A DNA stretch of 36,133 nt, taken from the NCBI GenBank assembly GCA_038244255.1, contig JBBRTP010000001.1, positions 1-36,133 on the forward strand. Reading direction: 5' to 3'. Under the pieces are notes generated by a model. The model was not told the DNA's origin. It saw only the letters and a program-made list of their open reading frames with translations, and did not search any database. Positions 1 through 36,133 of the stretch are shown here, piece after piece; position 1 is the stretch's first letter; each line of letters starts with the position of its first letter. The position numbers and the translations under genes were made by a program. The DNA comes from Candidatus Saccharimonadia bacterium (GTDB lineage: Bacteria; Patescibacteriota; Saccharimonadia; UBA4664).

Positions 1-507
1 ACCGCGCCAGTAAGCGCCGGCGATCGACATCAGCTTAAACGCTTTGATGTCGCCGGCCGCTTTGACGTGCGGCCCGCGGCAGAGGTCGGTAAAGGGGCCG
101 TCGGTGTAGATGCCCACTTCTTCCACTTTGGCCGCGTCATCAACGCCCAATTGCTCCCGATCAATCTCTTTCGCCAGTGTGGTACCGTGCTTCTTCAGAT
201 CACCCAGCAGCTCGACCTTGTACGTCTGATCCTGCTCTTTGAAGTACTTCACGGCCGCCTCGAGCTTCATGGTCGAGTGCTCAAACGGGTAATCGGCCTT
301 GATCACCTCACGCATCTTGGCCTCGATCTTTACCAGATCGTCGTCGCTCAGGCGGGGCTCAACGTCGACATCGTAGTAGAAGCCATTCTCTACCACGGGG
401 CCTACTCCGAACTTCGTGTTAGGGTGAAGCTCCTGGATGGCGGTCGCCATGATGTGCGCCAGGGAATGGCGCATCGCGTGTAACTGATCTTGATTCTTCT
501 CGGCCAT
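1..507 (-). CDS. thrS: threonine--tRNA ligase, N-terminal part (gene runs off the window at position 1); starts just before the editing-domain HxxxH motif, with no TGS domain
   Basis: My own minus-strand translation from the ATG at 505-507, with an AAGGAG SD upstream. It reads MAEKNQDQLHAMRHSLAHIMATAIQELHPNTKFGVGPVVENGFYYDVD...CRGPHV...IKAFKLMSIAGAYWRG, which matches conserved ThrRS motifs. It is absent from the ORF track because it is truncated. Confidence 0.85.
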   Translation of the reverse strand, partial: MAEKNQDQLHAMRHSLAHIMATAIQELHPNTKFGVGPVVENGFYYDVDVEPRLSDDDLVKIEAKMREVIKADYPFEHSTMKLEAAVKYFKEQDQTYKVELLGDLKKHGTTLAKEIDREQLGVDDAAKVEEVGIYTDGPFTDLCRGPHVKAAGDIKAFKLMSIAGAYWRG

Positions 508-527
508 GATAATTTCTCCTTAAAATA

Positions 528-675
528 ACAAAAACGCACAAACAATTGTGCGTTCGGACCCTTACGGGCGGTTCCACCGAACTTCTCTCGATGACGAGAG
601 CTCTCGTGATCCCGGTAGACACTGCCGGTAGTGGAGCTCGCAGGATGGTGAGGCCCGGTCATCGCTCTCTAACTC
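528..675 (-). promoter_or_regulatory. T-box riboswitch leader of thrS
   Basis: The minus strand reads AGAGAGCGAUGA... then GUUCGG-UGGAACC-GCCC-GUAA-GGGU-CCGAAC. This is a textbook antiterminator with a 7-nt UGGAACC bulge. It overlaps the terminator AACGCACAA-uugu-UUGUGCGUU-UUU, which lies directly before the SD and ATG. Confidence 0.7.
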
Positions 676-688
676 CCTCAGACTAACA

Positions 689-718
689 CAAAACCGGCTC
701 CGCGAGGAGCCGGTTTTG
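689..718. terminator. hairpin terminator downstream of the 736-1185 gene
   Basis: AAACCGGCTCC-gcga-GGAGCCGGTTT, an 11-bp perfect stem. Confidence 0.6.
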
Positions 719-735
719 TAGCGAACTGGACAGAA

Positions 736-1185
736 TTATGTGGAGCTGGGGGACTCGGGGGCCTGAGAAGCTTCGGTCTTTAAGTGATCGGGGACGCCGG
801 TGATTAATTCACCAGTCGCCGGTGCGCCGACGATCGGTGATCCCGCGTCCTGGGCGCTTCGAACTACCGAGTCAACTAAGGCGTCGGCCATCGCTGCTTG
901 AGCCGGCGCAGCATCTAACTTCGCCCGCAATTCAGGGGTCATCGGCACGGGGACGCGGTCGGTCGAAGGCCCGACGACTGGCGCCGCGGCTTCCTGACCT
1001 GGCATGCTATCGATGATCGGCGGCGCTGCTGGCGGAGCGTCTTCGGCGCGGACAACACCGGGAACACTGTCTATCAAACCGGGCGACGCTGGCTGCGGCG
1101 CTGGCGATTCTAGGACGCCGGAGGCATCTACCGCGGCCTTGATCGCGGCCTGGTCGGGGGCGGGACCTTGTGAATCTGGACTCAT
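736..1185 (-). CDS. hypothetical Pro/Ala-rich low-complexity protein
   Basis: Listed in the ORF track. It has an internal ID-S-[VM]-PG repeat and no recognisable domain. Confidence 0.45.
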   Translation of the reverse strand: MSPDSQGPAPDQAAIKAAVDASGVLESPAPQPASPGLIDSVPGVVRAEDAPPAAPPIIDSMPGQEAAAPVVGPSTDRVPVPMTPELRAKLDAAPAQAAMADALVDSVVRSAQDAGSPIVGAPATGELITGVPDHLKTEASQAPESPSST

Positions 1186-1291
1186 TTTTGAACCTTTTTG
1201 TTTTTAGCTGATATTACGGCTCAGTATAGCACAAAAGCATAAGAATTACAAGACCATTTTTTAGCCCCGGAAATACTCCTGGGGCTCTCGC

Positions 1292-1780
1292 CTACTCTTG
1301 AGGGTGTTCGTCGCGCAATGTGTCCTCGGCGGCAAGCTCGTCCGGCGTCTGCACATGCGGCTGCTCGGGAGGTCCAGGCCTCCGACCAAGCGGGTCGAAA
1401 TGGCCCTGCTCGTAGCGCTGCGTGTCAAACTCCGCCTTACCGGCCCCCGTGCGCTCGGCATCCTGCGCCACCTGACGCCCCACCCCAGTGAGACGATCGG
1501 GAAACGGATGCATCGGATCCTCCTCGCCCCTTGAGCGGCGGGCCTCATAATCATCGGCGTTAAGCTGATCCGGCGTTCGTGGCCGGGCCGCATAACCAAG
1601 ATCAGTATGAGCCGTGGGCTCGACATCGGATGGCTCATCGGGCTTAGCCTCGGCCGCCCGTCTCGCGCTCTCCCCCGCGTCGAACGGCTTCCTGCGAGCC
1701 TCCGCTAGGAGCTCTTCATTAGTTGGTCCGGGTCTATCGCCGAAGAGGTCTTCGCCGCCCTGTTCTGGTGAGTTTGCCAT
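1292..1780 (-). CDS. hypothetical acidic, probably disordered protein
   Basis: Listed in the ORF track. No recognisable domain. Confidence 0.45.
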   Translation of the reverse strand: MANSPEQGGEDLFGDRPGPTNEELLAEARRKPFDAGESARRAAEAKPDEPSDVEPTAHTDLGYAARPRTPDQLNADDYEARRSRGEEDPMHPFPDRLTGVGRQVAQDAERTGAGKAEFDTQRYEQGHFDPLGRRPGPPEQPHVQTPDELAAEDTLRDEHPQE

Positions 1781-1885
1781 AGCTCTAGTTTACAACAAAA
1801 GAGGAACGTCCCCACCGAGCTAGCTATCCCTTAGCATCGAAAAACTGAAACAAAACCAGGGTTGAGGGGTATAAGTAGTACAAGC

Positions 1886-2419
1886 ATGGAAGATTCATAC
1901 GCCATTTCAGCCACCTTGAAGGGAGATATCGACTCGTTCGAGATCCTCGTCAATCGTTACTATCGTGGCCTGTTCAACCACTTGTATGTGATGGTTAGAG
2001 ATGAGAGTTTGGCTGACGATCTAGCCCAAGAGAGCTTCATCCAGGCTTTTAAAGCTCTGCGGCGCTATAACCCAGAATACCGGTTCAGTACCTGGCTCTA
2101 CCGGATAGGAACAAACTTGGCGCTTAAATCGCTCCGCAAGCAGCGCTCTATCCGCCTCGATGATATCCCCGAGCTGCCAGATGGCCACGACCCCGGTAAG
2201 GCCACCATCGTTGAGCAGACCGAGGCACAGGTGCGTGCTGCGATTGCATTGCTGCCGCTCAAGTACCAAACCGTGATTAGCCTCTTCTACTGGCACGATC
2301 AATCATACGATGAGATAGCGACAACGCTATCTGTACCGGTCGGAACCATCAAGACCTGGCTGCACCGAGCCAAACAAGCCCTTAAACACTCACTGGAGGA
2401 GTCACTATGGATCGACTAG
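1886..2419 (+). CDS. ECF-type RNA polymerase sigma factor
   Basis: Region 2 (DLAQESFIQAF...FSTWLYRIGTNL) and region 4 (YQTVISLFYWHDQSYDEIATTLSVPVGTIKTWLHRAK) are present. The ATG at 1886 is preferred over the TTG at 1862. Confidence 0.85.
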   Translation: MEDSYAISATLKGDIDSFEILVNRYYRGLFNHLYVMVRDESLADDLAQESFIQAFKALRRYNPEYRFSTWLYRIGTNLALKSLRKQRSIRLDDIPELPDGHDPGKATIVEQTEAQVRAAIALLPLKYQTVISLFYWHDQSYDEIATTLSVPVGTIKTWLHRAKQALKHSLEESLWID

Positions 2420-3201
2420 ATAACCTTATTAAAACCAGTGCCACCAATCTCACCCCGCGGGATGATGCGGCGACCAGAGTAATGCGAGATATCCAAAAGC
2501 GGCGCTGGGGGAGGCTTGTACCGACATCTCGCTTCGCCCTGCCTATGCTGGCCTTTCTCATGAGCGGCCTCGCACTCGCAGGAACCGCTAGCTACGCCTA
2601 TTATCAGTCGAACCTCAGGCCAGCGCTCAGCCGAGCTCAGCTCGAACAGAGAGTAGCTCGGCAAATCGCAGCAGCCAGGGCAAATAATGTTGGCCTTAAC
2701 ATCAACGAAGGCGAGATACCGAGAGAACCTGCTGGCATCAGCCTCCCTAGCTGCGAGACAACTACGGCCGAGCTGTGTATGTATAACTTTGGGGTCACGA
2801 ACGGCGGCGAGGCGATCGTAGTCTCGGAAGGCTACTTTGCTGATGAAGCCAAGATGCGCCGCCTGGCAGAGACACTATTTGCCCAGACCAAACAGCTTAA
2901 TTTTGCTTCTCGTACGCCAATCTACTCAAAAAAAATCGACGCGCTAAACCTCCCTCTGCTCGTCCAGATAAGTCAGGATCATCGTCAGCCGACCGCGACC
3001 GAACAGGCACAGCTCGACCTCTCCACCCCAGACAGACCATTTGGCCAATGGAACTGCGGTAGCGAGAGCGGCTGTGACCTCGAGTATAATTACTGGCCCG
3101 GAGCCACAGTCGCGGATTGGAGTAACTGGGAGCTAGCAAGCCAGCACGTTCACACTCTCATACTCAGTAAACCCACGTCCGATACGCCTTACATAAAGTA
3201 A
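2407..3201 (+). CDS. putative membrane-anchored anti-sigma factor
   Basis: It overlaps the sigma stop codon by 13 nt and has a GGAGGA SD. It has a single TM segment (FALPMLAFLMSGLALAGTASYAYY). The functional call rests on gene context only. Confidence 0.5.
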   Translation: MDRLDNLIKTSATNLTPRDDAATRVMRDIQKRRWGRLVPTSRFALPMLAFLMSGLALAGTASYAYYQSNLRPALSRAQLEQRVARQIAAARANNVGLNINEGEIPREPAGISLPSCETTTAELCMYNFGVTNGGEAIVVSEGYFADEAKMRRLAETLFAQTKQLNFASRTPIYSKKIDALNLPLLVQISQDHRQPTATEQAQLDLSTPDRPFGQWNCGSESGCDLEYNYWPGATVADWSNWELASQHVHTLILSKPTSDTPYIK

Positions 3202-3226
3202 TTCGGCTGGGGTCATACAAGCTCCA

Positions 3227-3266
3227 CCAATAATAAGACCCCACCGGCGTGGGGTCTTATTATTGG
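3227..3266. terminator. bidirectional hairpin abutting the CCA end of tRNA-Val
   Basis: CCAATAATAAGACCCCA-ccggcg-TGGGGTCTTATTATTGG. Confidence 0.6.
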
Positions 3267-3340
3267 TGGACAATACAGGACTCGAACCTGTGACCTCTGC
3301 AATGTGAATGCAGCGCTCTAACCAACTGAGCTAATTGTCC
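3264..3340 (-). tRNA. tRNA-Val (anticodon CAC), CCA encoded
   Basis: Minus strand: GGACAATTAGCTCAGTTGGTTAGAGCGCTGCATTCACATTGCAGAGGTCACAGGTTCGAGTCCTGTATTGTCCACCA. Anticodon loop is TTCACAT. Confidence 0.9.
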
Positions 3341-3453
3341 CTAACCAACCCCGACGCTTCGGTCGGGGCTCCGACTGGAACGTCGGAGCTGAGCTAATTG
3401 TCCGTAACGGACAAATCTTAGCAGGAAAGTGCTGCTTCATCTAGCCTAGAGGC

Positions 3454-3681
3454 TCACTCGAACGGTGGATCTAGTTCAAGGCTGAGCATGGAGAGTAATG
3501 ACTCCGCCAGATCGGGCCCGAGGCGCACCTCACGGCTGAGGCGACGCGGCCCCGAGAGGAACTTGAGGGTAATGTTATCCTCGGCGTCGCGGTCGAGCAT
3601 TACGATATCGACCCCGCGCCGTACCGGCACTGGCCTCGCTAGCGTCTGCATGAATGTTATCTGGCGGCCACTTCTCGCCAT
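3454..3681 (-). CDS. hypothetical small protein
   Basis: Listed in the ORF track. A GGGGG SD-like motif lies upstream of the ATG. No recognisable domain. Confidence 0.35.
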   Translation of the reverse strand: MARSGRQITFMQTLARPVPVRRGVDIVMLDRDAEDNITLKFLSGPRRLSREVRLGPDLAESLLSMLSLELDPPFE

Positions 3682-3898
3682 ATCTACCCCCGAGCTTGTG
3701 CTCTTTATTGGTGGTAATCGTAACCTTTATGTACGATTCGTGTCATTTGCCATTCCTACAGGACGTTATTTTGAGGCCAAATATTTGGATGTTGTTACAA
3801 TGACAACACGGATAATGCACTCCCAGAGCCATAAACACCTTAAGCGGTATCGGGCGTCAACTAATGGTTAGGTCGCCATCCTCACACTCCCGCCCGTC

Positions 3899-3937
3899 AC
3901 AAGATAAAAACCCCACAGCGTGGGGTTTTTATCTTGG
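3899..3937. terminator. bidirectional hairpin abutting the CCA end of the second tRNA-Val
   Basis: CCAAGATAAAAACCCCA-cagcg-TGGGGTTTTTATCTTGG, the same design as 3227-3266. Confidence 0.6.
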
Positions 3938-4011
3938 TGGATCCTAGAGGATTCGAACCTCTGACCCCTTCAACGTCAATGAAGTGCTCTAGCCAGCTGA
4001 GCTAAGGATCC
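3935..4011 (-). tRNA. tRNA-Val (anticodon GAC), CCA encoded
   Basis: Minus strand: GGATCCTTAGCTCAGCTGGCTAGAGCACTTCATTGACGTTGAAGGGGTCAGAGGTTCGAATCCTCTAGGATCCACCA. Anticodon loop is TTGACGT. Confidence 0.9.
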
Positions 4012-4202
4012 GCGAACTAATTGTTACTCGGACAAGGTCAAACTATAGCGCAAAAACCTCTGGTGGGCAATGACTACGATCTTAGGTAAAAAGGTTTGAC
4101 TAGATTGGCCATACCACCTGGGTTAAGGTGGTCTTACAGAAATCCTTCTGTCGGCGCCATTCCACTGCGAAAGTGTGGAAGTACCGGGAAGGATGTAGTC
4201 AC

Positions 4203-4808
4203 ATGACTACTACTCCACAAACTGCACCGTTCGACCGGATCGACGAGCTCACCGCTCACCTCGGTACGGTCCAGACCACGCTACTCGGTATCTTCGCCGA
4301 GAGCAACCAGCGTCACCAGGCTATCGATGCTGAGTACGCACCCGAGGTCAACCCGCTGCTCAAGGACGCCCAGGACACCTTCAACGAGCTCCAGCGGCTG
4401 TGCGAGGCACGCCGGACCGACCTGCTGCCCACCAAGGGTGCCAAGCCGGCCAAGAACGCCAAGCGCAACACTGGTACGGTGGGCTGGCGAGCGGCGGTCC
4501 GCGTCGTCACCCATGTCCCGGACGAGGAGTTAGTTGCTCGCCTCCGGTCTATGTCTCCGGCGATCTCGCGGCGGTTCGTCCGTCGGACGGTCCGCTACGA
4601 GCTCAACCGCGACGCTCTGACCTACCTGGCCAACCGCGATCGGGTGGTCGAGCTCGAGGGCATCGAGCTCGATACCAGCGATGACTTCTACGTCATCCCG
4701 AGCGCCGGTATGCGAATGAGCACGGCCAAGCCCTACTGGCCGCGGCTCGAGGGCCTCTCCGGTCCGCTCATGCTCAACGCCGTCCTGAACCAGGACACCG
4801 ACGCGTAA
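4203..4808 (+). CDS. phage Mu Gam-like (host-nuclease inhibitor / DNA-end binding) protein
   Basis: An N-terminal coiled coil is followed by GTVGWR...RFVRRT...ELNRDAL...DDFYVIP. From memory, these parallel the Mu Gam motifs GDVSWR...RFIRTK...EINKEAI...EDFSIIP. ATG at 4203. The gene is GC3-rich. Confidence 0.6.
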   Translation: MTTTPQTAPFDRIDELTAHLGTVQTTLLGIFAESNQRHQAIDAEYAPEVNPLLKDAQDTFNELQRLCEARRTDLLPTKGAKPAKNAKRNTGTVGWRAAVRVVTHVPDEELVARLRSMSPAISRRFVRRTVRYELNRDALTYLANRDRVVELEGIELDTSDDFYVIPSAGMRMSTAKPYWPRLEGLSGPLMLNAVLNQDTDA

Positions 4809-4822
4809 CACCGCGTCACCCG

Positions 4823-4848
4823 CCCCTCCGCCATGCCAGGCGGAGGGG
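4823..4848 (+). terminator. terminator of the Gam-like gene
   Basis: CCCCTCCGCC-atgcca-GGCGGAGGGG followed by TCTCTATTTG. Confidence 0.6.
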
Positions 4849-4946
4849 TCTCTATTTGTATCCCCTTATGCTTGCAGAGCACCCGTGTACCGCATACGCT
4901 GTGAGTAAGTTTTTGTGGAAAGTCCCAGCGTAAGAGGAATGTTTCT

Positions 4947-6080
4947 ATGCTGAGTCAGCAAATCGCCGATAAGATCCGTGCTAAGGTCAGCACCCTGGTT
5001 AGCCAGGAGCTTCGTGTGACCGGTGCGGCCGGCGAGACGCTCTCGGCCACCAGTGGCTTAAAGCCAGAGAACATCGACCTCACTAAAGTGCCATGGGCCA
5101 TCCCCTTCTCGTATGGCGGCAACGTGGTGGGTTACATCGTCCTCGCCGCCGAGATGAGTAATCACGATGAAATCGCCCCACTCATCCGCAGCATCGCCGA
5201 GCTCGTAATGCACCAGAGTATCGTGCTCGAGCAGATCCCGCGTCAAGACGAACGGCTGGATAAATTCATCTACGATCTACTCAATCAACCGCAGCCCGAC
5301 TGGTCGCTCCTTACGGCCGAGGCTCGCCTCTTTGATATCGACCTCGAACGCCCTCGTATCGCCATTGTGATCCAGCTGGACGATCCCATGCTCACCGCTC
5401 GCTCTCAGGATCCGTCCAACGATCGTGAAGTTCGCCTCACCCGTTATAAATTTGGCATTAATCGCGCGCTTAACTCGTTCTACACCTCAAGTCGCGAGAA
5501 TGTAGTGAGTTACCTCGGTGGCACCTCATTCTCGATCCTAAAAGACCTAGTCACCGATACCGAGAGCGACCTGGCAGCCAGCCTCGAGGGCTTCAAGAAG
5601 AGTCTTAATGCCATCTACTCTATCCTCAGAAGCGAGCTCAAACTCCCAACCACGGTGGGCGTTGGCAATTATCACCCTGGGTTGGAAGGTCTGCGTCAGA
5701 GCTACCACGAGGCCATTTCAGCTATCGAGCTGGGCGCTCAGACCTGGGACGTTGATCGTATCTATCACATCGATGACTTCGGCGTGGTGGCACCACTCCT
5801 TTCGGGCGTGGACGAAAGTAATATTTACTTCTCCCGTGAGCTCCTGGACCGCCTCGGCGAAAATGCCGAGATTATCCAGACTCTAGAGGCCTTCTTCAAC
5901 TTCGATATGAGTCTCACGCGTACTGCCGAAACGCTTAAAATTCACCGTAACACCTTGGTTTACCGGCTAGATCGCATCACCGACACCCTCGGGCTCGACC
6001 CGCGGGTATTTGACGATGCGGTGCAGATAAAACTGGCTATTTTATATAACCGGTTTGTGGGGCCAGCTCATGCGGCTTAA
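4947..6080 (+). CDS. CdaR/PucR-family transcriptional regulator
   Basis: C-terminal PucR-type HTH (LTRTAETLKIHRNTLVYRLDRITDTLGLDPRVFDD). The N-terminus looks like a diacid-regulator domain. Confidence 0.85.
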   Translation: MLSQQIADKIRAKVSTLVSQELRVTGAAGETLSATSGLKPENIDLTKVPWAIPFSYGGNVVGYIVLAAEMSNHDEIAPLIRSIAELVMHQSIVLEQIPRQDERLDKFIYDLLNQPQPDWSLLTAEARLFDIDLERPRIAIVIQLDDPMLTARSQDPSNDREVRLTRYKFGINRALNSFYTSSRENVVSYLGGTSFSILKDLVTDTESDLAASLEGFKKSLNAIYSILRSELKLPTTVGVGNYHPGLEGLRQSYHEAISAIELGAQTWDVDRIYHIDDFGVVAPLLSGVDESNIYFSRELLDRLGENAEIIQTLEAFFNFDMSLTRTAETLKIHRNTLVYRLDRITDTLGLDPRVFDDAVQIKLAILYNRFVGPAHAA

Positions 6081-7254
6081 CCATACCCTAGCTCAACAGA
6101 TCGTTGATAAGGCGCATACTATTTTAAAGCGTGACATCTTACTAGCCGATCTCGCTGGTCAGCTCATCGCTTCAAATACCCCTAAGCACCGCGCTTTTGT
6201 ACCCGAGGCGCTCAGCGTGGCTCAGACCGGACGCACCGTCACCAGTGGCTTCGAGGGCCGCGAGACGCGCTGGTGGCCATTCCTCTACGATGACGTGATC
6301 ATCGCCGTCTTCGGGTTGCCGCTGGAGGCGGGCACCCTCACCCAAGAGGCCACCATATTGCTCCACGGACTGGCCGAGGTCATCGTGTACCAGCACTTCC
6401 TGCTCGATAAGATCCAGAGCGCCGAGCGTGTCCGGGCCGATTTCATCAACGACGCACTCACCGCGCCCAGCATCGATGTGGACGCCATCTATAGCCAAGC
6501 CGATATACTGCAGCTCAACTTGCGTTCGGCTCAGTGCGTCATCTTGATTCACCTAGCCGGCCTCGAAGAAGCCGCCCGCACCGAGTTCGCTCACCTATCA
6601 TCCGAGGAGGAGCTCATTCAGCTCGATCAGATCACCGAGCGCATCAGTAACCACATTCGCGAAGGCTTCAAGAACTTCCAAGACAACTTGGTGGCATACA
6701 TTGGCGACGATCGCTTCGTCTTACTAAAAGGTATTGGTGGCGAGAGTCTCACTACCTTAAATACCATCCGATTCATGACCGAAAAGAGTGAATATGCTCT
6801 CGAACTGTTGCAAAAATTACAACGTAAAGAGACCATTACCATCGGCATCGGCCAATATTACCCCGACCTACCCGGCCTCAGAAAGAGCTATCAGGACGCC
6901 AAATTGGCCTTAGAGGTCGGTAGTAAGGTCTGGGGGCTTAGCCGCATCTACCACATCAAGCACGTTGGTATGTTCATAACCCTAGCCAATACCTCCCAGG
7001 ACCGTAAGGCCGAGCTCGCCCACCAGATTCTCTCGCCGCTCCTGCGCGATGAGCAGCTCTTCAAGACCGTGCAGGCCTTCCTGGCATCCGGGCTCAACCT
7101 CACCGACGCTGCAGAGAAGCTCCATATTCATCGCAACACGCTGATCTATCGGCTCGATAAAACCAAGAAATTGATTGGTCTAGATCCACGCCATTTTGAT
7201 GATGCATTGCAAATAAAACTTGGGCTGATGTTCTACCAGGAGTCTCCAGTGTAA
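6070..7254 (+). CDS. CdaR/PucR-family transcriptional regulator (tandem paralog)
   Basis: C-terminal HTH (LTDAAEKLHIHRNTLIYRLDKTKKLIGLDPRHFDD). The ATG at 6070 overlaps the end of the upstream gene by 11 nt. Confidence 0.85.
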   Translation: MRLNHTLAQQIVDKAHTILKRDILLADLAGQLIASNTPKHRAFVPEALSVAQTGRTVTSGFEGRETRWWPFLYDDVIIAVFGLPLEAGTLTQEATILLHGLAEVIVYQHFLLDKIQSAERVRADFINDALTAPSIDVDAIYSQADILQLNLRSAQCVILIHLAGLEEAARTEFAHLSSEEELIQLDQITERISNHIREGFKNFQDNLVAYIGDDRFVLLKGIGGESLTTLNTIRFMTEKSEYALELLQKLQRKETITIGIGQYYPDLPGLRKSYQDAKLALEVGSKVWGLSRIYHIKHVGMFITLANTSQDRKAELAHQILSPLLRDEQLFKTVQAFLASGLNLTDAAEKLHIHRNTLIYRLDKTKKLIGLDPRHFDDALQIKLGLMFYQESPV

Positions 7255-7477
7255 TGTTCTGTTCGGTCTGCTAAATGTAGTTTCATATCTGGAATATATC
7301 TGGCTGTTCGCTTAATAAATGTGTTCACGCACGCACTCTCGGCAGAACCCACAAAGCACCCAGCCATTTCACCGACAACTTTTGGCATTCTATCGCTTTG
7401 ACTCAAAGGGTCCGTCAAGGTATCTTAAGACCGTCGTTCAGATCCCAGTGGGGGTCATGTAAGTAACTGAGGTAGAG

Positions 7478-7732
7478 ATGCAAAAAGAAAATCTCGATGA
7501 CTACGTGCTGCCGTACGTGGATTTTTATATGGAGATCCCGCAGACCGATGCCGCGGATTATCTCAATGAGATCCATCCCGGCATACACGATGATCACAAA
7601 CCGGTCCAGGATAGCGTTGGGCTCAGTGTCGAGCAAGTCTCCGAAATACGCCGTGACTCACTTGAGGCGGCCTCGCAGACCGAAATCGTACCTGATGAAC
7701 AAGGCCTCTTCTCGACCAGCCAAGACATCTAA
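7478..7732 (+). CDS. hypothetical acidic protein
   Basis: Listed in the ORF track. GAGGT SD-like motif. It lies in an AT-rich intergenic-like region. Confidence 0.4.
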   Translation: MQKENLDDYVLPYVDFYMEIPQTDAADYLNEIHPGIHDDHKPVQDSVGLSVEQVSEIRRDSLEAASQTEIVPDEQGLFSTSQDI

Positions 7733-7775
7733 CATCGTCCGATATAGGGTCATAAGCGTGGCCCTATATTAGGGC

Positions 7776-7804
7776 TTGACTGTTCGGTTTCTATTCGGTA
7801 TTAT
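7776..7804 (+). promoter_or_regulatory. sigma-70-like promoter TTGACT-17-TATTAT
   Basis: Read directly from the sequence. A leader with two hairpins follows (ATCAC..GTGAT and GCTCGTAC..GTACGAGC). Confidence 0.5.
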
Positions 7805-7887
7805 CACTCACAGAGGGTGATAGGGAACAAATATAAGAACGGTGCTCGTACTGATTTTAGGTGAGGTGTACGAGCGGAAGGAGTGTC

Positions 7888-8295
7888 ATGGCAGAATCAA
7901 TTGAACAGCTGCGTATCTATACGTCAGCGAGGGCCGGTGAAGATGCCGTCTATGAACTGGTAAAGCAGTTCCCAGCGGATCAGTTTTACGGGCTCGGTAA
8001 CGACCTACGGCGAGCGAGTGCAGGCGTCTCGCACTACATCATGGAGGCTCATCGCCTCTTCAGCTACCGGCTTAAGCTCGACGCACTGGCTAATGCGCGC
8101 CGCGAGGCCGAGGTTACTAAGACCCTACTCGAGAAGGCGCGCCCTAATGGCGCCAGCGACGAGCTCATCGAGGAGTACACCACCATACTTAAGCAGTCGT
8201 GGGGTCTTACCAAATGGCTCAAAACTAAGCTCACCGAAAAGAGCGAGAAAGCCGAAGTCGCAGCCAAGGAAGAGATGGTCCAAGCCACCGCCTAG
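7888..8295 (+). CDS. four-helix-bundle protein (23S rRNA IVS / Avd-like family), orphan copy
   Basis: AAGGAG SD and ATG at 7888. The pattern LRIY...VYELVKQFPADQFYGLGNDLRRASAGVSHYIMEA fits this family. Confidence 0.7.
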   Translation: MAESIEQLRIYTSARAGEDAVYELVKQFPADQFYGLGNDLRRASAGVSHYIMEAHRLFSYRLKLDALANARREAEVTKTLLEKARPNGASDELIEEYTTILKQSWGLTKWLKTKLTEKSEKAEVAAKEEMVQATA

Positions 8296-8429
8296 CCGAG
8301 CCTGCGTAGTACCGGGTTCGAAAGACCCACGGCAACGCCGTGGGTCTTTTGTTGACCAGTCTACAATGAAAACGAAATCGCCCCCGGAGGGGCGACCTCG
8401 CTCGATAGAACGAAGGGACCACGGGGGCG

Positions 8430-8957
8430 TTAGGCGGGCTGGATCGACTGAGCTAGGAGATCGAAGGGATTCCAGTCGAGTGCTACCTCAAGATTGCGCT
8501 CCTCGGAAGGACGTACGTAGTAGGGCTCGTACATGCGTTCCGACGGGCGATCGGACCAGGCAACCAGTCTCATACCTACCCTGAGCTCCAGCTCCGAAAT
8601 AAGAGAACCTAGCCATTCGTGGGTTGCAGCCTCGGCCGTGGCCACAATGAGAGCTGCTTGTTGCGCGGGCGGGATGATCGATCCATACCCACACTCACGG
8701 CAATGACGATCACGTGCTAGAGCCCCGATGATCCACACGTTCCAACGCTCTCCATGAGAGGGATGGCCGGCGTGCGGCAGAGCCTCACCTCTTTTGATTA
8801 CTGGGTAGAGCCCCACACTCTCCCATCGTTCAGTTACGGAGGAACAGATCCGGCATTGCAGCCGAACTTCGATACCGACTCCTGGGATCATGTCACTGAC
8901 ACCTTTGGCATGTTGGGCAGCTTCTTTGGCCGACACTCTCCAGCTGATAACATCCAT
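8430..8957 (-). CDS. hypothetical protein with two CxxC pairs (zinc-ribbon-like)
   Basis: AAGGAG SD upstream. CRIC and CREC motifs are present. A terminator (TCGCCCC-cgga-GGGGCGA) lies downstream. Confidence 0.6.
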   Translation of the reverse strand: MDVISWRVSAKEAAQHAKGVSDMIPGVGIEVRLQCRICSSVTERWESVGLYPVIKRGEALPHAGHPSHGERWNVWIIGALARDRHCRECGYGSIIPPAQQAALIVATAEAATHEWLGSLISELELRVGMRLVAWSDRPSERMYEPYYVRPSEERNLEVALDWNPFDLLAQSIQPA

Positions 8958-9069
8958 GCGAGCGCTCCTTGGTTGAAGGACAGTACGCCCAGCGCATGTG
9001 CGTTGAGATAGCTCAGATTAACATCATTTAGCCGTTTAGGCAATCATAAGCGCTTCACCCCATACTTAC

Positions 9070-10362
9070 CTACTTATCGAAGTACCTGATACTCCCAAAC
9101 GGGATCTTATCCTTCATGGGGTTCTTGCTTTTGATCACCTTGGCCGGCACGGCGGTGAGCTCACCGTATTTGTCGTTCACGGCGTTTAAGGCGTCCTCGA
9201 GCCGCTCCAGACGCACGTCCTCGCTCTCATACAACGCCAGCTGATCGGTCCGCGCCGGCTCTACAGCGTAGGCTGTGATGGCCAGCGACCCCAGCACGCG
9301 CCCGGGCGGGCTCTCGCCGAAGAGATCCATGGCCCGAAGGTAGAGCTGGTCGGCGCGGCGCGCGCTCGCGGCATACATCCGGCGGCCATGCCAACCCGAG
9401 CCATGCTGAAGCCTCCCCCACCTTGGCCCGGCCGGGTCGCCCACGTAGCCAAATTGGATCGCCAGCCCCCGCGCCGCGAGATTATTCACCTTGAGACGGC
9501 GTGCCACCTTGGCGGCCGCCTTGTAGAGGAGCGCCGCGATCTCCTCCGGATCGGCCGTGCGGTGCTCCAATACGTAGCTACGGCCGACGGTTCTGATGCC
9601 AAAGTCCACCTCGGTCTCATAGCCGCGCAGCTTGAGATACCTGTGGTGGCCGTTGATGCTTTTAAAAACTCGTTTGGTGAGCGTGGCTTCGGTAGCGGCC
9701 AGGAACTCCAGCGGCGTATAGATGCCAGCGTCGTTGAGCCGTATCTGATTACGCCGCTTAATGTAGGGCAGATCGGTCAGGCGCATCACGCCGTAAACAA
9801 CCTCCAGATTCTCCTGGTCGATGGTGTAGAGCCCGTCCGGCTTGAGGAATCCCGCCCCCAGCTTGGCCAGCCAGCGGTTACTAGCGATGCCAATGTTTAC
9901 CTTCATGTAGTCCCCCACCTCATCGCGAATCCGCTGCTTGATCTCGGCCGCCACGTCTTCCAGCGGTCGCCCCTTCATGATCCGCCGCATGCCAGTGAAG
10001 TCGATCACCCCCTCGTCGATACTCTTCATATAGGCCGTCTGCGAGTAGCTCTCGAAGATGGCTTTGAGCTTACGGTGCACGTACTGATACTTGGGCGCGT
10101 CGCTCTCGAGCATCACAAACCCCGGTGCCCGTAGCCGAGCCTCGCGATACCTCGTGCCCAGCGTGACCCCCAGCCGCTTGGCCTCATAGGAGGCCGTAAT
10201 GCAGATGGAGTAATCGTTAATACGGTTGGTAACCCCCACCGGCCGGCCGCGCAAGAGCGGATTGGCCTGCTGCTCGGTCATGGCGAAGGCCGAGTTGAGA
10301 TCGATATGCATGATCTCGGGGGGTTCGGGGTTGATGCGTAGGTTCATATGTTGACTATTCAA
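9070..10362 (-). CDS. dinB: Y-family DNA polymerase (DinB / Pol IV-like)
   Basis: MHIDLNSAFAMTEQQANPLLRGRPVGV and SIDEGVIDF motifs retain the catalytic D and DE. The second Asp of the DxD box is Asn. Confidence 0.85.
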   Translation of the reverse strand: MNSQHMNLRINPEPPEIMHIDLNSAFAMTEQQANPLLRGRPVGVTNRINDYSICITASYEAKRLGVTLGTRYREARLRAPGFVMLESDAPKYQYVHRKLKAIFESYSQTAYMKSIDEGVIDFTGMRRIMKGRPLEDVAAEIKQRIRDEVGDYMKVNIGIASNRWLAKLGAGFLKPDGLYTIDQENLEVVYGVMRLTDLPYIKRRNQIRLNDAGIYTPLEFLAATEATLTKRVFKSINGHHRYLKLRGYETEVDFGIRTVGRSYVLEHRTADPEEIAALLYKAAAKVARRLKVNNLAARGLAIQFGYVGDPAGPRWGRLQHGSGWHGRRMYAASARRADQLYLRAMDLFGESPPGRVLGSLAITAYAVEPARTDQLALYESEDVRLERLEDALNAVNDKYGELTAVPAKVIKSKNPMKDKIPFGSIRYFDK

Positions 10363-10378
10363 TAATATTACGTATAAT
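10351..10378 (+). promoter_or_regulatory. near-consensus promoter TTGACT-16-TATAAT
   Basis: Read directly from the sequence. It overlaps the dinB start codon and faces the 10428 gene. Confidence 0.55.
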
Positions 10379-10427
10379 ATGCAACCAAGACGGTCGCCCG
10401 ACCGCTCGCACCTCGCGCCAACTCAAG

Positions 10428-10832
10428 ATGGGAGCTCCGATGACCACAACGGCCACCGAAGACCGCACCAGCTACCCCAGCCTCCGCCCACACCACGACG
10501 ACGCCCTCCAGCCACTCGACCTCGTGCCTGGCCTCTGGATCGAGTACTTCGACGCCACCGAGGTCGGGGGGCCCAACGGCAGATCGACCCGTGACTACGG
10601 CCGTCGCTACGTCATCAGGCCCCCACACTGGGTGAACGGCAAGCTGGTCGTCACCCTGCTGACGAGCCCCGACTACCTGACCGACCCGCAGATCGCCGCC
10701 GGCGTCTTCGAGCGTCCCCAGACCACGAAGACCGAGCTCGCGAACCTCGGCATGGTGCCGGAGACAAACGGCCAGTGGCGCAATGCCTGGGTCATCAGAT
10801 CCGCGGATCAGTCCAGCCGCAAGACCGCCTAG
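10428..10832 (+). CDS. hypothetical protein, GC3-rich (start may be the ATG at 10440 behind GGGAG)
   Basis: Listed in the ORF track, with a promoter upstream and a terminator downstream. It is preferred over the antisense ORF 10368-10838. Confidence 0.55.
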   Translation: MGAPMTTTATEDRTSYPSLRPHHDDALQPLDLVPGLWIEYFDATEVGGPNGRSTRDYGRRYVIRPPHWVNGKLVVTLLTSPDYLTDPQIAAGVFERPQTTKTELANLGMVPETNGQWRNAWVIRSADQSSRKTA

Positions 10833-10857
10833 CACCACCCATCACGAGTTGGCGAAC

Positions 10858-10891
10858 GGCCCCCTGCGATGCGCAAGCATCAACGGGGGCC
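10858..10891 (+). terminator. terminator hairpin
   Basis: GGCCCCC...GATGC-gcaa-GCATC...GGGGGCC. Confidence 0.55.
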
Positions 10892-10933
10892 TCGTCATGT
10901 CTAGCCGCTTTTCGATCCTCTAAAGTCCCTTAT

Positions 10934-10995
10934 GTCATCCTGGACTTGATTCAGGATCTCTTCGGAAAGATCCTCCGGTCGAGCCGTAGGATGAC
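10934..10995. repeat. imperfect palindrome built from two GTCATCCT...AGGATC units
   Basis: GTCATCCTGGACTTGATTCAGGATC-tcttcggaaa-GATCCTCCGGTCGAGCCGTAGGATGAC. A related unit occurs at 16313-16337. Confidence 0.5.
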
Positions 10996-11061
10996 AAAAG
11001 AGCCAAGGCAAAGCAGTCATCCGTCATTGCGAGGCCGCGTAGCCGGCCGCGGCAATCTCGA

Positions 11062-11319
11062 TCAGCCATAAAAGACCTCTTTGAGCGTCCACTCAAGCGT
11101 CTCGGGGTCGAGCTCCACGCGGAAGGCCGTCTCGCCCGAGGAGAAGCTAAAGATGTGAATCTGCTTGGTCCCCCGCCGCTCGGGGTGGTAGAGGCCCATG
11201 ATGCCCAGCTTGTAGCGCCGGCCCTGCCACTTCATGAGGTAGGGCGTGACCTGCACGGTGTTGTGCGGGCCCGGTACAAAAGCCGCCAGGATACTCACTT
11301 GGTCGTTGCATCTGTCCAT
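11062..11319 (-). CDS. hypothetical 85-aa protein downstream of the RT
   Basis: GGAG SD lies 7 nt before the ATG at 11319 (MDRCNDQ...). The ORF-track version 11062-11388 overlaps the RT stop codon. No recognisable domain. Confidence 0.5.
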   Translation of the reverse strand: MDRCNDQVSILAAFVPGPHNTVQVTPYLMKWQGRRYKLGIMGLYHPERRGTKQIHIFSFSSGETAFRVELDPETLEWTLKEVFYG

Positions 11320-11378
11320 TTGCCGCTCCTCTAGATCCGATACTATACCGTACATAAACCGAACGCAAGTGGTAAAGT

Positions 11379-12311
11379 TTATAGCCAAATCTTAGTCTTT
11401 ATGTCCTGCCTCAAACGATAACTATTAGCGTGCATGCAAAGCCCAAGGTACGACGAAATGTTAGCCTCATTTACCCGCTGTATCATCCGTAGCTTGGTCC
11501 TATTCCTGAGGCCAATGCTATGCGGTTTTACCACGTAGCCCAAGAAATCAATTCCCTGTCCCCAGCTGCGAATCGTCGTCTTACCCGGATGCAGAGTTAG
11601 CCCTAGCCGGTCATACAGAAACTCGGTCAGGACAGGGATTAGATCAAACAGGTGCTGCCGGCTAGTACTCAGGATTATAAAGTCGTCACAGTAGCGCAGA
11701 TACTGTTTCTCTCTAAGATGGTTCTTCACAAACCAATCAAACTCATGTAGGTAGACGTTAGCAAAGAGCTGGCTCGTCAGGTTACCCAGCGGGATCCCCT
11801 TGCCGGAGCTTGCGGGCAGGCTATCGATAATTGTTTGCAATAACTCTAAAGTTCTCTCGTCACCGATCCGCCGCTCAAGTAGATCCATCAGTATCGCATG
11901 ATCGACCGACGCAAAGAACTGTCTAACATCACATTTGAGGGCGTAGACCGTCTGCGTATTGTTTGTACTAGCTTGGCGCAGGAAGGTACGTAGTCGCGTC
12001 ACCGCCGCATGAGTACCTTTTTGCTTGCGACAAGAGTAACTGTCATGGATGAAACGACGATCAAACAATGGCTCGATGGCGCTGACAATCGCCTGGTGGA
12101 CGAGGCGATCCTCGACGGTGGCTTTATGAATTCGGCGCTGCTTGGGATCGCAGATCGTAAACGGACTATACCTACCATGTCGGTAGCTACCAGACTCAAG
12201 CTTTTGCTGTAATTCAAAGATGTTCACCTCGAGATGGCGTTCGTATCGCAGAACATCGGTACGTGAACGCTTACCCCGTTTAAACTTGTCCCAAGCGGCA
12301 AATAGCGCCAC
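11379..12311 (-). CDS. DGR-type reverse transcriptase
   Basis: RT motifs are present, including motif 4 IPLGNLTSQ (the DGR hallmark [ILV]GxxxSQ) and YCDD. There is no maturase/endonuclease tail. GTG start. TR, VR and Avd lie adjacent. Confidence 0.9.
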   Translation of the reverse strand: MALFAAWDKFKRGKRSRTDVLRYERHLEVNIFELQQKLESGSYRHGRYSPFTICDPKQRRIHKATVEDRLVHQAIVSAIEPLFDRRFIHDSYSCRKQKGTHAAVTRLRTFLRQASTNNTQTVYALKCDVRQFFASVDHAILMDLLERRIGDERTLELLQTIIDSLPASSGKGIPLGNLTSQLFANVYLHEFDWFVKNHLREKQYLRYCDDFIILSTSRQHLFDLIPVLTEFLYDRLGLTLHPGKTTIRSWGQGIDFLGYVVKPHSIGLRNRTKLRMIQRVNEANISSYLGLCMHANSYRLRQDIKTKIWL

Positions 12312-12312
12312 T

Positions 12313-12753
12313 ATGGAGACTGCTTCATTAAAACTTACCGAGGAATCTTTATGCCTAACAGGAACAAAATCTCGCCCCCCCCCTAAACTGAAGGGTAAGC
12401 TGTCCGGTGGGCTGTTTGATGTACCGATTATTCATACGCTCTACCAAACGTATCATTCCTGGAACGATTTATTGCTAAAGTTTCCTAAGGCTCAACGCTA
12501 CACACTAGGGCAGACTTGCCAAACGCAGCTGCTCACCCTCCTTGAAGCTACCGTGAGCGCAGCCGGGATAGCTGAAACCGAGTCTAAGGTAAAACAGCTG
12601 CGTCTTGCCTCGGCCAAGCTGGACGTATTACGTCTCCTGGTACGGCTCTGTAAGGACTGCAAATGCATCTCTAACGAAGCTTATCTGGAGACCGAATCCA
12701 AACTACACGAGATCGGACGCATGCTCGGTGGTTGGATCAAAGCTACCTCATAG
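12313..12753 (+). CDS. avd: Avd-like four-helix-bundle DGR accessory protein
   Basis: FPKAQRYTLGQTCQTQLLTLLEATVSAA...LRLASAKLDVLRLLVRLCKDCKCISNEAYLETESKLHEIGRMLGGWIK fits the family. The start is uncertain: ATG 12313, or ATG 12220 which would overlap the RT. Confidence 0.75.
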   Translation: METASLKLTEESLCLTGTKSRPPPKLKGKLSGGLFDVPIIHTLYQTYHSWNDLLLKFPKAQRYTLGQTCQTQLLTLLEATVSAAGIAETESKVKQLRLASAKLDVLRLLVRLCKDCKCISNEAYLETESKLHEIGRMLGGWIKATS

Positions 12754-12757
12754 AAAT

Positions 12758-12788
12758 AGTAAAGGAGCGCGATTAGCACTCCTTTACT
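12758..12788. other. 10-bp hairpin 11 nt from the 3' end of the TR
   Basis: AGTAAAGGAG-cgcgattagca-CTCCTTTACT. It could be the avd terminator, part of the DGR RNA spacer structure, or both. Confidence 0.5.
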
Positions 12789-12799
12789 ATATCGAGCAG

Positions 12800-12916
12800 T
12801 CCCTGAAGGCAACCATGGCAGTCTTGTGCCACCTGTTGTCATCCCAGTTGTTGTCGACATAGGCCTTGCGGCCATTGCGGTTGAAGTTCGGCAGGTTCCC
12901 GGAGTCGACGACCAAC
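12800..12916 (-). repeat. DGR template repeat (TR)
   Basis: Ungapped 117-bp match to 13287-13403. All 17 mismatches are A on the minus strand here. There are seven AAC/AAT codons when read in the VR frame. Confidence 0.9.
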
Positions 12917-13143
12917 TAGTTATGCACTCTTAGCCTTGCGTATCACTGAGCCCAGACGCATCCAGACTCTGTATTTTATGCGAGATCAACCATCTCAAGC
13001 CAAGAGCACGGAGTGCTTGATAAGCCACCTGCGCACTCTAGCAACCCGTAAGCGACTAGATCCTGGCAGTAATGTGGCAATCAAGAGATTTCGGCGACCA
13101 TAACTCCGTAAAGTCGGATTCATTAGCCTACTTTCCAGTTTTG

Positions 13144-13152
13144 ATTATACCA
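13144..13152 (-). promoter_or_regulatory. candidate extended -10 (TGgTATAAT) that could drive the TR transcript
   Basis: The minus strand reads TGGTATAAT. No clear -35 element. Confidence 0.3.
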
Positions 13153-13279
13153 AGACATGAAGAAGGGGCGCTCCTCCAACCTCTACTTTCGTAAAAATTG
13201 AATTTGCGCCCCTGCGGGGCGGAGGGCCAAGGAACAGAGTCCAAGGCCCTCCAAGCCCCAAGGGACCTAAGTCCGAGCC

Positions 13280-14080
13280 CTACAACTCCCTGAAGGCAAC
13301 CATGGCAGTCCCGTGCCACCTGCGGCCATCCCAGTAGCCGCCGACAAAGGCCTTGCGGCCATCGCGGAGGAAGCGCGGCAGGCTCCCGGAGCCGACGACC
13401 AACCCTGAGGCCAACATGAACGGGATGATAGTGCCATCCATTTTCACGTAGACCTGCGGGTTCAGCGCCAGTAGCCAAGCTACTTCGAGCCCAGGCCAGA
13501 ATCGCTGGAGCCGTCGCACCTCGGAAGGAACCACACCATCGGTGGGGTCCCAGTAGGTCTCAAGATCGAGGCCAACCGGTCCGAGACACTTCGTGTCCTC
13601 TTGCTCACTTTGCTCACTGCCGACATAGAAGCTCGTGCGACCGGGACCAGTATAGTCCTCGAAGGCAAAACCGCAAGCTTTGGCTTCATCCTCGAGCCAA
13701 GCTATGGCCTCGGCTCGGTCATGCTCCAGGCCCTTACCGAGCCGGATGGTGACACCGGTGGGCCGGAGTCTCCCAGCGTGATCCGTGAGATTAGCCGCCA
13801 AGGCAGCGGACTGCTTCTTAGTGAAGCCCCAGCCACGTAGCCTACTGCGAGCCATGATGCGCTCGACGTACTGGCTGACCGGCGTCCATGGGATGTCGGG
13901 AGCCGCTGGCGTAAGCAGTGTCGCGAAGGCACCGCGGTCGACCTGCGAGAGGTCGGCGTCGAGCATCCTCTGGATGAGATCACCGTTACCGAGCAGGTTC
14001 TGTACTTGCTCGACGGTCGGCTCGTCCCCGAAGAGGCTCAAGAGCTTCCGGGTCTGCTTCATCGTAGCGGGTGTCGGCAT
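13280..14080 (-). CDS. DGR target (variable) protein with a VR-encoded C-terminus
   Basis: ORF track lists 13280-14116 with a GTG start. The ATG at 14080 behind AGGCGG is preferred. The C-terminus is ...GGYWDGRRWHGTAMVAFREL, like the C-terminal variable regions of known DGR targets (comparison from memory). GC3-rich. Confidence 0.8.
   Translation of the reverse strand: MPTPATMKQTRKLLSLFGDEPTVEQVQNLLGNGDLIQRMLDADLSQVDRGAFATLLTPAAPDIPWTPVSQYVERIMARSRLRGWGFTKKQSAALAANLTDHAGRLRPTGVTIRLGKGLEHDRAEAIAWLEDEAKACGFAFEDYTGPGRTSFYVGSEQSEQEDTKCLGPVGLDLETYWDPTDGVVPSEVRRLQRFWPGLEVAWLLALNPQVYVKMDGTIIPFMLASGLVVGSGSLPRFLRDGRKAFVGGYWDGRRWHGTAMVAFREL
13287..13403 (-). repeat. DGR variable repeat (VR)
   Basis: It forms the last 39 codons of the target ORF and differs from the TR only at TR adenines. 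Confidence 0.9.
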
Positions 14081-14265
14081 GACAGTCCGCCTATTCTGCC
14101 GTCTAATTCTAGTCACGCACGGTGCGCGGTAGACTCAGACCAAGGTGTGAGAACGGCATACTGAGACCAAAAAGGAATTGGTCACAAAATACCGCTCTCA
14201 ACTGAAATGTAACGGATTGTCAAAATACAAATGTATTATACTACTAAACACTTATTCTGTCAATA

Positions 14266-14676
14266 TTATGTATTAGGCACTAACCTGGCGCTCGGTGCCT
14301 GATTGGCTAGCTTCGCATCAAACGTCCAGAGCGGCTCGGCATGGTTAAGCTCGGCGTAAGTGGCTAGGCAGCAGTCTTCGAAGGAGAGCTTGGGGTTACT
14401 GGAGTACAGCGGTAGCGCCCACTCAAAGAGTCCACGGTTACAGTTAATCTCAGCCAGTGCCATAACGCCGGTGACGGCCTCGGCCACTTGAGCACGAGTG
14501 AACTCATAATTGCGCTCTAGCACAAAGACCACCTCAATAATCGCCGTGTCGGCGATGGCAAATTGGCCCTGCGCAGCCTCGAACAGTCGAGCCACTGCCC
14601 GGTGCTGATCGGCAACGTCGTTCAGGAGTAATCGCAGAAGCACATTAGCATCGAGTGAACCAGCGAACGCTGCCAT
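14266..14676 (-). CDS. vapC: PIN-domain toxin
   Basis: The acidic tetrad context is present (LDANVLL, IIEVVFV, FEDCCLA, WTFD). It abuts the antitoxin gene. Confidence 0.85.
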   Translation of the reverse strand: MAAFAGSLDANVLLRLLLNDVADQHRAVARLFEAAQGQFAIADTAIIEVVFVLERNYEFTRAQVAEAVTGVMALAEINCNRGLFEWALPLYSSNPKLSFEDCCLATYAELNHAEPLWTFDAKLANQAPSARLVPNT

Positions 14677-14936
14677 TACTGCCCTACCCCACGATGAGCC
14701 TGATAATACTCGTCGACACTCACTACTGGGCGAGTACGGGGCTTAACGTAGCGCGAGATCCGCTCACTGAGCTCAGCTATATTCACGAGCTTCGAGATCA
14801 CCAGCTCGCCCTTACGCTCGTCAAAGCTTATCAGTAGTACGCCGCCGGTCTTGTCCAAGCCAAGCTTACGACGCACCGGTGCCGGCAGGGTCGTCTGACC
14901 CTTAGTAGTAATTGTAATCGTATTCTTCATGCTCAT
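14676..14936 (-). CDS. vapB: AbrB/SpoVT-fold antitoxin
   Basis: ITITTKGQTTLPAPVRRKLGL motif. Its stop overlaps the vapC start. Confidence 0.75.
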   Translation of the reverse strand: MSMKNTITITTKGQTTLPAPVRRKLGLDKTGGVLLISFDERKGELVISKLVNIAELSERISRYVKPRTRPVVSVDEYYQAHRGVGQ

Positions 14937-15022
14937 TACTATACACAATTGTATTACTTATTGCAAAATGTAATGGATTAGCATCTTGGGCAAAGAAAGA
15001 GCCACCCTATTACGAGGGTGGC

Positions 15023-15661
15023 TTAAGCCAGGGCTTGTAGGCACGGGAGAACGATTTGGTGCTCAACCTCATCTATCGCCGACACCAGATTACGATTGAC
15101 GACGCGACGTTCTCTCCAGTCAATGAAGGGCTTCTGGTCCATGAGAGATCGTTCGGCCCGCGCCGCCTTAATGCGTGCGGCAACCTGCTCGCCAGTGAGC
15201 TCTGGGCTCCGAGCCATGATCCGGAGCCTCAGATCCAGCAGCTCGGCGTCAATCGAACGGGATTCACCCGTCACGAGCTGGACGTAGACGATCAGAATCG
15301 ACCCATAGAACTCAATGAGCTGACGCACGCCGTTAATATCGACGTCGCCAATGAGCACTCGGCCGCCGGCTAGACCGGGCTCAACCTCCGAACGATGGGT
15401 GCCGTAGTAATCGCCGCCGTATTCGGCGTACTCAGCAAAGAGGCCGGCATCGATCTGCTCCTCGAAGAGCTCGCGCGAGATGAAATGGTAGTGAACTCCG
15501 TCAATCTCACCAGGTCGCTGCGGTCGAGTAGTAGACGAGATGGTCATCCTGAGCTCAGGATGGCGCTCTACCAGGCTGTCGATGATCGTGCTCTTGCCCG
15601 ATCCGGACGGCCCCTGGAGAACTATAAAGCGACCGGTATAGACATGGTGCATGCCGCTCAT
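15023..15661 (-). CDS. gmk: guanylate kinase
   Basis: GPSGSGKST P-loop and TTRPQRPGEIDGVHYHF motif. Confidence 0.85.
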   Translation of the reverse strand: MSGMHHVYTGRFIVLQGPSGSGKSTIIDSLVERHPELRMTISSTTRPQRPGEIDGVHYHFISRELFEEQIDAGLFAEYAEYGGDYYGTHRSEVEPGLAGGRVLIGDVDINGVRQLIEFYGSILIVYVQLVTGESRSIDAELLDLRLRIMARSPELTGEQVAARIKAARAERSLMDQKPFIDWRERRVVNRNLVSAIDEVEHQIVLPCLQALA

Positions 15662-15728
15662 ACTGCCCTCCTCGGGTCTCGATTGGTCGACGAACTCCTA
15701 TTGAATCACGCTCACCAACAGATGTAAA

Positions 15729-16265
15729 TCACCGCCCGAAGGCAAATGAGAGATCGTTGTACTCCACCGTGTCGTAGGCGGTGATCCCCTCCCGATGCCA
15801 CAGTACAAACTCGGCCAGCCCCACATCAAGCGCCAATTTACTGCATATCGTACAGTATGGCCGGCCCGCGGGCTCGGGCTCTCCCGCCTCGTCCAGGCGA
15901 ATGAAGTAGAGCCGGCCGCCCGTGACTGGGCTCGGATTCGACCTCAGAGCGTCCATGATAGCCCGCCATTCGGCATGAATGCAGCAGGTCCGATCGGATT
16001 TAAAACCCGGAGCAAGCTCACCGCGCCGCTCGCAGCGCCTTTGATCGGCCCGATCCGCCGGTGGTGAGTTATAGCCCCGACCGATAATGACCCCGACACC
16101 GGAGGCGATCACGCTACCGCACCTCGAGCGACCGCAGGTAGCCGTTCTAGCCTCGTTTGCCGCCGCGGATATCATCTGCCACGCTGTACGCGCCTCAGCG
16201 CCCTCTAAGAGCCTCACGGTGCCTCCTTCGTAGCTTAGCCGATCGGACGCTCTCATCTTAGCCAA
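15729..16265 (-). CDS. CMP/dCMP deaminase-family zinc enzyme
   Basis: CIHAE and PYCTIC zinc-ligand motifs. Confidence 0.75.
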   Translation of the reverse strand: MAKMRASDRLSYEGGTVRLLEGAEARTAWQMISAAANEARTATCGRSRCGSVIASGVGVIIGRGYNSPPADRADQRRCERRGELAPGFKSDRTCCIHAEWRAIMDALRSNPSPVTGGRLYFIRLDEAGEPEPAGRPYCTICSKLALDVGLAEFVLWHREGITAYDTVEYNDLSFAFGR

Positions 16266-16312
16266 GATAGCCTCGAATCATAGCCCCAGATATTGGCATC
16301 CCATCGGTCAGG

Positions 16313-16337
16313 TCCTTCGACTTCGCTCAGGATGACA
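16313..16337. repeat. single GTCCTTCGACTTCGCTCAGGATGAC unit
   Basis: Related to the arms of the 10934-10995 palindrome. Confidence 0.4.
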
Positions 16338-16408
16338 GGGGGGTACTTATCCCCTATTCTCAAACTTATCCCCTAGCCAAATCAATAGTCATATGACAAC
16401 ATATAGTC

Positions 16409-16852
16409 ATGAAATGTCCGTTTTGTCGCCAAGACACCACCGAGGTCTACAATAGCCGCGCTACCAAGTTCGCCACCCAGATATGGCGACGTCGTCGCTG
16501 TTTATCCTGCCACGAGTCATTTACCACCTACGAAGCGCCGGATCTTGGCTTCCTCAAGGTAATAAAAAAGACCGGCAAGAAGCAGCGCTACTCACGCGCT
16601 AAGCTCTATTCCGGTATCTATGGGGCGTTCCTCTCGATACCCGCCAAGGAGAATACAGTGGATGCCGTGACCGACACCATCGAGGCTAAACTTTTGGACA
16701 TGAAGAAGGCCGAGCTGAGCTCGGCCGAGATCGCCAGGGTGGTCCTGACAACCCTCAAACACTTTAATACGGCGGCCTTCGTGCGCTACCTGGCCTACCA
16801 CGCCGACCTCTCGAGCGACTCTCAGCTGGCCCGTGAGCTCAAGAAGTACTAG
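16409..16852 (+). CDS. nrdR: transcriptional repressor NrdR
   Basis: MKCPFC...RRRRCLSCHESFTTYE zinc ribbon followed by an ATP-cone-length tail. Confidence 0.9.
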   Translation: MKCPFCRQDTTEVYNSRATKFATQIWRRRRCLSCHESFTTYEAPDLGFLKVIKKTGKKQRYSRAKLYSGIYGAFLSIPAKENTVDAVTDTIEAKLLDMKKAELSSAEIARVVLTTLKHFNTAAFVRYLAYHADLSSDSQLARELKKY

Positions 16853-16864
16853 AAGACCCTCCTC

Positions 16865-17332
16865 TCACCTCGGGTAGAGGAAGAGGAGGGTCTCGGGGAT
16901 CATGGCGAGTGATGCGGCCAGGAGCACCGCCCCTGCGGCGATGTGCTTGATCTTGCGTACCTCGTCATCGCCCTCAGATGTACGTGGCCACATCTTGTCG
17001 CAGATGAGTTCACCGACCGTGTTGAGCATCTCTAGCGGCGGTACCACCAGTGCAATGCCGAAGGCGATACTGAACCTGCTCAGTGTCATGTGTCGCAGCC
17101 ACAGATCGACGACCGAGCCCAAGGCGATGAAGAAGAGAATCCACTTCATCGAGCGACCCTTCTTAAGCACATCGACGATGCCTTCGGCCGCCTGACGCAG
17201 ATTCTTAAGATCGCCTCGTATTCCAGGTTCCCGGCCGACGACCGGCCGCGGATCGGCCTCCGGCCGGTTCTCTAGCAATGTACTCACCTCGCTCTCTGGT
17301 AGGGTGACGGGTGTCCAGGAGATTATATACAT
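16865..17332 (-). CDS. diacylglycerol/undecaprenol kinase (DgkA)-like membrane protein
   Basis: LEMLNTVGELICDKMWP...KIKHIAAGAVLLAASLA resembles DgkA motifs. Confidence 0.55.
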   Translation of the reverse strand: MYIISWTPVTLPESEVSTLLENRPEADPRPVVGREPGIRGDLKNLRQAAEGIVDVLKKGRSMKWILFFIALGSVVDLWLRHMTLSRFSIAFGIALVVPPLEMLNTVGELICDKMWPRTSEGDDEVRKIKHIAAGAVLLAASLAMIPETLLFLYPR

Positions 17333-17567
17333 TAGCTGGTTTGCCTCAAAGCCTAGCGGTTCGGGCGCCAGACATGACTAAGCCATATAATCTGGCTCTA
17401 CGAGGCCGTTCTGACGCGTTCAGAGCCTCCTGGAGGCGTTCTTAGCCGCAAGATACCCAATTAGGCATCTTCTTGCCTCTATCGGACCACAGGGGCTTGG
17501 GATCGGTCTCGCTGGATATCAAAACAGGACCCGAAGGTCCTGTCTTGATAATCGATTCGGCCCGAAG

Positions 17568-18248
17568 CTACTTGCGGTCTTTGTCGCCTTCGTTCTCCTC
17601 TGACACCACAATCGGAAGCTCCTCAGCCACACCCTCTGGCAATTCGTCCTTGAGCTCCTCATCCAACTCCGCCATTTCGGCGTCACTACGTGGTGGCTCC
17701 ACCCGGACCACGAGGATAGTTTCGGGCTCTTCCACCAGCAGCTTCACGCCGGCCGGGATCTTAAGATCGGCCACGGTGATGGTCTTCTCGAAGTCATCGA
17801 GGACCGAGATATCGACCTCTATCGACTCAGGCAGGTCGCCCGGCAAACACTCGACCTCAATTGCCTCGAGGTTCTTGAGCAGTACACCCTCGTCCTGGTA
17901 GACGGCGGTAGATTCACCCACGAAGTGCAACGGCACCTCGGCGGTGAGGACCTCGTTCATGTTCACTACATAGAAGTCGGCATGGATGATGGCATCATTG
18001 AGCGGGTTTCGCTGAACATCCTGAATCAGCACGTTCTCGGCCTTCGTACCATCGACTTTGAGCTCAATAATCTTGTTCCCACCGGCTTGATCGTAGATGC
18101 GCTCGATGACGCGTGAGTCCACTACCAGCGACTGAGCCACGTGATCGTGACCATAGGCCGTGGCCGGGATCTTACCTTCGGCCCGTAGCTGCGCATTCTT
18201 TTTCCCACGCTCGGTTCGCGTAGTGACCGCGAGGGTTAACTTTTCCAT
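17568..18248 (-). CDS. rplY: 50S ribosomal protein L25/Ctc
   Basis: RTERGKKNAQLRAEGKIPATAYG... with an acidic C-terminal tail. A terminator hairpin lies at about 17520-17550. Confidence 0.9.
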   Translation of the reverse strand: MEKLTLAVTTRTERGKKNAQLRAEGKIPATAYGHDHVAQSLVVDSRVIERIYDQAGGNKIIELKVDGTKAENVLIQDVQRNPLNDAIIHADFYVVNMNEVLTAEVPLHFVGESTAVYQDEGVLLKNLEAIEVECLPGDLPESIEVDISVLDDFEKTITVADLKIPAGVKLLVEEPETILVVRVEPPRSDAEMAELDEELKDELPEGVAEELPIVVSEENEGDKDRK

Positions 18249-18266
18249 GATTCCTACCTTCTTGAA

Positions 18267-18596
18267 TTATTTCGATTGCTTGAACATATGCTTTGATTTG
18301 GATATCCAGCGGTGGAATTCGGCGATCTCGCCGGCCGAGATGGCGCCCTTGGCCGCAAACTTGGCCTCTTCGCTCTGTCGTAGGTCGCTGCGACGCTTCC
18401 CGGTACCCTTAGGATTTGTGCTTACCGTAGCCAGAACTGGCAAGGAGCAATTGTGACAGCTTAACTGAACGAAGCAGTATAGGTCAATCTCTCCCAGGAA
18501 TCGAATGTCATCAAAGAAGTAATTCGTGTCGCACGAAGGGCACTTATAGAACTCTTGAAGATTCTTAATCAGGTCCTGAAGTTGTCTTGGCTTCAT
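18267..18596 (-). CDS. hypothetical zinc-ribbon protein
   Basis: CPSC...CHNC motifs. Listed in the ORF track. Confidence 0.5.
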   Translation of the reverse strand: MKPRQLQDLIKNLQEFYKCPSCDTNYFFDDIRFLGEIDLYCFVQLSCHNCSLPVLATVSTNPKGTGKRRSDLRQSEEAKFAAKGAISAGEIAEFHRWISKSKHMFKQSK

Positions 18597-18679
18597 GGCT
18601 GCCTCCCTCGTTACCCTGACATTCTATCATCCGGTGACGATGGCTCAAAACATAGGCGGCACGAGTCACGCCACGCCGA

Positions 18680-19744
18680 TTATTTGGGCTGCAGGCGGTT
18701 TAGACGATACCAATTGATAATCAAGAGGGCGCCTATTGAGCTCGCCATGAGAAAAATTAGTATGACCAGTGCAATTAACTTAGCAAACGAGCCTATGGTG
18801 ACGGCTACCAGGCCGAAGCTTGCCGTAATGGCATAAAACGTCAGGACGGCTTGGCGCTGGGTCAAGCCAACGTCTAATAGCAGGTGGTGGAAGTGCTGAC
18901 GATCGGCCTTAAACGGTGAGGTACGCTTGGCGATCCGCCGTACCGCCGCCCAGATGGCGTCCACGATGGGAAAGCCAAGTACCAAGGCGGCCGTGGCGAG
19001 CTTGGCGCCCGAGTAGATAGAGAGCATTGCCAGCGTGAGACCCAGAAAGTAGGCACCGGAATCACCCATGAAGATCCGAGCCGGGTAGAAGTTGTACGGC
19101 AGGAAGCCAAAGGCCGCGCCGGCTAGGATGATGGCAATGAGCGCGACGGCCGGCTGGTGCACATTGGGCCCGGCTGCGACGATAAACATCACAAAGGCCG
19201 CGATACCGGAGACGCCGCAGGCTAGGCCATCGAGACCGTCGAGGAAGTTTACCGTATTGGCCAGTCCCACCATCCATAAGAGGCTAAAGAGATTGGCGAT
19301 CGGCGTGATGTGAAAATCGAGGCCAAACAAGCTCGCCGCGAAGCGACCGTAGCCGAGGTCAAAGACCCCACCGAACGGGTTGGTGATGACGGTGATACCG
19401 ATGCCGCCGGAGAGCGCCACGCTGGCAGCGATAAACTGCCAGATGAGCTTCACCCAGGCGGAGAGCCCCCGAATATCATCCACCACACCCACGAGCACCA
19501 ATATGAGGCAGCCAACCATAAGGGCGATGAGCTGGCGATTGGGCGACAGGTACACCACGATACCCGTAAGAAAACCAATGAATATAGCGACGCCACCCAG
19601 ATAGGCCACGGGCACTTTGTGGATCTTTCGGCTCTCATTGGGCTTATCGATGATGCCCAGACGAAGCGCAAAACGCCGGACCAATGGCGTAGCTACGGCC
19701 GATACACCTAGGGCTAAGGCAAAGGCGAGGAAGTAATTGGTCAT
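18680..19744 (-). CDS. glycosyltransferase family 4 (WecA/MraY-like polyprenyl-phosphate sugar-1-P transferase)
   Basis: NFLDGLDGLA and FMGDSGAYFLG motifs. Polytopic membrane protein. Confidence 0.85.
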   Translation of the reverse strand: MTNYFLAFALALGVSAVATPLVRRFALRLGIIDKPNESRKIHKVPVAYLGGVAIFIGFLTGIVVYLSPNRQLIALMVGCLILVLVGVVDDIRGLSAWVKLIWQFIAASVALSGGIGITVITNPFGGVFDLGYGRFAASLFGLDFHITPIANLFSLLWMVGLANTVNFLDGLDGLACGVSGIAAFVMFIVAAGPNVHQPAVALIAIILAGAAFGFLPYNFYPARIFMGDSGAYFLGLTLAMLSIYSGAKLATAALVLGFPIVDAIWAAVRRIAKRTSPFKADRQHFHHLLLDVGLTQRQAVLTFYAITASFGLVAVTIGSFAKLIALVILIFLMASSIGALLIINWYRLNRLQPK

Positions 19745-21429
19745 TTGCGCGTGGACTTTTCGGTAACGTAGAACTCGAGGTAGCGGCCGAACATCAAGCG
19801 AGTCTGCGCGTTAATTGCGGCAAAGGCGCCGAAACCAATAGACGTTATGGGTAGCAAAAGCCACTGCAAGAGCATCAGGATATTACGGCTGCGACGATAG
19901 CGAGGCGGCCGCGGTGGTAGCGAGATGAGCGAAACAAACGCCGTGATAATAATAGTCACCGACGACAGCGTCATGATACGAGAGGTGATGATGGGCAGCT
20001 CGTAGGCGAGGCTCTGGTGGCTGAAGGTGTGATTAAGCAGCAGTGGCAGATAGGCCACAAAGCCTAAGATGAGCGGTGCGGTGGCCCAGGTGAAGTGACC
20101 CTCAAAGAGCCGGCCGAATTGGATGAGCTTATTGCTCCAGGGTATGGTCTTGTGCGTAATGGAGTTACGTACAACGAACTGGATATCTGAGACACCCCAG
20201 GCCCAGCGGCGCAATTGCAAGAATTGGACCTTGAACGTCTTGGCGTAGGTCTCGGCCAGCACCGCGTCCTGATAGATGGGCGTAAAGAGCGGTACCACCT
20301 CGTGCTCGCCGTCGTAGGCAAAGTAGGTGCGCCAGAACTGGTGGCCGTCCTCCACAATGCTCGTGACACTCCAATAATCGGTGACGATGAGTGCGGCCAG
20401 ACTCTGGGCGTGCGCGGCAAAGTTACGCAGGCGGTGCGGGCGCATCATCTCCATGAGGAGCCAGAAGGTATTACCGGTGGCAATCACTCTCATGGGCGCC
20501 GGCGCGTCCCAGATGTTGTTATAGAACATCGGGATGGGCTGGAAGCTCTTGTGCACACGGTTGGGATCCAGCGCATACACGTAAGTGAGATAGCTAAAGT
20601 AGTTCTTGGAGGCACGGTGATCGGAATCGAAGGTAGTGACCACGACGTGCTCGGGGTCGATATCGCGACGCCGGATCTCCTCGGTGAGACGGCGCCCAGC
20701 ATAGCTAATGTTACCGCCCTTACCGCGGATCTCACCGGTAATGCCGTCCGGGTGTTTCACGGCCACGGCGTAGGCGAAGCGGCTCCCGTAGCGCTCAATG
20801 AGGTCCAGGGCGTTACGCTCGGTCTGATCCCCTCCCCGCTCCTCGTAGGCGATCACAAGCATTAGACGCTCCACTGGGAAATCAACTTCGGTGAGCGCCC
20901 GTACCGACGGCTCTAAGATATCGATGGATTCGTTAAAGGTGGCCAGGATGACGGCGTGATAGATCTGGCTCGGATCAAGCACAGTTCGTTCGTGCTCGGT
21001 GATCTCGAGCAAGCGATTGCGCTCAGCCACCAGTGAGCGGTACTGCTTCTGCAGCGGCGAAGTACTCCATGGCCAGTGACTCAGCGCCTCCGGATGGTGT
21101 TCAGCTATCTGTTGGAGTTCGTTGTTCACTTGAATCAAATAGTTGTTCGGGTCACTCAAACGCGTCACCCGGCCCGACCAATCGATGGTGTTGGCCTCGC
21201 GCAATCGGCGGTAGCTGCGAATGAGGTTGACGCTCAGGCGGAACGATTTAATCATCCAATAGAGATCAAAAGCGATGATAAAGTAGGCCACCCAGACTGG
21301 CGCGAACACGCTTAAGACGATAGGTCCCAGGAGTACCGTCCAGGTCACGGCGCCCGGAATGATCTCCCAGAGGCGAATAAACCAGCGGCGGTCGACCCAG
21401 CGCAAGCGTACTGCCTCAGTGGGCTTCAA
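19741..21429 (-). CDS. processive-type family 2 glycosyltransferase
   Basis: ATFNES, TFDSDH and QLRRWAWG (QxxRW) motifs, with flanking TM segments. Confidence 0.75.
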   Translation of the reverse strand: MKPTEAVRLRWVDRRWFIRLWEIIPGAVTWTVLLGPIVLSVFAPVWVAYFIIAFDLYWMIKSFRLSVNLIRSYRRLREANTIDWSGRVTRLSDPNNYLIQVNNELQQIAEHHPEALSHWPWSTSPLQKQYRSLVAERNRLLEITEHERTVLDPSQIYHAVILATFNESIDILEPSVRALTEVDFPVERLMLVIAYEERGGDQTERNALDLIERYGSRFAYAVAVKHPDGITGEIRGKGGNISYAGRRLTEEIRRRDIDPEHVVVTTFDSDHRASKNYFSYLTYVYALDPNRVHKSFQPIPMFYNNIWDAPAPMRVIATGNTFWLLMEMMRPHRLRNFAAHAQSLAALIVTDYWSVTSIVEDGHQFWRTYFAYDGEHEVVPLFTPIYQDAVLAETYAKTFKVQFLQLRRWAWGVSDIQFVVRNSITHKTIPWSNKLIQFGRLFEGHFTWATAPLILGFVAYLPLLLNHTFSHQSLAYELPIITSRIMTLSSVTIIITAFVSLISLPPRPPRYRRSRNILMLLQWLLLPITSIGFGAFAAINAQTRLMFGRYLEFYVTEKSTRK

Positions 21430-21893
21430 CGTACCACTCCCAGGGCGTTAGCTATGACAAAGCTAAATATCGCTACCACCGTAGCCCCGAGGAGTAAGTA
21501 AAAGCTTGCCAGACGACTGCGGGCAAACGCCTGGTAGGCCACCACCGAGTTCACTAGGATGACGCCTAAGGCAAAGAGTGCTACCAGATAGGGATAATAC
21601 CAAGGACCCAGGGTGTACCCCAGATTGAGGCTAGAGTAGCGCACTGGCTGGGCAATATCACTGGGGTGGACGTTCAGAAGGAGCGTGATGAAGGTAAAAG
21701 CGCTCACCGCTAGTGAGCCAATGATGAGACCCATGGACAAGCGATCATGAAAAAAGCGCGACTGGCGGACGTGGTCGGCCCGGGCGCTTATAGTCCGCCT
21801 AATATTGCCGAGGGGCGGCAGGATATTCATGAGACCGATTATACCACTTAGGGCGAGTAAACCACCCTGATAGATTACTGTGCAATTTAACAT
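21426..21893 (-). CDS. hypothetical polytopic membrane protein (start uncertain)
   Basis: ORF track lists 21426-22061. I trimmed it to an internal Met to avoid overlap with the divergent gene. Confidence 0.4.
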   Translation of the reverse strand: MLNCTVIYQGGLLALSGIIGLMNILPPLGNIRRTISARADHVRQSRFFHDRLSMGLIIGSLAVSAFTFITLLLNVHPSDIAQPVRYSSLNLGYTLGPWYYPYLVALFALGVILVNSVVAYQAFARSRLASFYLLLGATVVAIFSFVIANALGVVR

Positions 21894-21900
21894 TACAATT

Positions 21901-23067
21901 ATGACTATGCATAACCAATACCAGGTACCCACCAAACGGTTAATTGGCCTCGTACTCACCTGGGCGGTCGTTATACTCGGTGTGAGCTCATGGATCTTCA
22001 CGCACCAAGCGCCTCTTAGAGTGCGGCCCGAGTTCAATTTGGCCGTAGACGGCGGTATCACTCGCTACGTCGGCGCCTTGGATACCTTTGATGCCGGCAA
22101 TTACTATGCCATAGCCACTCACGGCTACGTCCAGGCTCAGGTGGGACTGCGAGCCTTCTTCCCGCTCTTTCCCGTGACCATGCACTGGCTTATGATGCCC
22201 TGGCGTGGTGTACTGCAGCCGGCAACGAGTTTCGCGCTGATAGCCACGTTAACGAACCTGGTGGCCCTGGCTGGGGGTGCTCTTCTGCTATGGCGTCTGA
22301 CCGAGCTGGATAGACCAGGAAAATCGCACTACTGGGCTCTCGGCTTCCTGCTGGCCTTCCCGGGCGCCTTCTTCTTTATGGCGCCCTACACCGAGTCGCT
22401 CTTCTTGCTCTTCATCCTCGGCGCCTTCTACGCGGCGCGGACCGGGCGCTGGTGGCTTGCGGGTACTTTTGGCTTGCTGGCTACCACCACGCGCCTGCCC
22501 GGCATAGTCTTGATGGCTGCGCTTGGTGTCGAGTATCTGGAACAATGTGGTTGGAGAATCGAGAATATCCGCTGGAATCTGCTCTGGCTTGGGCTCATAC
22601 CACTTGGTGCCTTGGGTTACTTTGGCTACTTGCAGTTTGTCGCGGGCGGCCTCAGCACCTACCTAGCTGCCTACCACGCCAGCTGGCCAGACCGCCACGC
22701 CACCTGGAATATTCTGGCCGTCGTCGTGCATCCATTCATCGCAGTCCTCCACCACGCTCGCCCCAAGCCCAATGATCTACTGGGGCTAATGGGCGTTGCG
22801 ATCGGCATAGCGTTTCTCTTAAGCTTCAGACGGTTCCGCCTGCGCTACTCCTACGGCGCCCTGGTATTACTAGGCCTGCTTTTGCCGCTTCTCAGTGGCA
22901 ACCTCGAGAGTCTCTTACGTTACGTCATGGTGATGTTCCCTCTGGCCATCCTCTTTGACACGCTGGCCAGTAAGCACCCTCGAATCGCCCTACTCTGGCT
23001 CGTCGGCGGCTCGGTGGCCAACCTCGCTCTGATGTACCTCTTCGTCCGCGGCGTCTTCGTCGGCTAG
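21901..23067 (+). CDS. PIG-V/GT-C-like membrane mannosyltransferase
   Basis: FDAGNYYAIATHGY...AFFPLFP motif and many TM helices. Confidence 0.6.
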   Translation: MTMHNQYQVPTKRLIGLVLTWAVVILGVSSWIFTHQAPLRVRPEFNLAVDGGITRYVGALDTFDAGNYYAIATHGYVQAQVGLRAFFPLFPVTMHWLMMPWRGVLQPATSFALIATLTNLVALAGGALLLWRLTELDRPGKSHYWALGFLLAFPGAFFFMAPYTESLFLLFILGAFYAARTGRWWLAGTFGLLATTTRLPGIVLMAALGVEYLEQCGWRIENIRWNLLWLGLIPLGALGYFGYLQFVAGGLSTYLAAYHASWPDRHATWNILAVVVHPFIAVLHHARPKPNDLLGLMGVAIGIAFLLSFRRFRLRYSYGALVLLGLLLPLLSGNLESLLRYVMVMFPLAILFDTLASKHPRIALLWLVGGSVANLALMYLFVRGVFVG

Positions 23068-23069
23068 TA

Positions 23070-23098
23070 TTGACAAAACAAACTACTTATGCTATTAT
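23070..23098 (+). promoter_or_regulatory. consensus-like promoter TTGACA-17-TATTAT
   Basis: Read directly from the sequence, upstream of the 23169 gene. Confidence 0.55.
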
Positions 23099-23168
23099 TT
23101 GACGGTTCTGTGCAGTGACCTCAGCCTGAGACCACCACTCGTCACAGTCGCACCCGAGAGGACAATTT

Positions 23169-23660
23169 ATGAGGCTTGTGCGCCAAATGGTGCTACGGTT
23201 CGTCGTGATCGCCACGCTCGTCGCCCTCGGCGCCGTGGGTCTCACCTCGGTGAGGGCTCACTCCGCCTCCGCCGGTCGGGACTCTGCCGCCGTCATCGAC
23301 GCCAAGCCGATGGGTGGCACCGGCGGACCCGCCTGCCCCACCGGGCAGGTCGCGACTACCCTGCAGGCGGATCAAGCCGGCTACACGGTCAACGGTGACC
23401 CGCGAATGCACGTGCGGATCAGCCAGATCGACAACACCGTCTCAGCCTCTTGGTGGGGCACCGCCCCAACCAAGACCGCCGCCGGTATGCGGCTTGAGAT
23501 AGTCGATGTCGCGCTGGTAGGCCCGCAGAACACTGCGGGCACCAACCTCCACTACGACCGTGCTAAGGGCACCCTGCAGTGGCACATGCCCACGGCAGAT
23601 GCCGGCTACGAGTTCGTTTGGCAGATCGCCCTCTGTGGCACCCCTCTGCCGGCTCGCTGA
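23169..23660 (+). CDS. hypothetical secreted protein, GC3-rich
   Basis: N-terminal signal-like segment (LRFVVIATLVALGAVGLTSVRAHSA). Hairpin at 23679-23706 downstream. Confidence 0.6.
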   Translation: MRLVRQMVLRFVVIATLVALGAVGLTSVRAHSASAGRDSAAVIDAKPMGGTGGPACPTGQVATTLQADQAGYTVNGDPRMHVRISQIDNTVSASWWGTAPTKTAAGMRLEIVDVALVGPQNTAGTNLHYDRAKGTLQWHMPTADAGYEFVWQIALCGTPLPAR

Positions 23661-23730
23661 CCCATCCCACTCTCGGGTGGCCGAGACGCCTAAAAACGTC
23701 TCGGCCCCACCCCGCAATTATCTGTCCCAA

Positions 23731-23760
23731 ACAAAACCCCCTCGATTGAGGGGGTTTTGT
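23731..23760. terminator. bidirectional terminator
   Basis: ACAAAACCCCCTC-gatt-GAGGGGGTTTTGT. Confidence 0.7.
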
Positions 23761-23778
23761 AATGGCCGCTTACCACAC

Positions 23779-24459
23779 TCAGGACGAAGCAACGCGGCTC
23801 CGGATCTCACCCGCCTCATGGATCTCTACTCGGCCGGCGCCGTGGACCGTCTCGGTCGCGTCATCCATCACCAACGCCGTATCCTCATCGATCCCCATCC
23901 AGGCGTTGCGAATCTCAGCGGACGCTCGATCAAAGATGAAGGACCCCCCCTTCCAGCGATTAAAGTGAGGGATGATAGAGTACTTCACGAGTCCCAATGC
24001 CGGCTGCCAATTCTCGTCGTCGTTTCCGAACATCGCCTTAAAAGGGTGTGCCAGGATATGACTGCCCATGACCATCGAGCCGGCCGAGCTGCCAGCGAGC
24101 AAGACCCCCTCACCGACTCGCTTCAGGATCATCTGCTCAAGGAGACTGCCACTCAGCACTTCGAGCAGATAGCCTGGCTGACCTCCGGAGAAGAAGATCC
24201 AATCGACCTCGGCCAGCCGATCGACCAAGTTCGGATCGCTGGCGTCGGCTCGATTTAGGATTGGCACGGGGATTACGGGGATTTCGAACTTAGCGTAGTG
24301 CGCCTGGGCCATGTCGACCCATTTTAAGACGTCTTTCTCGGCCCCAGCGGCCGTTGGAAGCACAGCTAAATTTCGCGGCTTGAAGGTCTCGATAAGATAG
24401 GCGTCGATCTGATCAACCGCGGGCGTAAATTCACCTGAACCAAAGAGGGCTAATTTCAT
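23779..24459 (-). CDS. peptidase S51 family (dipeptidase E/cyanophycinase-like)
   Basis: FFSGGQP and LAGSSAGS nucleophile motifs. Confidence 0.8.
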   Translation of the reverse strand: MKLALFGSGEFTPAVDQIDAYLIETFKPRNLAVLPTAAGAEKDVLKWVDMAQAHYAKFEIPVIPVPILNRADASDPNLVDRLAEVDWIFFSGGQPGYLLEVLSGSLLEQMILKRVGEGVLLAGSSAGSMVMGSHILAHPFKAMFGNDDENWQPALGLVKYSIIPHFNRWKGGSFIFDRASAEIRNAWMGIDEDTALVMDDATETVHGAGRVEIHEAGEIRSRVASS

Positions 24460-24547
24460 ACGCTGAGCATAGCAGATCTTTGGCGGTTAGGGTCGCAAAT
24501 CTTAACGTTACCAAAAACGGCCCAAAGGCCGTCTGGAGAATAATTTC

Positions 24548-24621
24548 TGGAGCGGGTGGCGAGAATCGAACTCGCCTCTCAACCTTGGGAAGGTCGCATA
24601 CTACCGATGTACTACACCCGC
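24548..24621 (-). tRNA. tRNA-Gly (anticodon CCC), CCA encoded
   Basis: Minus strand: GCGGGTGTAGTACATCGGTAGTATGCGACCTTCCCAAGGTTGAGAGGCGAGTTCGATTCTCGCCACCCGCTCCA. Confidence 0.9.
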
Positions 24622-24766
24622 GTTGCGCTACGTATATCGCGCGTTCTGTGTCGGCGCCAGCTCCAGGCCTCGCTCAACGTACGCGTAAGTACGGCTCGCT
24701 CGGGCTTCACCGGCTTCTCACATTACATCACGCTATACGTGGCTTAGGGAAACAGATTGAATCAAA

Positions 24767-24842
24767 TGGAGCCGATGAAGGGATTCGAACCCATGACCTA
24801 CGCTTTACGAAAGCGCCGCTCTACCAACTGAGCTACATCGGC
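24767..24842 (-). tRNA. tRNA-Thr (anticodon CGT), CCA encoded, discriminator U
   Basis: Minus strand: GCCGATGTAGCTCAGTTGGTAGAGCGGCGCTTTCGTAAAGCGTAGGTCATGGGTTCGAATCCCTTCATCGGCTCCA. Confidence 0.9.
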
Positions 24843-24946
24843 CCGTTCGACGAACGAGCGTGGAACCATCCAATTAAACCAAAAAACAACGGCCCGTACT
24901 AGACCGTTGTCTCGTTACCTGTTGATTTTATGGCCGTACTTTGTCC

Positions 24947-25123
24947 CTAGGTGATGCCCTTATGCTTCGGAAAACGGTACTCATAGCGTTCGGCCAGCTG
25001 CTCGTATTTATCGCCGATGGCCTGCTTGGCCTCTTCCAGGCTCATGTAGAAAACGTCGGCTACCTCTGGTTGGTATTGGACTTGGCTCGTTGATTTTATC
25101 TTCCTCGTTCTTGACCTACCCAT
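24947..25123 (-). CDS. hypothetical 58-aa protein (below the ORF-track cutoff)
   Basis: My own translation: MGRSRTRKIKSTSQVQYQPEVADVFYMSLEEAKQAIGDKYEQLAERYEYRFPKHKGIT. GAGAGGGA SD-like motif upstream. Confidence 0.3.
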   Translation of the reverse strand: MGRSRTRKIKSTSQVQYQPEVADVFYMSLEEAKQAIGDKYEQLAERYEYRFPKHKGIT

Positions 25124-25294
25124 TTAAGATATCCCTCTCTTATTGGTAAGCACAGTATGCCTCCGGACCAAGGAAGGTCCATCGTTGTAAGTCACAAAGC
25201 CTACCCTGTCACTTATGTTAGTTTTGTTGGGAATCGCTAACGCTTAATCGCACCGATTTATCAGCGAGATTTCTATGAGTATGTGGAGCCAATC

Positions 25295-25696
25295 TTAGTA
25301 ATTTAGGTAAGAACGAAAGATATATCCGTTCAGCCCGTTATAGGTGACCTGCTGCCACTGACTGTCGCGATACGGACCGAGTACCACGGTGGTGCCACCG
25401 TTGAGGTCGGTAACTATGGGCGTGGCGGTAGAGGCGCCAGCTCGCAGATGAACAAAGGAATTAGTGACCGCTGTGGGTACCACGGGTGGGGCCGTGGGTA
25501 CGGGCGTAGCGGTCGGCGCGATTGAAGGGCTCGGCATGAGGCTGGGTGACGGCCGTGGCGTAGCCGACGGGCTCACATGGATGAGGCTATCATCGGCTAT
25601 ACGGCCATGGTGGCCGACGGCGAGCGTGGCCTCGGTGAGTAGTGAGGCCACCAAGGCCAGCAGCAGTATCCCCACAAGTGCGTATGCCACCCTCAT
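25295..25696 (-). CDS. membrane-anchored SH3b-domain protein
   Basis: N-terminal TM segment, a Pro/Thr/Ser linker, and a C-terminus (VHLRAGAST..WQQVTYNGLNGYIFRSYL) typical of bacterial SH3 domains. Confidence 0.7.
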   Translation of the reverse strand: MRVAYALVGILLLALVASLLTEATLAVGHHGRIADDSLIHVSPSATPRPSPSLMPSPSIAPTATPVPTAPPVVPTAVTNSFVHLRAGASTATPIVTDLNGGTTVVLGPYRDSQWQQVTYNGLNGYIFRSYLNY

Positions 25697-25703
25697 TTCG
25701 AGC

Positions 25704-26012
25704 CTACGACGTGTAATATTTGAGGTAGAGAGCCACGATGGCAGCGGCTACACCAGCTATCACCAGGAGACCAACGATAAACTGCAGGACCACCCGCCAG
25801 CCACCGCCAGACCGCTTGGCCTTGGGGGCATTGACCTTGGCCTGCGGTGCGGCCACCGGGGCTGAAGGTGCGGCAGTTGGACGCGACTGGGGAGCAACGG
25901 GACGCGGGGCCGGAGCTGCCGGGCGGGGTTGCGGGGCTACGGGAGCCTGAGGCTGGGCTGGGCGTGACGGTGGACGCATGTCCATAGAGCGGCGCGGGCC
26001 GATATCACTCAT
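25704..26012 (-). CDS. Pro-rich protein with C-terminal TM anchor (start uncertain)
   Basis: ORF track lists 25704-26081 with a TTG start. The ATG at 26012 is an alternative. Confidence 0.45.
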   Translation of the reverse strand: MSDIGPRRSMDMRPPSRPAQPQAPVAPQPRPAAPAPRPVAPQSRPTAAPSAPVAAPQAKVNAPKAKRSGGGWRVVLQFIVGLLVIAGVAAAIVALYLKYYTS

Positions 26013-26159
26013 TCGTTTGGAGGGTTGCTGCTGTGGTTCCACCTGAGTTTCGTACCTATTAGTACTCACATAATAGCACAATCGTAAAAGAGCTTATGGT
26101 TTATTAAGCATGAGAAAGGGCACCCCACAGAGAGTGGGGTGCCCGGCGGACATGATGGG

Positions 26160-27980
26160 TCAGTCACGAAAGATCGCTATGCGTTGCTCCAGGGTGAGCT
26201 TGCGGAACCCCGGGAAGCACGACAGCTCGGCTACGAGATCCAGGACTTGACGTCCTCGTTCGATCTCTTCCTGATCTAGCTCCTCGCCCTCGCGACCTAG
26301 CGTGAGGACGAAGAGCGGAGCAGGAGCAGCATCGGCTACCAGCTCGTCGGTGGCTACCCCAACGGCAGCCTCGACGGGATGGTGACCATTGCCGTTGTGG
26401 CCGTTGGTAGCGACCGACTCGGGCACGAAGGCTTCGGTCGGTTCACCGAGGACAGCATCCGCCTCGACGGCGTTGATGACATCGATGAGCTCCGGATCGG
26501 TCGCCGACGCCAAGGCTAGAGGCACCTCTGTGGGCTCAACCGTTGCCGTTACGAGCGGGCCGAAGCGATTGCGACAGATCTCCTCGCCGATCTCGGTGAG
26601 AGCAATCGACAGGCAGCGCTTGCCGTTGATGCGACGATCGATGAGATTCTTGTCGGTCAAGCCGGTCAGCACCCCTGCCAGAGCGGTCATCTGATTAGAA
26701 CGGTCAAGACGCTCGGCAAGTCGCCGCGTCGCCTTGCCATCGCTATCTTCGACCGAACCGTCGCGGTACAGCGACTCCAGAGCCTTCCAGCCGGGTGCCA
26801 ACAACTTATAACCGGACTTGTTCGGCTTATGCGTCTGAACCGGCTCCACACTTGGCACCGATACACGAGCTGCGGGCGATGGTTGCGGCCGGGGCGGCGA
26901 AGCTGGCTCAGGTCTCGGTACCGGATGAGCGCGGAAGTTGTCCTCTCGTACCTGAAGCCACAGTCTGAATTCGGGGATGGCCTGGAGCACCTCATACCAC
27001 TGGTACAGGTAGCTTTGCTCGACCGAGTTCGGCACCTTCTCGCCGAAGAACACACGAAATAGTCGGCACTCGTGAGGCATGAACTCCTCATCGCTCAACC
27101 GGGCCTCAAGCTGACTCCAGGCATACCTCTTGTCGAGGGAAGTTGTTCCCATCAGGCGGGTATTCATTGAAGACTCCATCCCTATCTCGTCCGAGTTTAG
27201 CTTGGACAACGCCTTTGTGAGTTTAGCCCTCACCTCTTGAAATATCTGACAGGCGCGACTTTCGGTGACTCCCAGATCTTCGCCGATCAGCCTTAGCGTG
27301 CGCTCTCGCAGTACATGCTCTACGAAGACGTATCGGGAACGCGGAGCCAGTTTGCTGATGGCACTACGCAGCTCAGCAATGGTTTCTTTGTGCTCAAAAT
27401 GCTCTTCCGCCGAGATTGAGTCATCCTTAAGCATATCGATGAGCGAGAGCGTAGAATCTGATTCACCCGTAGATTCCCTCATCTCATCGATCGAATGTTG
27501 ATAACCCGACGCTCTGATCCTCAGCAATTGAGTGCGGTAGGTCGCTTCACTCACGCCCATTACCTCGGCAGTCTGCACCGCGGAGGGATCAATTACTGCA
27601 GCAGCAGCCAGTTGATCCAAAGCAGCGTCGATCCGACGGAACCAGGACGTACGGAAACGGTCCATCGAGCTATCAGCTCTGAGTTCGTCGATTATGGCAC
27701 CACGGACCCTCAGGAAGGCATAGGTCTTGAAGTCTGTTCCTCTTGACGGATCGAACCGTTCGATCGCGTCCATCAGGCCAATAACGCCGTACGAGACCAT
27801 GTCATCAAGAGTGACATAGTTGGTGACATATCCCTGGTAACACTGCTTGGCGCACGCTACCGCGATCCCCCGATATCTCAGGAGGAGGAAGTTGCGGTCG
27901 TCTAACCGACCGTACCGCCAATACCTTCTCCAGGTCATCTCAACTTCATCGTGCAGCTCGGCCAAAGGCTCAGCGGTCAT
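26160..27980 (-). CDS. group-3 (FliA/WhiG-like) sigma factor fused to an approximately 335-aa C-terminal extension
   Basis: Region 2 (VSYGVIGLMDAIERFDPSRGTDFKTYAFLRVRGAIIDELR) and region 4 (RTLRLIGEDLGVTESRACQIFQEVRAKL) lie within the first about 275 aa. The extension contains a winged-helix-like stretch. GAGGAGG SD precedes the ATG at 27980. Confidence 0.8.
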   Translation of the reverse strand: MTAEPLAELHDEVEMTWRRYWRYGRLDDRNFLLLRYRGIAVACAKQCYQGYVTNYVTLDDMVSYGVIGLMDAIERFDPSRGTDFKTYAFLRVRGAIIDELRADSSMDRFRTSWFRRIDAALDQLAAAAVIDPSAVQTAEVMGVSEATYRTQLLRIRASGYQHSIDEMRESTGESDSTLSLIDMLKDDSISAEEHFEHKETIAELRSAISKLAPRSRYVFVEHVLRERTLRLIGEDLGVTESRACQIFQEVRAKLTKALSKLNSDEIGMESSMNTRLMGTTSLDKRYAWSQLEARLSDEEFMPHECRLFRVFFGEKVPNSVEQSYLYQWYEVLQAIPEFRLWLQVREDNFRAHPVPRPEPASPPRPQPSPAARVSVPSVEPVQTHKPNKSGYKLLAPGWKALESLYRDGSVEDSDGKATRRLAERLDRSNQMTALAGVLTGLTDKNLIDRRINGKRCLSIALTEIGEEICRNRFGPLVTATVEPTEVPLALASATDPELIDVINAVEADAVLGEPTEAFVPESVATNGHNGNGHHPVEAAVGVATDELVADAAPAPLFVLTLGREGEELDQEEIERGRQVLDLVAELSCFPGFRKLTLEQRIAIFRD

Positions 27981-28273
27981 CTCACACCTCCTCAAACACG
28001 TTGTCGAAGAACTCCGTCTTGGATGGGAGGATGATAGCCCTTAAGCCTAACCCCGTCAACGCTCGCGCCGCGGCCCGGAGGCTTGTCACTTCCCTCCTGG
28101 TCTGGTACGATATGTCGGTTATTTGACCTCAGACATCGACCATATAAGGGTCATTTGCACGAGTTCGATGCCAGGAAGCGCCGAGTACCAAGCGAGCCGT
28201 ATATAAACATACGGTGAGTGCGGAACGCAGGCGATGACGCCGCAACGAGACGTGAAAATGAGCCGACCCACGA

Positions 28274-28349
28274 GGGCTCGTAGTGAAGTGGTTATCACGC
28301 CTCCCTGTCACGGAGGAGATCGCCGGTTCGAAACCGGTCGAGCCCGCCA
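28274..28349 (+). tRNA. tRNA-Asp (anticodon GTC), CCA encoded
   Basis: GGGCTCGTAGTGAAGTGGTTATCACGCCTCCCTGTCACGGAGGAGATCGCCGGTTCGAAACCGGTCGAGCCCGCCA. Confidence 0.92.
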
Positions 28350-28356
28350 TTGAAAG

Positions 28357-28380
28357 ACCGTCACGCAAGTGGCGGTTTTT
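28357..28380 (+). terminator. tRNA-Asp terminator
   Basis: ACCGTCAC-gcaa-GTGGCGGT followed by TTTTT. Confidence 0.7.
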
Positions 28381-28404
28381 CATGTTGTGAATCAGTAGGC
28401 TCAT

Positions 28405-28480
28405 TTGTATTTATACCATTTTTGTGTTATAGTAAATTATCGCTCACCGAGCGTTCGACCTGCGTCACGCACGACGTCGC
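28405..28480 (+). promoter_or_regulatory. promoter (TTGTAT-17-TGtTATAGT) plus conserved structured leader, copy 1
   Basis: The 61-nt block 28420-28480 matches 34546-34606 at 54/61 positions. It contains hairpin CGCTC-acc-GAGCG, palindromes TGCGTCACGCA and CGACGTCG. Confidence 0.6.
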
Positions 28481-28505
28481 ACTACTCCATCGAGAGGAGC
28501 CCAAC

Positions 28506-28958
28506 ATGGGTTCGAGTCGCACCAACATGCCAACGGTGGCTGGCGGCGCCACAAGCGGCGAGGCCAGTAACACCGAGATCGCGCCCAACCGACGCAGTCT
28601 CCATCTCGTCTCCGAGGGCTGGGAGAACTTCTCGGCAGCTCTGATGTACTACTTCAGGGACGATGCCACTCCTGTGCACTGGATCATCGAACCAGAGCTT
28701 GGCTTCTGCCTCAGCCACGACACGATCCTCGATCCCACGTATAGTGAGGGTGGCGTTGCCGGCTCGCTTCACGATGCGACCGATTGTGCCTACGACTGGC
28801 TGGTCAGCCTCAATCACGCCGAGAGGTACCGCCTCGTGAAATGCTGGCCGAACGATGGGTCCAACCTCACCGAGCTCACCGGCTTCCAGATGAACACGCG
28901 CTACCAGCGCCTCCGGACCGATCAGGACATCCTCGAGATCAAGCCCGCCTGGGTCTGA
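28506..28958 (+). CDS. hypothetical protein, paralog of 34644-35030
   Basis: GAGAGGAG SD. Shared motifs are SAAL..YFRD, ERYRL/ARYQL, PND.S..T.L.GF and a terminal PAWV. GC3-rich. Confidence 0.65.
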   Translation: MGSSRTNMPTVAGGATSGEASNTEIAPNRRSLHLVSEGWENFSAALMYYFRDDATPVHWIIEPELGFCLSHDTILDPTYSEGGVAGSLHDATDCAYDWLVSLNHAERYRLVKCWPNDGSNLTELTGFQMNTRYQRLRTDQDILEIKPAWV

Positions 28959-29212
28959 CCCCGCCCCCTCGGGGCATCCACCCGTCACTCCGACGAAGAT
29001 GCCCAGGAGGGGGCATTTTCTTGTCTTTGGAGCTGGAAATAAGTCCGAACATCATCCGATACGGCCCGCCATAAAAGACGTCTTGCCTTGCGCAGGGCGT
29101 CTTTTATGATGATTTGTCGGCCGGTTGAGAACGTCGCTGGTTCGGCGAAGCCAAGACGCCGCAGGCGGACCTTGGCGGAGAAGGCGCAGCCGCTAACCGG
29201 TCGAGCCCGCCA
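28959..29212 (+). repeat. cassette boundary module, copy A (about 254 bp)
   Basis: It starts immediately after the stop codon. It is homologous to 29785-30037 and ends with an 18-nt copy of the tRNA-Asp 3' end. Confidence 0.85.
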
Positions 29213-29269
29213 GCAATCGTTTAGAGGCTTTATTTAGTTTCTTTTTGTTAGCAAACACACAATCGTCGA

Positions 29270-29298
29270 TGTCGAATTATTGACCAATCTATCATTTT
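29270..29298 (+). promoter_or_regulatory. promoter TTGACC-17-TATTAT
   Basis: Read directly from the sequence, upstream of the 29401 gene. Confidence 0.5.
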
Positions 29299-29400
29299 AT
29301 GGTATTATTTACCAAATCCCTCCCCGTTATGGGTAGGTCCGCCATCTGGCGTAGGAGGTTTCAGCAGCTCCTCTGCTGACGCACCGAGAGGTAGGTCGTT

Positions 29401-29775
29401 ATGACCGCCAAGATCATCGTGGCTGGTCCCTCTAAGTGGGACATCATGATTTCCATCTTTGAGGGTACAAAGGTCAGATTCACTGCCGATGACGGCTCCG
29501 TGGTCAGATCTCGCATCCAAGCAATCTTCGACAACATGGGCTGGTATCTCGGCGACAAGCCAATCCTCAAGAGTCAGGCCTATCTCTTTGCAGGTGAGTT
29601 CGAAGAGGATGAGAAGTCGATAAAATTCTTCGCCTACTACTCGCCTAGTGAGCGAAGCGGCTTCATCAGCACCAACGTCCTTGATGATGGCAGCTTCTTC
29701 GACGCCGGCCGTGACGGTTACACAGAACTCCACGAGGTCTGGGTCAAGCACATCCTTGGCTCAACCACCACCTAG
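29401..29775 (+). CDS. hypothetical protein (cassette 2)
   Basis: Listed in the ORF track. GAGAGG SD. No recognisable domain. Confidence 0.6.
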   Translation: MTAKIIVAGPSKWDIMISIFEGTKVRFTADDGSVVRSRIQAIFDNMGWYLGDKPILKSQAYLFAGEFEEDEKSIKFFAYYSPSERSGFISTNVLDDGSFFDAGRDGYTELHEVWVKHILGSTTT

Positions 29776-29784
29776 ACCAGACTA

Positions 29785-30037
29785 CCCCGCCCCCTCGGGG
29801 CATCCAACCGTCACTACGACGAAGATGCCCAGGAGGGGGCATTTTCGTGCCCGGTTGTACTGAAATAAGTCCGAACATCCTCCGCTACGGCCCGCCATAA
29901 CAAAAGACTCACCCCGAGTGGGTCTTTTATTATGTAGACTTAGCTCCGGTTTCGAACGTCGCAGGTTCGGCGAAGCCAAGACGCCGGAGGCGGACCTTGG
30001 CGAAGAAGGCGGAGCCGCTAACCGGTCGAGCCCGCCA
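29785..30037 (+). repeat. cassette boundary module, copy B (about 253 bp)
   Basis: Homologous to 28959-29212. Confidence 0.85.
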
Positions 30038-30068
30038 TTGAAAGACCGTCACGCATGTGGCGGTTTTT
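30020..30068 (+). repeat. direct repeat of the tRNA-Asp 3' end plus its terminator
   Basis: 49 nt identical to 28332-28380 except one loop base. Weaker similarity continues to about 30095 versus about 28405. Confidence 0.85.
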
Positions 30069-30144
30069 CTTATGCTTTGAAATAATCAGTAGCTGACAGA
30101 TAATAATGCTTCGTAACTTCACATTCTGGACCAAGGAGCGAATC

Positions 30145-31257
30145 ATGGTTGACCAGCCTATGACGTACTCAGGCAGCGGCGTCAGCTATGACGCCATGGA
30201 CCCATTCAAGCGTGCTTGCCAGCTCGTTGGCCTTGAGACAGCCGAGAACATCCGGCGGCTCGCCGGTGGTGAGCTCAGGGAGCTGGAGGCAAGTCGAGGT
30301 GAAAGTGTCTACCTCATCGAAACGCCTGATAGCTACCTTGCCCACGTCGAAGAGGGACTAGGCACCAAGAACCTCGTCGCCGACGCCATGTACGCTCTTA
30401 CCGGCAAGTCCTACTACGACCAAGTCGCCCAGGACGCGGTGGCCATGATCGTCAACGACATGATCACGCTAGGCGCCCTACCGCTCTCGGTTGCCATGCA
30501 CCTAGCAGCCGGCTCATCTGACTGGTTCAACGACGAGACCCGCTGGACAGACCTCATCGAGGGCTGGAAGGCTGCCTGCAACCAGGCAGGGTGTATCTAC
30601 AGCGCCGGCGAGTCGCCCACACTCAGGGACCTTGTCATGCCGGGCACGGTTGTCATATCGGGCTCGGCTATGGGCATCATCAAGCCCAAGGCACGGCTGA
30701 TTAAGAGCAATATCCAGAATGGCGACGCCATCGTCATTTTGGCTAGCTCCGGCTCTCACGCCAATGGCCTGACCCTAGCGCGAGACATCGCTGAGCGCAC
30801 GGGTTACGATGCCAAGCTAAGCGACGGCCGGATGTTCGGCGAAGCCCTGCTCGACCCGACGACCATCTATGTCCCCGTCGTGGAGGGTTGCCTGGACGCC
30901 GGGATCGACATCCACTACACGGTTAACATCACGGGCCACGGTTGGCGCAAGCTGATGCGGGCGGTGGAGCCGTTCGTTTACTGGATCCAGTACGTCCCCG
31001 AACCCCAGCCAGTCTTCAAATTCATCATGGAGCACGGACCGGTGGACGAAGAGGAGATGTATGGCAACTACAACATGGGTGCCGGCTTCGCTCTCTATGT
31101 CGACAACTCTGATGTCGATCGAGTTATCCAGATAGCTGCCCAAAGCGGCATCGAAGCCTGGTACGCGGGGTACATCGGGAAGGTCGGTAACAAGAAACGA
31201 GTGATGATCCTGCCAAAGCATCTGGTTTACGAAAGCGAAACGCTTGCCGTTCGCTGA
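30145..31257 (+). CDS. PurM-family (AIR synthase-related) protein
   Basis: EGLGTK, MIVNDMITLGALPL, SAGESPT..MPG and SSGSHANGLTL motifs parallel PurM. AAGGAG SD precedes the ATG at 30145. Confidence 0.75.
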   Translation: MVDQPMTYSGSGVSYDAMDPFKRACQLVGLETAENIRRLAGGELRELEASRGESVYLIETPDSYLAHVEEGLGTKNLVADAMYALTGKSYYDQVAQDAVAMIVNDMITLGALPLSVAMHLAAGSSDWFNDETRWTDLIEGWKAACNQAGCIYSAGESPTLRDLVMPGTVVISGSAMGIIKPKARLIKSNIQNGDAIVILASSGSHANGLTLARDIAERTGYDAKLSDGRMFGEALLDPTTIYVPVVEGCLDAGIDIHYTVNITGHGWRKLMRAVEPFVYWIQYVPEPQPVFKFIMEHGPVDEEEMYGNYNMGAGFALYVDNSDVDRVIQIAAQSGIEAWYAGYIGKVGNKKRVMILPKHLVYESETLAVR

Positions 31258-31356
31258 TTCACCTAGCAGTAGGTGGGTGCTCAGCTCCGGAGGTAACTCT
31301 GGAGCTGAGACTCAACCCAAGCTTTTAACAATTGTTGAAGGCTTAGGCTGAAATAT

Positions 31357-31392
31357 GAAATAAGTCCGAACGTCCTCCGCTACGGCCCGCCA
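31357..31392 (+). repeat. third copy of the GAAATAAGTCCGAAC...TACGGCCCGCCA motif
   Basis: It matches 29036-29071 and 29862-29897. The following about 40 nt resemble 29213-29250. Confidence 0.75.
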
Positions 31393-31502
31393 GTAATCAT
31401 TTGGAGTCTTTCTTAAGCCTCTTTTTGTATTCCAAGATTGACTTCTGACCGAGTTTATCATATCGTGCTCCTGTTCGCTCCCGAGACCGAAATGAGGCCA
31501 CC

Positions 31503-31760
31503 TTGCCCAGTTCCAATCCAGTTGCCCAAGCTTCGGCGCCGAAAGGCCAGCACGCAGATCCGAACCATCACTGCCCCTACCGTGAGGCACTAGAAGAACT
31601 CGACCGGATGCGGCCCAATGATTTCAAAACGGGTCAAGGCCACCTTTCGCCCGCATTCCGCGAGGTGAACGTCTCGGCAGTCATGATGCACGTCTGTCGC
31701 ATCGTGAACCGCATACTGCATAACACTGACGAGAACGGCCAGCCCCTTCAGCAGGCGTAG
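31503..31760 (+). CDS. hypothetical protein (TTG start)
   Basis: GAGG lies 6 nt upstream of the start, and a TTGACT-17-TATCGT promoter-like site lies at about 31437-31465. An antisense ORF competes with it. Confidence 0.35.
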   Translation: MPSSNPVAQASAPKGQHADPNHHCPYREALEELDRMRPNDFKTGQGHLSPAFREVNVSAVMMHVCRIVNRILHNTDENGQPLQQA

Positions 31761-31880
31761 ACCCCACCAGCGAAAATTGAGCCGCACTACGGACGCATGA
31801 GCGTCGCCGGTAGGCGGCTCTCATGTATTCAAATATTCAAACCATGAATTATATCCTAACCTCATCCGCGACTAGATAAG

Positions 31881-33602
31881 TTACGAATCAAACGTGAAGG
31901 CGTTGACGATTACCCCAGACGGCACATCGATTTCAAGTGTCGAGTTTTTTAGAAGATCTGGCGAGTTAACTAAGCGATATAGCTTCGATTCAGAAACACT
32001 TACCGTGCCATCTTGGCCAATATCCGCCCCTGCAATGCGCTGAGCTACCACCGGCCTGCCGTCGACGAGAACTGTGACCTTGGCTGGCGCGCTCGCCCCC
32101 ATAACCAGGTACACCTGCTTGGCCGTGAACTTGAGGTAGAGCTTCGAATCCGCGACGCTTTTTGTATCCAGTGCTCCAATATTCCAGACCCCATCGTATC
32201 CCCAACCATTCGGCTGTAACGCGGTTGGTGCAACATATCGAGTATCTGAGTTATTCTTTAGTCCCCCGCTATTCTGGTTGCGGGCGGCACGCTCATACCC
32301 AAGATAGGTCTCTGGGCTCTGGCTCGAACTTGGTACGCTACTGCTCCCCGAAGTTACGGGTTGCCCAACCTTGGTACCGTTCTCTTTCAATAACGCCTGT
32401 ATCACTAATTCATCGTTCTCGTAATCCCCTTCACCAAACTTAAAGTGTCTAATGTATCCATTTCGATCGATGAAGTACTCGGCTGGCCAGTACTGATTAC
32501 CATAGGCATTCCAGGTAGCAAAGTCGTTATCGAGTCCGACCGGATAGTGAATGTTATCGTCCTTAACGGCCTTTGCGACGTTCGATAGCACATGCTCGAA
32601 GCTAAACTCTGGGGCGTGCAATCCGAGAACCACCAGCCCTTGGCCCTTGTACTTGTCGTACCACCCGGTTACATGCGGAAGGGTGTGGATGCAGTTGATA
32701 CATGAGTACGTCCAGAAATCTACCAGGACGACTTTGCCTTTGAGTGCTGCAATCGACTCACCATTCGAATTAATCCAATCCGCAATCCCCGTAATCTCCG
32801 GGGCTTTCGTGGGGTTTTTGACGGCAAATACGGCCCCCGAAAGCGAGTTGGTCGTAACGCTGCTCGAACCGCCTACCCCCGTGTTTTGCGGTAAAAATGG
32901 CTTCTCAAGATTCGAGATGTTCAAAAACTGAATGCCTATTACATAATTCTCTACCCGTTTATCGTAGCCGGTGAGTACAGCCAGGCCAATGAGCACGAAT
33001 AATATGCCGAGCCCGCGTTTAAACCAACCACCTGGGTTGAGAGCCCAGCCAAGACGCGCGGTCAGTTTGCGGCCAAGGGCCACAACCAGAAGTAACATAG
33101 CCGCCAAACCCAGTATGTACACACCTATATAAAACAGCCCAAGAGCAAAGCTCGCCGGTAGGACCGTTGCGAGAATCAGCGCATAAGTTGGGCTACAACT
33201 CGAGAAGACCGGACCAAGCGCAATGCCGGTGAGAATTGCGGATAGCGTACCAGTCTTTGTCGCATTCGCGCCAAGAAAGCGCTGTGACGAGCAGTAAAAA
33301 CCTGACTTTGTCGCAAATTTCTCGTACAGATGCGGCCAGATGCTCGTCACTCCAAGTCCAATGATGATCACCCCCGATATCACCTGCCAAACATAGGGCG
33401 GGACTCCGAGTAAAGATGTGGTGGCTTTTAGTACAACGGTAAAGAAGAAGAGCGAAGCAACCATGGACCCAACTACTATGTAGGCGCGGTATCTGCTCTG
33501 TCCTGCGAGAGAACCACCAACTACGAGAGGTAGTAGGGGCAATACGCACGGCGCAAGAGCTGTAAGTACACCCGCGATAAGAGCAAGGAGAAAGAGACTC
33601 AT
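31881..33602 (-). CDS. dipZ: DipZ-like thiol:disulfide interchange protein (CcdA/DsbD membrane domain + thioredoxin-like domain)
   Basis: N-terminal polytopic CcdA-like region, followed by VDFWTYSCINCIHTLP (CxxC). Confidence 0.85.
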   Translation of the reverse strand: MSLFLLALIAGVLTALAPCVLPLLPLVVGGSLAGQSRYRAYIVVGSMVASLFFFTVVLKATTSLLGVPPYVWQVISGVIIIGLGVTSIWPHLYEKFATKSGFYCSSQRFLGANATKTGTLSAILTGIALGPVFSSCSPTYALILATVLPASFALGLFYIGVYILGLAAMLLLVVALGRKLTARLGWALNPGGWFKRGLGILFVLIGLAVLTGYDKRVENYVIGIQFLNISNLEKPFLPQNTGVGGSSSVTTNSLSGAVFAVKNPTKAPEITGIADWINSNGESIAALKGKVVLVDFWTYSCINCIHTLPHVTGWYDKYKGQGLVVLGLHAPEFSFEHVLSNVAKAVKDDNIHYPVGLDNDFATWNAYGNQYWPAEYFIDRNGYIRHFKFGEGDYENDELVIQALLKENGTKVGQPVTSGSSSVPSSSQSPETYLGYERAARNQNSGGLKNNSDTRYVAPTALQPNGWGYDGVWNIGALDTKSVADSKLYLKFTAKQVYLVMGASAPAKVTVLVDGRPVVAQRIAGADIGQDGTVSVSESKLYRLVNSPDLLKNSTLEIDVPSGVIVNAFTFDS

Positions 33603-33611
33603 CTGCGAATC

Positions 33612-33827
33612 CTAGTGCTTTATCATGGCGTCAGGGGTCGGGCTAGCACTTGGCGTAGACGAGGCTGAGGCATGCCTCGCGGCTTCTTCGGCCATCATCG
33701 CATCTATGTGTTTCTGCTGTGTAACTGCAACATTTTTGGATTTGGTATCAAGGCGGTTCGTGACAACCGCCGTTATTACAACGGGCGCAAATACTACAAT
33801 AATCATAACGACCCAAGTCCTCTGCAT
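33612..33827 (-). CDS. hypothetical small membrane protein
   Basis: Listed in the ORF track. One TM segment. Directly upstream of dipZ. Confidence 0.45.
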   Translation of the reverse strand: MQRTWVVMIIVVFAPVVITAVVTNRLDTKSKNVAVTQQKHIDAMMAEEAARHASASSTPSASPTPDAMIKH

Positions 33828-33882
33828 TATGTAGTCCTCACTAATGGGTTTATTCTAAGGGTAACCTAATGTTAAATCAACT

Positions 33883-34251
33883 TTACTTTCGGTTAACCCA
33901 TGTCCCTAGAATTAACTTCATAAGTACCATAGTGCCGAGAGCACCAACGAGCCATGGATCTAGCTGATGAGTTATCGACTGAAAAGAAATACCCATAATT
34001 AACACCAATCCCCCAGCCAGATAAGAAGCTCTTCCGACCTGAAAACTTAGCTGCGCTTCCCTCTCGTCTCGTGGTCGTTCACGCCACAATAATGCCGTAA
34101 AGCCGATTGTGAGTATCGCCACTACCATCACCAAAGTTAGTTCTATGGCACCGGGCATCCAGATATGGAATGGGTTAACCAAGAATGTTAAAGCTAGTCC
34201 AATACCAATGACGAGTAGCCACTCATACATGGTCGTTTTATACATCTTCAT
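33883..34251 (-). CDS. hypothetical membrane protein
   Basis: Three to four TM helices. Overlaps the end of the XRE gene by 14 nt. Confidence 0.6.
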   Translation of the reverse strand: MKMYKTTMYEWLLVIGIGLALTFLVNPFHIWMPGAIELTLVMVVAILTIGFTALLWRERPRDEREAQLSFQVGRASYLAGGLVLIMGISFQSITHQLDPWLVGALGTMVLMKLILGTWVNRK

Positions 34252-34450
34252 AGTGAAATACTTCCTCTACCTGTTTCTTGAATACCCTAGCTAGCTGCAA
34301 CGCTAATAATACCGACGGTACGTAATTACCTTTCTCGATAGAGATGATTGTTTGGCGGGTCACATTCACGAGGGCAGCTAGGGCTTCTTGCGTAAGCTTT
34401 AACTCTTTTCGATACCGCTCAACTTCGTTTTTAATTATGTGGCGTTGCAT
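34238..34450 (-). CDS. XRE-family helix-turn-helix regulator
   Basis: LKLTQEALAALVNVTRQTIISIEKGNYVPSVLLALQLARVF. Confidence 0.85.
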   Translation of the reverse strand: MQRHIIKNEVERYRKELKLTQEALAALVNVTRQTIISIEKGNYVPSVLLALQLARVFKKQVEEVFHYEDV

Positions 34451-34530
34451 GTTCGCATTGTAGCCTCGTCCGTCAGAAGAGTCACATTATTTAGCTGAGG
34501 TACCAGCCAATTCGAATATCTCGATTATCA

Positions 34531-34606
34531 TTGCTTTTATGCTCATTTTGTGTTATAGTGAATCATCGCTCAATGAGCGCTCGACCTACGTCACGTACGA
34601 CGTCGC
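34531..34606 (+). promoter_or_regulatory. promoter (TTGCTT-17-TGtTATAGT) plus conserved structured leader, copy 2
   Basis: See 28405-28480. Here the hairpin is CGCTC-aat-GAGCG and the palindrome is TACGTCACGTA. Confidence 0.6.
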
Positions 34607-34643
34607 TCACCACATCCCGTTCCCGCCGACGAGAGGCATCGAA

Positions 34644-35030
34644 ATGACTGCTGCAACAGCACCTTCGCTGGTCCGCTATCGCTCATTCCATTTCACCGGC
34701 GAGTCTCTGGAGGAGATGTCGGCTGCCTTGTCCTTCTACTTCCGTGACGCCGAAGTGGTGTACTGGTGGATCGACAGCGCGGGCTACCTGCAACTCTCCG
34801 CCACCGCTCCCTGGCTGCTTGCCAGCGGCCAGGGTACGCCACAAGTTGCCGCAACGGCAGCAATGGCCTGGATCGATGCCCTTGACCGGCTCGCCCGATA
34901 TCAGCTCAACCAGAGCATTCCCAACGACTCGTCAACCTTCACATCGCTCGAAGGCTTCAGCCTGCAATCCAGCTTCCGTAGGTGGACGCATGACCCTGAT
35001 AGCATCAAGGTTTGCCCCGCTTGGGTATAG
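34644..35030 (+). CDS. hypothetical protein, paralog of 28506-28958
   Basis: GAGAGG SD. Shares motifs with its paralog and also ends in PAWV. Confidence 0.65.
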   Translation: MTAATAPSLVRYRSFHFTGESLEEMSAALSFYFRDAEVVYWWIDSAGYLQLSATAPWLLASGQGTPQVAATAAMAWIDALDRLARYQLNQSIPNDSSTFTSLEGFSLQSSFRRWTHDPDSIKVCPAWV

Positions 35031-35055
35031 CTGCCCCCCTCAGAAAGGACATGTC

Positions 35056-35187
35056 ATGCGACGAATTCCCGGCCGAATGGTCATGTTTGTGCTCAGCTCT
35101 ATCTTCCTGGCATTCGAGGGCATCTTCTTCGTCCGCCGGCTCTTCGGTAAGGGAGACCCTAGCCGACCCGTCCTGCAGCGCCTCTAA
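35056..35187 (+). CDS. hypothetical 43-aa single-TM micro-protein
   Basis: My own translation: MRRIPGRMVMFVLSSIFLAFEGIFFVRRLFGKGDPSRPVLQRL. AAAGGA SD. Terminator CCCCAGGC..GCCTGGGG follows. Confidence 0.4.
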   Translation: MRRIPGRMVMFVLSSIFLAFEGIFFVRRLFGKGDPSRPVLQRL

Positions 35188-35343
35188 GACGCAGGTCACC
35201 CGTTCCACCCCGCCCCAGGCACCCAGCCTGGGGCAGATTTTTGCCCTGTTACCGTACAGGTATATCGGCAGTTGAGGCTAAAATCGGGCTTTGAATACAT
35301 TTATTGTACACTTGTACTAATCGGCACAAGCAGGGCTAAATGA

Positions 35344-35372
35344 TTGACTTTTGCGCCTCCTCGAGTGATAAT
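35344..35372 (+). promoter_or_regulatory. promoter TTGACT-17-GATAAT
   Basis: Read directly from the sequence. Confidence 0.5.
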
Positions 35373-35442
35373 TGCGTATCGAACGTTGCCCCTCGCAGCC
35401 CCCTAATTTGGGCTTTCCCTCTACGGAAAGGTTACGCGCACT

Positions 35443-35823
35443 ATGAAATCTTGCATCGAACTCCCCTACTTCGAACTCTTCGCCCTACGGGCTAGTGACG
35501 AGGTGATTGCCCATCTCCAGCGTCACGGTATGATGCCATCGTTCACCTTATACAGCGTTTCAGTGGCCATCGACTATGCAACTTCCGAGATGGCTGAACA
35601 GTTGGCGACCGTAACGTTTAACTCCGGCTGCGCCAACCAGATGCGCGTACTGCTCACCATCGGATCCGTTGCCCGAATCGTCGGTTGCAGATTCAGGGTG
35701 CAAGGACCCGACGGAACATGGCACGGCGACGCCATCGAGTGGGTCGGTACCGTCCGGCAGACCGACGGCATCATGAGCGTCCAAACCATCACGCCGATCG
35801 CCGCCGCCCAGGTAGTTACCTAG
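35443..35823 (+). CDS. hypothetical protein
   Basis: Listed in the ORF track. No recognisable domain. Confidence 0.55.
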   Translation: MKSCIELPYFELFALRASDEVIAHLQRHGMMPSFTLYSVSVAIDYATSEMAEQLATVTFNSGCANQMRVLLTIGSVARIVGCRFRVQGPDGTWHGDAIEWVGTVRQTDGIMSVQTITPIAAAQVVT

Positions 35824-35839
35824 GAGAAGGGAGTACGAA

Positions 35840-35983
35840 ATGGCAAAACGTGCAAAGGCACGAAATCAACCTGATACCGCATCGGGACTCTTCCTGATAA
35901 TCGTCCTTGTGATGATCATCCTGGGCGTGGTTGCAGCGGTCATCTACTACGTAGCAAACCAGCCATTCCCGAGCCCTCACTGA
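35840..35983 (+). CDS. hypothetical 47-aa single-TM micro-protein
   Basis: My own translation: MAKRAKARNQPDTASGLFLIIVLVMIILGVVAAVIYYVANQPFPSPH. GGAGAAGGGAG SD. Confidence 0.45.
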   Translation: MAKRAKARNQPDTASGLFLIIVLVMIILGVVAAVIYYVANQPFPSPH

Positions 35984-35996
35984 CCGGAGACTACGC

Positions 35997-36119
35997 ATGA
36001 GCCCAACGTATGATGCGGCCGACGATGTCGGACCCGGCGGTTGTGGCTGCAATTGCCCAGCCTGCGAGCTCGGCCTCAGGCATTGCGGCAAGGCCGAACG
36101 TGGCTGTCGCCACGCCTAG
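35997..36119 (+). CDS. hypothetical 40-aa Cys-rich peptide
   Basis: My own translation: MSPTYDAADDVGPGGCGCNCPACELGLRHCGKAERGCRHA (6 Cys). Confidence 0.35.
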   Translation: MSPTYDAADDVGPGGCGCNCPACELGLRHCGKAERGCRHA

Positions 36120-36133
36120 CGCCCCTAATGAGA

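Follow-up and report, generated by a model that had tools for sequence, protein, structure and literature searches.

A diversity-generating retroelement of a Saccharimonadia bacterium with a homopolymeric tract in the antisense overlap of its reverse transcriptase and avd genes

Introduction

CPR bacteria hold a large share of all known diversity-generating retroelements (DGRs), and elements of the type considered here are common in the ultra-small Saccharibacteria/CPR bacteria. Mutagenic retrohoming without control should be costly, and how DGRs are regulated is, to our knowledge, largely unknown.

The closest described systems are the CPR DGRs of architecture B3, defined as TR-(avd)-RT with a reverse-strand avd and representing 90% of CPR DGRs (Wu et al. 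2018, PMC5758913; DGR clade 2 in Roux et al. 2021, PMC8144416). The element described here lies in a window of 36,133 nt (the whole stretch of DNA analyzed) and is a chromosomal DGR of this Patescibacteria (CPR) clade, with a target gene that carries the VR, a TR, an avd gene on the opposite strand, and a reverse transcriptase (RT) gene. Gene order and strands are identical to those of B3, the host lineage, as judged from relatives (Saccharibacteria), is the same, and the target is without a recognizable domain, as are most CPR DGR targets. No feature separates the element from the clade: the gene overlap, the homopolymeric tract, and the RNA domain 5′ of the TR that are reported below are all clade features.

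The DGR of Bordetella phage BPP-1 (mtd-avd-TR-brt) shares with the element the adenine-specific transfer from TR to VR, a C-terminal VR, an Avd partner, an RT with the I/LGxxxSQ motif (the RT of the window is closest to bRT), a nonidentical 3′ junction of VR and TR, and a GC hairpin after the VR. Unlike in BPP-1, avd is inverted and overlaps the start of the RT gene, the 140-nt spacer between TR and RT is missing (the TR is followed by a short hairpin and then by antisense avd), and the main conserved structured RNA sits 5′ of the TR. Furthermore, the element is in the chromosome of a CPR bacterium, not in a phage, and its target is not Mtd-like.

Two other groups of systems are relevant to the tract. 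Homopolymeric-tract phase variation is found in the contingency loci of Neisseria, Haemophilus, Campylobacter, and Helicobacter and in the poly-C of Bordetella fim genes, and programmed transcriptional slippage or +1 frameshifting is found in dnaX, IS elements, and prfB.

Results

Template and variable repeats

A repeat search reported a single direct repeat of 117 nt, ungapped and 85% identical, formed by the TR and the VR (Table 1). On the minus strand, the 17 mismatches from TR to VR were A>G (11), A>C (3), and A>T (3). Thus, all mismatches were at TR adenines, 12 of which (out of 29) were unchanged, and none of the 88 non-A positions differed (hypergeometric P = 4.3e-13 for 17 of 17 mismatches on 29 A among 117 positions). 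In the VR frame, all 29 TR adenines, and all 17 changes, occupied the first or second position of a codon. The TR was without any ORF having homologues. An earlier note, made from the sequence alone, had proposed a complete DGR at this place; its ungapped alignment, its counts of mismatches and of unchanged adenines, its placement of the VR at the end of ORF 13280-14080, and its translations of both repeats (seven Asn codons in the TR and 12 changed codons) were all reproduced on the exact alignment. An adenine-masked TR pattern run on the whole window matched the TR and the VR alone, which leaves the window without a second target.

Table 1 Features of the element, with positions in the window
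Feature	Positions	Strand	Description
RT gene	11379..12435	minus	Body 11379-12311, open from GTG 12311; leader from ATG 12435
avd	12313..12753	plus	Opposite to RT, TR, and VR; 146 aa from ATG 12313
RT/avd head-to-head coding overlap	12351..12435		85 nt
C9 (plus)/G9 (RT strand) homopolymer	12375..12383		Within RT and avd coding regions
TR 3′ flank	12753..12799		Conserved CUGCUCGAUA, then 18-bp hairpin 12753-12793
TR	12800-12916	minus	Noncoding; from repeat search
Conserved structured RNA domain	12924..13062	minus	Directly 5′ of TR
GC-rich nested hairpin	13208..13266	minus	About 20 nt past VR; repeated CUUGG motifs
IMH-like VR 3′ end	13277..13310	minus	Final 24 repeat bases with four unmutated A
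Target (variable protein) gene	13280..14080	minus	266 aa from ATG 14080; ORF open from GTG 14116
VR	13287-13403	minus	Last 39 codons of target ORF
Promoter-like site 5′ of target gene	14235..14263	minus	TTGACA-17-TATAAT, consensus match 12/12

The 3′ flank of the VR (GTTGTAGGGC) differs from that of the TR (CTGCTCGATA), and the differing positions are conserved among relatives. The VR ends in ...GGGAGTTGTAG and the TR in ...GGGACTGCTCG in the window and in the related loci L090, L091, and L011. By analogy, this junction probably functions like the IMH/IMH* of BPP-1. The GC-rich hairpin after the VR had a fold z-score of -3.98 (0 of 200 shuffles folded equally well), and equivalent hairpins were found 3′ of the VR in L090, L091, L001, L011, L012, L014, and L017; it is a probable target-site element.

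The target belongs to a family with 71 full-length homologues of approximately 262 aa, every one of which ends in ...VAFRE and none of which had a Pfam match; an exact look-up of the target protein itself gave no contig. The target protein alone gave no match to Pfam, NCBIfam, or PDB sequences, and the same was true for 51 family members each scanned against Pfam and for a profile built from these 51 and compared with PDB sequences. The AlphaFold model of the target had a pLDDT of 93.3. Foldseek searches of PDB and BFVD with the model gave no match at E ≤ 0.001, with a viral C-type lectin as a weak fold hint (E 2.8). The putative promoter upstream of the target gene was recognized from its sequence; a sigma-70 scan gave no convincing promoter for the TR, avd, or RT.

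Reverse transcriptase and Avd

The RT matched Pfam RVT_1 (2.3e-22), had more than 7,000 homologues, and contained the motifs LGNLTSQ (the motif 4 named in the earlier note) and YCDD. Its best match in PDB was bRT of a Bordetella phage (8ub7, 1.7e-43); the values for group II intron RTs (GsI-IIC) and for the entry "Retron-type reverse transcriptase" were 2e-18 and 4e-16, respectively. The top NCBIfam match of the RT was a group II intron RT model (152.9 bits, under the cut-off of 300), and no DGR RT family was among the NCBIfam matches; the top match would fit an RT that belongs to a group II intron, a retron, or a defense system, next to a repeat that is a chance duplication. We consider this extremely improbable, and it is refuted by the adenine-only mismatches (P = 4e-13), by the Avd gene that adjoins the RT, by bRT, which outranks every other solved relative by 25 orders of magnitude, and by tens of relatives with identical layout; in addition, no intron RNA family was detected by Rfam in the window.

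The Avd protein scored 81.3 bits with NCBIfam DivGenRetAVD (cut-off 80) and 61.9 with Pfam bAvd (9.5e-17, cut-off 40). The Avd partner had been named correctly in the earlier note, which overlooked the plus-strand position of avd, opposite to RT, TR, and VR. This opposite orientation of avd and RT was observed in 68 of the 68 loci in which avd was detected. TR/VR pairs, mostly adenine-specific and in the layout shared with the window, were detected in approximately 50 of the 80 related metagenome loci examined for them. With an adenine-specific TR/VR pair, a DGR-type RT, Avd, a C-terminal VR, an IMH-like junction, and a GC hairpin all present, the element is almost certainly a DGR, as the earlier note had stated. 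The ORF at 11062-11388 (108 aa) was considered as a further component and rejected, having no family match and no counterpart beside related RTs.

RNA structures flanking the TR

The structured RNA directly 5′ of the TR is supported by covariation. In its closing helix, 13009-12998 pairs with 12935-12924, and two hairpins are inside. When RNAalifold was applied to an alignment of 43 loci, this 12-bp helix showed compensatory changes in 11 pairs; 93.4% of cells were paired, whereas slid controls had 39-49%, and none of 500 shuffles attained the observed value. The helix was also recovered by a single-sequence fold. Only tRNAs passed the Rfam gathering thresholds in the whole window, and a search of the region around the TR at E ≤ 10 gave chance hits alone, which leaves the domain without a family.

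On the other side of the TR, the repeat search and the fold both identified an inverted repeat that adjoins the stop codon of avd (Table 1). Relatives have a hairpin followed by a U-run at the equivalent place. The hairpin looks like a two-way terminator, and it may be an Avd-binding stem-loop.

Overlap and tract in the window

RT and avd are divergently transcribed, and their first 20-28 codons overlap in antisense, with each start codon antisense to a His codon of the other gene. The tract within this overlap is the longest homopolymer in the window and codes for Gly-Gly-Gly in the RT and for Pro-Pro-Pro in Avd.

The earlier note had taken ORF 11379-12311 as the whole RT gene. This assignment did not hold: the ORF is without approximately 41 N-terminal residues that relatives conserve, and a frame break lies 5′ of its GTG start. 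The RT frame 5′ of GTG 12311 is open up to 12434 and is homologous to the N-termini of relatives, and as assembled the body has no canonical start ahead of this GTG, so that starting there removes the conserved N-terminal block. ATG 12435 encodes MNNRYIKQPTGQLTLQF, which matches MNNRDI..QLSL.F of relatives, but in a frame other than that of the RT body because of the tract, and the ORF from this ATG stops after 26 codons. Likewise, only ATG 12313 is in frame with the Avd body as assembled, and relatives without the tract start avd at the position equivalent to 12351. From ATG 12351, the assembled sequence gives an ORF of 11 codons that ends CCC CCC CCC TAA.

Frame outcomes were computed by simulating C8, C9, C10, and C11 in the window. 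With a tract of 8 or 11 bases, the conserved ATGs of RT (12435) and avd (12351) were both in frame; with the assembled 9 bases, neither was. Removing one base restored both reading frames and resulted in a full RT product of 351 aa (G8) and an Avd of 133 aa (C8). Thus, the window has a homopolymer of at least 7 bases inside coding regions in which changes of length alter the frame, as in contingency loci, and the RT and avd frames are not uninterrupted as assembled. The components of the "complete" DGR of the earlier note are present, but completeness was not established, since the conserved ATGs of RT and avd are out of frame. The broken frames concern whether the element is active as assembled and leave its identity as a DGR untouched.

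A simple explanation would be an ordinary intact CPR DGR with a true C8: the ninth C would come from an error of sequencing or assembly, and the tract would regulate nothing. One base fewer restores both genes exactly, the sequencing of homopolymers is error-prone, and the TR equals the VR at all non-A positions, which suggests that the element was recently active. The related loci make this explanation rather improbable, as follows.

Tract in related loci

A G run of at least 7 within 130 nt 5′ of the RT core was counted in 77 related loci. A tract of G7-G12 was found at the same place in 43 of them, always with G on the RT strand, whereas equally long runs in the other 421,830 nt numbered four for G and none for C. 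An error does not explain such conservation of position and strand. One related locus had G9 in each of three independent assemblies, and differing tract lengths each recurred on several contigs.

Tract length was polymorphic among otherwise identical alleles of relatives. One RT allele was found with G8, G9, and G10, whereas G6 runs elsewhere in the same loci were constant. L094 was identical to L098 and L099 over 2,610 nt save one tract G, and L044 differed from L049 solely by one tract G plus N's at VR adenine sites (in the VR of L049, 17 positions that correspond to TR adenines read N). In 90%-identity clusters whose RT bodies are nearly identical, each of the three frames was observed, as were in-frame variants of ±3. 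In most evaluable loci, the tract length that puts RT in frame is the one that puts Avd in frame. The conserved frame was observed in only 6 of 35 tract-bearing relatives, so that most relatives, like the window, are outside it; one extra base was present in 21 of 35, a significant excess (chi-square, P = 0.003). The closest relatives (L090 and L091) have no tract, and both of their genes are in frame from the predicted ATGs.

Some genomes have alternative starts in the shifted frame (e.g., MIGT... and MLLAEKLSGGG), and therefore "off" may mean a different leader or a lower level, not silence. A reading of the tract as a spacer between divergent promoters was rejected because tract-less relatives have continuous ORFs there on both strands. 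In a limited literature check, neither the head-to-head overlap with its G:C tract nor the RNA domain 5′ of the TR was found described in Wu et al. (2018), in Roux et al. (2021), or by full-text searches.

A decaying DGR, in which the frameshift is a first step of pseudogenization and the tract is functionless, is also to be considered, as remnants do exist in related loci: L003/L004 and L005 have a target gene followed by a C-terminal RT fragment only, and L007 has a target gene without an RT within 5 kb. In the window, however, there is no other lesion (RT motifs and Avd are intact, as are the TR, the RNA domain, and the hairpins), non-A differences between TR and VR are absent, and the position of the break is precisely that of the tract, which is conserved and reversible within the clade. 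We therefore regard decay as very unlikely.

Discussion

If the element works as BPP-1 does, a short RNA would be transcribed that comprises the structured 5′ domain, the 117-nt TR, and the 3′ hairpin beside the avd stop; its boundaries are predicted from the conserved structures. An RT-Avd complex would copy the TR with misincorporation opposite adenines, and the cDNA, directed by the IMH-like junction and the GC hairpin, would take the place of the VR. The outcome would be a target of 266 aa whose final 39 codons are rewritten at up to 29 adenine positions. Tract length decides which upstream starts share the frame of the RT and Avd bodies, and the state of the tract would set whether, or how strongly, RT and Avd are made.

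The best explanation of the window is probably a CPR DGR of type B3 in which the tract shared by RT and avd is a slippage-prone (phase-variable) switch or attenuator; the assembled tract would then represent a reduced or off state. Like the contingency loci, the element has a G:C run of 7-12 close to a coding 5′ end, with one-base length differences between otherwise identical alleles and all three frames in nature. Unlike in contingency loci, one tract lies in two genes on opposite strands, so that one slip reframes both, and the genes under putative control form a mutator rather than a surface antigen or a restriction-modification gene. Extended to much of the CPR DGR clade, the proposal is evenly balanced in our judgment: one hypermutable G:C tract, placed where the first codons of avd and RT overlap in antisense, would be a heritable, reversible switch that acts on both genes together and thereby turns targeted hypermutation on or off or sets its level, most populations would be shifted while rare in-frame variants diversify, and the main protein-binding RNA scaffold would be 5′, not 3′, of the TR.

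Should the switch exist, one mutator would be gated by another mutational device. If the tract gates RT and Avd, this would explain how tiny genomes keep a mutator poised yet mostly quiet, as well as the odd or truncated N-termini in many CPR RT annotations, and surveys in which an intact RT ORF is demanded may miss many live DGRs or give them a wrong start. Tract length would also be a simple sequence read-out, which could be set against the turnover of the VR in metagenomic time series. For in vitro reconstitution of a CPR DGR, the RNA domain 5′ of the TR offers a concrete construct.

The tract could also act at the RNA or translation level. RNA polymerase slippage or ribosomal +1 frameshifting on it could restore the frame without a DNA change, so that RT and Avd would be made constantly at a low level, with the DNA length variation as a by-product. 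Such shifts might take place at CCC-UAA of the avd mRNA and at the G run of the RT mRNA. The predominance of one extra base (21 of 35 loci, P = 0.003) would fit such a mechanism, a +1 shift at the CCC CCC CCC TAA of avd would yield the C8 protein, and the leader of Avd contains Pro-Pro-Pro, which causes ribosome stalling. As in dnaX, IS elements, and prfB, a homopolymer lies between the start codon and an out-of-frame body, and the avd leader of the window has a stop codon directly after the slippery run. In contrast with these systems, no conserved stimulatory element was found and the frame offset varies among relatives. Moreover, tract-less relatives are plainly in frame, the sequence just 3′ of the tract shows no conservation as a shift site, and identical alleles are found in each of the three frames, which one fixed shift could not serve. 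We consider action at this level unlikely as the principal role of the tract; it and DNA-level switching are compatible and not exclusive.

Identity of the element

The repeat search returned one direct repeat of 117 nt (12800-12916 and 13287-13403, 85% identity), in agreement with the TR/VR pair claimed in the earlier note. All 17 mismatches fell at TR adenines on the minus strand, as had been stated, and none of the 88 non-adenine positions was changed (A>G, 11; A>C, 3; A>T, 3, from TR to VR on that strand); the probability that all 17 would land on the 29 adenines by chance was P = 4.3e-13. In the VR reading frame, each of the 29 TR adenines was a first or second codon base, as is typical of DGR templates. 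The final 39 codons of the ORF whose end is at 13280 were formed by the VR, and re-translation reproduced the peptides given previously, along with the counts of seven Asn codons and 12 residues that change. No further TR copy was found in the window with an adenine-masked TR pattern.

The RT ORF matched Pfam RVT_1 and contained the LGNLTSQ motif given in the earlier note together with YCDD. Its best match among solved structures was bRT of the Bordetella phage (8ub7), with E 1.7e-43, and values of 2e-18 or weaker were obtained for group II intron RTs and for entries called "Retron-type reverse transcriptase". Among its NCBIfam matches, a group II intron model ranked first but scored half of its cut-off, and no DGR RT family was present. 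The proposed Avd partner (ORF 12313-12753, plus strand) scored above the NCBI DGR-Avd equivalog cut-off (81.3 vs. 80) and above the Pfam bAvd threshold. The 266-aa target had no match by sequence in Pfam, NCBIfam or PDB. We found 71 full-length target homologues (approximately 262 aa), and the contigs encoding target relatives were Candidatus Saccharibacteria MAGs. The conserved C-terminus of the homologues reads GLVV.S..VP.F.R.S..AYV...W...RW...SVVAFRE, and C-terminal variation was found mostly at codons that have A in the TR of the window. The AlphaFold model of the target, built from 51 homologues, was confident (pLDDT 93.3, pTM 0.82); it had no significant structural match in PDB or BFVD, and a profile search was likewise without match. 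No signal peptide or hydrophobic segment was seen by eye at the target N-terminus.

The gene order (target-VR, TR, avd on the opposite strand, RT) was identical in the related locus L001/L002/L009, and avd was on the opposite strand in 68 of 68 loci with an Avd match adjoining a related RT. Related RTs were annotated as Saccharimonadales or Patescibacteria. The window element has the B3 layout, TR-(avd)-RT, which was reported for 90% of CPR DGRs (Wu et al. 2018, PMC5758913); Patescibacteria DGRs belong to clade 2 of Roux et al. (2021, PMC8144416). A TR/VR pair was present at equal distances in approximately 50 related loci, with mismatches mostly restricted to adenines. The layout and the pairs in relatives thus make the element a member of a catalogued clade: it is a genuine DGR of the known CPR B3 clade, and is ordinary as such.

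Frame break in the RT/avd overlap

The earlier note had called the DGR complete. The DGR is genuine, but its completeness is not demonstrable as assembled, because a homopolymer puts the RT out of frame, and the conserved start of avd with it. The RT ORF starting at GTG 12311 was not the whole gene: a homologous open frame continues upstream, where the alignment reads ...VSFNEAVSIV ALFAAW vs. ...SSFDYICSTVSLFAAW in the closest homologues (72-76% identity). This upstream frame is open to a stop at 12434 and contains no ATG, GTG or TTG. ATG 12435-12433, in a different frame from the RT body, encodes MNNRYIKQPTGQLTLQF, which corresponds to the N-terminus MNNRDIDQTPTQLSLDF of relatives. Leader and body frames meet in a G9 run on the RT strand (C9 on the plus strand, 12375-12383), the longest homopolymer in the window. 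On the plus strand, avd read from ATG 12351 gives MPNRNKISPPP followed by TAA, and the Avd body is in frame solely from ATG 12313, one base from GTG 12311. When the tract was changed in simulation to C8 or C11, an RT of 351/352 aa from ATG 12435 and an Avd of 133/134 aa from ATG 12351 were obtained, and C10 restored neither.

The two closest relatives (L090 and L091) have no homopolymer, and both genes are in frame from the corresponding ATGs (RT, MNNRDIERAPAQLSLFSTGVSHNISLLSSFDY...; Avd, MTNPSTKQTKLSGSPLDVPIVH...). In these loci the RT start codon lies antisense to an Avd His codon, and vice versa. The head-to-head overlap of approximately 25 codons is therefore real, and consequently a change in tract length reframes RT and avd together. 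In the C9 state of the window, no canonical start upstream of GTG 12311 is available to the RT body, and initiation at this GTG drops the block SFxxIxS... that is kept by all relatives and appears to be shared with bRT; the resulting product would be expected to be impaired.

Conservation and instability of the tract

A run of at least seven G was present in 43 of the 77 nonredundant related loci, within the 130 nt that precede the RT core and always as G on the RT strand. Elsewhere in these loci (421,830 nt) there were four G runs of at least 7 nt and no C runs. The tract was G7 in four loci, G8 in five, G9 in 16, G10 in 11, G11 in five, G12 in one and G26 in one. The leader ATG-x-AAY-MGG was conserved upstream of the tract, and CAT, which on the opposite strand is the avd ATG, was found approximately 10 nt downstream. 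In most loci evaluable for both genes, the tract length that puts RT in frame was also the one that puts Avd in frame. In L016 the 26-base G run, located at the avd/RT junction and approximately 87 nt from the RT core on the upstream side, represents an extreme expansion or else an artifact of assembly.

The tract varied in length between otherwise nearly identical loci. The only differences between L044 and L049 (99.3% identity over 2,438 nt) were a single tract G and 17 VR positions given as N. In one allele, the tract was G8 (L093), G9 (L094-L097) or G10 (L098 and L099) at the DNA level, and G6 runs within the same loci were constant; L094 was identical to L098 and L099 over 2,610 nt, TR and VR included, bar one tract G. 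In protein clusters at 90% identity, members with near-identical RT bodies (at most a few substitutions) had different leaders, namely the conserved leader with GGG or GGGG, a shifted-frame alternative (MIGTFWNCPG... or MLLAEKLSGGG), or a downstream-start call. The C9 of the window may itself be a miscounted homopolymer; the agreement on G9 among the three independent assemblies of the L001/L002/L009 locus speaks against random assembler noise.

Among the 35 loci with measurable register, the conserved frame was found in six, one extra base (as in the window) in 21 and the third state in eight, an uneven distribution (chi-square, P = 0.003). The most economical reading is that the tract provides slipped-strand, phase-variable control of the mutagenic machinery. 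The excess of the one-extra-base state could instead reflect slippage by RNA polymerase or +1 frameshifting by the ribosome on the tract; the window avd leader ends CCC CCC CCC TAA. In some genomes a start codon is present in the shifted frame itself, so the "off" state of such a switch may amount to another leader or to a lower level. The tract, its place in the antisense RT/avd overlap, and its clade-wide conservation and length polymorphism go beyond the earlier note, and from them we infer a functional meaning. No account of the tract was found in the full-text DGR literature searched, nor in Wu et al. or Roux et al.

L094, L098 and L099 represent one strain from different samples, with VR and TR unchanged between G9 and G10; these three contigs are compatible with diversification being slight or absent when the tract is in a shifted state. 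All 17 N's of the metagenome contig L049 (383-500) were opposite TR adenines, and L044 (1540-1657), from another sample, had defined bases there; the N's are probably VR heterogeneity collapsed by the assembler.

Structured RNA and cis elements

Features of the window outside the RT, avd, target, TR and VR.
Feature	Position	Strand	Remarks
Y-family polymerase	9070-10362		Cassette neighbor
18-bp hairpin	12753-12793		Between TR and avd stop codon, abutting the stop; preceded by conserved CUGCUCGAUA
Conserved RNA domain	~13062-12924	minus	Directly 5′ of TR; RNAalifold, 43-locus alignment
GC-rich nested hairpin	13208-13266		~20 nt further on from VR end; fold z = -3.98; counterparts in eight relatives
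PIN-domain toxin and AbrB/MazE-type antitoxin pair	14266-14948	minus	Directly upstream of promoter-like site of target gene

In the RNA domain 5′ of the TR, the 43-locus alignment showed a closing helix of 12 bp (13009-12998 with 12935-12924), with compensatory changes in 11 of the 12 pairs. The helix was paired in 93.4% of cells vs. 39-49% with the partner strand slid, and the observed covariation was reached by none of 500 shuffles. One inner hairpin covaried; a second was poorly aligned because of insertions. The single-sequence fold of the window gave a matching arrangement. The domain had no Rfam family, and no description of it was found in the literature searched. The RNA bound by RT and Avd of BPP-1 is located 3′ of its TR (Handa et al., bioRxiv 10.1101/2023.10.23.563531), whereas the conserved structure in the window clade is mainly 5′, a difference that suggests a rearranged DGR RNA. 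This covarying domain also goes beyond the earlier note, and we infer its functional meaning.

The repeat ends in ...TTCAGGGA, followed by GTTGTAG in the VR and CTGCTCG in the TR; this difference was conserved in relatives and resembles that between IMH and IMH* of BPP-1. Relatives had a hairpin plus a U-run at the same place 3′ of the TR, and the sequences suggest a TR RNA that would be short and separately terminated. Past the hairpin, the RT-sense strand runs antisense to the codons for EIGRMLGGWI, the C-terminal motif of Avd. The 18-bp hairpin is near-symmetric, enough to work on both strands, and could terminate both TR and avd transcripts.

Genomic setting

The cassette is set among chromosomal genes, and no phage genes were seen around it; nearby ORFs resemble guanylate kinase, dCMP deaminase and NrdR, as read from their sequences alone. 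A perfect sigma-70 consensus (TTGACA-17-TATAAT, 14235-14263, minus strand) is located approximately 120-155 nt upstream of the possible target starts (14116 and 14080).

Two ORFs adjoining the RT had neither a family match nor a counterpart beside related RTs: 10428-10832 (plus strand, 134 aa) and 11062-11388 (minus strand, 108 aa), the latter with a 10-nt overlap with the RT stop codon. The GC content of the RT-avd-TR segment (window 11500-13000) was 49-50% vs. 55-60% in the flanks and target gene; related cassettes averaged 43%.

After the target homologue, L003/L004 (7239-7430) and L005 (3405-3770) retained only a C-terminal RT fragment (residues 244-307 or 188-309), and L007 had a target homologue with no RT at all. 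These loci of related Saccharibacteria resemble DGR targets that have decayed or been orphaned, which argues that DGR loss is common in this target family.

Follow-up and report, generated by a model that had tools for sequence, protein, structure and literature searches.

A tRNA-Asp-anchored array of small gene units in a Saccharibacteria genome, with junctions that share the 8-nt end of the tRNA

Xer-dependent modules (the pdif modules of Acinetobacter plasmids, and IMEX) are small units that carry no recombinase and are moved in trans; pdif sites have an 11 + 6 + 11 nt structure with ATAA/TTAT arms, and alternate in inverted orientation. IS200/IS605 miniatures and REP/BIME-RAYT elements lack terminal inverted repeats, have hairpins at their ends, insert at short targets and include gene-less copies. 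The tycheposons of Prochlorococcus are tRNA-anchored tandem genomic islands with partial-tRNA repeats (bioRxiv 10.1101/2020.12.28.424599), and CALINs are clusters of attC sites without an integrase (IntegronFinder paper, PMC4889954). The locus described here shares some traits with each of these systems and differs from all of them in others.

The window, that is, the whole stretch of DNA analysed, is the entire 36-kb contig of a metagenome-assembled Saccharibacteria genome. A tRNA-Asp gene anchors an array in which the last 8 nt of the tRNA, GCCCGCCA (acceptor 3' strand, discriminator and CCA), start at 28342, 29064, 29205, 29890, 30030 and 31385, every copy being on the + strand. This represents six copies in 3,051 nt (Poisson P = 4.7e-8, for a whole-window expectation of 2.19), and one additional, unrelated copy lies at 15961. 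Each of the six is the core of a composite junction of ~80 nt, in which a left arm (a or b) is followed by the core and then by a hairpin (i, ii or iii); junctions are written below as left arm/right arm. The array is composed as follows.

28274..28349, +: tRNA-Asp(GTC), anchor of the array (ARAGORN; Rfam tRNA, 66.7 bits)
28342-28349, +: junction W1 (a/i), the last 8 nt of tRNA-Asp
28350..29071, +: cassette A, 722 nt core to core
28350-28381: type i bidirectional terminator hairpin of cassette A
About 28404-28433: promoter-like region of cassette A
28506-28958: orphan gene A, 150 aa
28958-29023: D3 terminator hairpin of cassette A
29036-29063: b arm of cassette A
29064-29071: core, junction W2 (b/iii)
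29072..29212, +: gene-less unit, 141 nt, core at both ends
29072-29108: type iii hairpin of the 141-nt unit
29121-29204: D2 block of the 141-nt unit, terminating in the 18-nt tRNA 3' end
29205-29212: core of the 141-nt unit, junction W3 (a/ii)
29213..29897, +: cassette B, 685 nt
29213-29248: type ii hairpin of cassette B
29280-29308: promoter of cassette B, TTGACC-17-TATTAT
29401-29775: gene B, 124 aa
29784-29849: D3 copy 2, in cassette B
29862-29889: b arm of cassette B
29890-29897: core, junction W4 (b/iii)
29898..30037, +: second gene-less unit, 140 nt (type iii hairpin, D2 copy 2, core)
30030-30037: core of the second gene-less unit, junction W5 (a/i)
30038..31392, +: purM cassette, 1355 nt (L003 equivalent, 1354 nt)
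30038-30069: type i hairpin of the purM cassette
30077-30104: promoter of the purM cassette, TTGAAA-16-GATAAT
30145-31257: purM
31258-31350: conserved 3'UTR of purM, three hairpins
31357-31384: b arm of the purM cassette
31385-31392: core, junction W6 (b/ii)
31393..31880, +: distal cassette D
31393-31428: type ii hairpin of cassette D
31438-31466: promoter of cassette D, TTGACT-17-TATCGT
31503-31760: orphan gene D, TTG start, 85 aa
31846-31872: seventh site, a decayed b arm that has lost its core
31881-33602, minus: thioredoxin-like gene, whose stop codon is the end of the array

A preliminary description of this DNA had proposed that the end of tRNA-Asp is repeated six times, with two left and three right flank types in the order a/i, b/iii, a/ii, b/iii, a/i, b/ii; the positions and the Poisson probability establish the first point, and the junction sequences the second. 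All six of its junctions are real, but the total is not six: a seventh, decayed site, at the distal end of cassette D, outscores 916 of 916 background windows. Its 49-nt, near-perfect repeat of tRNA 3' end and terminator also stands, and measures 50 nt (28332-28381 versus 30020-30069, 98% identical). The four single-gene units that it listed do contain ORFs, all annotated as proteins in the public record, but two further units, of 141 and 140 nt, are gene-less, each lying between two direct copies of the 8-nt core. The gene that it called PurM-like is a genuine, widely conserved purM rather than an exotic cargo.

Left arm a is the real tRNA-Asp 3' end, of which 18 nt recur at 29195-29212 and 30020-30037. 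The commonest left arm, b (three copies, at 29036, 29862 and 31357), corresponds to no part of the resident tRNA: it is a conserved and unstructured stretch of ~28-36 nt, with a T-loop-like GTCCGAA (GTYCGAA) 22 nt ahead of its 3' end. The right arms are A-tract/stem/T-tract hairpins of three families (the two copies of ii are 82% identical), and all of them fold as bidirectional intrinsic terminators immediately 3' of CCA. In DNA folds, the right arm forms its hairpin alone and the b arm remains unpaired with it. Two more repeats are found, a 92-nt block, D2 (29121 and 29946, 93%), and a 66-nt hairpin, D3 (28958 and 29784, 95%); genes A and B are unrelated and have in common a 255-nt right-end module, 93-95% identical. 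Neither b nor D2 has a fold better than shuffled sequence (z-scores of -0.3 to +1.2), Rfam at E <= 5 returned the tRNA only, with no RNA-family match for b or D2, and no promoter signal was found in the b arm. Promoter-like sites lie upstream of genes B, purM and D. The units are tightly packed without junk DNA, their promoters and terminators being intact, and since each has its own promoter and terminator, they are expected to be expressed independently. Junction orientation matches that of the tRNA in every case, regardless of the strand of the enclosed gene. The array motifs are absent from the remainder of the 36-kb contig, the other contigs of the source genome lying outside this search.

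A related Saccharibacteria contig, L003, whose PurM is 79% identical to that of the window, starts within its tRNA-Asp gene, and the array that follows includes another five junctions of type b, each on the + strand like the tRNA. Its cassette genes, which lie mostly on the opposite strand (four on the minus strand), are unrelated to those of the window, and the purM unit alone is common to the two arrays. Because these shared junctions enclose other genes in a relative, the locus looks like a gene-capture site, and it is not the invariant locus that would have contradicted the preliminary description. L003 also supplies a/iii and b/i, the combinations missing from the window, and all six of the 2 x 3 combinations of arms are found over the two arrays. 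Homology around purM extends from 30030, the first base of the core, to 31426; to the left of 30030, D2-a stands in the window and b in L003. Flank reassortment with a break exactly at the core goes beyond the simple tandem duplication that had been named as the other possible origin of the repeats. The L003 junction of type b/i lies immediately upstream of purM, without the 140-nt unit, and the small units are missing at W6 (b/ii) as well. Finally, type i had been taken for the native terminator of the tRNA, which cannot be demonstrated, because in L003 the tRNA-Asp directly precedes a type iii hairpin.

Two contigs from separate assemblies, L001 and L002, are identical and contain, in order, tRNA-Asn (...GGAGCCA), a 4.5-kb copper-resistance operon, a GGAGCCA junction, purM, a GAGCCA junction and a hairpin; L145 has GAGCCA junctions as well. 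Since the L001/L002 junctions end like tRNA-Asn, a second lineage also has a core that agrees with its anchoring tRNA, and the core appears to have been retargeted between tRNA-Asp and tRNA-Asn across lineages. An HMM built from the b arms of the window and L003 did not retrieve the L001/L145 sites, whose membership in this type of array rests on position and architecture. The sole gene common to the four arrays is purM, and the sample is subject to ascertainment bias, because all four genomes were found through it. No further junction copies came out of strict scans through collections of genomes, metagenomes and viruses, and a literature search found no description of such an array in Saccharibacteria. 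We give almost no credence to a chance cluster (P about 5e-8) or to a mis-assembly joining alternative alleles. It is true that the contig was assembled from a metagenome, and that the L003 and L145 contigs break at or beside junctions, but the repeat copies show a difference every 15-30 nt and would not be collapsed by long k-mers, and the same architecture was independently assembled in three other samples, L001 being equal to L002 in two assemblies.

Between the window and L003, core plus i is 97.5% identical, the b arm of the purM junction, taken with its core, is 92% identical, and a b arm at another junction matches over 33/33 nt, while purM itself is 77.7% identical overall and 58.5% at third codon positions; past ii, identity drops to 46%. 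Purifying selection on the junctions is evident from these identities.

Like tycheposons, the array is located at a tRNA 3' end, has direct repeats of the 3' part of the tRNA, with successive insertions pushing older units distally, and brings accessory cargo to a streamlined genome; the 50-nt and 18-nt repeats meet the tRNA-island criterion of direct repeats of the tRNA 3' part (att, ~40 nt). Unlike tycheposons, its units are of 0.14-1.4 kb with 0-1 gene (4.5 kb in L001), none has an integrase or replication/packaging genes (window, L003, and the part of L001 examined), most junctions carry the non-tRNA b arm, with a tRNA overlap limited to the 8-nt core, and these junctions are strongly conserved instead of being decaying scars. 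Pfam detected no integrase, recombinase or transposase domain in the ~53 ORFs covering the contig, which confirms the absence of an integrase from the window noticed earlier, and the search of L003 and of 21 kb of L001 likewise gave no recombinase. One could imagine that serial integrase elements inserted at the tRNA-Asp 3' end and were later stripped of their integrases and of most other genes, so that cargo and att scars remain. Tycheposons are documented to accrete in tandem with partial-tRNA repeats, the 50-nt repeat (28332, 30020) resembles attL/attR with an insert of 1,688 bp between them, L003 has some mutated cores (GCCCACCA, GCCCGTCA and GCCCGATA), and the last site of the window is core-less. 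Scars would nevertheless be expected to decay neutrally, yet the junctions are 92-97.5% identical versus 58.5% for third positions of purM; the window has no integrase fragments or junk DNA among its compact units, and the commonest left arm does not come from the resident tRNA. We therefore regard such a decayed island as unlikely.

The resemblance to integrons and CALINs lies in the mostly single-gene cassettes between co-oriented composite sites of ~80 nt, in the short conserved core next to a variable hairpin part and in the reassortment of arms at the core; CALINs, moreover, also have no adjacent integrase. However, the array is devoid of IntI and of an attI/Pc platform, no GTTRRRY/RYYYAAC cores were seen in the junction sequences (by inspection and folds, without an attC covariance model), and the site is not an imperfect palindrome, because its left arm is unstructured. 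Whereas integron cassettes are mostly promoterless, co-oriented and Pc-driven, those described here are self-promoted, terminated and found in both orientations, their anchor is a tRNA gene and their host a CPR bacterium. As in Xer-dependent modules, the units are small, recombinase-less and bounded by short conserved sites, but unlike pdif these are direct repeats, chromosomal and tRNA-linked; no dif-like 11 + 6 + 11 nt site was seen in the junctions (by eye only, without a dif model, the dif of this lineage being unknown).

The lack of terminal inverted repeats, the end-proximal hairpins and the gene-less units recall IS200/IS605 miniatures and REP/BIME-RAYT, and a single-strand (HUH/Y1) or other transposase could be envisaged that inserts 3' of the target GCCCGCCA. 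Each unit does have a subterminal hairpin at its left end and terminates like its target, so that arrays would grow without target duplication, and the 141-nt units resemble non-autonomous miniature elements, their small size fitting better here than with a circle. Yet the window encodes no Y1 or other transposase (a trans copy outside the contig is not covered), the hairpins are of three unrelated families and restricted to left ends, the right end, b, has no matching hairpin, unlike IS200/IS605 ends, and the elements gather at a single tRNA instead of being dispersed. A transposase of this kind seems to us quite improbable.

A regulatory role for the junctions must also be weighed, as purifying selection alone leaves their function unspecified. 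The b-core-hairpin could be a lineage-specific insulator or terminator, spread by duplication and homologous recombination, its tRNA-like end and the T-loop-like GTYCGAA of the b arm reflecting descent from a tRNA fragment. Every right arm indeed folds as a bidirectional terminator right after CCA, and in L001, ii-like hairpins also come after tRNA-Asn and other genes. But the b arm is unstructured, without promoter or RNA-family signal, the orientation of the elements tracks the tRNA and not the neighbouring genes, and within the 36 kb they are limited to the tRNA-adjacent array. Moreover, the core changes with the anchoring tRNA, and arms reassort precisely at 8 nt, which is too short for RecA-type exchange. 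We do not expect this explanation to hold.

The anatomy of the junctions, their co-orientation, the turnover of units between genomes and the breakpoints at the core are direct observations. The reading towards which we lean, without great confidence, is that insulated cassettes are inserted and excised at the tRNA-3'-end core by a recombinase encoded elsewhere. Site-specific recombination at a tRNA-derived core, as first proposed in the preliminary description, is supported by gene turnover in L003, by the arm combinations and by junction conservation; the recombination itself, the enzyme, circular intermediates and present-day activity are inferred. The recombinase, most likely a tyrosine integrase of the tRNA-3'-end-targeting kind, would act in trans and exchange strands inside the core; a circular unit with b-core-x (x being a right arm) would insert either at the end of the tRNA or at a junction already present, whichever that is, the segment between any two direct cores would be excisable, and both events would give new pairings of left and right arms with the break precisely at the core.

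Some points count against this mechanism. A pure crossover at the core predicts that right arms stay linked to their cassette, and they are not permanently linked, because the hairpin upstream of purM is of type i in the window and L003, and ii-like in L001. A 141-nt circle is a very small recombination substrate, no recombinase is present in the window, L003 or the examined part of L001, and b-type elements might also lie away from the tRNA elsewhere in the source genome.

CPR/Patescibacteria have very small genomes. To our knowledge, characterised mobile elements are few in this group, and little is known of how it acquires and sheds accessory genes. Orphans, a stand-alone purM, an HNH/WYL protein and a copper-resistance operon are among the cargo of the arrays. 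It is possible, though we advance it only tentatively, that Saccharibacteria possess an undescribed integron-like gene-capture system, with a tRNA 3' end as primary site, a cassette site of ~80 nt (T-loop-like arm, tRNA-matching core and terminator hairpin), self-expressed, insulated cassettes and a recombinase acting in trans, possibly a housekeeping enzyme. The defined site of ~80 nt makes this idea directly testable. If true, an integron-like cassette organisation would be built on tRNA-type attachment logic, and the swapping of single genes behind a tRNA would be a simple route of gene-by-gene turnover in the CPR.

The best-supported reading of this array is that strand exchange at the core of directly repeated composite sites, each made of a left arm, the core and a hairpin, would insert its units and excise them; neither a recombinase, nor a circular intermediate, nor variation within a population has been demonstrated. 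The core, GCCCGCCA, consists of the final eight bases of the tRNA-Asp gene, encoded CCA included. The window contains seven copies of it, six of them on the plus strand within 28342-31392 and the other, unrelated, at 15961. For six copies in a span of 3,051 nt the Poisson probability is 4.7e-8 (the whole-window expectation, from shuffles, is 2.19), which confirms the cluster reported beside tRNA-Asp in the preliminary description. The flanks and their order are also as reported there. Left arm a, the tRNA end, is AACCGGTCGA; left arm b, which is no piece of that tRNA, reads GAAATAAGTCCGAAC(A/G)TC(A/C)TCCG(A/C)TACG; the right arms are distinct hairpins, i, ii and iii; and the junctions follow one another as a-i, b-iii, a-ii, b-iii, a-i and b-ii. 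That such a pattern arose by chance or mis-assembly is scarcely conceivable, being contradicted by the cluster statistics, by the divergence of the repeat copies from each other and by independent assemblies.

Anchor and repeats of the array
28274-28349, plus strand: tRNA-Asp(GTC) (ARAGORN, Rfam)
28332 versus 30020: repeat of the tRNA end plus hairpin i, 50 nt, 98% identical (repeat finder)
b arm: three copies (repeat finder)
D2 block, 92 nt: two copies, 93% identical, each with an 18-nt tRNA end at its terminus (repeat finder)
D3 hairpin, 66 nt: two copies, 95% identical (repeat finder)

None of these four repeats has a copy outside the array anywhere in the 36,133-nt contig. A seventh site, a core-less b arm at 31846-31872 whose score exceeds that of all 916 background windows, marks the end of the fourth gene unit, right by the stop codon of a thioredoxin-like gene (31881, minus strand). 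Every right arm starts no more than about a dozen nucleotides past the CCA and folds as an A-tract/stem/T-tract hairpin, that is, a bidirectional terminator. The b arm is unstructured in folds. A role of b and D2 as RNAs was rejected, given folds no better than those of shuffled sequence and no match to an Rfam family. D2 was likewise rejected as a tRNA pseudogene: past its final 18 nt, similarity to the tRNA region is at the level of shuffled sequence.

Units of the array, with lengths measured core to core
tRNA-Asp: anchor, first junction
Cassette A, 722 nt: hairpin i, promoter, orphan gene A, D3 terminator, b arm
Gene-less unit 1, 141 nt: hairpin iii, D2, tRNA-like end
Cassette B, 685 nt: hairpin ii, promoter, gene B, D3, b arm
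Gene-less unit 2, 140 nt: hairpin iii, D2, tRNA-like end
purM cassette, 1355 nt: hairpin i, promoter, purM, structured 3'UTR, b arm
Cassette D, to about 31880: hairpin ii, promoter, gene D, decayed b arm

Gene A bears no relation to gene B, yet the two have a 255-nt right-end module in common. A simple tandem duplication, which the preliminary description held would refute its reading, is rejected because these two genes are unrelated and the arms reassort. The public record has called proteins for genes A, B and D, all of them singletons at 90% identity, and none of the three has a Pfam, PHROG, NCBIfam or PADLOC match. A search of 1.8 billion representatives gave seven remote relatives of gene B, some of them repeats within giant proteins; the AlphaFold2 model of gene B (pLDDT 38.6) is unusable. 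We cannot exclude another division of the same stretch into two elements of 863 and 825 nt (28350-29212 and 29213-30037), each ending with a P-arm-like D2 and a tRNA identity block, attR-like, and containing an internal b site. Such a division leaves the overall picture unchanged.

The window, an entire contig from a Saccharibacteria (CPR) genome whose nearest named relatives are Saccharibacteria/Saccharimonadia, is chromosomal DNA, with housekeeping genes that include those for ribosomal protein L25, NrdR and guanylate kinase, five tRNAs, sigma factors and others. As had been stated from the sequence alone, it contains no integrase, resolvase or transposase detectable by Pfam among the about 53 ORFs that cover the contig. 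Its sole mobile-type functions are a diversity-generating retroelement, a Mu Gam-like protein and a PIN/MazE toxin-antitoxin pair.

Mobile-type functions and neighbouring genes
Within 3264-4808: tRNA-Val genes (CAC and GAC), adjoining the Mu Gam-like gene at 4128-4808
4947-7254: two tandem PucR-type regulators, after the tRNA-Val and Mu Gam-like genes
11379-14116: diversity-generating retroelement, whole locus
11379-12311, minus strand: retroelement reverse transcriptase
12220-12753, plus strand: retroelement bAvd-like ORF
12800-12916: retroelement template repeat
13287-13403: retroelement variable repeat, at the 3' end of an ORF at 13280-14116, minus strand
14266-14676, minus strand: PIN-domain toxin
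14676-14948, minus strand: MazE/PrlF-like antitoxin
26160-27995, minus strand: sigma-70 family protein, with regions 2 and 4 in its first 260 residues

All mismatches between the retroelement repeats fall on adenines of the template copy. The sigma-70 protein has a C-terminal extension of about 350 residues and is transcribed divergently from tRNA-Asp. It has no homolog above 34% identity among 5.8 billion proteins, and therefore gave no syntenic relatives. Since the entire contig has no close relative, purM homologs were used to find loci for comparison.

The closest PurM homolog (79%) is carried by L003, a 6,158-nt Logan contig that starts within a tRNA T arm; the tRNA end, ...CCGGTCGAGCCCGCCA, is followed by a type iii hairpin and, further on, by five b junctions.

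b junctions of L003, all on the strand of its tRNA
About 1180-1211: junction 1 (K2), damaged core
1837-1872: junction 2, core GCCCACCA, hairpin ii
2808-2842: junction 3, core GCCCGCCA, hairpin i
4161-4196: junction 4, core GCCCGCCA, hairpin ii
4836-4870: junction 5, core GCCCGTCA, hairpin i

At K2 (1204-1290) only GCCCG of the core is left; next come about 50 nt of unrelated DNA and then the motif GCAATCATTT, the start of a type ii arm. The appearance is that of a small insertion or of a site that has been damaged. Between the junctions lie genes for an HNH/WYL protein, a 153-aa ORF, a 228-aa protein, purM, a PRK-type kinase and a 137-aa protein. Of these, only purM has a counterpart in the window, and the four called genes among the others are on the opposite strand. 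The comparison with relatives proposed in the preliminary description thus gives conserved junctions with cargo replaced except for purM. Taken together, the window and L003 present all combinations of left arms (a, b) with right arms (i, ii, iii). An intergenic module of purely regulatory or terminator function would fit the terminators, but we give it little credence, as the tRNA-directed orientation, the reassortment at the core and the link to a tRNA are all left unexplained.

Homology between the two loci sets in at window position 30030, the exact first base of a core, and stops at 31426, where hairpin ii ends. On its left, D2 and arm a in the window face b in L003; on its right, the sequences are unrelated (46% identity). 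The L003 b-i junction just upstream of purM is the insert-less form of what is, in the window, the insert-bearing b-iii, D2, a-i. Likewise, the sixth window junction (b-ii) is the insert-free form of the second and third. This makes the 141/140-nt unit an insertion, with a direct repeat of the 8-nt core on either side. Identity between the window and L003 reaches 97.5% for the core plus hairpin i, 92% for the b arm plus core at the purM junction, and 33 of 33 nt for the b arm at another junction; it is 77.7% for purM overall and 58.5% at its third codon positions. Junction identity so far above that of third positions shows that the junction elements are subject to purifying selection and are no neutral scars. 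Classical islands in decay would agree with the 50-nt attL/attR-like repeat and with the mutated L003 cores; the strong conservation of the junctions, the compactness of the units and the lack of integrase debris make them an unlikely origin.

Two independent assemblies, L001 and L002, are identical across 21 kb and carry a PurM 78% identical to that of the window.

Order of elements in L001/L002
1: tRNA-Asn, ending ...CCGGAGCCA, then a ii-like hairpin
2: 4.5-kb copper-resistance operon
3: junction ACGGTTCGAAGAGTGCGTGGTAGGGGGAGCCA, then a ii-like hairpin
4: purM with the conserved 3'UTR
5: junction AAGTTCGAAAATCGTCCCACAGCCCGAGCCA, then a iii-like hairpin
6: additional decayed site near 12920-12982

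The b site of the window has a collinear counterpart in the junction after purM, which is roughly 60-70% identical to it (hand count on the alignment). In L145 (PurM 71%), two intergenic sites end in ...GAGCCA, each followed by a hairpin. Cores are thus GCCCGCCA where the anchor is tRNA-Asp, and GAGCCA or GGAGCCA where it is tRNA-Asn; to track the anchoring tRNA is the behaviour required of a strand-exchange core. An HMM built from the b arms of the window and L003 only did not retrieve the L001 and L145 sites, and we therefore treat the wider family, which rests on position and architecture, as probable and not proven. At the purM loci of more distant relatives (L004, L146-148, L149-152) there are no b-like junctions.

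Other searches gave no further copies. The pattern GTCCGAACN6CCGN4GGCCCGCCA, too strict for the diverged L001/L145 sites, had 19 single matches in genome contigs, all in high-GC non-CPR genomes and none in Saccharibacteria, which we read as chance. A metagenome scan with AACCGGTCGAGCCCGCCA returned 120 single matches, all without tRNA context and none a tRNA. Viral scans gave one chance match within an ORF and none to the b motif, and a blastn comparison of the array with phage and plasmid collections matched the tRNA alone. We found no description of such an array in Saccharibacteria in the paper library searched, which is weak evidence of absence.

The only gene common to the four arrays is purM, and since all four were located through it, its constant presence reflects ascertainment. 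The window gene is a true purM. TIGR00878, the purM model, matches it at 1.4e-52 (178.9 bits, under the curated cutoff of 236), and its homologs in other CPR genomes lie in purL-purN-purM operons. Orthologs of the window gene (30145-31257) are clustered as purL-purN-purM or purL-purM in L149 (5301-11104) and L152 (2484-7477). The array purM stands alone, on contigs without any other purine-synthesis gene. In a more distant relative (PurM 70%; L146 9817-10001, L147, L148), purM lies 108 nt downstream of tRNA-Val without b-like junctions, and so adjoins a tRNA in still another arrangement. An exact-sequence look-up of the window PurM protein returned no records. The purM 3'UTR (31258-31350) contains three conserved hairpins, with counterparts in L003 (4063-4150), L001 (11111-11200), L145 (1272-1365) and L149 (11105-11195). 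Compensatory change preserves 11 of 32 predicted pairs across the five genomes, one of which has purM inside a pur operon. The element may represent a structured RNA not described before, or serve in processing or stability 3' of purM.

Strand exchange at the core would account for sites co-oriented with the tRNA whatever the orientation of the genes, for reassortment of arms exactly at eight nucleotides, too short for homologous recombination, for a core-bounded 141-nt unit that is present or absent, for contents that turn over completely from genome to genome while the junctions are conserved, and for the match between core and anchoring tRNA. Insertion 3' of the core by an HUH or other transposase-type enzyme would suit the 141-nt units and is formally hard to separate from this on sequence alone; with no enzyme of that type present in the window, and with hairpins that are one-ended and of three families, it seems quite improbable. 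The recombinase acting at the core would be encoded elsewhere in the genome. Tyrosine integrases of one kind target the extreme 3' end of tRNA genes, and an enzyme of this type is the most likely candidate, by inference only. Site-specific recombination at a tRNA-derived core, as first proposed, is therefore supported, with details corrected (among them the seventh site, and a PurM-like gene that is purM itself) and with recombinase and circles still to be demonstrated.

We rate the array as related to site-specific gene-cassette arrays or tRNA-anchored islands. It works most like a CALIN, an integron cassette array without integrase, and like the tRNA-anchored tandem islands built by tycheposons, but it is a member of neither. 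Unlike integrons, it has no IntI and no attC-type palindrome or cores, and its cassettes are self-promoted and bidirectional. Unlike tycheposons, it has no element-borne integrase or hallmark genes, its units are below 1 kilobase, and the left arm that dominates is no fragment of a tRNA. Because the hairpins double as terminators and promoters are internal, each unit is an insulated expression module in either orientation.

Follow-up and report, generated by a model that had tools for sequence, protein, structure and literature searches.

Comparing the regions in front of two paralogous genes, A and B, in a 36,133-nt stretch of DNA from an uncultivated Saccharimonadia bacterium (the window), we found that a promoter and the start of the leader behind it have been kept far better than the genes themselves. 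Read directly from an alignment of both blocks, block 28405-28480 agrees with 34531-34606 at 63 of 76 nt, and the sub-block 28420-28480 matches 34546-34606 at 54 of 61, exactly the count given in a preliminary description of this DNA. That description had also held the block to be conserved far better than the genes it precedes, which is borne out by the coding sequences (49% nucleotide identity) and by the proteins (36% identical by BLASTP, 38% by global alignment); third codon positions, 45% identical, are saturated. The 120 nt on the 5' side of the block are 15-40% identical between A and B, i.e., random. Because the coding sequences are saturated and the 5' flank is random, the block is a sharply bounded island of identity, and its conservation lies far above the neutral level. 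It is probably a small regulatory module. The reading we prefer, tentatively and with a little under even confidence, is that of a lineage-specific cis-regulatory promoter/leader module of two old paralogues, acting mainly as RNA, which purifying selection would have kept even as the genes behind it became saturated with changes. The genes and promoters concerned are these:

tRNA-Asp(GTC): positions 28274 to 28349, forward strand, found by ARAGORN and Rfam.
Terminator-like hairpin and T-run after tRNA-Asp: 28353 to 28381, forward strand, parting the tRNA transcript from promoter A.
Promoter A: 28405 to 28433, forward strand, with -35 TTGTAT at 28405-28410, a 17-nt spacer and the extended -10 TGTTATAGT at 28425-28433.
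Gene A: 28506 to 28958, forward strand, 150 aa, of a rare protein family ending in PAWV.
XRE-type HTH regulator: 34238 to 34450, reverse strand, 69-70 aa, divergent from gene B (Pfam HTH_3, 2.2e-13).
Promoter B: 34531 to 34559, forward strand, with -35 TTGCTT at 34531-34536, a 17-nt spacer and the extended -10 TGTTATAGT at 34551-34559.
Gene B: 34644 to 35030, forward strand, 128 aa, paralogue of A.

The promoter proposed earlier, TTG followed after 17 nt by an extended -10, is present in both copies, and each has the full sigma-70 extended -10 layout of TTGnnn, a spacer of 16-18 nt, and TGn with a TATAAT-like hexamer, here TG-T-TATAGT. Around the extended -10, the 14 nt TTTTGTGTTATAGT are identical at 14 of 14 positions between A and B, and TGTGTTATAGT occurs within the window only at these two promoters, with 0.19 occurrences expected by chance. 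A generic promoter scan omitted both of them, as their -35 elements match the consensus at only 3 of 6 positions. Promoter A begins 55 nt past tRNA-Asp(GTC). Transcription is predicted to start about 7 nt past TATAGT, at the foot of the first hairpin of the leader, and a strong sigma-70-type extended -10 promoter would drive the transcript of each paralogue.

Differences between the two copies are unevenly spread, with 6 in the 15 nt of the -35 and spacer and 7 in the 61 nt elsewhere (Fisher p=0.017), which points to constraint on the -10 and leader rather than to uniform recent copying. The seven differences of the sub-block lie at 28434, 28438, 28447, 28448, 28454, 28462, and 28470 (coordinates of copy A); 28447 and 28448 fall in the loop of hairpin 1, and 28462 and 28470 take up symmetric positions of TGCGTCACGCA / TACGTCACGTA. 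A palindrome described earlier as following this last pair, CGACGTCG at 28472-28479, is indeed unchanged between the copies. No further copy of the block, even partial, was found within the window, and a degenerate pattern of its 41-nt core had 0 chance matches in 100 shuffles.

The block is non-coding, as had been argued before. In A as in B its frame runs open into the gene, and a public call for gene B (P0002, 163 aa) takes ATG 34539, within the promoter spacer, as its start. An N-terminal extension encoded by the block, as this call has it, would agree with the open frame and with the indel between block and ATG, whose length of 12 nt is divisible by three; we nevertheless find it scarcely credible. 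The only in-frame starts upstream of the ATGs of the two genes are ATG 34539 in B and TTG 28422 or TTG 28350 in A, so that translation would begin inside the gene's own promoter or, from TTG 28350, run from the end of the tRNA across the terminator. Five of the seven differences fall at codon positions 1 or 2, the argument against coding made in the preliminary description, and if translated they would bring six amino-acid changes. Moreover, a CGAGAGG Shine-Dalgarno sequence is conserved ahead of both ATG 28506 and ATG 34644, the call for gene A has 150 aa, and the homologues align from near these downstream ATGs. The 163-aa call is thus probably over-extended, the Shine-Dalgarno sequence and the homologues both backing the 128-aa product from ATG 34644. 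Three smaller candidates were also set aside: a uORF or leader peptide, whose ATG is found only in copy B, in a hairpin loop, and is not conserved; a LexA-type box, with a GTTCGA half-site in A only; and a minus-strand promoter, which is not conserved in B.

The leader downstream of the promoter can be divided as follows:

Conserved 5' part of leader A: 28440 to 28480, forward strand, 36 of 41 positions identical to leader B.
Conserved 5' part of leader B: 34566 to 34606, forward strand, counterpart of 28440-28480.
Predicted hairpin 1 of leader A: 28441 to 28453, forward strand, CGCUC-ACC-GAGCG, at the predicted 5' end.
Predicted hairpin 1 of leader B: 34567 to 34579, forward strand, CGCUC-AAU-GAGCG.
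Second element of leader A, model 1: 28461 to 28471, forward strand, UGCG-UCA-CGCA within CGAC (28456-59) and GUCG (28476-79).
Second element of leader A, model 2: 28462 to 28466 with 28473 to 28477, forward strand, the RNAalifold alternative.
Second element of leader B: 34587 to 34597, or 34588 to 34592 with 34599 to 34603, forward strand, two alternative predicted models.
Palindrome CGACGTCG: 28472 to 28479 in A and 34598 to 34605 in B, forward strand, invariant.
Predicted hairpin over the Shine-Dalgarno sequence of gene A: 28485 to 28499, forward strand, CUCC-AUCGAGA-GGAG, with CGAGAGG at 28491-28497 (RNAfold and RNAalifold).
Predicted hairpin over the Shine-Dalgarno sequence of gene B: 34625 to 34637, forward strand, GCC-GACGAGA-GGC, with CGAGAGG at 34630-34636.

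A module acting as RNA would comprise the extended -10 promoter and the opening ~41 nt of the transcript, common to both paralogues. Hairpin 1, with a stem of 5 bp and a loop of 3 nt, starts 8 nt past TATAGT in both copies, and its differences between A and B are confined to the loop; the mRNA would therefore begin with a 5'-terminal stem-loop, an arrangement protecting against 5'-end-dependent decay. Past it, a GC-rich segment of 27 nt is identical at 25 of 27 positions, holds TGCGTCACGCA / TACGTCACGTA and CGACGTCG, and is predicted to be able to fold into another small hairpin. After a variable linker, 9 nt in A and 21 nt in B, follows the weak predicted hairpin over the Shine-Dalgarno sequence, in which A and B differ by one U-A to G-C double change. 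Such a module would set stability and/or translation alike for both paralogues, and its invariant unpaired bases probably contact a trans-acting factor.

Run on both leaders, RNAalifold predicts three hairpins, of which the second is (G/A)CGUC-6 nt-GACGU and the third, over the Shine-Dalgarno sequence, has 3-4 bp. The fold proposed in the preliminary description, UGCG-UCA-CGCA enclosed by CGAC/GUCG, forms all its pairs in A and in B, with one double change between them, and the two second-hairpin models fit the two leaders equally well. The earlier layout of the seven differences holds for their positions, but its compensatory pair has a second, non-compensatory reading, which under RNAalifold's second hairpin is a G.U to A-U switch plus a loop change. 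Nor is that pair significant: the observed covariation was reached by 258 of 500 shuffles, a test that has no power with n=2 sequences. Under both models of hairpin 2, all substitutions in the transcribed part are structure-neutral, falling in a loop or linker, changing G.U to A-U, or forming a double change. In a simulation, five random substitutions spared all nine pairs of the earlier fold at a frequency of 0.10, and did so with a double change at 0.014, figures to be read with the structure having been picked after the data were seen. The folding of the leaders was no more stable than that of shuffled sequences (whole leaders, z = -0.15 and +0.58; 45-nt cores, z = 0.01 and -0.60). The structured 5' UTR suggested before is upheld as a promoter with a 5' leader and finds no support in folding stability or covariation, and both of these results count against an RNA module.

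Scanning the window with Rfam 15, we saw only tRNAs pass and nothing on the block; the best sub-threshold scores over both leaders were 12-15 bits against thresholds of 47-50 and were located off the block. The element had been put forward as a novel candidate, and indeed no described RNA family in Rfam matches it. A T-box or a mimic of the tRNA-Asp anticodon was considered as well, and nothing was found beyond a common GUCAC pentamer. Pattern searches with exact or degenerate core patterns returned no third copy of the leader from GTDB representative genomes or JGI metagenomes (pattern from the 3' half of the leader) or from IMG/VR (patterns from both halves), and BLAST found none in phage or plasmid records. 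With filters off, a covariance model built from A and B and run over the window and all fetched loci scored only the two known copies.

The proteins A and B have no match in Pfam, PHROG, or PADLOC; an AlphaFold model of a family protein (pLDDT 82) found no match in the PDB and only two unnamed viral proteins (TM 0.54-0.63) in a structure search. A word-index protein search returned only A and B themselves, an exhaustive HMMER search returned seven clusters of weak relatives of ~120-140 aa (E-values 2.8e-30 to 1.4e-4), six of which were examined further, most of them ending in PAWV, and a second profile search added two more members. No family member was found in protein-pattern scans of genomes and viral contigs. 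The family of proteins ending in PAWV is thus very rare. As to the host, the window is a contig of soil Saccharimonadia, of the candidate phyla radiation, because the best named matches of its DinB gene are in Candidatus Saccharimonadia / Saccharibacteria. Locus L019 is syntenic with the window around DinB, and its contig ends ~3 kb short of the tRNA-Asp region; that of L017 stops earlier still. Apart from the window, the only family-member locus with an assigned taxon is L003 (NCBI GCA_035542755.1, contig DATKKU010000010.1), which holds P0004 and is labelled Candidatus Binatia; mis-binning of this contig, 6.3 kb long, is possible.

The closest homologue of gene B is P0003, at 51% identity, encoded at L001 and L002 in soil metagenomes, and in the protein tree it groups with B, leaving A outside, with a bootstrap of 100%. 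Like gene A, P0003 lies directly after tRNA-Asp(GTC) (L001 193-400, L002 175-380). Its promoter, with a -35 beginning right at the CCA end of the tRNA, is identical in L001 to promoter A at 21 of 29 positions and to promoter B at 23 of 29. Past the -10, however, its leader is unrelated to those of A and B, local alignment being no better than with shuffles, and consists of a 10-bp hairpin stem and two direct repeats of CGTCCAGATGG ~65 nt apart. Since P0003 keeps a B-like promoter but has an unrelated leader, the history of the leader is decoupled from that of the gene: either the lineage of L001 replaced its leader, or exchange or a common trans factor kept A and B alike within one genome. An ancient riboregulator passed on by simple vertical conservation does not fit these data, and P0003 would be expected to retain an ancestral RNA under strong constraint, which is a second point against an RNA module.

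Leaders of more distant relatives bear on the same question. The sister group is made up of P0004 (L003 / L014), P0005 (L005-L009), and P0007 (L010), whose proteins are 30-44% identical, the adjacent NUDIX genes being 23% identical. A leader of the form TGGTATAAT..ACTCA-nnn-TGAGTCCTYGGCCGNGRAGGTTYC(N)GCGGTAGYTCTCC is ~85% conserved across these organisms and was located as follows:

Sister leader: L003 620 to 712, L005 5912 to 6003, L010 815 to 900.

Its 5' hairpin, ACUCA-nnn-UGAGU, is present in L003, L005, and L010, with a loop of different length in L010, and in L005 a double change has turned CCUU/AAGG into CCUC/GAGG. Covariation in this leader amounts to that one double change among n=3 sequences and was reached by 150 of 500 shuffles. 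A possible fold draws it as a 5' hairpin, an H-type pseudoknot, and an anti-SD CUCC. A third leader type (L011, L015) consists of TATTATAGT followed by AG(C/U)CGG-5 nt-CCGGCU; between L011 and L015, a C-G pair changes to U.G. Leaders of homologous loci gave no match in Rfam, and none of the relatives' leaders resembled the window type when compared with its covariance model. Since the sister leader is ~85% kept across organisms whose proteins are 30-44% identical, the leaders of the PAWV family are under selection between genomes, not merely homogenised within one. In L001, L003, L005, L010, L011, and L015, too, a hairpin lies within a few nucleotides of the expected start behind a strong extended -10, so that conserved 5'-hairpin leaders are a recurring trait of the family. 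A pattern scan for the sister leader in metagenomes and viral contigs returned the known loci plus L012 (2424-2446) and L016 (2303-2325); these two matches lie on the strand opposite recombinase-like genes, where the reverse complement encodes NLRGQGLT, and were treated as coincidence. L012 has 25 nt exactly in common with L003.

Whether the conserved segment acts as RNA or as DNA has to be weighed from these comparisons, as all stems of the earlier fold are perfect DNA palindromes too, a third point against an RNA module. The dyads at about +2 to +40 could instead be operators, bound by a dimeric repressor that blocks both paralogues as a two-promoter regulon; the repressor could be the XRE protein divergent from B or another genome-specific factor. 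This alternative, which we rate as somewhat unlikely, draws on three perfect dyads, CGCTC-N3-GAGCG, T(G/A)CGT-C-ACG(C/T)A, and CGACGTCG, whose differences between A and B are central or symmetric, and on invariant unpaired bases that suggest sequence-specific recognition. On the opposite strand, 81 nt separate the HTH_3 gene from promoter B downstream of it, and, as in small XRE or C-protein-type repressor systems, this 69-aa HTH_3 protein is encoded divergently from gene B, with the dyads close to the promoter. Furthermore, the leaders of A and B are alike within this genome and unlike that of B's closest orthologue elsewhere, which fits a genome-specific trans factor.

Nevertheless, the RNA level is weakly favoured over the DNA level, because the conserved segment, and with it every putative site, lies wholly downstream of the predicted start, because the hairpins of the sister and third leaders tolerate loop-length changes and G.U pairs, which operators do not, and because no operator copy is found at the XRE gene's own promoter. 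That promoter-like site, GTGACT-17-TACAAT at 34485-34457, stands ~46 nt further upstream of promoter B, and neither its surroundings (34451-34530) nor the rest of the window has a copy of the dyads beyond chance. XRE operators are of one half-site type, usually repeated and overlapping promoters, including the regulator's own; here the three palindromes differ from one another, measure 13, 11, and 8 bp, and lie inside the target's predicted transcribed region instead of over the regulator's promoter. In addition, gene A carries the block with no adjoining regulator, and no XRE neighbour accompanies the family at its other loci. Variation among the relatives' leaders, namely in loop length, from C-G to U.G, and from CCUU/AAGG to CCUC/GAGG, is likewise of the RNA kind.

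A further point against an RNA module is that non-coding modules are repeated in a recombination-active array around gene A. Only the promoter might then be functional, the identity of the leaders being an unselected by-product of recent gene conversion or module transfer within the genome, a view we hold to be unlikely. From 28350 to 31440, the window is a mosaic of non-coding modules, 93-98% identical, between unrelated genes, including three copies of the tRNA-Asp 3' end; the leader tree, in which A equals B, disagrees with the protein tree, in which B joins P0003; and the leaders carry no thermodynamic signal. Against such a transfer, the differences spare the -10 and the stems (the Fisher test and the two simulated frequencies given above), and a block divergence of 17% is not recent beside neighbouring repeats at 93-98% identity. 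Gene conversion also needs prior similarity, of which the flanks have none (49% on one side, random on the other), and the sister leader has been kept between organisms, beyond the reach of conversion.

The array itself is cassette-like, extends over 28332-31436 downstream of tRNA-Asp, and looks like tandem site-specific insertions at this tRNA; no integrase was found within the window. The 3' end of the tRNA, AACCGGTCGAGCCCGCCA, occurs three times (28332, 29195, and 30020), twice together with the terminator (50 nt, 98% identical). The second of these terminator copies, at 30020-30069, duplicates the terminator-like hairpin and tRNA end ahead of promoter A, and its portion 30040-30069 was reported by the terminator scan. 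Two sets of ~250-nt modules in the order D5-D1-D3 (28958-29212 and 29784-30037) are 93-95% identical, and D1 is found a third time at 31357-31436. Between the modules stand genes with no relation to one another, namely gene A, an ORF of 124 aa (29401-29775), and a gene resembling AIR synthase (30106-31257).

Other mobile or repeated features are found elsewhere in the window. A diversity-generating retroelement occupies 11379-14116, with a reverse transcriptase ORF (11379-12311, reverse strand; Pfam RVT_1, 2.2e-22), a template repeat at 12800-12916, and a variable repeat at 13287-13403, at the 3' end of an ORF on the reverse strand (13280-14116). All 17 of the 17 mismatches between the repeats are T on the forward strand (A on the coding strand) in 12800-12916, the adenine-specific signature of such elements. 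A perfect 22-nt inverted repeat (3223-3270) adjoins tRNA-Val(CAC), and a tRNA-Val-like fragment (3387-3404) lies between two tRNA-Val genes (3264-4011).

Should the module act as RNA, its mode of action could take several forms. A ligand-sensing riboswitch, with the 41 nt as a small aptamer and the linker and Shine-Dalgarno hairpin as the expression platform, would match the layout of a conserved 5' part, a variable middle (9 versus 21 nt), and a Shine-Dalgarno hairpin in both copies. It would resemble the preQ1-I and guanidine-III types in size (~40-50 nt), in layout, in the helix over the Shine-Dalgarno sequence, and in the pseudoknot that can be drawn for the sister leader. We consider it very unlikely, however, as the leaders differ from those types in having no Rfam match, no statistical support for a stable fold, and two or three examples per leader type; moreover, annotation searches of the regulated protein (Pfam, PHROG, PADLOC, PDB) suggest no ligand, and the nearest orthologue does not carry the leader. 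On a broader view, the PAWV-family leaders, i.e., the window type, the GUGAGUCCUYGGCCG..GCGGUAGYUCUCC sister type, and the third, AGYCGG hairpin type, might form a new class of structured cis-regulatory RNA, the first lineage-specific one in the candidate phyla radiation, sensing a common signal or binding a dedicated factor, a proposal that we regard as doubtful.

Stem-loops at the 5' terminus stabilise bacterial mRNAs. Emory, Bouvet and Belasco (in 1992) and Bricker and Belasco (in 1999) reportedly described such stem-loops as mRNA stabilisers. A review (PMC3997798) lists both of these papers. The preferred promoter/leader module resembles the stabilisers of Escherichia coli ompA and papA and of Bacillus subtilis in having a short hairpin near the predicted 5' end after a strong promoter, with a loop free to vary and a stem that is kept, an arrangement seen in four leader types of the family. 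In contrast to them, the block keeps 27 nt more past the hairpin, of which a mere stabiliser has no need, and its 5' end is a predicted one, in an uncultivated Saccharimonadia host. No described family fits the block, and yet short structured leaders behind conserved promoters are of a familiar kind.

To our knowledge, almost nothing is known of gene regulation in Saccharibacteria and other bacteria of the candidate phyla radiation. The block would offer a compact handle, ~75 nt in length, on how such reduced genomes control a lineage-specific gene. If it proves to be no more than a promoter whose transcript is stabilised by a 5' hairpin, the biology would be ordinary, and the block would still be a clean native strong promoter for these organisms.
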